A stretch of 64,000 bases of DNA, taken from NCBI RefSeq assembly GCF_009914755.1, contig NC_060943.1; one strand, written 5' to 3'. Source of the stretch: the human T2T-CHM13v2.0 reference genome, Homo sapiens. The notes under the pieces were generated by a model. The model made no database searches. It saw only the letters and a list, made by a program, of their open reading frames with translations, and had not been told where the DNA came from. Within the stretch, counting starts at the first letter, position 1; every line of letters starts with the position of its first letter. The position numbers and the translations under genes are program-made. Below, piece by piece: positions 1 through 64,000 of this stretch.

Positions 1-598
1 TGATGGTCCCACTTCAGCCTCCCCAGTAGCTGGGACTATTACAGGCGTGAGCCATACTGTCCCTGGCTACTAGGCCTTCATTATTGATGTGACATATGTA
101 ACAACTTTTCAAAAAGAAACAGTTGTATTTTGCTCAGTAGTGTATACTATAACAGCAATTAGAATAGTAGGTGGTGCTTAAACCCATTTCTAGAATATCC
201 TTTCCCTCTAAGGCACTGGTTCCTTAAACGTGGCTGCACATCGGGATCACCAAAACTTTTTTTTTTTTTGAGACTTAGTCTCGCTCTGTTTTTTTTTTTT
301 TTTTTTTGAGATGAAGTGAAGTCTCACTCTGTTGCGGAGGCTGGAGTGCCGTGGCGCGATCTTGGCTCACTGCAACCTCCACTTCCTGGGTTCAAGTGAT
401 TCCTCCCAGGATTAAGTTATTCTCATGCCTCACCCTCCTGAGTAGCTGGGACTACAAGCACGCACCACCACACCCAGCTAATTTTTGTATTTTTAGTAGA
501 GACGAAGTTTCACTATGTTGCCCAGGCTGCTCTCAAACGCCTGAGCTCAGGCAATCTGCCCCCCTCAGCCTCCCAAAGTGCTGGGATTACAGGCATGA

Positions 599-1025
<427 letters not shown>

Positions 1026-1261
1026 AGACTCCCATTTCTTAAAAAAAAAAAATCTGGATGTGGTGGCTTGTGCCTGTAGTCCTAGCTACTTGGGAGGCTG
1101 AGGTGGGAGGATCGCTTGGGCCTAGTTTGAGGCTACAGTGAGCTAGGATGGTGCCACTGCACTCCAGCCTAGGTGACAGAATGAGACCCTGTCTCAACAA
1201 AACGAAACAAAACAAAACACACACACGCAAAAAATCTAAAGTAAAGTTAAAACCAAATGAC

Positions 1262-1393
1262 CTGCCAAAGCTCCAGGCCAATGGCACCAATGTTCTCAAA
1301 TTCTGAGAGGTCATACTGCGTCAAATAGTCGGTATTCTTCATCTTACGGTGGAGCCAGACGTCTTTATGAATACCTTCTGGTTTCAGGCCATC
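1262..1393 (-). CDS. CALR3: CALR3 exon 7
   Basis: 132 nt, [10 protein letters not shown]...[10 protein letters not shown]; matches ORF 1247..1432. Confidence 0.95.
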
Positions 1394-1489
1394 CTGTATC
1401 AAAAAAACCATATGGAGTGGTCTCAATGACATGGGCAGCGGAGGGGCAGCCCTGGGGCATCCCTGGCATCATACAAAGAGGCCACACAC

Positions 1490-1597
1490 CTGGTACGGGG
1501 GCTTCTGGAGCATCGGCGCTGGCCAGTCCCCATCCAGGTCACCGTTCCAGTCGCTCTGCTTGCTGGTGCTGGCGTCCAGAAAATGCTTCTCCCAGTC
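1490..1597 (-). CDS. CALR3: CALR3 exon 6
   Basis: 108 nt, DWEKHFLDASTSKQSDWNGDLDGDWPAPMLQKPPYQ; donor CAG|gtgtgt. Confidence 0.94.
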
Positions 1598-1684
1598 CTT
1601 CAAAGACATGTAAGGAAAAAGTAAAATCAGTCAGATGCTCATATATTTGTTGTTGTTGCTTCTGTTTTTGTTTCTTGAGACTAG

Positions 1685-1969
<285 letters not shown>

Positions 1970-2201
1970 TGAGAAAGGAAATTATTAGATGCCAAGTGGC
2001 AGGCACAGGCTGGTGACCCCTGTCCCAGTGTCCCTCTCCCTTCTTCAGTTTGGTGGTCAGGAGGCCAAGTGCTTGGTGCTTCCAATCCCACTGAGGACTT
2101 CAGGGCAACACCACACTGCCTAGATTTTTCTCCCTAACCTGCCATATGACTTTAGCCCTTTCCTGCATGCTATGGAGAGGAGCAGCGGTGTGGAAACCTC
2201 A

Positions 2202-2528
<327 letters not shown>

Positions 2529-2741
2529 TCAAAAAATAAATAAATAAGTAAATAAATAAATGTTTTACGATACCTTCAGATGTGTAGAGATGTGGCTGGT
2601 CTGCAGTGTGTGCTCTGGGGAGGGCATTTGGTTCTATAATATTGCCATCGTGGCTACCAGCCATGCAGCAATTGTCCAGTAACTGGGTACTTACAAACTA
2701 CATTTGTGCACTTTTTAGAGTTGCCCAGGAAAAATTCACAC

Positions 2742-3690
<949 letters not shown>

Positions 3691-3974
3691 TGAAATGTGA
3701 CTGTACTATTGTAACCCTCATAGGGCAAATGATGACATGTCATAGCTCACAGTAAAAAATGAGAGTGCCCTCCTGATGGGGTAAAAACTTCAGGAAACCA
3801 GTTAAAGGAGAGAAGTATCTCCAATGGGCCCCCTAAACTGGAAACTGGAAACAGGAGGTATGTCTACAAAGACCCATCCCTGGCTCAGTTAAGTATTTTA
3901 TTATCAAAACTATTTTTTCTAAACTTAGTCTGGCAGGAGTTAACACTCATTTATTTGAATACAAGAGCAGTTAC

Positions 3975-4069
3975 CTTACACCTGATCAGTTTCTTGTTTT
4001 CGTGATACTTATTCTTGAAATGTAAAATAACATGAACTTTCTTGATATCAAATCCACAAATATCGGGTC
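3975..4069 (-). CDS. CALR3: CALR3 exon 4
   Basis: ttttgtag|GACCC ... TGTAAG|gtaact; 95 nt, GPDICGFDIKKVHVILHFKNKYHENKKLIRCK. Confidence 0.95.
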
Positions 4070-4361
4070 CTACAAAAAAGATTAGCTGCTCTCAATTTCT
4101 TTCCATAATGCATCACCGTAGAATAACCAACCCACAACCATTCTTTTTTTTTTTTTGAGACGGAGTCTTGCTGTCACCCAGGCTGGAGTGCAGTGATCTT
4201 GGCTCACGGAAACTTCTGCCTCTTGGGTTCAAGCAATTCTCCTGCCTCAGCCTCCTGAGTAGCTGGGACTACAGGCGCATGCCACGATGCCCAGCTAATT
4301 TTTGTATTTTTAGTAGAGATGGGGTTTCACCATGCTGGCCAGGCTGGTCTCAAACTCCTGA

Positions 4362-4598
<237 letters not shown>

Positions 4599-4890
4599 TA
4601 GCTGTGATTACAGGCATGTACCACCAGGCCCAGCTAATTTTTGTGTTTTTAGTAGATACAGGGTTTTGCCATGTTGGCTAGGCTGGTCTCAAACTCCTGA
4701 CCTCAAGTGATTTGCCTGCCTTGGCCTCCCAAAGTGCTGAGATTATAGGTGTGAGCCACTGCATCTGGTCACATGTGTGAATATCTTATTATTGTTCTTA
4801 AAGGACAATGTCCTGGCTTTCCACTCACTTTTGAGTGTGTTCTGAAGCTTATTTAAATATTCAAAGTGGCCTGCTAATCCCAGCACTTTA

Positions 4891-5130
<240 letters not shown>

Positions 5131-5215
5131 TTAAAAAAAAAAAAAAAGTGTGGGCTGGGCATGGTGGCTCACGGCTGTAATCCCAGAACTTTGGGGGGCT
5201 GAGGCGGGTGAATCA

Positions 5216-5546
<331 letters not shown>

Positions 5547-5982
5547 TCATGCAAATGTCAAGACTGACAATAACTGTGCTTCCCTTGTCCTCCTCCTTAA
5601 CCCCTCACCCTCAGCAAGCTCCCCTCACACTAATGGCTGGCGCTGACTCATTGCAACAAAGTGTCCCAATAGTAACAGAGTGGGTTTGAGTAAAATGGAA
5701 CTGTTGAATTAAAAACTGAAATACTAAGAAAAATTTATTTTAATCTTTTTTTGACCCCAAATTATGCTGCTTGGCAATTCAGATGTAGTAGACACATGCT
5801 ATATAGGGGTCTTTATTTATTTATTTATTTATTTCGGACAGGGTCTTATTCTGTCATCCAGGCTGGAGTGCAGTTGTGTGATCATAGCTTACTGCATCCT
5901 CAAACTCCTCGGCTCGGGGGATTCCCCTGCTTCAGCCTCCTGAGTAGCTAGAACCACAGGGGTGCGCCACCTCACTGGGTTA

Positions 5983-6367
<385 letters not shown>

Positions 6368-6468
6368 TCAAGTGATCCTCCCTTGATGTTTCAGATATCT
6401 GGGTGTTTTTTAGTTCTATTTTTATTTTTATTTGGTATTTTGTATCATTTATTTATTTATTTATTTGA

Positions 6469-6830
<362 letters not shown>

Positions 6831-7064
6831 TAGCCAAGATGGTCTCAATCTCCTGACCTCGTGATCCGCCCACCTCGGCCTCCCAAAGTGCTGGGATTAC
6901 AGGTGTGAGCCACCGTGCCCGGCTCTAATTTTGTATTTTTAATAGAAACAGGGTTTCTCCATGTTGGTCAAGCTGGTCTCAAACTCCCGACCTAAGGTGA
7001 TGCGCCCGCCTCTGGCTCCCAGAGTGCTGGGATAACAGGCGTGAGCCACCGCACAGAGCCCTAA

Positions 7065-7340
<276 letters not shown>

Positions 7341-7655
7341 TGAGTACCTGGGACTACAGGCATGTGCCACTATGCCCGGCTAATTTTTTTTGTATTTTTA
7401 GTAGAGATAGGGTTTTACCATGTTAGCCAGGCTGGTCTTGAACTCCTGAACTCCAGTGATCTGCCCACCTTGGCCTCCCAAAATGCTGAGATTACAGGTG
7501 TGAGCCGCGACACCCGGCCTGAGGTACATTTATTATTAAAGTTTTAAGTTACACTATACTTAGGTCTATTTCCTGTGGCCCAGTGTGGTCCCTTCCCAGT
7601 TCTAGCACAAATTTTAATCAAGTACCCCTGTTGTCAGGAGACATTTAATATTTTC

Positions 7656-7990
7656 TAGAGGTTTGCAGGCTTTTTCTATAAAGGCCAGATGGTAAAATAT
7701 TTTTGGCTTTGTAAGCCTAATGATCTCTGTCATGACAACTTAACTCTGCCACTGGTACTGGCGAGCAGCCACAGACAACATATAAATGAACAGAGTGAGG
7801 CTGCATTCCAGTAAGACTTCATTTATGCACACTGAAATCTAAATTTCATATAATTTTCATGTATCACAAAATATCATCTTGTATTGATTTTTTCCAACCA
7901 GTTAAAAACGTAAAAAACATTTTTAGTTCACAGGTTATATAAACACAGGCGGTGGGCCAATTTGGCCCACGGCCAAGGTTTACTGAGTAC
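7656..7990 (+). mobile_element. MER58B-like hAT-Charlie DNA transposon fossil
   Basis: TTTTTCTATAAAGGCCAGATGGTAAAATATTT...GCAGCCACAGACAA...GGCGGTGGGCCAATTTGGCCC, recognised from memory of the consensus. Confidence 0.7.
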
Positions 7991-8001
7991 TGAAGGATTC
8001 A

Positions 8002-8451
<450 letters not shown>

Positions 8452-8676
8452 CTACTAAAATACAAAAAAATTAGCCAGGTATGGTGGCACATGCCTGTAA
8501 TCCCAGCTACTCAAGAGGCTGAGATAGGAGAATCACTTGAACCCAGGAGGCGGAGATTGCAGTGAGGCGAGATCAAGCCATTGCCATTGCACTCCAGCCT
8601 GGTTCACAAGAGTGAAAACTCGGGCTCGAAACAAAAACAAAAACAAAAACAAAAACAAACAAACAAAAAAACTACA

Positions 8677-8913
8677 CAGGTTGAGCATCCCAAATCAAAA
8701 AATCGCAAATCTGAAGTGTTCCAAAACCCAAAACTTTTAGAATCAACATGATGCTCAAAGGAAATGCTCATCAGAGCATTGTGGATTTCAGATTTTTCAG
8801 ATTAGCGTTGCTCAACCAGTAAGGATAATGCAAATAATCCAAAATCCAAAAAAAATTTCCAAAATCCAAAACACTCTGGTCCCAAACATTTCAGATAAGG
8901 TATCCTTACCCTG
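8677..8913 (+). mobile_element. MER46/Tigger4a-like TcMar DNA transposon
   Basis: CAGGTTGAGCATCCC start, AAATCC-rich body, GATAAGGTATCCTTACCCTG end; 5' end duplicated (ACACAGGTTGAG at 8004) as the TSD of nested Alus. Confidence 0.75.
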
Positions 8914-9006
8914 CATGAGGGCAACATTAATGGTGAATAAATAACTTCTTCAGGAACACAACAGACTGGTACAGTTGCCTTTTTATATTAATTAGGCTTA
9001 ATAGTG

Positions 9007-9068
9007 CTTGGATCCGATACACTCAATACTACTACAAACCTTGGATCCGATATACTCAATACTACTAC
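9007..9068. repeat. 33-bp-period tandem duplication
   Basis: CTTGGATCCGATA(C/T)ACTCAATACTACTAC at 9007 and 9040. Confidence 0.9.
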
Positions 9069-9165
9069 CTTCACTACATTAGCAAAGTCTTAGTCTAAAG
9101 ATCCTGTGAAGTGGGAGGGTTTTCAAAGTCACTAGAAGTGGCTGTGTTGCACCACGTAAACTCAC

Positions 9166-9369
9166 CAAACATAATATAGTATTGCGATTTTCCATTCAGG
9201 TTCTTCTGGTCAATGTCTGCAGGAAAGACCTTAATGTAGCCCCCTCCACAGTCCATCTTCTGCTCATGTTTTACTGTGTACTGAATAACCAGAGTTTTCC
9301 CTTTATTGCTGAACGGTTTGAAGCGTGCAGAGATGGCATAGAATCGGCCATTCTGAGTGGTTTGCAGAC
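9166..9369 (-). CDS. CALR3: CALR3 exon 3
   Basis: 204 nt, GLQTTQNGRFYAISA...KHEQKMDCGGGYIKVF...YYIMF; donor G|gtgagt; matches ORF 9095..9379. Confidence 0.96.
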
Positions 9370-9562
9370 CTTTGAACAAAATATACTCATGAAGGATCAG
9401 GAATGACGCTGCGCTAAGTAACGCAGGAAGTTAAATCGATGTCCTTCCCTTACTCCCAAACATAAATGTCCTAACCATTTACAGTGATCTACAGTGCCAA
9501 CAGAGCATTATACAATAATGCATAATGGGTAGACCACTAGCAGGCACTCTGCTTCTATATAA

Positions 9563-9679
<117 letters not shown>

Positions 9680-9921
9680 TGAGTAGTTGGGATTACAACT
9701 ACAATTAGCCACCACGCCAGGCTAATTTTTGTATTTCTAGTAGAGATAGGGTTTCTCCATGTTGGTCAGGCTGGTCTTGAACTCCTGACCTCAGGTGACT
9801 GCCTGTCTCAGCCTCCCAAAGTGCTGGAATTACAGGTGTGAGCCAGCGTGCCTGGCCCATACAACTTTTATTTCACACACCTGGAAGTTTTTGTTCTTAA
9901 TATACCACTGTTATTAATTAA

Positions 9922-10125
<204 letters not shown>

Positions 10126-10313
10126 TAGCCAGGATGTTCTCGATCCCCTGACCTCATGATCCGCCTGCCTCGGCCTCCCAAAGTGCTGGGATTACAGGCG
10201 TGAGCCACCGTGCCCGACTGGTCCCTTTCCTAAACATTCTACTCTGCCTTTTCAGCATAAAAGGCAGCCATAGACAATATATAAATGAATGGACTGCCAG
10301 GCATGCTGGCTCA

Positions 10314-10942
<629 letters not shown>

Positions 10943-11854
10943 TGAAAGCAAATACAATTTAAAGCCTTGAGAGGCCAGGCATGGTGGCTCACATCTGTAA
11001 TCTCAACACTTTGGGAGGCTGAGCCGGGTGGATCACTTGAAGTCAGAAGTTCGAGACCAGCCTGGCCAACGTGGGGAAACTCCATTTCTACTAGAAATAC
11101 AAAATTAGCCGAGCGTAGTGGCGCGTGCCTGTGGTCCCAGCTACTCGGGAAGCTCAGGCAGCTGAACTGTTTGAACCTGGGAGATGGAGGAGCCATTGCA
11201 CCCCAGCCTGGGTGGCAGGGCGAAACTCCGTTTAAAAAAATAAATAAGCCAGACGCAGTGGCTCACGCCTGTAATTCCAACACTTTGGGAGGCCGAGGCG
11301 GGCGGATCACCTGAGGTTGGGAGTTGGAGACCAGCCTGACCAACATGGAGAAACCCTGTCTCTACTAAAAATACAAAATTAGGCCGGGCGCGGTGGCTCA
11401 TGCCTGTAATCCCAGCACTTTGGGAGGCCGAGGCGGGAGGATCACGAGGTCAGGAGATCGAGATCATCCTGGCTAACACGTGAAACCCTGTCTCTACTAA
11501 AAAAAAAAAAATACAAAAAATTAGCCGGGCGTGGTGGCAGGCGCCTGTAGTTCCGGCTACTCGGCAGAAGAATGGCGTGAACCCAGGAGGCAGAGCTTGC
11601 AGTGAGCCGAGATCGCGCCACTGCACTCCATCCTGGGCTACAGAGCGAGACTCCGTCTCAAAAAAAAAAAAAAAAAAAATTAGCCAGGTGTGGTGGCACA
11701 TGCCTGTAATCTTAGCTACTTGGGAGGCTGGAAGCAGGAGAATCATTTGAACCTGGGAGGCGGAGGTTGTGGTGAGCAGAGATCACGCCATTGCACTCCA
11801 GCCTGGGTAACAAGGGTGAAACTCTCTCTCAAATAAATACATAAAATAAATAAA

Positions 11855-12626
<772 letters not shown>

Positions 12627-12756
12627 TGATTCTCCTGCCTCAGCCTCTGAAGTAGGTGAGATCATAGATGTGTGCCACCATGCCCAGCTAATTTTTGTAT
12701 TTTTAATAGAGACGGAGTTTCGCCATGTTGGCCGGGCTGGTCTCAACCTCAAGTGA

Positions 12757-13085
<329 letters not shown>

Positions 13086-13156
13086 TGACTTCAAGTAATC
13101 CGCCTGCCTTGGCCTCCCAACATGCTGGGATTACAGGCGTGAGCCACCGTGCCTGA

Positions 13157-13393
<237 letters not shown>

Positions 13394-14090
13394 TGATCCG
13401 CTCGCCTAAGGCCTCCCAAAGTGCTGGGATTACAGGCATGAGCCACCGCGCCTGGCCTATTTTTCTTTTTAATACGAAAATTAAAATGAGAAAAAGTACC
13501 CACTAACCTTTTCCTTCTGAGGGGCATGGCCCTTGATCCTCAAATGCACTTGACTAGTGTCTATTAAGAGGGGCAATTTTGGTAATGCCTACTAATAACA
13601 CATTCATATAAATATAATCCAAAGAAGGTTAAATACCATTGCATATTTGACAGTGCTTCAAGTATGATTTTATTATACCAAATAAGCTGAATATGTCTCC
13701 TTGGACTTCAGGGGACCTAATACCAATAAAAGTAATAATAATGATAATAGGCCAAGCACCATGGCTCACGCCTATAATCCCAGCACTTTAGGAGGCCGAG
13801 GCAGGTGGATTACTTAAGGCCAGGAGTTTGAGTCCAGCCTGGGCAATGTGGTGAAACTCTGTCTCTAAAAAAATTAGCAGGGCATGGTGGCGCACGCTTG
13901 TAATCGCAGCTCCTCAGAAGCCTGAAGCAAGAGAATCACTTGAACCCGGGAGACGGAGGTTTGAGTGAGCCAAGATCGTGCCACTGCACTCTAGCCTAGG
14001 CGACAGAGCGAGACTCCTACTACCAAAAAAAAAAAAAAAGGAATCTTCGGCAATAAAGAAAGGAGAGAGGAGGCTGGATGTTGTGGCTCA

Positions 14091-14475
<385 letters not shown>

Positions 14476-14536
14476 CTAGAGAGGTTGCTATGGAAATGTA
14501 ACATTAGGCTCAATTTGGTCCTGATTCTACACTAAC

Positions 14537-14638
14537 CTTTATCTTTCTCTTTATGACCATAAAACTTGCCCGACGAAAGTCTAAAATGCCCAAATCGGGA
14601 GTCATTGGTGGACTGCAACCATCGGTTTCTCCAATGCT
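14537..14638 (-). CDS. CALR3: CALR3 exon 2
   Basis: ccccacag|AGCATTGG ... AAAG|gttagt; 102 nt, EHWRNRWLQSTNDSRFGHFRLSSGKFYGHKEKDK. Confidence 0.95.
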
Positions 14639-14824
14639 CTGTGGGGAAGGGGAAATAACACCGGTTAGAGGTGATAATGGTTAATTTGGGCTAAGGGAAG
14701 GGTGAAGGGGACCCTCCAGGATTCGAGGGTTCGCTGCCGTCGACCCCGTGGCGACTCTGGCCAGCCTTAGGGGGCGGAGATGGGGGAGCTTACACCTCCG
14801 CCACCACGGGCGTGGCCCCTTCAC

Positions 14825-14915
14825 CTCCGTCTAGAAATTCCTCTTGGAAATAGACGGTAGCCAGCGCCACTCGCAGCATGCATATGGCCCAGAGCTGGAC
14901 CAAAGCCCGGGCCAT
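14825..14915 (-). CDS. CALR3: CALR3 exon 1 coding part (signal peptide)
   Basis: ATG at 14915; 91 nt MARALVQLWAICMLRVALATVYFQEEFLDG; donor G|GTGAAG. Confidence 0.95.
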
Positions 14916-15140
14916 GGGGGTGTGCACTGCGCTTCCGGTCGCCGCCACCCCTTAGCTCCCAGCTCTCTCTGCGGCTCTTCAGGCGCGTCCCGAAACTACA
15001 ACTCCCGTCACAACTCGCGATTATGACCTGAGGGTCCCATTGGTCGCTGCGGCGCGGGGCACGTTGGGCCCGCCCCGGAACTACCGCTCCCATGACACCC
15101 CGCGATTGTGATTCGGGGCGCCATTGGTCTGCGGGGCGCG

Positions 15141-15161
15141 GTGCTTCCCGGGAGATGTAGT
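15141..15161 (-). promoter_or_regulatory. ZNF143/THAP11 (SBS) motif ACTACATCTCCCGGGAAGCAC
   Basis: Close match to ACTACAnnTCCC; similar plus-strand copies at 14995-15006 and 15080-15092. Confidence 0.7.
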
Positions 15162-15251
15162 CTCTTCTGCTCTGGCTCTGTTGCCCAGGGCAACCGCTCC
15201 TTCAGGCCTGAATGTGGCGGCTGCCTCTGCGAATGGACGGCGTGGGAAGAG
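15160..15251 (+). other. C19orf44: Probable non-coding exon 1 of C19orf44 (boundaries approximate)
   Basis: Coding exon at 19581 has an acceptor 1 nt before its ATG, so an upstream non-coding exon is required; candidate donor GAG|gtcggc at 15251 (alternative GAG|gtgacc near 15272). Confidence 0.5.
15180..15194. promoter_or_regulatory. RFX X-box, perfect palindrome GTTGCCC-A-GGGCAAC
   Basis: Matches the GTNRCC(N0-3)RGYAAC consensus at the presumed C19orf44 start region. Confidence 0.75.
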
Positions 15252-15489
15252 GTCGGCAGGGCTGGTGGGGAGGTGACCTGGCTGGGCGTCCGGGCTCGCG
15301 AGGGGGATACGGGGAAATGGGGCCTTCTCCGGGGCTGAGCTGGTTGGGCCGCTGCAGGATGGTCCCGCGCCTCAGTTTCCCTGTCTGGGGTCTATTGGAG
15401 CATGGTCCTGCGCGGGTCGCTTCATAGCTGGGGAGAAGAGCAGGATGGTCTCAGGGGCGCCAGGGTTTTCAAATTTTGGTTTGTTGATT

Positions 15490-17455
<1,966 letters not shown>

Positions 17456-17799
17456 GGTTTTTTTCTTTTTTTTTTTTGAGACGGAGTCTCTCTCTTTTGC
17501 CCAGGCTGGAGTGCAATGGCGCGATCTCGGTTCACTGCAAGCTCTGCCTCCTGGGTTCATGCCATTCTCCTGCCTCGGCCTCCTGAGTAGCTGGGACTAC
17601 AGGCGCCCACCACCGCGCCCGGCTAATTTTTTGTGTTTTTAGTAGAGACGGGGTTTCACTGTGTTAGCCAGGATGGTCTCTATCTCCTGACCTCATGATC
17701 CGCCCACCTCGGCCTCCCAAAGTGCTGGGATTACAGGCGTGAGCCACCACGCCTAGTCTGTTACTGGCATTTAAATGTTACTGAGCACTTTTTCATGTC

Positions 17800-17905
17800 C
17801 CACACAGAATATATAGGAATCCTATGAGGGTAGTAATTGTTATTTTTACAGATGAGCAGGCTGACACAGAGCGATTAAGTAACTTGCCCGGGGTCACACA
17901 GACCA
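17800..17905 (-). mobile_element. MIR fragment
   Basis: TTTTACAGATGAG...GATTAAGTAACTTGCCCGGGGTCACACAG core. Confidence 0.7.
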
Positions 17906-17998
17906 GGAAGTCTGCATTATTTCTGCCAGGCATATTTTTCTGTTCTCTGACCCCTGTGGTCAGTCCTGTGCTGGGCACTCCTAGTACAGGGTAGTTAA

Positions 17999-18300
<302 letters not shown>

Positions 18301-18483
18301 TGATCCACCCGCCTTGGCCTCCCAAAGTGCTGGGATTACGGGCATGAGCCACCGCACCCGGCCTGTAGTTTTTCATCTTTTAAAGTCTTTGTAATCTTCG
18401 GAAGCCTTTGTAAGTCTTGCAGTGGGTTGTTCATACTCTTTCAGGGGTATATGGGAACTCTGAGAATATGATGAAAGCTCTGA

Positions 18484-18702
<219 letters not shown>

Positions 18703-19524
18703 TAAGTAGCTGGGACTACAGGTGGTGCCACCAGGCCCGGCTAATTTTTGTATTTTTAGTAGAGACGGGGTTTCACCATGTTGATCAGACTGGTCTTGAA
18801 CTTATGACCTCGTGATCCACCCACCACGGCCTACCAAAGTGCTGGGATTATAGGCATGAGCCACCACGCCTGGCGCTTGACTAATTTTTGTATTTTTAGT
18901 AGAGATGGGGCTTTGCCATGTTGGCCAGGCTGGTCTCGAACCCCTGGGCTCAGGTGATCTGCTTGCCTTGGCCTCCTAAACTGCTGGCATTATAGGTGTG
19001 AGCCACTGAGCCCAGCCATTGGTAATGGTTCTTACACTAAGTGAAATCTGATTTTCTGGGGGCTTGTTAAATACAGGGATACCTCGATTTTCACACGTCA
19101 CCTTATTGCTCTTTCAGGTAATTTGTCTTTTCTTTTTTCTTTTTCTTTTTTTTTTTTTTTAGACAGGGTTTCACTCTGTAGCCCAGGCTAGAGTGCAGTG
19201 GCAGGCATGGTGGTGTGCACCTGTAGTCCCAGCTACACAGGAGGCTGAGGCAGGAGGATCACTTGAGCCTGAGAGGTTGTGCACCACCACGTCCAGCTAA
19301 TTTTTGTATTTTTAGTAGAGACGGGGTTTCACCATGTTTGCCAGGATGGTCTCAATCTCTTGACATCGTGATCCACCTGCCTCGGCCTCCCAAAGTGCTG
19401 GGATTACAGGTGTGAGCCACTGCACCCAGCCTGGTCATTTTCATTGTCATCCTTGGGCTTGAAGGGAAGACTGTGGCTGGGTTGCAAAAGACAGTGTGAG
19501 CTTTTGCCAAGTAGGAGCCATTGA

Positions 19525-20385
<861 letters not shown>

Positions 20386-20717
20386 TAATTTTTTTTTTGA
20401 GATGGAGTTTTGCTCTTGTTGCCCAGGCTGGAGTGCAATGGCACGATCTCTGCTCACCGCAACCTCCACTCCTAGATTCAAGTGATTCTCCTGCCTCAGC
20501 CTCCCGAGTAGCTGGAATTACAGGCATGCACCACCACGCCCAGCTAATTTTATGTGTTTAGTAGAGATGGGGTTTCTCCATGTTGGTCAGGCTGGTGTTG
20601 AACTTCCGATCTCAGGTGATCTGCCCGCCTCAGCCTCCCAAAGTGCTGGGATTACAGGCATGAGCCACCATGCCCGGCCGGTGACTGGCTACTTTTTTGT
20701 ATTTTTTTTTTTTTTGA

Positions 20718-21261
<544 letters not shown>

Positions 21262-21724
21262 TGATCTGCCCGCCTCGGCCTCCCAAAGTGCCGGGATTTA
21301 CAGGCGTGAGCCACCACGCCCAGCCTTGTGGAATTATTTTCTACTCCCAACATTATCTTACCTAAATATTGTACTGTGACTTTCAGAAATGAAGAGAGAA
21401 AGGGGATGCAGTAAGAGAAAAATGTGATACCTGTGGTCTTGGTCTCATGCTCCCCGCTAATTGCACTGTCTGTTTAACCATAAGAACTTTTAGGTATCAG
21501 CCAGGTATGGTGGCTCACACCTGTAATCCCAGGGTTTTGGAAAGCTTAGGTGGGTAGATTGCTTCAGCTGTGGTCAAGGCCAGTCTGGGCAACATGGCAA
21601 AACCCATTCCTACAAAAAAAAAAAAAAAATTAGCCAGGTGTGGTGGCACATACTTGTAGTCCTAGCTGCTTGGGAGGCTGAGGTGAGAGGATTGCTTGAG
21701 CCCAGGATGTCGAGGCTACAGTGA

Positions 21725-22276
<552 letters not shown>

Positions 22277-23341
22277 TGAGTCGCATCTCACACTCAGCTT
22301 TCTAACTTTCTTGTCTGGTTGAGGGGCCAAGTCCGATTTTTGTGCTATCTTTATTTATTTATTTAATTCTGAGACAGGGTCTTGCTCTGTCGCTCAGGCT
22401 GGAGTGTAGTGGGCATGATCAGGGTTCACTACAGCCTCAACCTCCCAGGCTCAAGCAATCCGCCTGCCTCAGCCTCCTGACCAGCTGGGACCACAAGCGT
22501 GTGCCACCACACCGGGCTAATTTTTGTACTCTTTGTGGAGACCAGGTTTCACCATGTTGTCCAGGCTGATCTTGAGTTCCTGGCCTTAGGTGATCTGCCT
22601 GCCTTGGCCTCCCAAAGTGCTGGGATTACAAGTGTGAGCCACTACACCTGGCTTACCAACTCATCTCTTGAGTCAATTTAAACCTGTTGGAAGCTGTTGG
22701 AGGCTAGGCCTGGTGGCTCACGCCTGCAATCCCAGTGCTTTGGAAAGCCTAGGCAGGAGGAGTTTGAGACCAGCCTGGCAACATGGTGAAACCCTGTTTT
22801 TACAAAAAATACAAAAATTAACTGGGTGTGGTTGTGCGCACCTGTAGTCCCAGCTGCTGGGGAGGCTGAGGCAGGAGGATCGTTTGAGCCTGAGAATTGG
22901 AGCCTGCCTGGGAATTGGAGGCTGCGGTGAGCTATGAACACACCACTGCACTCCAGCCTGGGTGACAGAGCAAGACTCCATCTCTAAAAAAAAATTTTTT
23001 TAAACCCAAAAACCTGTTGGGGCACCAGAATCTCCACAGAGAACCCCACACTCCTGGGTCCCGGCACACACTTGGTTCAGGCACTGGCCTCCACCCTAAG
23101 GTTCTGTGGTGCCTTTGACTTGCTGTACTATTTTTTTGTTTTTTAGAACTCTTTTTTTCAGAACTCACAGTCTATTAACTTGCTGTAAATGACAACATAG
23201 GATGCTTTGGGGCCATGTCTCAGGTCTGCCCCTGCTCCACAGTCTTCCCACTCTTTCCCCCCAGCTGGCTGGCTGCCCTGCCACCTCCCACCCCTTACAC
23301 CACACACGTACTTCTCAGCAACTTCCAACAGTACACTCTGA

Positions 23342-23629
<288 letters not shown>

Positions 23630-23632
23630 TGA

Positions 23633-23842
<210 letters not shown>

Positions 23843-23937
23843 TGATCCGCCTGCCTCCGCCTCCCAAAGTGCTAGGATTACAGGCGTGAGCCACCGTACC
23901 TGGTGGTCAGGCTGGTCTTGAACTCCTGACCTTGTGA

Positions 23938-24239
<302 letters not shown>

Positions 24240-25271
24240 TGATCCACCTGCCTCGGCCTCCCAAAGTGCTGGGATTACAGGCATGAGCCACTGCACCAAG
24301 CCTGTCTTCTGTCTTTATAAAGCTTTCTCAGAAGGCAGCCACGCTCCTTCCTTTACACATTGTCTATGGCTGCTTTCACACTATGACATTGGAGCTGAGT
24401 CAGTCTGTCCCCAAAAGCTGGAAATTTCCCAGCTAGCCTTTTATTTTTTATCATTATTATTATCATTATTTGTTATGATAATTATTTTTGAGACGGAGCC
24501 TTGCTCTGTCACCCGGGCTGGAGTGCAGTGGCATGATCTTGGCTCACTGCAACCTCCAACTCCGGGTTCAAGCGATTTTCCTGCCTCAGCCTCCTGAGTG
24601 GCTGGGACTACAGGCACGTGCCATCACACTTGGCTAATTTTTGTATTTTTAATAGAGATCGGGTTTCACCATGTTGACCAGGCTGGTGTTGAACTCCTGG
24701 CCTCAGTTGATCTGCCCATCTCGGCCTCCCAAAGTGCTGGGATTACAGGCGTGAGCCACCATGCCCGATGATTATTATTATTTTTTAGAGACAGGGTCTC
24801 TCTATGCTCCAGGCTGGAGTGCAGTGGTGTGATCATAGTTCACTGCAGCTTTGAACTGGTCTCAAGAGATTCTCCGGCCTCAGCCTCCTGAGTAGCTGGG
24901 ACTACAGGCACCCGCCACCACGCCTGGCTAATTTTTTGTATTTTTAGTAGAGACAGGGTTTCATTGTGTTAGCCAGGATGGTCTCGATCTCCTGACCTTG
25001 TGATCTGCCCGCCTCGGCCTCCCAAAGTGTTGGGATTACAGGCGTGAGTCACCGCGCCTGGCCATGTCTTCATATCTTTCTAAACATTTGTGGGAGATTA
25101 GGCTGGCTGCGGTGGCTCACACCTGTAAACCCAGCACTTTGGGAGGCCGAGGCAGGTGAATCACTTGAGGCCAGGAATTCAAGACCAGCCTGGCCAAATG
25201 GTGAAATCTTGTCTGTACTAAAAATAGAAAAATTAGCCGGGCGAGGTGTCAGGCACCTGTAATCCCAGCTA

Positions 25272-25623
<352 letters not shown>

Positions 25624-25807
25624 TAAATTTTTAAAAAATTTAAAAATTGAGGCAGGGTCTCACTATGTTGCCCAGGCCGTCCTCAAACTGGGCTCAAGCA
25701 ATCCTCCCGATTCAGCCTCCCAAAGTGCTGGGATTACAGGTGTGAGCGACCATGCCTGGCCCAATGTCGATTCTTATGTGGAAAAGCAAGTAATGTTTCA
25801 TTTAGGC

Positions 25808-26022
25808 CTATAGTTTTCAAATCTGCCCCCCAGGGGACATTGGCAATGTCTGGTGACATTTTGGCTGTCATGACTAGGGGGTGGGTGACAGATGCCACTG
25901 GCATTGTGAGTGGGTGGAGGCCAGGAACACTGCTCCATATTGTGTAATGCACCGGGTGGCCCCCAGCTGCCAAGAATGTTGTGGCCTCTGATGTCAAGAG
26001 TGCAGTAGGTGAGAGACCCTGA
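25808..26022 (+). mobile_element. MER20 hAT DNA transposon (a second fragment at about 29360-29475)
   Basis: CCCCCAGGGGACATTGGCAATGTCTGG...GGGTGGAGGCCAGG...ATGTCAAGAGTGC. Confidence 0.75.
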
Positions 26023-26281
26023 TTTAGGTGCTAACAGGATGAAGCTACCTTGGTTAGCTGGTGATTAAAGCACATCCCACGTAAAGCCGCCCATGACAAC
26101 ATCTGCACGGAGGCAACACTTCACCAGCCGTATCCAGTCACACTCCCTGTTGTGATTTTTGTCCTGGTGGCCACCGGCACTGTCAGATACACGTGTTGGT
26201 TATACACAGTGATGACATTTTATTTTTATTTTAAAATATTTATTGTTTTTATTTTATTATTATTATTATTTTTTATTTTAA

Positions 26282-26443
<162 letters not shown>

Positions 26444-26446
26444 TAA

Positions 26447-26830
<384 letters not shown>

Positions 26831-26833
26831 TGA

Positions 26834-27300
<467 letters not shown>

Positions 27301-28287
27301 TGAGTAGCTGAGACTACAAGCGTGCACCCATGCCTGGCTAATTTTTTATTTTTTTGTAGAGATATGGACCGGCTGGGTTGTCCAGGCTGGTCTTGAACTC
27401 CCAGCTTCAAGCAATCCTCCTGCCTCGGCCTTTCAAAGTGCCGAGATTACAGGTGTGAGCCATTGCCCCCAGGCATGATGAAACTTAATTTTTAAAATAT
27501 TTTTTTTCTTACAGAGGTAGGGTCTTGCTATGTCTCCCAGGCAGGTCTTGAACTCCTGAGCTCAAAGGATCCTGCCGCCTCAGCCACCTAACATTTCATC
27601 AGTCCATGATGAAATGTTTTTTTTTTGAGACAGAGTTTTGCTCTTGTTGCCCAGGCCGGAGTGCAATGGTGTGATCTCAGCTCACCATAACCTCTGCCTC
27701 CTGGGTTCAAGTGATTCTCCTGCCTTAGCCTGCTGAGTAGCTGGGATTACAGATACGTGCCACCATGTCTGGCTAATTTTGTATTTTTGGTAGAGACGGG
27801 GTTTCTCCATGTTGGTCAGGCTGGTTTCAAACTCCCAACCTCAGGTGATCTGCCCGCCTTGGCCTCCCAAAGTGCTGGGATTATAGGCATGAGCCACTGT
27901 GCCCGGCTGAAAATTTTTTAATTTTTTTTTTCTTATAGAGGTAGGGTCTTGCTGTGTTGCCCAGGCAGGTCTTGAACTCCTGAGCTCAAAGGATCCTACC
28001 GCCTCAACCACCTAAAGTCCTTAAGTCCATGATGAAATGTTAAATGCCATCCACGTGCCACCTAAGCATGCGTCACACCATCAGGATTCCTGCAGCCCCG
28101 TGGACATGCCGTACTGAAGACGCCACAGTTCTGTTTAGAATACTCCGTGCCCACATCTAATGAGGACCTGGTGTGTCCCCTTGTCTGCGGGAGTGCTGCA
28201 GGTCCCCAGCTCCTAGGAGTGCAGTGTTCCTAGCATGTTGATATTTCCAAAACACTTCCCAGCCACCTCTGCCATTCTTCATTTTAG

Positions 28288-28938
<651 letters not shown>

Positions 28939-28994
28939 TAATCCCAGCACTTTGGGAGGCCGAGGCGGGAGGATCACTTGAGGTCAGGAGTTCA

Positions 28995-29207
<213 letters not shown>

Positions 29208-29808
29208 CTAGGGACCTTGGCTCACCATTTCCTCTTCCATGGACGAGGGACAGCCGCCCTCGTGTGTCCCGATGTCTTCCTAGCCCTGAAGCATTCAGAA
29301 GGATCAGAACCAAGGACTAGGGTAGCACCTCCCACAGGATGATTCACGGGGGGACTCCAGCAAGGTCTGGAGACATTATTAGTTGTCACAACTCAGGGTG
29401 GGGAATGCTATCGGCATCTGCTGGGTGGAGGCCAGGGGTGCTATTCCACACCCCGCAGTGCACAGGATGCCTTTGTCCTGGAGAATGAACACCCTGGGTG
29501 ACTTTCCAGATATTTCTCTCTCTCTCTCTCACTCTGTTTTTAGAGATGGGGTCTTGCTATGTTGCCCAAGCTGGAGTACAGTGACCCAATCATAGCTCAC
29601 TGCAGCCTCAACCTCCCTAGGCTCAGGTGATCCTCCTACCTCAGCCTCCTGAGTAGTAGGATTACAAGCATGCGCCCCCATGCCTGGCTAATTTTTATAT
29701 TTTTTGTAGAGACAGGGTCTTGCCATATTGCCCAGCCTGGTCTCAAACTCGTGGGCTCAAGCAATCTGTCAGCCTTAGCCTCCCAAAGTGTTGGGATTAC
29801 AGGCGTGA

Positions 29809-29949
<141 letters not shown>

Positions 29950-30153
29950 TGAATAGCTGGGATTACAGGTATGTGCCACCACGCCCAGATAATTTTTGTA
30001 TTTTTAGTAGAGATGGGGTTTCACCATGCTGGCCAGGCTGGTCTCAAATTCCTGACCTCGTGATCTGCCTGCCTCGGCCTCTCAAAGTGCTGGGATTATA
30101 GGTGTGAGCCACCGCACCTGGCCCCCTGTATAATTTTAAAATGTTCTTTGTAG

Positions 30154-30872
<719 letters not shown>

Positions 30873-31630
30873 TTAACCTAACATCAGCCTGACGGGCCCC
30901 CCAGGAGAGGGTGAGTGGTGTCTGTTTCTCAGGAGGGAAAGTCAATCACATGGACTGAGTCAAATCACCTTGGAGGTGTTAAATGGTATTTTCAACCTGG
31001 GATCTGGGCTCAGAATTGTTTGTGTCTCTCTGCACTTCTGTCCATATTTTTGGCAATTTAGGGATGCTTTCATGAAACACTGGCGAGGCTGTTTTCCTAG
31101 ACTAGGACTGACAGGGAAAGGAGAAAGAAAAAACAGCAGCCATAAACACGCTGGCCTCAGAGCCCAGAGAACACGCAACATCCTGAGGTCAACAGTGACC
31201 CTTAGAAGAAGGGCTGGGAAAGCACATCCTCCACTGCTCTCGACTGCAGCCACCGTGAGCCGGAGCCACCGCTGCACCCAGCTAGGATACCCGTGCCTTG
31301 AGCCAAGAAAACCTAGCAGAAAAATGGAGGCAGCCTTGGGAAATACTTGAAAGGGGAAGAGGGTAAAAAAAAGTAAAGAAGGGCCGGGTGCGGTGGCTTA
31401 CACCTCAGCACTTTCAGAGGCTGAGGCAGGAGGATTGCTTGAGCCTAGGAGTTCAAGACCAGCCTGGGCAACATAGGGAGACCCTGTCTCTACAAAAAAT
31501 TTTAAAAATTAGCCAGGCGTGGTGGCGCACCTGTAGTCCCAGCTACTTGGGAGACAGATGGGAGGATTACGTGAGCCCAGGAGGCTGTAGTGAGCTGTGA
31601 TCATGCCGTGCACTCCAGACTGGGCAATAG

Positions 31631-32137
<507 letters not shown>

Positions 32138-32194
32138 TGATGCTTCTGTGCCCTGCACCCCAACAAGGCCACTTTTTTTGTTTGTTCGTTTTGA

Positions 32195-32554
<360 letters not shown>

Positions 32555-32717
32555 TGACTGATGCTGAGTTGCACAGCCTGGGTAGACATTCCCTTGCCTC
32601 CTGGGCTGAGTCTGTGTGGCCCTCACAAAGGCTCCAGTCCAGCCTGAGGCATGAGGGAGGGGCCCCAGCAGCCATCTTAGAGAGTTTAGTCTTTGTCGAG
32701 TCCAGTGGAGCCAATAA

Positions 32718-33031
<314 letters not shown>

Positions 33032-33269
33032 TGATCCGCCTGCCTCAGCCTTCCAAAGTGCTAGGATTACAGGTGTGAGCCACTGTTGCTTAAACCCAGG
33101 AGTTCGAGGCTGCAGTGCGCTGTGATGGCACCGCTGTACTCCAGCCTGGGTGGCAGAGCGAGACCCTGTCTCCAGAAAAAAAAAAAAAGATTTCAGAGAG
33201 CAGCCTGGCACCTGAGCGGTGGGGGGGGGGCTGCAGAATTTGTGGGGCCCCAGCGAAGCCACCGAGTAA

Positions 33270-33695
<426 letters not shown>

Positions 33696-33849
33696 TGACC
33701 TCAGACTAAAGGGACCTACTGTTCGTGGCACTGTTTTCTCCCATGGGAGGGGTCCTGTCCCTTTCCCTGAGCCTCCTGAGACATCCCCGAGATGGGGCCA
33801 GAGGCGGCCCAGCTGTTCTCCTCAGCAATCACCCTCACCTCTTTTTTTA

Positions 33850-34253
<404 letters not shown>

Positions 34254-34304
34254 CTATTACCAAGCTGATATATATACTCCTTCAGACTCTTGTATGAACC
34301 ATAG

Positions 34305-34582
<278 letters not shown>

Positions 34583-36018
34583 TAAACTTTTTTTTTTCTT
34601 TTGAGACTGAGTTTCACTCTTGTTGCCCAGGCTGGGGTGCAATGGTGCAATCTCAGCTCACTGCAACCTCCGCCTCCTGGGTTCAAGTGATTCTCTTACC
34701 TCACCTTCCTGAGTAGCTGTGATTACAGGTGCGAACCACCATGCCCAGCTAATTTTTCATATCTTTAGTAGAGACAGGGTTTCTCCATGTTGGTCAGGCT
34801 GGTCTTGAACTCCCGACCACAGGTGATCCACCTGCCTCGGCCTCCCAAAGTGCTGGGATTATAGGCGTGAGCCACCGCCCCCTGCTTTAAACATTTTACA
34901 TAACAAATTTTTCAGTGTTTATTTCTAAAAAGTGATGTTAAAGCCAGGTGTGGTGGTTCATTCCTGTAATCCCAGCACTTTGGGAAGCTGAGGCAGGGTG
35001 GGTCGCTTGAGCCCAGGAGTTCATGACCAGCCTGGGCAACATAGCAAGACTCCATCTCTATTAAAAAATACAAGAAAACTAGTTTAAGTTTAGCATAGTG
35101 GTGTGTGCCCGTAGTCCCAGCTCTCTGGGAGGCTGAGGTGGGAGGATCACTTGAGCTGGGGAGGTTGAGGCTGTAGTGAGGGAGAAAGCGGGACTCTGTC
35201 TCAAACAAACAACCATAATGCAATAATACACAAACCAAATTTACTAAGTATCAAGGAATATCCAGTGTTGAGATTTCTGCTTGTCTGATTTAAAGTTGTG
35301 TGTTTTGTTCCGATTTGGTAATTCGGATCCAAAGTCCATACTATCCGATATGTCCTTTGAGCCTCTTAATCTAGAGCAGCGACCGGTTCTCAATGCTGAG
35401 CGGTTGGGGATCCCCTGGAAGCCCTGTGAAAGCGATGCTGGGCCCGCAAGCAGGCGGGGTGGGCCTGGAGCTAGGCGTTTCTCCCACATGCCCCGGGACG
35501 CTGCTTTGGAACTGTGCCGAGTCCCCTGCATGCCAGGCCTCTCGTTTCCTTGTGGTTTATCTGCTGAAGAGGGCAGGTTGTGAGTCCCACGGGTCTCTAC
35601 AATGTCAACTTTGCTCATTGCAGCCCTCTGGGGGCTTTGAACTCATGCCTCTGTTGGGCGTCCATCAGCCCATCCGATGCAGGCAGAAGCCATCTGACTG
35701 TGCCACCTGGCTGCAGCCCACCATAGCTCCCAGCTGCTTGCTCCAGGCGCTTCTCCCTGATCTCAGCCACTCCAAGGGCACTCACAGGCACCCCTCCCTT
35801 TCTCTGTCAGGGCTCACCCCTCGCAGGGCTGACCCTCTACCCTGTGTTCCCACAGCCCCGTGCGCCAACCTGTCACACACATCCTGTGGTTTTACACTTC
35901 TGTCACTGACAGGAGCCTGCTGGGGACAGGTGCTGGCTCCACTCCCTCCTCCAGCACCCTGTCTCAGAGTGTACTGAGGTGACGATGGTGATGGCGTGGT
36001 CTGTTCTCTGCCTGACAG

Positions 36019-36090
36019 TACATTAGGTGCCACAGACCTGCCCCACTGACCATGGAGGATGCCCTGGAGGAGGTGAACAAGGAGCTGTGA
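36019..36090 (+). CDS. C19orf44: C19orf44 last coding exon (stop TGA 36088-36090)
   Basis: ctgcctgacag|TAC; YIRCHRPAPLTMEDALEEVNKEL*; total CDS 1974 nt = 657 aa, the length I recall for this protein. Confidence 0.9.
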   Translation, partial: YIRCHRPAPLTMEDALEEVNKEL

Positions 36091-36183
36091 GCGCCAGCAG
36101 GTGGAGCTTGACGTGACGTCTTAACAAAAGGTATCCCGTCCTGTGTACTCAGTGCACACACACGCACACAAACATAGAGCTCA

Positions 36184-36306
36184 TCAGTGTCCAAGTGTGA
36201 CGTTCCGTGGTGGGGGCAGGTGGTACTGGGGTGATGGACACACACACACACAGTCAGCATCCAGGTGTGACATTCCATGGTGGGGCAGGTGGTGCTGCGG
36301 TGAGGG
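36184..36306. repeat. 70-bp-period degenerate tandem duplication with CA microsatellite spacer
   Basis: TCAG..TCCA.GTGTGAC.TTCC.TGGTGGGG(G)CAGGTGGT at 36184 and 36254. Confidence 0.8.
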
Positions 36307-36697
36307 CCCCAGACTCCTCTGAGCCAAATCCCAGCTCAGTGACAGCTCTCCCAGCAGCATGCCCAGCTCTATGACACCACAGGCCAGTGGAAATAGAATT
36401 TCAGTGGAGCTGTCCCCACTCACAGCAGGACAGGGGCCACCAGCCTCTGCAGAGCAGCTCCACCCAGGCAGGTCCTGGCATCCCAGTGAGCCAGAGGGAG
36501 ACAGGGTGGATGGGAGAAGCCCTGCTCGAGGGTAAGGACATGGGACCAGGTCAGCACGCTGGGGACGCCATGTGAGCCCCTGGACACGGCCTCTGACCCC
36601 AGGCTGCACAGCTCAAACCAGGACATGTGTCTCCTCACTCAGCCCGTGCACACTTCTGACTTACACATGTGCGGGAGAAAGGTCTTTAAAAAAAGGC

Positions 36698-36703
36698 TTT
36701 ATT
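36698..36703 (-). terminator. CHERP: CHERP poly(A) signal AATAAA; 3'UTR about 36683-37947
   Basis: TTTATT on plus at the end of an AU-rich, repeat-free 3'UTR. Confidence 0.85.
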
Positions 36704-37947
36704 TGAAGGCAAAACAATGAAATCCACAAGAAATTACTAACAGCACGTGTTTACGTTTTATCCTGAATCATACATTTTAACAATTCACAGCTACAGGAAA
36801 TCTAGAACAAAATCAAATATTCATCACGTTGGGTTGAAAAGTTGGAAGATTTTGCATCTTATTGAAAAGAATTTTTCAAAAATGTTTCTGTACAAATGAA
36901 TGGAATTGCACCAGGCTGCCCATGGACACCAGGTGTGGCCGATTCCCAACGGTCACCCACCAGCTTCTGGCAGGAGCAGCTCCCCTCCTGGCCTCCCCTC
37001 CCTTCGGGGGTGTGAAATGAAATGATGGAGTGGAAGGCGCTGGCTGGGGTCGGGCTCCATGCTCTGGATGGGACTGGGCCGTCGCACACGCCAGCCGGTG
37101 CAGGGTTCTTCCAAGTGCAAAACTCAAGCAGGGGACGCGACGGGCACAGACTCCGAGGCAGCGCTCAACCTGAAGTGTCTTAGGCTGGTTTCCTGTTAGA
37201 ATCTTGTTTCCCAGATAACAGCAAATGGCTACATTCCAGAAAAAAAATATCAACTTATACAACTAAAATAACTGAACTAAGGGCCAGTACGCCTTCGAAG
37301 AATTAGGTTTCAGAATCTCACTGGGCCTCCTCTCAGGTCAGTATTCTTCTTTCTAGACCTAAACCAAGGAGAGTAAAAATGAAAACCCTGCTTCACTTCG
37401 CAAGTCAAGTCAAAGTTTTGTGTTTCTGTTTTTCAATCCGCGGGCAGTCATGGCACTGGGCTTCGGCTTTGTCCCTACACAGCCGAGGGGAAGCCAGGTC
37501 AGGGCCGGTGGGTGCGGGGAGCTGGAGGAAGGAGCTGGGGTGCCGGCTCTGGCTCAGGCCAACCCTTCCTGCACATGCTCCTCCTGGAGCCTAGGAGGAG
37601 GCTTCAATCTGACTTAGGGCAGATGCACATCCATCCCTTCGTGGCTGAAGAATTTACTCGGGCGGAGGGTCTTGTGTTTTTTGCTTCGCTATAAAGGAAA
37701 ACGAGCCTGGGGCCCTGGTGGCTGCAGCGCCTCCTGGTGTGGTTTGTGGGTGGCACCCGTGCCCTCCACGCCATGGAGCACGGCGTTCCCACTGGGCATG
37801 CGCTGGTCTTCCTTCTCTTCCTGTGGCTCTCCACAAGTGGAGACGGTGTAAGAACTGAGCTGTCACTGCAATCTTCCTCTGCCAGTCAGCCAGGAAGGTC
37901 CCACAGCCGGCACCGCTGGCCACCGGCGCGGCTCCCGGCATGGGCGC

Positions 37948-38141
37948 CTACTTACACTCGTCCCTGGCCTTCATGCGGGCGATGAAGGAGTAGCTCTTGT
38001 TCCTGCGGTAGTTCTCATAGGGGTCATCCAGAGCCACGCCCACGCCTTTATACTGGTCCCACTTATCCCGGACGTCCCCGCCCTTGATGGGGTCCTGGAT
38101 CCCTTGCTCCTTCGCACCGAGGCCGCCTGAGCCGCTCCAGC
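37948..38141 (-). CDS. CHERP: CHERP exon 17 coding part (G-patch end, stop TAG)
   Basis: GWSGSGGLGAKEQGIQDPI...ARDECK*. Confidence 0.96.
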
Positions 38142-38409
38142 CTGGAAACAGAGACGCAGTCACAACCACAACAAGGCGGAGGCAGATGGGGGTGCACGTG
38201 GGGGGCTGAATGTCCAGACAGGCAGTGTAGACATGGGAAATGGGTAGAGAGAACCCGCAGGCCGGCCCTGTCTAGAGGGTCTGGGTGGAGTCAGAACCGG
38301 CCTGACTCCATCCATCCCCACATGCACTGAGGAAGAGAAAGCGCTGGTGACTCCCGGGCCCAGCACGCGTGAGGACCCATCCCGCGCCCTCCCCATTCCC
38401 TCGCCTTAC

Positions 38410-38504
38410 CCATCTTCACCAGCATCTGATGGCCTTTGTTCTCTTCTCCGAGCCTTGAGTCAGGGATGGGAGGCGCCGAATTAGAACCCAGACCAGCAGA
38501 GGAA
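38410..38504 (-). CDS. CHERP: CHERP exon 16 (G-patch start)
   Basis: 95 nt SSAGLGSNS...EENKGHQMLVKM. Confidence 0.95.
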
Positions 38505-38937
38505 CTAAAATCGAGACAGGTTATTCTTTTTAAGAAGTAACTGAGACATTTATTGGAATGACAGTGATGAGGACCTCACAGCCGCAGCTTGCGTGCATGC
38601 TCACTGTCACCAGGTGACACCGTATGCAGATTTTGCGTCTCTACCCGTTTATCCTGTCTCAGCTAGATAAGGGGGCTCCAGACGCTGGCCCCCACCCCAC
38701 GCTCAGCATTGAGAGCAGGACACCTCCAACCCAGATGGTGGTTAGAAAGCAGACCCCAGTTACTGCCTCAGGCTTCGCCAAGTGGCTACTGTGGTGAAGG
38801 GTGAGGGGTGCCACTGTCCCCGGGCTAATGCTGGCGGCCTCCTAACACAGTCTCCTAACCACCAATGTTTCCACATTCACAGCAAAGCACCGCAGCTTCC
38901 CAGAGTTACCAGCGCAGCACTTAAGACAGGATCTTAC

Positions 38938-39054
38938 GGCGGGGTGGGGCTCCTGGACCGTGACCGGCGTCTTCTTCCTGGGGAGTACGACTTGGACCGG
39001 GACCGCGACTGGGACCGGGAGCGGCTTCTGGAGGAGCGCGACCTGCTCCGACTT
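38938..39054 (-). CDS. CHERP: CHERP exon 15 (RS domain)
   Basis: 117 nt RSRSRSRSSRSRS...RSPTP; CC|gtaaga. Confidence 0.94.
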
Positions 39055-39152
39055 CTGCAGGGAAGGGTGCCCAAGGGTCAGCAGCAGCCAGGCGTCGTGG
39101 GGAGGCCACAGGAAGAGGCCTCAGGCACTGCCCTGAGGCAGCCTCTGCCTAC

Positions 39153-39296
39153 CTAGATCTGGAGCGGGAGTAGGAACGGGAGCAGGAGCGCGACCTTGAC
39201 CTTGAGTACGAGCCTGAAGACTTGGAGGATCTTGAGTTGGAGCGGGAGGAAGAACGCCCTCGACTCTTGGATCTGCTCCGAGACCTCGAGGGTCCG
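39153..39296 (-). CDS. CHERP: CHERP exon 14 (RS domain)
   Basis: 144 nt SGPSRSRSRSKSRGRSSSRS... Confidence 0.94.
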   Translation of the reverse strand, partial: RTLEVSEQIQESRAFFLPLQLKILQVFRLVLKVKVALLLPFLLPLQI

Positions 39297-39614
39297 CTGT
39301 GGGGAGAGGCCTGATGATCAGGTGCCCCAGTGGATGGGCTGCACCCAGCCCACCCTGGCCCTCAGGTTCCTAGACCACCCCAGATGCAGGGGCTCTGGCT
39401 GTGGATGTGGCGCCATAGCCACAGCAACGGTACCAAGTTCCTAAATAGTGTGGCCGAGCCTGCTGCTGTGTGAATTCAGGCCTTGTGGAAAACACCGCCC
39501 CATAGGCACAGGCTGTGTGAGGGTGGACGTGATGAGTGTATCTGGGGTCTGCTCCCACCCATCACAAGCTGTGGACCCTGGCCCCCCGGCCACTGCAGAC
39601 ATCTGCGCTTTTAC

Positions 39615-39701
39615 CTGTTCCTCTTCTCCTGGCCTTTCCTCCGCCGGGCCCGCATTTTTGCTCGGAAGAACTCATAGAGGCCGTTCTGCTCCCAGCCTTC
39701 A
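39615..39701 (-). CDS. CHERP: CHERP exon 13
   Basis: 87 nt SEGWEQNGLYEFFRAKMRARRRKGQEKRN. Confidence 0.94.
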
Positions 39702-40309
39702 CTGTAAGACACGGCATTCCGTGTGTGACCACGTGACACCCACCCACAAGGAAGTCGTGAAAAAGTCATCAGGAGTTAATCCACAGAACCTTGGAGAGTA
39801 CATGGCCCTGTGGCTGTGGGCTCCGAGCATGGGCGCAGTAGAGCTTGGTTCAGTGTTCCCACAGGGCTGTCCTCCTGCAGCCCAGTGGCTCCTCTGGTGC
39901 CCACGCCCTTGCCACCCTGCTGTTCCGCTGAGGTGGTGGGGACCCATGGTCTGTGGAACTGGGAAACAGGAACACTGACTCATGGGTGGACAGGCCTGCA
40001 GCCCAGCACAGGAAGGAGGGGTGACCACTGGGAAGGGTGGGCTGAGGGCCCTGTGGCAGCCGGCTGCTTGAGACGTGCCGCCGTGCCACACCTTCCCTAA
40101 CTTCTTCTGATGTGTCTCCATTAAAACGCCCTTCATTGAGGGCCACGTGTGTGCTGTGCCTGTGACACACACTTGTCACTCAGGCGGGGGGAGGGCAGTT
40201 TCTCCTGAGGGACAGCCACATTTTCTAGCCTGGACAGAAGGTGTGGTTGCAGGGAGCCGGGAGAGGGGACAGAGGCCTCCCGCCCACCCCACTGACCTGG
40301 GCCCCTTAC

Positions 40310-40443
40310 CTGTTCCTGGGCCTGTCGTGGGACGGGGGGCTGTAGAAGGCCTCCACTGCAGCCAGCAGCCTCTCGCTGGGCGGCATGGGGGGTGGGAGGC
40401 GGATGTCTTTAGGGTCCAAAGGCTTGTACTCGTGATCTTCCAG
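40310..40443 (-). CDS. CHERP: CHERP exon 12
   Basis: 134 nt LEDHEYKPLDP...DRPRN. Confidence 0.95.
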
Positions 40444-41069
40444 CTGCAGCAGAGAACCCCAGCTGTCACCATGCCTGGGCAGAGCCCTCTCAGGCCCACC
40501 CAGGGTCTGCAAGGAGTGGGGTCAGGGCAGGGCCCAGGTTCAGTGTCAAGGGTACCCTGGGCACCAGAGCTCCTCATGCTTCCCTCTTGGGGATCCCACT
40601 CTCTTGTAGGACCTCAGCCACACCAACCATGGTGGGTCATAGCTGCTCTGAGGCTGATGACAGTCACAGGGTTCTCTCTTCAGAAAATCACCCACAGGGG
40701 ACATGGTCTCCAAACTCAGGTGACCTGAACACCCTCTGGTTTATTCAGACATGCAGCGGGCCCCTCACGTCACCCTTTGCTTGCAATGCCTACCCTGGGC
40801 CCCCGCTCAGAACAGCCTCAGCCCCGGCCCTGGAGCCCCCTGGCCTGTATCCTTCTTCTGCTCCGTCTCTGTCCTCCTGTTGAGGCCCTGCCCTGCCTGG
40901 CTTGCCTGGGCCCCCGCCCGCAGCTCTCCCTGCTGCCCATGGCTCCGTGAAGTCTGCCTGGACTTCAGGTGGATGTGTCTGAGGGGGTGGGAAGTGGCAG
41001 TGGCCAGCATGCCCTTGGAGGCCCCAAGCCCCGGCCCTGGCCTCCCCAACCCCCCCTTTTTTTTTTTGA

Positions 41070-41228
<159 letters not shown>

Positions 41229-41840
41229 TAATAGAGACGGGGTTTCACCGTGTTAGCCAGGATGGTCTCGATCTCCTGACCTCGTGATCCGCCCGCCTCG
41301 GCCTCCCAAAGTGCTGGGATTACAGGTGTGAGCCACTACGCCTGGCCAGACCTGGCCCCTTCTTGCCTCACCTCTTGCCCTATGCTCCGGCCATCCCACA
41401 GTGGTACCAGCTGCTGCCAGCCCTGCCCGGCTTCTCCAGGGCCACCCCCCTCCCTGTGTGCTTGGTAGGCACAGCTCACAGGTGGCTCCTTCTAAGACAT
41501 TCCCTCCATCAGCAGCCCTGGGACAAGGTGCTTCTGAGGCCCTGGACCAAGAAGGACGAAGAGAGGACTCGAGCCTCATAGCCTAGCTAGCCCCACATGG
41601 CTGAAGCTCCCTGTGGTGGGAGGGATAGGAGGGGCAGGGCAGGGCAGACATGGTGTCGCTCACAGCCACACCGTGCTACTCCGGTTCGGCACCTCCCACT
41701 GACGGATCAGGGTCCCTAGGGAGTGGGAGATGAAGGGGAGCCCCGGAAGGCACCCGGTCCCGTGCATTCACTTTTCACAAGGAGAAACGGGGACCAGTAT
41801 GGTAAGCGTGCTCAGCTTGGAGCCCACTGTGGGGCATTAC

Positions 41841-42079
41841 CTTCACGAGGGGGGCCATCAGCCCAGCAGGGAGATCGAAGTAGGGCACATTGGGGACCAG
41901 GCTGGGGTCATCGTGGTTGATGTGGGGCGGGCCCTGTCGCCGCATGTGTGGGGGCTGCCCGTTGAAGCCATGGGGGGGAGGGCCGAAGTCAGGGTGCTGG
42001 GGTCCAGCCCAAGGCGGGTGCTCGTTGATGCCAGGATGAGGCATGCGGTGGCCAGGGTGGTGGTGAGGGGGCCCCATTT
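41841..42079 (-). CDS. CHERP: CHERP exon 11
   Basis: 239 nt EMGPPHHHPGH...PYFDLPAGLMAPLVK. Confidence 0.95.
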
Positions 42080-42336
42080 CTGCAAAACAGAGACTTGCCT
42101 CAGGACCACAGGCCAGTCAGGATCTCCCAGGCGACAAGTGCTGGAGGGGAGGGGCTCAGTGAAGGGCCAGGAGACGAACCCCTCCTGGGAGCCTGTCCAG
42201 CATCTTCTCTCACTGCTTAAGACCAGGCAGCAAGGCACCGAGGAGCCAGGCTCCGAGGGGCCTGTCCCGCACCCATAGGCACAGCCGAGGGAGCTTGAGG
42301 CTGAGAGAAGAGAACCCCAAAACCCCAAAACTGCAC

Positions 42337-42685
42337 GGTGAGGGCTAAGTTGTGACCCTCCGAATCCATACGCTGAGGTCCCAGCCCCCAGTAGCTCAGG
42401 ACGGAACTGTATTTGGAGACAGAGCCTTCAAAGACACAAATGAGTTAAAATGAAGCCATAGTGGCCCGAATCCAACGTGACTGTTGCCGTTATAATAAGA
42501 GATTAGGACACAGACATGTAGAGAGAAGACGGTCACCTATGAGCCAAGGAGACAGGCCTCCAAGACACTAACCTGAACCCGCCACACCTCCACCTTGGAC
42601 CTCCAGCCCCCAGATCCTTAAGACAATACATTCCAGCTGTTGAAGCCGTCCAGGCTGTGGGACTTATCATGTCAGCCCAAGCCAA
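42337..42685 (+). mobile_element. MLT1-type ERVL-MaLR solo LTR in CHERP intron 10
   Basis: CTGTATTTGGAGACAGAGCCTTCAAAGA...GAGCCAAGGAGACAGGCCTC...CTTGGACCTCCAGCCCCCAGA. Confidence 0.75.
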
Positions 42686-43124
42686 AAAGTAAAAGCAATA
42701 AATGTGCCAAGCGGTCTTCAAGCTGCATTTATAATCAGAAATGTATTTAAAGAGAGAAGGCTGGGCATGGTGGCTCACGCCTGTAATCTCAGCACTTTGG
42801 GAGGCCAAGGCGGGTAGATCACTTGAGGCCCAGAGTTTGAGACCAGCCTGGCCAACATGGCGAAACCCCATCTACTAAAAATACAAAAATTAGCTGGGCA
42901 TAGTGACTGATGCCTGTAATCCCAGCTACTGAGGAGGCCAAGGTGGAAGAATCACTTGAACCCAAGAGGAGGCTGCAGTGAGCCGAGACTGTGCCACTGC
43001 ACTCCAGCCTGCGTGACAGTGAGGCTCAGTCTCAAAAAAACAACAAACAACAACAACAAAAGGCCAAGCGAGGTGGCTCACACCTTTCATCCCGGCACTT
43101 TGGGAGGCCGAGGCGGGCGGATCA

Positions 43125-43361
<237 letters not shown>

Positions 43362-44030
43362 CTAAAAGATTAGAAATAAAATCAATAACAAAGATACTAG
43401 GCATGGTGGCTCACATCTGTAGACCCAGCTACTCTAGAGGCTGAGGTGGGATGACTGCTTGAGCTCAGGAGTTTGAAAGTAGCCTGGCCAACATAGCAAG
43501 ACCCCATCTCTATTTAAAATAAAATAAAATTTTTTTAAAAAAGAAAAGTAGTTTTTTGTTTTTTTTTTTTGAGACAGCGGTCTGTCGCCCAGGGTGGAGT
43601 ACAGTGGTGCGATCACAGCTCACCGCAACCTCAGCCTTCTGAGCAGCTAGGACCATAGGCGCCCGACACCACGCCAAGTATTGATTTTTTAAACGAACTA
43701 ATACAACGGGAAAACTGATGCAAAAAACAAGCAGCAGCAGTAAAAAGAACGAGGCCCCGCCCTGCCCTCGCCACGCCCACCCACGGCAGGAACCTTTTCC
43801 TACTGGCTCTGCCTCATCTGCAGCCAGCCGGGCCTCATCAGGGCGGCAAAACTGAGTCTGTGCCCCCACTTCCTGAGAACCCAGGCCGGGCTCCTCGGAC
43901 GTCCCATGACCCTGTGTCTGTCACTGTGCACTCAGGAGCATGGCAGGGCCACAAGCAGCGCCACCAGCCTGCTCGGCAGGCGAGCCGTGGATGCCTCCGC
44001 CAGGCCCTACCCAGGCGCCCGTACACTCAC

Positions 44031-44466
44031 CGGCAGGGAAGTCCCCCTGGGGGTAGTCGAAGCGGTGGGGATAGGGCGGCCGCTCGAAGGGGTGCCGTGG
44101 CGGGAAGTCGTCCTGCATGAAGCGGGGCGGGAAGCGGTTGAAGTTGTGGGGGTGCGGAGGCTGGTTGAACTGCGGGTGCTGCTGGTGGGGCGGGAAGGGC
44201 CCCCGGAAGTGTGGGGGCCGCTGCATGCGGAAGGGTGGCTCGCGCTGGCCCCCGCCCCAGGGCGGCTGCTCGTGCTGGCTGTTCCAGGGGCCCTCGAACT
44301 GGCTGTTCCAGGCGGCGTCGGGCTGGTTGTTCCAGGGCGCGTCGCGCTGGCCGTTCCAGCCGGGGTCACCGCGCTGCTCGCCCCACATGCCCTCATGGCT
44401 GTTGTTCCAGGGGGGGCAGTGGGGTGGGCCGCCCTGGTGGTGCGGGTAGGGTGGCTGCTCTGGCGG
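44031..44466 (-). CDS. CHERP: CHERP exon 10
   Basis: 436 nt PPEQPPYPHH...QGDFPA; matches ORF 43921..44472. Confidence 0.95.
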
Positions 44467-44514
44467 CTGCAAGGGAAGGGACAGGCTTGAGCCCTGCGTG
44501 GTCTAGGCCCTAGT

Positions 44515-44553
44515 GCTCGGCAGCATCACAGCGCTCGGCAGCATCACAGCGCT
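44515..44553. repeat. Perfect 18-bp tandem duplication
   Basis: GCTCGGCAGCATCACAGC x2 plus GCT. Confidence 0.92.
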
Positions 44554-45278
44554 GGCTCAGACCATGGAGGCGCTGCCCTGGCCACGTTGAGGCGCCTCCT
44601 ACGCTGACGCCTGCGAGGATGCTGGGCACCTGCTCTCAGCCCGCACCACATGCTGCTGCAAAATGACCAGACACCCAACCGCTGCACCCGCATCTCAGTC
44701 CCGGGGCTGTTTCTGCCGCTGGGGCGCGCTGCACCCGCACACAGGCCGCCCGCGCCACAAGGTGCTCCCCGCTACCACTGCCAGACAAACGCCAGCTCCC
44801 TCGCCCCTCAGGGGCAGGTGCAGAGGCACAGACGGTATCGCTTCTCAGGGCACCCCAGGCACCCATGGGGCGGGGCTCACTCTGACACCCCCTGCCCTGC
44901 CTCACTCCCCCTCTCCCCAAAAGCCGTCTGCTGGGCAGATACACTGCGGCACACACATCCTTGTCCTGGGGTCTGCTTCTGGGGACTTTCAAACCAAGCC
45001 AGCATCTTCCTGTAGACTGAAGACGGGAGGCTCTTCCCTCATCAGCTTCTGCTCTGGAGACTTAAAGCCAGGAGGGCAAACTCCAGCTTGGGCAGGGGAG
45101 GGGAGGAGCACAGAGGCCAATGAGAAGGCCGGTGTCTAGGGTCACAGCTGGGTAACTGCGCTGACCCCTACTAAGGGGAGGCTGGCCCAGGCTGCCACAT
45201 TCACCAGGCTTCCAAGAGAAGCCAGAGAGCCAGATATTAAATATCAGGAACTACTTGTTTTTCTTTTTCTTAATTTGA

Positions 45279-45434
<156 letters not shown>

Positions 45435-46868
45435 TAGTAGAGGCGAGGTTTCACCACGTTGGCCAGGCTGGTCTCAAACTCCTGACCTCAAATGATCTGC
45501 CCACCTCAGCCTCCCAAAGTGTGGGATTACAGGCGTTAGCCACCACGCCCAGCCTTGCTTTTCTTTTTTAGAGACAAGGTCTCACTCTGTCACCCAGGCT
45601 GGAATGCAGTGGCATGACCATAGCTCAATGAAGCCTGAAGTCCTGGCTGAACCAATCTTCCTGCCTCAGACCACTGTGTAGCTGGGACGACAGGTGTGCA
45701 CCACCATGCCAGCTTATTTTTATTCTTTGTAGAGATGGAGTCTTGCCTTGTTGCCCAGGCTGGTCCCAAACTCCTGGCCTCAAGCAATCTTCCTGCCTTG
45801 AGAAATTACTTTTAAACGTGTTAAGACCCCACATGGCCAAGTCAAGCAGGCCAGGCTGCTGTTTCTCAGTGTGGACTGCAGGATGCACTGCTGGCCTAGC
45901 GGGCACCCTCAGTGAGGGGCGTGCCCATTGTCCTGAGCCCAACCCTCTGGTCTGCAAAAAGACTGAGCCTGGAGACACTAAGGGCCTGTTTCCACACCTA
46001 CAAAACAGGGACAAGAACTGCCCCCCCCAGCAGAGGGTACCTGCAAAACAGCCACCACCATCTGGCTCCTGGCCAGCACTTGGAGGTGGGAGCTGTCTTT
46101 ATGGGGGTGTCCAATCTTTTGTGAGGTTCAATTTCGTGTCCTGAAGCTGGGGATGGGAGGCTCAAAGCCACAACCACCAAGTCTCAGTCCAGAGCCAGTC
46201 TCCTTGCCATCCTTACACCTGTCCCTGCAGACAGGGAGTCACCTGGAAAGGCCACGCTGCAAAGCCAACCAGGCCCCACGGGCAAGGGGGAAAGTCACGC
46301 CCTGGAAGACCCGGGGCTGTGCCTCAGTGCTGAAAGTGGACCCAGCACGCTGCAGGGCATTTCACAGCCATGCTGTGCCACATAAGGTGGCCCCTGCCTT
46401 GGCCCAGGGGTATGTGACCCATAGCAAAGCTGCATCTGAGGCCTCCCAGGGGCAACACGGCTGACATTTCTGACATTCCCCCTTTCCTTACAAAAGCACC
46501 TTGTTCTTTCCAGGATGACAAAACACTGACACTCAACTAGCTTAACCTGTTTAAGGAGGACAGGAAACAGAACACCCTGCCGTGCCTTGCAGCGTTAAAC
46601 TCCCCTGCACTCGCAGGACAATGGTGATCTATACTACAGAGAAGCCCAAACCATCAAAGCTCGGGGAAGGGACGTGAAGACCTGTCACTTGACCTGTCCC
46701 GGAGCCACAGGAAGACAGGGCTGTCACTAACCCAGCATAAGCTCTGCCACAGAATATCCCTCATTGTTCCCCAGTAAGCCACTCAACGCCCACCAACTGG
46801 CATAGGGGAGGCTACCCCATCAGGCCAAGTGTGCCCCATCTGCTCCCACCCCAGGTTCCAATCAATAC

Positions 46869-47044
46869 CTGCTGCTGGCCCCAAGGAGCCACGGGGTGAG
46901 GCTGGTCAAACCAAGGGGGCTTGTTTGGTGGGATCTGGTCGTGTGGCCCGGGGCCCCGGGGGCCGGCAGCTGCAGGATCCTGGACCCCTCCTGGAGCTTC
47001 GTACTCTGAAGAGCCAGGCATCTGGATGGGAGGCTTGCTGTCAT
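46869..47044 (-). CDS. CHERP: CHERP exon 9
   Basis: 176 nt DDSKPPIQMPG...PWGQQQ; upstream CTCTAAC branch motif. Confidence 0.94.
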
Positions 47045-47460
47045 CTAAATCCAAGTGACAGGCAGTTAGAGCAGGCCTGGCAGCAGGAGGCGCTGTCTCC
47101 TCTCCACACTACCCCAGAGCAAACCAGGCTACCGCTTTTAGTGCCCAGTGGATGATCGCTTCAGGACCCACTAAAACCATGACTATCACTGGCTTCCAGG
47201 AAGGGGACAGGGCGAGGGGAGGTTTCGACCTTGAACATGACACACATCTGTCCTTTTCAAAGCTTTACAAGAAACAGGCCTCACTTCTGCCTTCTTGGTT
47301 TGCTGAAGAATTTCTATCCACACTGAATTTGATTAGACATCTTTACTGTATCTAATTAAAAGGTCATTTCCCCACATCTGTTATTTTCTATTCTATACAA
47401 TCCTCATATTCCTACAACAAATCTTCTTTGATCAGAATGTAATTTTAAAATCCTTTGCTA

Positions 47461-47758
47461 GGCCGGGTGCGGTGGCTCACGCCTGTAATCCCAGCACTTT
47501 GGGAGGCTGAGGTGGGTGGATCCCAAGGTCAGGAGATCGAGACCATCCTGGCTAACACGGTGAAACCCCGTCTCTACTAAAAATACAAAAAAGTAGCTGG
47601 GCATGGTTGCGTGCGCCTGTAGTCCTAGCTACTCAGGAGGCTGAGGTAGGAGAATGGCGTGAACCCAGGAAGCGGAGCTTGCAGTGAGCTGAGATCACGC
47701 CACTGCACTCCAGCCTGGGCGACAGAGCAAGACTCCATCTCAAAAAAAAATCAAAAAC
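47461..47758 (+). mobile_element. AluY-type element
   Basis: GAGATCGAGACCATCCTGGCTAACACGG and GAATGGCGTGAACC; TSD AAAATCCTTTGCTA. Confidence 0.88.
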
Positions 47759-47951
47759 AAAATCCTTTGCTAGATTCTGCTAAGATTTCCTTCAGTATTT
47801 CCGTGTCTTTTTCAGAAGTGACACTAGATTGTATTTTCTGAGACAGGGTCTCGCTTTGTTACCCAGGCTGGAGTGCAGTGGTGTAAATGCAGCTCACTGC
47901 AGCCTCAATCTCATGGGCTCAAGTGATCCTCCCACCTCAGCCCCCAAGTAG

Positions 47952-48101
<150 letters not shown>

Positions 48102-48436
48102 TAGCCAATTATATTTTCAGTCTGTGCATTGTCCTTCCTGCCTGATGTAATAGTTACCCTAGTCTTGGGGAATGATCTGGGTACCTTTCCTCTATTTCTT
48201 TTCTCTGGGAACAGGAAACAGATCTTCTGCTGTTCAGGAATGGGATGGTTGTAGTTTTACTCTAGGATCACCTGGCTCGTGCTTGTAAATGGATGAAAAC
48301 CTGGGCCTAGGAGCAGGCCTGGGACGAGGGAACAAGAACTGAGTCTGAGGGTGGCAGACTGCTTTCTGACTACACTCGGTGCCCAGCCTCTGGGGGCTGT
48401 TTCCTGGGGGCAGGCTGAGCTGAGGGAGCCCCGTAC

Positions 48437-48541
48437 CAGGCTGGGTGGTGGGCGGGATGGCAGGGGCAGGTGCTGGGGCCGGGGGTGGAGCAGGCGGTGG
48501 AGGCGTGGCCTTGACTTCAGCCTCCATCTGCGGCATCTGGA

Positions 48542-48578
<37 letters not shown>

Positions 48579-48689
48579 GGCCAGGCTGGTGACAAACTCC
48601 TCGTGCTGCGTCTTGAGGGTCTGGATCTGCTGCTGGAAGGCCAGCTGCACCGGCTGGACCACTGAGGAGTACTCGTTGATGAGGGTGGC
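48437..48689 (-). CDS. CHERP: CHERP exon 8 (polyQ, Pro-rich)
   Basis: 253 nt ATLINEYSS...Q12...PPTTQP. Confidence 0.95.
48543..48578 (-). repeat. (CAG)6 CAA (CAG)5 coding repeat, 12 Gln
   Basis: Counted directly in CHERP exon 8. Confidence 0.97.
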
Positions 48690-49373
48690 CTGAGAGAGAG
48701 AAGAGCACCCGCTGCTCAGTATGCGGCCTTGGGGCTCGCTGCCTGGCGCCAGAGGACAAACGCCTGGAAAGCAGCAGAGCCTGGGGGACCTGGGGCAGGT
48801 GGACAGGGAACCGTCACGTGAAACAGCCAACACAGTCTGGGCAATCAGTGTGCGCTGGGATCTGGCCAGAGATTTGGGGATGAGGATGTTCGCTGCAGCG
48901 TGTTTTACGACTCCCTGATAACAGAACGAGCAACGACAGCCGTGTCCTGGCCGCTTCGTGGCTGCTCAGCGAACACTGCCCACCAACATTCTGGGACACG
49001 CTCATGGGCTCTGCCTCCCACTCGCCATGTGGCTCTCAGCAAGAGGGGCTGCCACAGCCTAAGCCACGTCTGGGCTTCCTCATGCTTCCACCACACCGGA
49101 ACATGCCTGACCACCAGAGCAAATGGGCCATGTGCAATGACTCCGAAAGGCCGCCTGGTTCTAGTGTTCCAGGAAAGTCAGGGAGACACACCTAAGGCCT
49201 GGGAAATGTCACCTGGGACTCTCTGGTCAACACACACTGGCTACTCCTAGCACAGGCAGGGGACATGGGCTCTCTGGCTGCTGGGGTGGCAGCTGCTGTC
49301 CCCACACTCCCAAACCCTCCTGGGGAACCCGCCCCAGCTCTAGGGTGAGGTGTGGGTGGGCAGGGACACTCAC

Positions 49374-49463
49374 CTGGTACTGACCAAGCCCCAGGGCTGG
49401 GCTCTGTAGCTGCTGAATGATGGAGTCATCGAAGTAGCCGTTTTTCTCCCAGAGCTGCAGGAG
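49374..49463 (-). CDS. CHERP: CHERP exon 7
   Basis: 90 nt LLQLWEKNGYFDDSIIQQLQSPALGLGQYQ; follows a 94-nt intron. Confidence 0.95.
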
Positions 49464-49557
49464 CTGGCGGTGGGAGGAGAGAGAGGCCGGGTCAGTGGGG
49501 AGGGGAAAGGCCTGTGTGTCCCGGTCTTGCCCAACCCCCGGCCCGGGGCCCACGCAC

Positions 49558-49669
49558 CCGGGCGATCTTCTGCTGCTTGTCTTCCTCCACGGCCAAGAAG
49601 CTGGTGCAGTAGATGGGCACCACGACCTTCTGCAGGGCGGCCAGCAGCTCCCGGGCCTGCTTGCGCTGG
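49558..49669 (-). CDS. CHERP: CHERP exon 6
   Basis: 112 nt QRKQARELLAALQK...QKIAR. Confidence 0.95.
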
Positions 49670-51386
49670 CTGTGAGGGAGAGACTTTCCGCGCGTCAGGG
49701 CCCTGGGGCGGGACCCGGCCACGCGCCCGTTACCATCGCGGCTCCAGCCTCAGCGCCCTCTGCCTTCTCGGGAATCGGGTCCCCAACCCGGTCAGGGCGA
49801 TGGCTGGGCTCCCACGAGACCTGTGCTGGTGCCTGGGCTCGAGGAAGGGACAGATGGAAAAACAGCAAGCAGGGGAGGGAGAGAACGTGGCCTGGGGCCG
49901 TTCTGAGCAAGGCCTTTTGGTCCAGTCCCCTTGATAGGAAATAACCTTCCCTCCTTCCCTCTTGGGTGGCGCTGCGGGTGAAGGGATATGGGCCGGCGGG
50001 AGCCCCTGCCTGTGTATGATGGGCGGGATGGGACTGCTGCGGAGTGGGGGTCTTGTCCTTGTCACTCACTATGCACAAGGAAACCTCGGCCCAGGCCAGG
50101 CCTCTTGGGAGAAGGAGGGAGGGTGCCCAGTCCCTCAGGAACCTAGAACACTTTAGAAGAGTGACCGGATGCCCAGCGGGGGGAGGCGCCGGGCCCATGT
50201 CCTCTCAGGGCTGCTGTGCAGTGCTGCACAGGACACTGTGCATACCTGGCCTGGGAGGCCCCTGCCGCTGCGCAGGGAGATGGCTGCCCCTGGGGAGGGA
50301 CGCAAGACAGGAGGGGAGCAGCTGGAAGCCCCTCAGCCCTCAGCTTGCCGCAGGGGGCTCAGGGGAGCAAGGGCCTGGGCTGGGCGAGCAGCACTTGGCT
50401 TCGGACAGAGTAGAGCTAGAGAGGCGCGTGGCTGGAGAATGCGGGAAACTGTGCATCCGTGCAAGGCACCCGACTCAGAGGCAGGGAGAAATGGAGGCAT
50501 GAGGAGGAGCAGAAGGGCAGAGCTGGTGCCGAGCCGCAACTCACTTCCCAGCAGGAGAGAAACAGGGACTGAGGTGGGGAGGCAAGAGGGACTCAGGCAG
50601 TGCTGCATGTGATAGATGGGGCGAGATGGGTGCTGGCAGCCTGGCCCACTGTAGAGGCACACGAGGCGCCAGGCCAGGACTGCTGCCCGCTAGGCTCAGT
50701 AGCAATGCTTGTCTCCTCCCGCACGTGCGGGCCTTTGGCCTGGGGTTCTATTGTTTTTTTTTTCTTTTTTGCTAATTTTTGTGAGAAGGGCCCCAGTGAC
50801 CCTGTAGAAGGAAATACCCACCCAACCTTGGGGAGGGTGGAGACAGCAACAGTGGGAAGGGTGAGGGCTGGGTGGGGACAGAGGGTCGGCAGATGTGGCT
50901 CTGTTGAAGCCTGAGAGATGGGTCAGGGCTGGAGAAGGGGATCCCAAAGGAGGGTCCTGATGGCTGAGCAAAGTCAGGTGACCGCGTGTGTGTGCGTGCA
51001 AATCAGTGACGAGGGCAGGAGACAGACACAGAGGCCAAGGAGGCCGTGGCTGAGAAGGCAACAAGGAGACGCCAAGAAGCTGCCCCATGAGAGGAAGGAG
51101 TGCAGGGGACAGTGGCCCCCAGGAGACAGCAATGTGACAGGTGAGGCCGGGGTCTAGGGGAGAGGACAGGGCATGCAGCGAAGGTGCACAGGACACCTAG
51201 ACCTCGCAGTCCTGGAGACAGAAGCCTGGTGGCTCACAGAGACCCCCCACCCGGGGTCCCCGGACAAGTGCCCCCTAGTCTCGGGACAGGCCAAGCCAAG
51301 CTACCGACCGGAGCAAGCGGCCACCCAGGAGGGTTGAGGAGGAGCGCGAGGAAGTGGCGCTCTGGGCACGGGGTGGCGGCGCTCAC

Positions 51387-51538
51387 CAGTGGTGCAGCAC
51401 GTCATTGATCAGGTAGATGAGGTGCAGCCGCAGCTCGAAGTGTGCCCCATCAGCCGTGATGCGGTTCCGGAGGTGGCCGGCCATCAGCTCACAGTGCGGC
51501 GGGGACTTGGCATTGCTGAACATCCAGTTCTTCCCGGC
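51387..51538 (-). CDS. CHERP: CHERP exon 5 (CID domain)
   Basis: 152 nt; RLHLIYLINDVL CID signature. Confidence 0.96.
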
Positions 51539-51799
51539 CTGCAACAACCGAGCCAATGACGAGTGAGCAGGGCCGCGGCTCCCCCAGGCACCCACTGCAT
51601 CCCTGAGAGCGCGTCACCATCAGCTCAGGGAAGGACACACCATGAGCGTGGGGGGCACAGGGTCCCACAGCCTCAGGAGCTCCAGGCGGGAGGGAAGGGC
51701 ACCCATTGTAACAGCCCTTAGCCCAGATTGGCTACGACAGGCCCTGCCTCAGGGAGGGACCAAGGGAAAGCTGGGCTCTGGGAAGTGCTGGCCCCTCAC

Positions 51800-51937
51800 C
51801 GAGATGGCGTCCTTGGTGCACGTGTCGATGATGGGCTGCAGGAGGTTGTCAAACTCGTTCATGTCTAGCTGGGTCTCCTCCAGAAGCTTCTGCATCTGCT
51901 GCTCCACCGCGTGGGCCACGGCCGCTGTCACTTGCTC
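51800..51937 (-). CDS. CHERP: CHERP exon 4
   Basis: 138 nt EQVTAAVAHA...TCTKDAIS. Confidence 0.95.
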
Positions 51938-52720
51938 CTGCGGGCGGGGGTCGGTGGGGTCGAGAACACATGAGGAGGGACCCGCAGCCTGAGCCCTCCG
52001 GCCTGGCTCAGCAGGGGCGGGGTGGGGACATGGTGGCGATGCCCGGACTCTGGGCTGCTCTGGCCATCAGCTCCCTTGCTTGTCCCCAGCAGGAGGAGAT
52101 TCTGTCTCTCATGCCTGCCGTGAATCTGTGACAGTCCCTCCTGGAGTGGGCAGGGCACTGACAGGACATACCAGGAGACAACACCTGCCCTCCAGGTAAC
52201 CAAGGAAAACACTGCAGCCCAGAGGAACAAACAACCTCTGCAAACCAACTCAACAAAAAACAAAGGCGGGGCGCGGTGGCTCATGCCTGTAATCCCAGCA
52301 CTTTGGGAGGCTGAGGCGGGAGGATCGCTTGAGCCCAGGAGCTCCAGACCACCTGGGCAACGTAGCGAAACCTCATCTCTACAAAAAATAAAATACAAAT
52401 TAGTTGAGCATGGTAGTGTGTGCCTGTGTTCCCAACTACTTGGGAGGCTGAGGCGGAAGGATTGCTGGAACCCAGGAGTTCAAAGTTAAACAGTGAGCTG
52501 TGACTGTACCACTGCACTCCAGCCTGAGTGACACAGCAAGACCTTGTCTCTAACAACAACAAAACAACAACAACAACAACAACAAAAAGAAAAGAAAAGA
52601 AAAAAAAAGACAAATGAGGCATGGTGTGAACGACAGGCAATAGAAGAAGAGGATACACCCATGGCCTCTAGTGAAGCAAGAAGGGGGCAATCTCATTCCT
52701 CAAGAGGAAACACCGGTTAA

Positions 52721-53113
<393 letters not shown>

Positions 53114-53596
53114 TAGGCTGAGCCACTGTGCCCAGCTGGAATTTTCTGAGAGCAATATGACAGTGTGATTTTATGCCCTGAACCTAGTACTGAGCGTGGG
53201 GTTGGTGTTTTGGAGGTTTGGTATTCTATTCCTCTCATTTTTCTGGCAATGCACTTGTAGTATTTTATTTATTTATTTTTTCTGAGACTGAGTCTTGCTC
53301 AGTCACCCAGGCTGGAGTGCAGTGGTGCAATCTCAGCTCATGCAACCTTTTCCTCCCAGGTTGAAGCAATTCTCCTGCCTCAGCCTCCCAAGTAGCTGGG
53401 ATTACAGGCGTGCACCACCACGCCCAGCTAATTTTTGTATTTTTCATAGAGACAGGGTTTCATCATGTTGACCAGGCTAGCCTCGAACTCCTGACCTCAT
53501 GATCTGCCCATCTCAGCCTCCCAAAGTGCTGGGATTACAGGTGTGAGCCACCACACCCAGCCAATGCACCTGTATTCTATTTGGCGAAAGTTATCA

Positions 53597-53902
<306 letters not shown>

Positions 53903-54240
53903 CTAGCTACTGTGTGGTGGGGCCAATGGTAGGCACCAGAGGCTGCCTGGCCACAGCCATTAGGGAGCTTCAAGGTGCATACGTGCCCCACAGTCCCACT
54001 CAGGGGGGTCCACCCCAGGGTGATGGGTGCACGCACGTCCAGTGGCTTCACTGAGATGAGAAGCAGCCTCTGTGTCTGGCATCAGGGCTGGGGGTGACAG
54101 TGGCTGACATGCACCGAGCCCTGGGTGGCAGGGGGGGCCCTGTCCTCACTGACACCTGTTATTCATTCTGATGAGCAGACGCAAAAACAGAGGCACAGGG
54201 GAGCTGCTGGTGTCTGGCCGAGGAGGCGGCGGGCCCATAC

Positions 54241-54425
54241 CTGTCTGAGCGCCAGCAAGTGCTGCTCCTGCTGCTGGAGGTTCCACTGGCTCTGCTGGAT
54301 GAGCTCGTCCATGGATGGCGCGCCCTGGGCCGGCGGGATGGGCGCGGCGGGGGCCAGCGGGGGCTGTGGCAGGGGTGGCATGGTGGCGGCTGGCTCCAGC
54401 TCCGGGGTCTGCTGCTTGCAGATGA
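54241..54425 (-). CDS. CHERP: CHERP exon 3
   Basis: 185 nt ICKQQTPELEP...HLLALRQ; CAG|gtatgg. Confidence 0.95.
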
Positions 54426-55595
54426 CTGGAGGGAGAGGAGGAGGGGTGCCCCATGAGAATGCAGATGGGGGTCTAGGTGTCCCCTTGGCCACCTCTCAGC
54501 CACAGGGGCCTCCCCCTCCCCAGGGACTCACCATCCACGAGGGCCTGTTCATAGCCTCATGCCCACGCAAACCAGCTCCTCCTAGTCTCGGGTCCTGCCC
54601 TCCCTCTCACAGGATCCCAGCCTCAGCATTCCATCTTCGGGCCGTCCCCTCCTCGGAGAACCTAGGAAGTCCCCTGGCCGCTCTCTCGCCAGCACCATCC
54701 AGTCCTTGCGCAGTGTCCTTCCGGTGCAAGCTAAGCTTGCCTGCCCACCTCCTCACCCACCTAGGCCCCACCTGATGCAGAACCCAGGCCTCAGTACCTC
54801 TCATCCTCCGACCTCCTCGGCCACTCCCTGACCTCTGCCACTTAAGCTACCCATTGACTGTTAAGATGTCACAGCCACCGGGCCTCTGCACATCTGGCCA
54901 GAAAGGCACGAAGCCGCACCCCCGAGCGCACACTGCGGCCTCCCCCACACCTGCCTTGTCCTTCTACTGACTCTCCTTGCTTCTCCAGCCCTTGGGGACA
55001 GAGACCCCTCTGCATTCAGGGGTGCATCCAGTTTGAGGCAGCAGTGAGACACCCATTCTGCCGGCAGAAGCCTGGGTCAGGGTGGGCGCAGGTCCCAACT
55101 CTGGCCAGATGGGGCAGGTGGTGAGGTCTCTGAGGAAGGGACCCGGCTCATAAGGAGGCCCTGGACAAGATGACCTGCCTCTCTCTCCGTCTTGGGGCCG
55201 CCTGGTCTAAATGTGACCAGGTACCCCTGGAGCCCTCCAGAGCCCCACTCCAAGGGGACCAGGACAAAGCCAAAGATAAGGGAGGTGGGGTGTCAGGTGG
55301 AAGGTGTCGCCCCTCACTGGGCGCTCAAGTCAAGTCTCGGGGCTGACTGTGCCCTCCAGTTTGTGCACCCAAAGCCACCCTACAGGATGACCCCCAACTT
55401 CTGCACTGAATCCCACCCCTCCCACTGTCTGAGGGACACTGCTTATTGATATTTCTTCTATCTCTTATTTCTCCAACTCCTCCCTCTTTACCCGTCCCTC
55501 CCCAGCAGCATCTAAACACATTGGGCTGGGCATGATGGCTCACGCCTATAATCCCAGCACTTTGGGAGGACAAGGCGGGTGATCACCTGAGGTCA

Positions 55596-55931
<336 letters not shown>

Positions 55932-56920
55932 TCAGCCTGGTGCCTGCTTGCCACTCCCCGCACCCCCCTCCTTCCCCCAGGCAGCTGAGGACACCCTCAC
56001 TCAACTCAGCCCCCCGGGCCTGTCGCAGGTGCTTGCCTCCCTTGGCCTCCATGTGTTCGCCCCCTCAGTCCCTTTCTCCCCCTTTACCAACCCCTCTCCC
56101 GTTGGACCCTCACATGCTGGGGTGCGCGGCCTGTGTTCTGAGCCCTGTCCTCCGCTCTACGCAACCGCCGGGCAACATGAGCTACTCATTCCTGTGGCTG
56201 CGATTGTGCATGGTGTGATTCCTAAATCCATCATCTCCATTCTGGATTCCTGAGCTTTGGCCCTAACCACCAACTGCACGGCCCACTGTGTTTCCAAGGG
56301 GCCTGTGTTTCCTCTCACCCCCTACACCTATGTCCCCTCCTGTGCTCCCCGCACCATGGTTGGCACCACCATCTGCCCAGAAACCCAGGCCAGAAGTAGC
56401 ATGTGCCTCCCAGTGACGAGCCACATAGTGTCAAGGCGGCCTCCGAGACATCACTCCAATCAGTCTATGTCCCCGCTGTCACCACCATGGATCTGCTGTC
56501 ACCTGCGTCACCCCAGAACCGGTCTTCCTGCATCAGGTCCCATCCCTCTACCTCTTTTTGACATGGCAGTCATGGTATTGCCACTTATGGAGTGGTCCCT
56601 GGGCTACCCAGCGGTGACAGACGGTTATGGAACCAGAAAGGGAGCATTTCAAAACCTTTCTAGCAGCGTGATGGTTCACGGTCCACATTGTTACTGTGCT
56701 TTGCAGAAGTTTTGGTCCACACACAACAGGTTAGAAACTTAAAACACAACACCAGAAATGGTCCTTCACCACAGAGTTCGTGAAGCTCCATTCTACAACA
56801 GTTGAGGCCCAGGCTTTAAGGCGTGGGGTGCAGAACTGGCTGTACTGTGGCTAACCCAGCTTCACAACACAGACCTAAACCTTCCACGAGTCTCTCCCAC
56901 GCTTCCAGGATACACTCCTC

Positions 56921-56992
56921 ACTCCTCTCCAAGCCAGGTCCCCGACTCCTCCCCAAGCCAGGCCTCCAACTCCTCCCCAAGCCAGGCTCCCA
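56921..56992. repeat. 24-bp minisatellite, 3 copies
   Basis: ACTCCTC(T/C)CCAAGCCAGG.. at 56921, 56945, 56969. Confidence 0.9.
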
Positions 56993-57254
56993 ATTCTGCA
57001 CCCCCACCTCTGGCCACTCCAAGAACCCCTCCTACTCTGGGCTTCAGCCACCCTAAGCTCTGGGTTCCCCATTCCCTCCAAGGGCTCCTTCCTCTGCCCG
57101 GAACACTTTTCTCCCCTTGTTTTCACCTGGCCAACTCCAACACACCCTTTACATCTAGCCAAGATATCATCACCCACAGAAAGCACTTCTTGGCTGGGTA
57201 CGATGGCTCACGCCTGTAATCCCAGCACTTTGGGAAGCCAAGGTGGGCGGATCA

Positions 57255-57600
<346 letters not shown>

Positions 57601-57901
57601 TTAGCTCAGTCACCCAAGCCAAAGCACCGTCTGAGGTGTCTTCCTCCCCTGCTCATTACACCATCAGGTCGTCAATATGCAACTGGCGCCCAAGTTCATG
57701 GATTCTACCCCTTCACCCCACCTGCCCCCCATGCTCCCTCCCTCAGGCTCAACCTACTGACTTAATTCAGACCCCACCATCTCTCACCTAAACAACTGCC
57801 CTGTTTGCTCCCCTGCAGGCCTCACTGCTCCCCAGGCTGGTCCCTGTAGCTTGTCCTACACCACCGGCCACACAACCCAAGCCACCCTCTCCCTTGTTTA
57901 A

Positions 57902-58236
<335 letters not shown>

Positions 58237-58477
58237 TAGCAACGGTTTTAAACTTGGTGTGCTGGGGCTAAGGAAGGATCGCTCTAGAAACACATAAGCA
58301 CATACAATATTTTGCTTACGATTTCAGGCAGCTGATCTCTCTCCACCCCACCCCCGCATCTCAAACCTAAATAGGCATCAGAAAAACCCCTGGATTGAGT
58401 GAAAAAACCCAAACTTTTCCCCTGGCAGTTAACACTCCAGGTCAAACTCTTCCCTCATACAAGCACATTCTTTTATT

Positions 58478-59115
<638 letters not shown>

Positions 59116-59325
59116 TAAAGTGCTGGGATTACAGGCACAAGCCACTGGGCCTGGCCTCCTTTCAAGCTGCTTTTTTTTTTTAGATGGAGTCTCATTCTGT
59201 CACCCAGGCTGGAGCGCAATGGTGTGGTCTCGGCTCAATGCAACCTCCAGCTCCCAGGTTCAAGCGATTCTTCTGCCTCAGCCTCTCCAGTAGCTGGGAC
59301 TACAGGTGTGTGCCACCACACCTGA

Positions 59326-59767
<442 letters not shown>

Positions 59768-59795
59768 TGAGCCACTGCAACAGGCCTCCTTTCAA

Positions 59796-59968
59796 GCTGT
59801 TTAATCGAACACCAACTGTGTGTTATGTATTAAGGGACAATGACCTTGTACCTTAATACAAGACGAGCGTGTAGTCCCCTGAACTACACGCTCGCCGAAG
59901 CCAAACAGACCTTGTTTGGGTCATTGTACCTTAATACATAACACACAATTGGCGTTCGATCAAACAGC
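59796..59968. repeat. 50-bp inverted repeat enclosing three hairpins
   Basis: 59796-59845 pairs with 59919-59968 (46/50); internal stems 59846-59861, 59864-59894, 59902-59918. Confidence 0.95.
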
Positions 59969-60659
59969 GGACAACCACCTCTCAATGTCCATCTACCTGG
60001 CAAACTCCTAGTTATTCATTTAAACAATCTAGAGACGGGGTTGGGTACTGAACGTGACAGATGTGATACCTGCCCTGAGCAGCCGCACCACCTGGTGACT
60101 ATCCATTATTCAAAGGCCAGCTCTGCTTCCTAACTTTAAACTTCTTTAGAGCAGGACTGGAATCCTGTTGCCTAAATGAACGAACATTGATAAACACTTG
60201 CCAATAACTAAAACTCAGAGGGATAATTCTTTTTGATTTCTGCTGCAGGCATCTGAAATGCACAAAACCTTGCTGGACCCACAGGGAGACGGCAAAGGGG
60301 GCTGGACAGTGCCTGTCCCATGGACTCCCATCCGGCCTCTATCACTTCCTCCCTAGAAAACACTAAAACAATCACGCTACTCCTGCTAATCTCCGTCATC
60401 AGTCTGCAAAACAACAGCAAAATCCCTGATCCAGAGCCCAGGGGGGAGGATCGAAAACCTCGTTGTTCTCCATTACAGTGGCACCCAGCAGCCGCTCTGT
60501 GCAGGGCCGTGGGAACAGCGGAACAGGGATCGTGTGGACCGAGCTGCTCCACTTCAAAGAATAAACGACCCGAAAGAAAGAGGTTTGTGGCAGAGCCCGG
60601 ACTGGAATCCGAGAAAGGAAGCGCTCGATGGGACGGCCTGAGTGCCGGAGGGGACTCAC

Positions 60660-60833
60660 GCTGCTGCTGCTCCAGCGCCAGCTTGCACTTGTAGTAACTG
60701 TAGAATTCGCCTCCGAAAAGAAACGAGAATTTGGGGTTGTCCTTCTGCTTCTCCATAGTCATCTTCTCAAACTCGGGCCCATTGCGAGCCACGAACTGGG
60801 CGAGCTTGTCGATGACATTTCGAAGCTCCTGGT
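60660..60833 (-). CDS. CHERP: CHERP exon 2 (SURP domain)
   Basis: 174 nt; IDKLAQFVARNGPEFE...NPKFSFLF...YYK SURP signature. Confidence 0.96.
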
Positions 60834-61143
60834 CTGGAGGACGGAGAAAAGGCCACGCGGGGCGTCAGCGAGGACCGCCCAAAGCCGGGGGACTCGGCGC
60901 CCCAGCCCCCGTCCGCCTTGCCGGGGACCCCAAGGGGGTGGGCCCCGAAGAGGCCGCCCTTGTACGGGTCCCGATAGGGGCCACACGCTCGCCGGGAATG
61001 CGGGGACCCACGGGAGAGGCCGCAGGCGAAGCCGCGAGGCCGAGCCCCGCCCCCTCCCAGACCCGGGGACTCCGGGAGGCGGGGCCGGCCAATAGGAGGT
61101 TCCGGGGAGAGAGAAACGGTCTCTCGGCCGGTTTGGGTCTCAC

Positions 61144-61168
61144 CATCGGGGGGCAGCGGCATCTCCAT
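61144..61168 (-). CDS. CHERP: CHERP exon 1 coding part
   Basis: Strong Kozak GGAGCCATGG; MEMPLPPD; G|gtgaga. Confidence 0.95.
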
Positions 61169-62467
61169 GGCTCCGGCCGCGGGGAACGTCCTCCGGCGCC
61201 ACACGATCGACCACCAGCGCCGTCTGCGGAAGCCGGCCGGAAGTGGCGCGAGGGAGCCGTTTACGGCGGGCTTCTAGGGCCGCTTCCGCCCGCCACTTAC
61301 GGCCGTCGCTGGGAAACTCCGGAAGTGAGAGCGGGAGGCAGGCGGGAAGAAGCCGCGCGATGCCTGGCGCGCGGGAGGGGCTAGCGACGCGCACGCGCAG
61401 AAGTTTCCTGACACTTTCGCAGAGTGGGTCCCCGTCGCGCGGCGCCGCGGAAAGGCTGGAACGGCGCGGGTGGGTGTTAGTCGAGACCGGGGGGCGCGGG
61501 GCGTGCCCCTTGGTCGGCGTCGCAGCCCGATGGGCTGGCTGGTTGCTACCTCCGGGCGACCAGGGGCCTGGGGACTTCGTGCCTGGGCCAGGGTCTCTTT
61601 CCTTTCGCGGGCACAGTGAGGAGACTGCGAGGTGAGGTGCGTCCGGGTGGATCCCGGGCTGCGGCGACTGTCACATTCTCCCCGGCCAGACCGGAGGTGG
61701 AGCAGAACTGGGGGCGACGAGCTTGACTGGGATTGCAGCTGGACGTATTTAGGTTCAAAACATCCTCCTCCTGGCTTTCTTCCGCTCCACTCTTTGGTCA
61801 GGAAGACTGGGGCGGGGTACCCCCCAACCCATGCCCTCAAATTGCTGGCCTAGAGGGCACAGCGCCTTTCTAAAAGCTGCAGTTGGGTTGCCTCTAAAAT
61901 AATGAAGCTAACCCTTGCTAATTGTGGGGAAAAGATAGCCAGAAGCAGCAAATTTCTGCTGTGGACGTCCGATATAAACTGATCCTCTTGAGATGGTTAA
62001 TGCTTAGTTGGCTATACCTGCCCCCCGCCCCCGCCGCTTTTTTTTCCTTTATCCGTTTTTTTTTTTCTTTTTTCTTGAGACAAGGTCTTGCTCTGTGGCC
62101 CACGCTGGAGTGCAGTGTCATGATCATAGCTCACTAGCCCTGAACTCCTGTGCTCAAGTAATCCTCCCGCCTCGGCCTCCCAAAGTGCTAGGATTATAGG
62201 CATGAGCTACTTTACCCAGCCTGTTTTTTTCTGTGCAAATAAATGCACATGTATTTTAGATTAGTTTCATTTTTATTGTTAACAGCATTTTTCCACCAGA
62301 TGCTTATGGATTGACAACTCTACATCAAGTGTTGCTGTAGGCTAGGAATCAACAAAACTTTTTGTATAAAAGGGACAGAAAGCAAATATTTTAGACTCTG
62401 CAGGTCAGGAGGCAAGATCAAGGATTTTTTTTTTTCTAAATGTCCTCTAGTTCATATTTTCTCATGA

Positions 62468-62827
<360 letters not shown>

Positions 62828-62887
62828 TAAAATTTTTGTTGGTGAAAATCAAAATATGATAACTGAGTAGTTTCTTAAATACAAGTT

Positions 62888-63652
62888 GCTACAGTTTGAA
62901 TGTTTGTTCCTAATCCCCAGTGAAACAGTATTAAGAGGTGGAGCCTTTAAGAGGTGATTGGGTTATGAGGTCGTGCCATTCATGTGTTAATGGATAAATA
63001 GGTTATCATGGGAGTGGGACTGGTTTGGAGCTTGCAGTGAGCTGAGATTGCACCACTGCACTCCAGCCTGGGCGACAGAGTGAGACTCCATCTCAAAAAA
63101 AAAAAATAAATAAAATAAATAAAATAAAATAAAAAGAGGAAGAAAGGCCAGGCTCAGTGGCTCATGCCTGTAATTCCAGCACCTTGGGAGGCCAAGGCAC
63201 GCAGATCACCTGAGGTCAGGAGTTCGAGACCAGCCTGGCCAACATGGAGAAATCCCATCTCTACTAAAAATACAAAAATTAGCCGGGCATGGTGGCGGAT
63301 GCCTGTAATCCCATCTACTTGGGAGGCTGAGGCACGAGAATCACTTGGACCCAGAAGGCAAAGGTTGAGGTGGAGGTTACAGTGAGCCAAAGTCGTGCCA
63401 CTGCACTCCAGCCTGGGCAACAGAGCAGGACTCCGTTTCAAAAAAAAAAGGAAGAGAGACCTGAGCTTGCACACAGCCTGCTAGCCATGTGATGCCCTGT
63501 GCTACCTCAAGACTCTGCAGAGTCCCCACCAGCAAGAAGGCCCTTGATTTTGGATATCTCAGCCTCCAGAACTGTAAGAAATAAATTTCTCTTCTTTAAA
63601 AATTGCCCAGTCTCAGGTGTTCTTTTATAGCGATGCAAAATGGACTAAGACC
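62888..63652 (+). mobile_element. MST-type ERVL-MaLR LTR split by Alu insertions
   Basis: TGCTACAGTTTGAATG...GGTGGAGCCTTTAAGAGGTGATT and AGAGTCCCCACCAGCAAGAAGG...GCAAAATGGACTAAGAC. Confidence 0.75.
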
Positions 63653-64000
63653 CAAGTCTATTCATAAGAGTGGAATTCTTTTGGGGGATAACATTTCACT
63701 TAATTGGGGCTCCCAGTTGTATTTCCTGTCGTCAATTGATGGTACATGTTCACCTTTGAAAAACCTTCCTGGCTCACAAAAACAGGCGGCCAGTTGGATG
63801 TGGTTTATAGATACGGTCATGCACAACTCAGATCTCAGCTCTGCTCTCAGGGGACTCAGTCTATGGCGGGGAAGAGTCCCAAAATCAGTAAACAAATATA
63901 TCATCTCAAAGGTGTTATTAAGAAGAGGATGCTGAGACTATGATACAAGGGAGGGTGAGGCCCAGGCTGATAGGGTTGTCAGGAAAGGCTCTCGAGGTGA

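What the first reader, a model, noticed from the sequence alone, without database searches (positions are those of the whole stretch)
59796..59968. Cloverleaf-like fold-back element in CHERP intron 2 with strand-biased G-U pairing
Seen: a 50-bp stem (59796-59845 / 59919-59968, 46 of 50 Watson-Crick) closes a loop that is itself almost entirely three hairpins. These are TTGTA/TACAA (59846-59861), a perfect 12-bp CGAGCGTGTAGT/ACTACACGCTCG (59864-59894) and CAAACA/TGTTTG (59902-59918), forming a four-way junction. Three of the four long-stem mismatches (59803/59961, 59811/59953, 59816/59948) are A-C on plus and so become G-U pairs in the CHERP pre-mRNA. The same holds for positions that extend the inner stems (59863/59895, 59876/59882, 59851/59856). 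The element has 8 CpGs, matches no repeat family I recognise, and lies about 700 nt past the exon 2 donor. TTGTACCTTAATACA also occurs twice directly (59846, 59924). Inference: either an unannotated structured intronic RNA (dsRNA-protein, ADAR or Drosha substrate, or splicing/pausing element) or a DNA cruciform built by serial template switching.
Basis: partly seen in the sequence, partly recalled or inferred. Interest (0 to 1): 0.88.

Follow-up and report, generated by a model that had tools for sequence, protein, structure and literature searches.

The report
Single-copy nested hairpin in CHERP intron
A 173-base stretch in an intron of the human CHERP gene folds back on itself into a long stem with three small hairpins, and it looks like an accidental product of DNA copying errors, not a purpose-built RNA.

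Summary
Arms 59796-59845 and 59919-59968 pair at 46 of 50 positions and enclose three hairpins. Both strands fold far better than shuffles: CHERP-sense strand -114.4 kcal/mol, z -17.7; plus strand -97.0, z -14.6.

The element is single-copy in T2T-CHM13 by BLAST, three mismatch-tolerant arm and hairpin patterns, and a covariance model. It is not repeat-masked. It matches no Rfam family and no tRNA, and it has no target-site duplication at its ends.

New evidence bears on its origin:
- A 12-nt direct repeat brackets the loop plus 3' arm: 59835-59846 and 59969-59980, 10 of 12 identical, p about 0.006.
- Hairpin 3 holds a chimeric junction of the 3'-arm end and the arm/loop joint.
- One 15-mer is present three times.

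These are footprints of repeated fold-back or template-switch copying, with the 5' arm as the original.

The G-U strand bias is real but weak: 3 of 3 gives p 0.125-0.21, and 6 of 7 gives p 0.06-0.15.

I read it as a neutral, lineage-specific inverted duplication that passively forms intronic dsRNA. No other vertebrate genome could be searched, so conservation is untested.

The parts
59796..59845 (.). 5' arm of the long inverted repeat; inferred to be the original copy
   Evidence: I1 (50 nt, 92% complementary). Its outer bases GCTGTTT form part of the target-site copy of the adjacent Alu units, with a TTT/AA-type nick site at 59800-59804. The outer end of this arm therefore existed when the Alu inserted.
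59919..59968 (.). 3' arm of the long inverted repeat; inferred to be the derived inverted copy
   Evidence: I1. It is followed directly by the second copy of the 12-nt direct repeat.
59846..59861 (.). Hairpin 1 (5-bp stem). It consists largely of a 15-nt inverted copy of 59826-59840 and is identical to 59924-59938.
   Evidence: D4 (15 of 15) and I4 (15 nt, 93%, 5-nt spacer); folds.
59862..59896 (.). Hairpin 2: perfect 12-bp stem 59864-59875 / 59883-59894 with four intact CpGs in the stem. On the CHERP-sense strand it extends to 16 bp through two G-U pairs.
   Evidence: I6. No source elsewhere in the genome.
59901..59919 (.). Hairpin 3. It contains the 14-nt chimera 59902-59915, which joins the 3'-arm end motif (59961-59967) to the arm/loop joint motif (59842-59849).
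   Evidence: direct matches of 7 and 8 nt that overlap by one base; folds.
59835..59846 (.). First copy of the 12-nt direct repeat: the inner end of the 5' arm plus one base
   Evidence: D7; (10 of 12 identical to 59969-59980).
59969..59980 (.). Second copy of the 12-nt direct repeat, immediately outside the 3' arm. With the first copy it brackets a 122-bp insert (59847-59968).
   Evidence: 0.57% of 20,000 unmasked window 12-mers reach 10 of 12 anywhere in the element, and 0.095% do so at that position.
59796..59968 (-). The whole element as transcribed within CHERP pre-mRNA. Predicted four-way junction with a 50-bp stem (46 Watson-Crick pairs, 3 G-U, 1 mismatch).
   Evidence: -114.4 kcal/mol, z -17.7, MFE frequency 0.26.
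58859..59782 (-). Context: three head-to-tail Alu units abutting the 5' arm, each followed by the same target-site motif
   Evidence: masked 58849-59783.

Best explanation
The element is a single-locus, nested inverted duplication. It was created in ordinary unique intron sequence by several rounds of fold-back or template-switch copying during DNA replication or break repair.

The 5' arm (59796-59845) is the original sequence. The loop plus 3' arm (about 59847-59968) is a templated insertion whose last 50 nt are the reverse complement of the 5' arm. When copying returned to the original template it landed 12 nt upstream of where it had left, which left the 12-nt direct repeat at 59835-59846 and 59969-59980.

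The interior carries debris of further switches: a second 15-nt inverted copy, a junction that joins the arm end to the arm/loop joint, and a younger perfect 12-bp hairpin.

Shown directly: the anatomy, the single-copy status and the flanking repeat. Inferred: the mechanism and the order of events.

Because it lies in the sense strand of CHERP intron 2, every pre-mRNA carries it as a roughly 50-bp double-stranded RNA on a four-way junction. It is then plausibly a passive ADAR or dsRNA-binding-protein substrate, like the many inverted Alu pairs in the same gene. I think it has no selected function.
For: 1. **Single copy.** BLAST of 205 nt and of the inner 73 nt found only self. Two arm patterns with up to 3 mismatches found only the two arms. 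A pattern for hairpin 2 plus linker with up to 3 mismatches found only self. A degenerate hairpin-2 pattern found one chr8 site with unrelated flanks. The covariance model R1 found only self among 150 scored of 6,868 first-look candidates.
2. **Not masked as a repeat**, and no target-site duplication at the arm ends.
3. **A 12-nt direct repeat brackets loop plus 3' arm**, p about 0.006 anywhere in the element and about 0.001 at that spot. The left-flank 12-mer has no counterpart (best 8 of 12), so the asymmetry points to the 5' arm as the original.
4. **Shared states at 59836.** The 5' arm and the right-flank copy share G. Both inverted 15-mers share the other state. This implies at least two successive copying steps.
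5. **Chimeric junction** at 59902-59915.
6. **Arm divergence** of 4 of 50 (95% interval 2-19%) against perfect 12 of 12 and 15 of 15 inner repeats. This fits events of different ages.
7. **Literature.** In Monttinen et al. 2023 (PMC10710096; I read the Results), template-switch mutations produced 53,666 putative events in genic regions on the primate-to-human lineage. Of these, 31,007 formed new RNA stems, and only 0.9% of miRNA-sized ones are annotated miRNAs. Multi-switch cases and fragments of 28-83 nt are described.
8. **Composition.** Sense-strand G+T of the element equals that of the surrounding intron.
Against: - Loytynoja and Goldman 2017 (PMC5453318; passages read) did not observe event types in which the return point precedes the departure point. 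That is what a flanking duplication needs. A single four-point event therefore does not fit, and a multi-step or break-repair route must be assumed.
- The 41 nt of hairpin 2 plus linker have no identifiable template anywhere in the genome.
- CpG observed/expected is 0.97, against 0.36-0.52 in the flanks. The Poisson tail is 0.011-0.068, which is mildly unexpected for old neutral DNA.
- No outgroup sequence was available, so neither the order of events nor neutrality has been shown.
Confidence: 0.6

Rival explanations
1. It is a selected structured RNA domain of the CHERP pre-mRNA. Such a domain could be a dsRNA-protein platform, an ADAR or Drosha/DGCR8 substrate, or a pausing or splicing element. 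Its stems would be maintained in the sense strand, where decay is tolerated only as G-U wobble.
For: - The sense strand folds 17.4 kcal/mol better than the antisense strand.
- 3 of 3 transition-type stem mismatches and 3 stem-extending positions are G-U in the sense strand.
- CpGs are not depleted: observed/expected 0.97.
- Hairpin 2 is perfect, with four intact stem CpGs.
Against: - The bias is weak: p 0.125-0.21 for 3 of 3, and 0.06-0.15 for 6 of 7 once the plus-favouring G/T at 59908/59912 is counted.
- G+T of the element equals the intron background.
- No Rfam match reached threshold on either strand.
- No structural relatives were found in the genome.
- The supplied RefSeq annotation has no RNA gene here.
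- The direct-repeat footprints explain the structure without any selection.
Confidence: 0.07
2. It is the only surviving copy of a palindromic mobile or foreign DNA element. Candidates are a MITE-like non-autonomous DNA transposon or a hairpin terminus of a parvovirus-like genome that inserted once.
For: - It has 50-nt terminal inverted repeats with a short motif (CAAACAG and its complement) recurring subterminally.
- Its composition differs from the flanks: G+C 44% against 51%, and CpG observed/expected about 1.
- The architecture of a long stem with small internal hairpins recalls parvoviral termini. That comparison is recalled from memory, not tested.
Against: - No second copy was found in 3.1 Gb by five kinds of search.
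- There is no target-site duplication directly outside the arms.
- The 12-nt repeat that does exist brackets loop plus 3' arm, not the whole element.
- The 5' arm's outer bases belong to the host target site of the neighbouring Alu.
- Two exact-word scans of viral contigs were blank. These mean little, because the scans are exact-match only and human-like records are excluded.
- ORFs in the flank show nothing beyond CHERP exon 2 read-through (by eye only).
Confidence: 0.1
3. It is a young, unannotated small-RNA precursor (miRNA or endo-siRNA) born from a template-switch hairpin and expressed with its host intron.
For: - It is a sense-strand intronic hairpin, the setting in which template-switch-born miRNAs are enriched (81 of 99 intragenic cases; PMC10710096).
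- It has a very stable stem.
Against: - The stem is 50 bp and its apical region is three hairpins. Efficient pri-miRNAs favour a stem of about 35 bp and an unstructured loop of 10 nt or more (PMC10710096 introduction).
- Only 0.9% of suitable template-switch hairpins are annotated miRNAs.
- The only miRNA-type Rfam hit is mir-996 at 23.2 bits, against a gathering score of 40.3.
- No MIR gene is present in the supplied RefSeq annotation.
- A word search of papers for arm sequences was blank.
Confidence: 0.05
4. It is an assembly artefact of the reference.
For: Nothing positive.
Against: - The arms differ at 4 of 50 positions, and the structure is nested and asymmetric. Technical fold-back chimeras give perfect palindromes; that point is my inference.
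- The element is embedded in continuous unique intron sequence.
Confidence: 0.02

Closest known systems
Template-switch-mutation (TSM) hairpins of primate genomes (Loytynoja and Goldman 2017; Monttinen et al. 2023)
   Same: It is a single-locus inverted repeat arising in unique sequence, with no target-site duplication and no other copies. It lies in the sense strand of an intron, forms a very stable new RNA stem, and has acquired a few later point mutations. Multi-switch cases are reported in this literature.
   Different: The 50-nt arm with a 73-nt structured spacer is at or beyond the large end of the cases I read (28-83 nt). A 12-nt direct duplication flanks the insert, which needs a return point upstream of the departure point. 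That event type was not observed in the human-chimp survey. At least three nested events are needed.
DUP-TRP/INV-DUP rearrangements made by iterative template switches (Grochowski et al. 2024, PMC11293582; abstract only read)
   Same: The segment order is the same: one segment is present forward and inverted, and an adjoining segment is present forward, inverted and forward again. Both are ascribed to two or more template switches.
   Different: Those events span kilobases to megabases and use long inverted low-copy repeats as the switch substrate. Here the scale is 12-50 nt and no pre-existing inverted repeat is evident.
Miniature inverted-repeat transposable elements (for example human MADE1 or the MER families; recalled)
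   Same: The size is similar (about 80-300 bp) and there are long terminal inverted repeats able to form a hairpin.
   Different: There is no second copy, no target-site duplication at the termini, and no repeat masking.
Inverted Alu pairs in introns (dsRNA and ADAR substrates)
   Same: Both are intronic, sense-transcribed inverted repeats predicted to form long dsRNA. The same window holds 24 such masked pairs among the 25 longest inverted repeats.
   Different: This element is not derived from a repeat family. Its arms are shorter (50 nt) but more complementary (92% against 70-90%), and its spacer is itself folded.

Membership tests
Template-switch / fold-back generated inverted repeat | Inverted copy of immediately adjacent unique sequence, with no other genomic source | tested here: met
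   Arms lie 73 nt apart and are 46 of 50 complementary. Only self matches were found genome-wide.
Template-switch / fold-back generated inverted repeat | Parent-to-child change in a phylogeny that is explained by one reverse-complement copy (four-point model) | not testable with these tools
   No other primate or vertebrate genome can be reached. The flanking 12-nt duplication would need point 4 before point 1, a type not observed by Loytynoja and Goldman.
Template-switch / fold-back generated inverted repeat | Junction footprints (duplications or chimeric joints) at the switch points | tested here: met
   12-nt direct repeat, p about 0.006. Chimera at 59902-59915. Three copies of a 15-mer.
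MITE / non-autonomous DNA transposon | Terminal inverted repeats | tested here: met
   I1.
MITE / non-autonomous DNA transposon | Target-site duplication immediately outside both termini | tested here: not met
   The flanks read ...CCTTTCAA | element | GGACAACC... with no 2-, 4- or 8-bp match. The left-flank 12-mer has no counterpart (8 of 12 at best).
MITE / non-autonomous DNA transposon | Multiple dispersed copies in the genome | tested here: not met
   Searches found only self. Limits: BLAST and the first-look filters can miss copies diverged by more than about 30%, and no Dfam library is available.
Rfam RNA families (miRNA, snoRNA, ribozymes, tRNA-like and others) | Score at or above the family gathering threshold | tested here: not met
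   Within 59796-59968 the only match at E of 10 or less is mir-996, 23.2 bits against 40.3. The gathering scan of the whole window found only two 7SL matches, both elsewhere. ARAGORN found no tRNA.
Canonical pri-miRNA | Stem of about 35 bp with an unstructured apical loop of 10 nt or more, plus discrete small-RNA products | tested here: inconclusive
   The stem is 50 bp and the apex is a three-hairpin junction, so the geometry does not fit. Small-RNA reads are not available.
ADAR / dsRNA-binding-protein substrate | Near-perfect intramolecular duplex of tens of bp in a transcribed RNA, plus observed A-to-I editing or protein binding | tested here: inconclusive
   The duplex is predicted and lies in the CHERP sense strand. 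Editing and CLIP data could not be reached.
Parvovirus-type hairpin terminus | Long stem with two small arms, tandem Rep-binding tetranucleotides in the stem, and adjacent viral coding sequence (features recalled) | tested here: not met
   There are three inner hairpins, not two. I saw no tandem tetranucleotide repeat in the arms. The flanks are Alu and CHERP intron with no foreign ORF. Viral word scans were blank (weak tests).

The most novel reading that the evidence does not exclude
The nested hairpin is a recently born, primate-specific structured RNA module that selection has since captured. Copying errors made it, but only wobble-compatible changes have been tolerated on the CHERP-sense strand and its CpGs have been kept. 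It would act co-transcriptionally, about 700 nt into intron 2, as a long-dsRNA platform (ADAR1, Staufen/ILF3 or Microprocessor) that tunes the output of CHERP, itself a U2-snRNP-associated splicing factor. That would be a caught-in-the-act example of a template-switch product becoming a regulatory RNA other than a miRNA.
Probability: 0.06. Interest if true: 0.6.

Novelty: new member of a known kind. Interest (0 to 1): 0.25.

Why it matters
As it stands, this is a clean, unusually large and multi-layered example of how replication or repair copying errors can create a complex RNA fold (a four-way junction on a 50-bp stem) in one locus, with no transposon involved.

It is a useful test case for two reasons:
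- The flanking 12-nt duplication is not accommodated by the published single-event four-point model.
- It shows that 'strand-biased G-U' and 'cloverleaf' appearances can arise without selection.

If the stems proved to be conserved or bound in vivo, the element would become an example of de novo birth of a structured regulatory RNA inside a splicing-factor gene.

Tried and rejected
**Leads that went nowhere**

- **Known RNA family.** The Rfam E-value scan of 59300-60500 gave only Alu-type hits and a sub-threshold mir-996 match. The gathering scan of the whole window gave two 7SL matches elsewhere. ARAGORN found nothing.
- **Repeat family or MITE.** BLAST searches, mismatch-tolerant patterns and covariance model R1 (only 150 of 6,868 candidates were scored) found no second copy. 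The one extra hit, on chr8, has unrelated flanks and is chance.
- **NUMT or small-RNA retrocopy.** I consider this unlikely, because such sources have many paralogous copies that the same searches would have found. This is an inference.
- **Viral origin.** Two exact-word scans of viral contigs were blank. This is a weak test.
- **Coding remnant in the flank.** ORFs of 35 aa or more in 59790-60660 (9 listed) show only CHERP exon 2 read-through. I did not run them against Pfam.
- **Alu origin of hairpin 2.** A 13-of-15 match to the neighbouring Alu (I5) is within chance by my estimate for a 9-mer core, so I dropped it.
- **Hidden palindrome or diverged rc-arm copy in the loop.** An ungapped comparison made by eye gave about 4 of 22 matches in the middle part, so there is no support.
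- **Transcription-linked mutation bias as the cause of the G-U excess.** Across the 24 inverted Alu pairs in the window, sense G-U to A-C is 140:144. There is no general bias. CHERP pairs alone give 37:25, and CALR3 pairs lean the other way. Some of these pairs overlap and are not independent.
- **Literature.** A search for CHERP + intron + hairpin (29 papers, 10 listed) gave nothing relevant. The top hit matched an author's name. A word search for arm and hairpin sequences hit only an 11-mer in unrelated papers. The search on mutational asymmetry was used as a listing only; none of those papers was read.

Full report
**1. The observation**

The repeat finder reports an inverted repeat with 50-nt arms, 59796-59845 and 59919-59968. 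The arms are 92% complementary and 73 nt apart (I1).

Other features confirmed:
- A perfect 12-bp inner hairpin at 59864-59875 / 59883-59894 (I6).
- A 15-nt direct repeat at 59846 and 59924, 15 of 15 identical (D4).
- 8 CpGs, observed/expected 0.97.
- A fourth stem mismatch, G/A at 59836/59928.

Predicted folds, all as the same four-way junction:

| Strand | Molecule | Energy (kcal/mol) | z-score |
|---|---|---|---|
| CHERP-sense (minus) | RNA | -114.4 | -17.7 |
| plus | RNA | -97.0 | -14.6 |
| minus | DNA | -68.3 | -17.1 |
| plus | DNA | -64.0 | -15.4 |

In all four folds, none of 200 dinucleotide shuffles did as well.

Of the 25 longest inverted repeats with a spacer of 300 nt or less in the window (32 found, 25 listed), 24 lie in masked repeats. 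Those whose sequences were printed are Alu-like. This one is the only unmasked pair and the most complementary.

By the supplied annotation the element lies in CHERP intron 2 (54426-60659), 692 nt past the exon 2 donor, on the sense strand.

**2. What it is not**

- **Not a known RNA family.** An Rfam scan at E of 10 or less over 59300-60500 gave Alu-type matches in the flank. Inside the element it gave only a mir-996 match at 23.2 bits, against a gathering score of 40.3. The gathering scan of the whole window found two 7SL matches elsewhere. ARAGORN found no tRNA.
- **Not repeat-masked.** The annotation's mask ends at 59783. That table lists only masked stretches of 100 bases or more.
- **Single copy in the 3.1-Gb T2T genome.**
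  - BLAST with 205 nt and with the inner 73 nt found only self.
  - Two arm patterns allowing 3 mismatches found only the two arms.
  - A 32-nt pattern for hairpin 2 plus linker allowing 3 mismatches found only self.
  - A degenerate hairpin-2 pattern found one chr8 site whose flanks are unrelated.
  - A covariance model of the sense-strand fold found only self, with 150 of 6,868 first-look candidates scored.
- **No target-site duplication** directly outside the arms.
- **No viral match.** Two exact-word scans of viral contigs were blank. This means little.

These results fail two defining features of a MITE: multiple copies and a target-site duplication.

**3. Footprints of its origin**

(a) The 12 nt immediately after the 3' arm (59969-59980) repeat the 12 nt at the inner end of the 5' arm (59835-59846) at 10 of 12 positions (D7). 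Among 20,000 unmasked 12-mers drawn from the window, 0.57% match the element that well anywhere, and 0.095% do so at that spot. The left flank has no such counterpart (best 8 of 12). So a 122-bp block, the loop plus the 3' arm, is bracketed by a short direct duplication. This marks the 5' arm as the original and the 3' arm as the copy.

(b) At the one transversion mismatch, the 5' arm and the right-flank copy share one state. Both inverted 15-mers (59846-59860 and 59924-59938) share the other. The two inverted pieces are therefore related to each other by a further copying step.

(c) Hairpin 3 contains a 14-nt string (59902-59915). It is the last 7 nt of the 3'-arm motif fused to the 8 nt that span the joint between the 5' arm and the loop. 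It reads as a junction left by a switch from the end of an inverted copy back to the start of the loop.

The inner repeats are perfect (12 of 12 and 15 of 15), while the long arms differ at 4 of 50 positions (95% interval 2-19%). This fits events of different ages.

The outer 7 nt of the 5' arm belong to the target-site copy of the adjacent Alu units, and a TTT/AA nick-type site sits at 59800-59804. That part of the 5' arm is therefore old host sequence.

**4. Mechanism**

I conclude that the element was built by serial fold-back or template-switch copying during replication or repair.

The class is well documented. Monttinen et al. 2023 (PMC10710096; Results read) report:
- 53,666 putative template-switch events in genic regions on the primate-to-human lineage;
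- 31,007 of these creating new RNA stems;
- fragments of 28-83 nt in worked examples;
- multi-switch cases;
- only 0.9% of miRNA-sized hairpins annotated as miRNAs.

One result goes against a simple version of this model. Loytynoja and Goldman 2017 (PMC5453318; passages read) state that event types in which the return point precedes the departure point were not observed between human and chimpanzee. A flanking duplication requires exactly that. The structure therefore needs several events or a break-repair route.

Its segment order is one piece forward and inverted, with the adjoining piece forward, inverted and forward again. This resembles in miniature the DUP-TRP/INV-DUP rearrangements ascribed to iterative template switches (PMC11293582; abstract only).

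The 41 nt of hairpin 2 plus linker have no identifiable template. That remains unexplained.

**5. The functional-RNA reading**

The G-U bias exists, but it rests on few positions.
- Three of three transition-type stem mismatches gives p 0.125 at even odds.
- Six of six, counting three stem-extending positions chosen after the fact, gives 0.016.
- Six of seven gives 0.062 once the plus-favouring G/T at 59908/59912 is included.

As a local neutral control I counted the same oppositions in the 24 inverted Alu pairs of the window. Sense G-U to A-C is 140:144 overall. It is 37:25 in the four pairs inside CHERP. At that ratio the three probabilities become 0.21, 0.045 and 0.15. Some of the pairs overlap, so the control is rough.

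The element's sense-strand G+T (54.3%) equals that of the rest of intron 2 (54.1%).

The CpG excess (8 observed, against 3.0-4.3 expected at flank ratios; tail 0.011-0.068) is mildly unusual. It fits a young age for the inner hairpin as well as it fits constraint.

Nothing here excludes selection, and nothing requires it. The structure will still form in every CHERP pre-mRNA and is a plausible passive ADAR or dsRNA-binding substrate. That is an inference from general knowledge of dsRNA recognition; no editing or binding data could be reached.

A stable cruciform in duplex DNA seems unlikely with a 73-nt spacer. This too is inference.

**6. Limits**

- No other vertebrate genome, no second human assembly, no Dfam library, no reads and no paper supplements were available. 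Age, conservation, covariation, polymorphism and expression of small RNAs are all untested.
- The genome searches use a first-look filter and skip closed regions, so 'single copy' means no copy closer than roughly 70% identity in the searchable part.
- A paper search for CHERP + intron + hairpin and a word search for pieces of the element found nothing on this locus. These two searches are the only basis for saying it is not described.

**7. Verdict**

The element is a new member of a known kind. It is modestly interesting as a large, multi-layer example with a flanking duplication that the published single-event model does not cover.

Noticed in passing
window 58859-59782: Three head-to-tail minus-strand Alu units (about 58859-59155, 59170-59461 and 59475-59782). 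Each is followed by the same CCTCCTTTCAAGC motif. Units B and C share variants that A lacks, which suggests a tandem duplication of an Alu plus its target-site copy and not three independent insertions.
   Followed up: partly
window 58479-58774 (-): A full-length 7SL RNA match, 156.2 bits, model positions 1-299. It corresponds to the annotated pseudogene RN7SL146P and lies about 85 nt from the first Alu of the array.
   Followed up: no
window 59804-59810 and 59954-59960: Both arms carry a GTTCGAT / ATCGAAC motif that resembles a Pol III B-box. The B-box motif is recalled from memory. No tRNA or other Pol III gene was detected there.
   Followed up: partly
window 1-14953 versus 40142-61227: Inverted Alu pairs in CALR3 lean towards A-C on the sense strand (for example 1:8, 1:8 and 2:8). 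Those in CHERP lean towards G-U (37:25 over four pairs). Both genes are on the minus strand, so the difference is not explained by strand alone.
   Followed up: no
window 36683-40141: By the supplied annotation, the 3' exons of C19orf44 (+) and CHERP (-) overlap convergently over about 3.4 kb.
   Followed up: no
window 58000-58400: A local rise in CpG observed/expected (0.86 and 0.62 in two 200-nt bins) occurs inside intron 2, well away from the promoter CpG island at about 60600-61700.
   Followed up: no
L004 1501-1531 (chr8:113041591-113041621): A 12-bp hairpin with one mismatch to the CpG-decayed form of hairpin 2. Its flanks are unrelated, so I judged it a chance match.
   Followed up: yes
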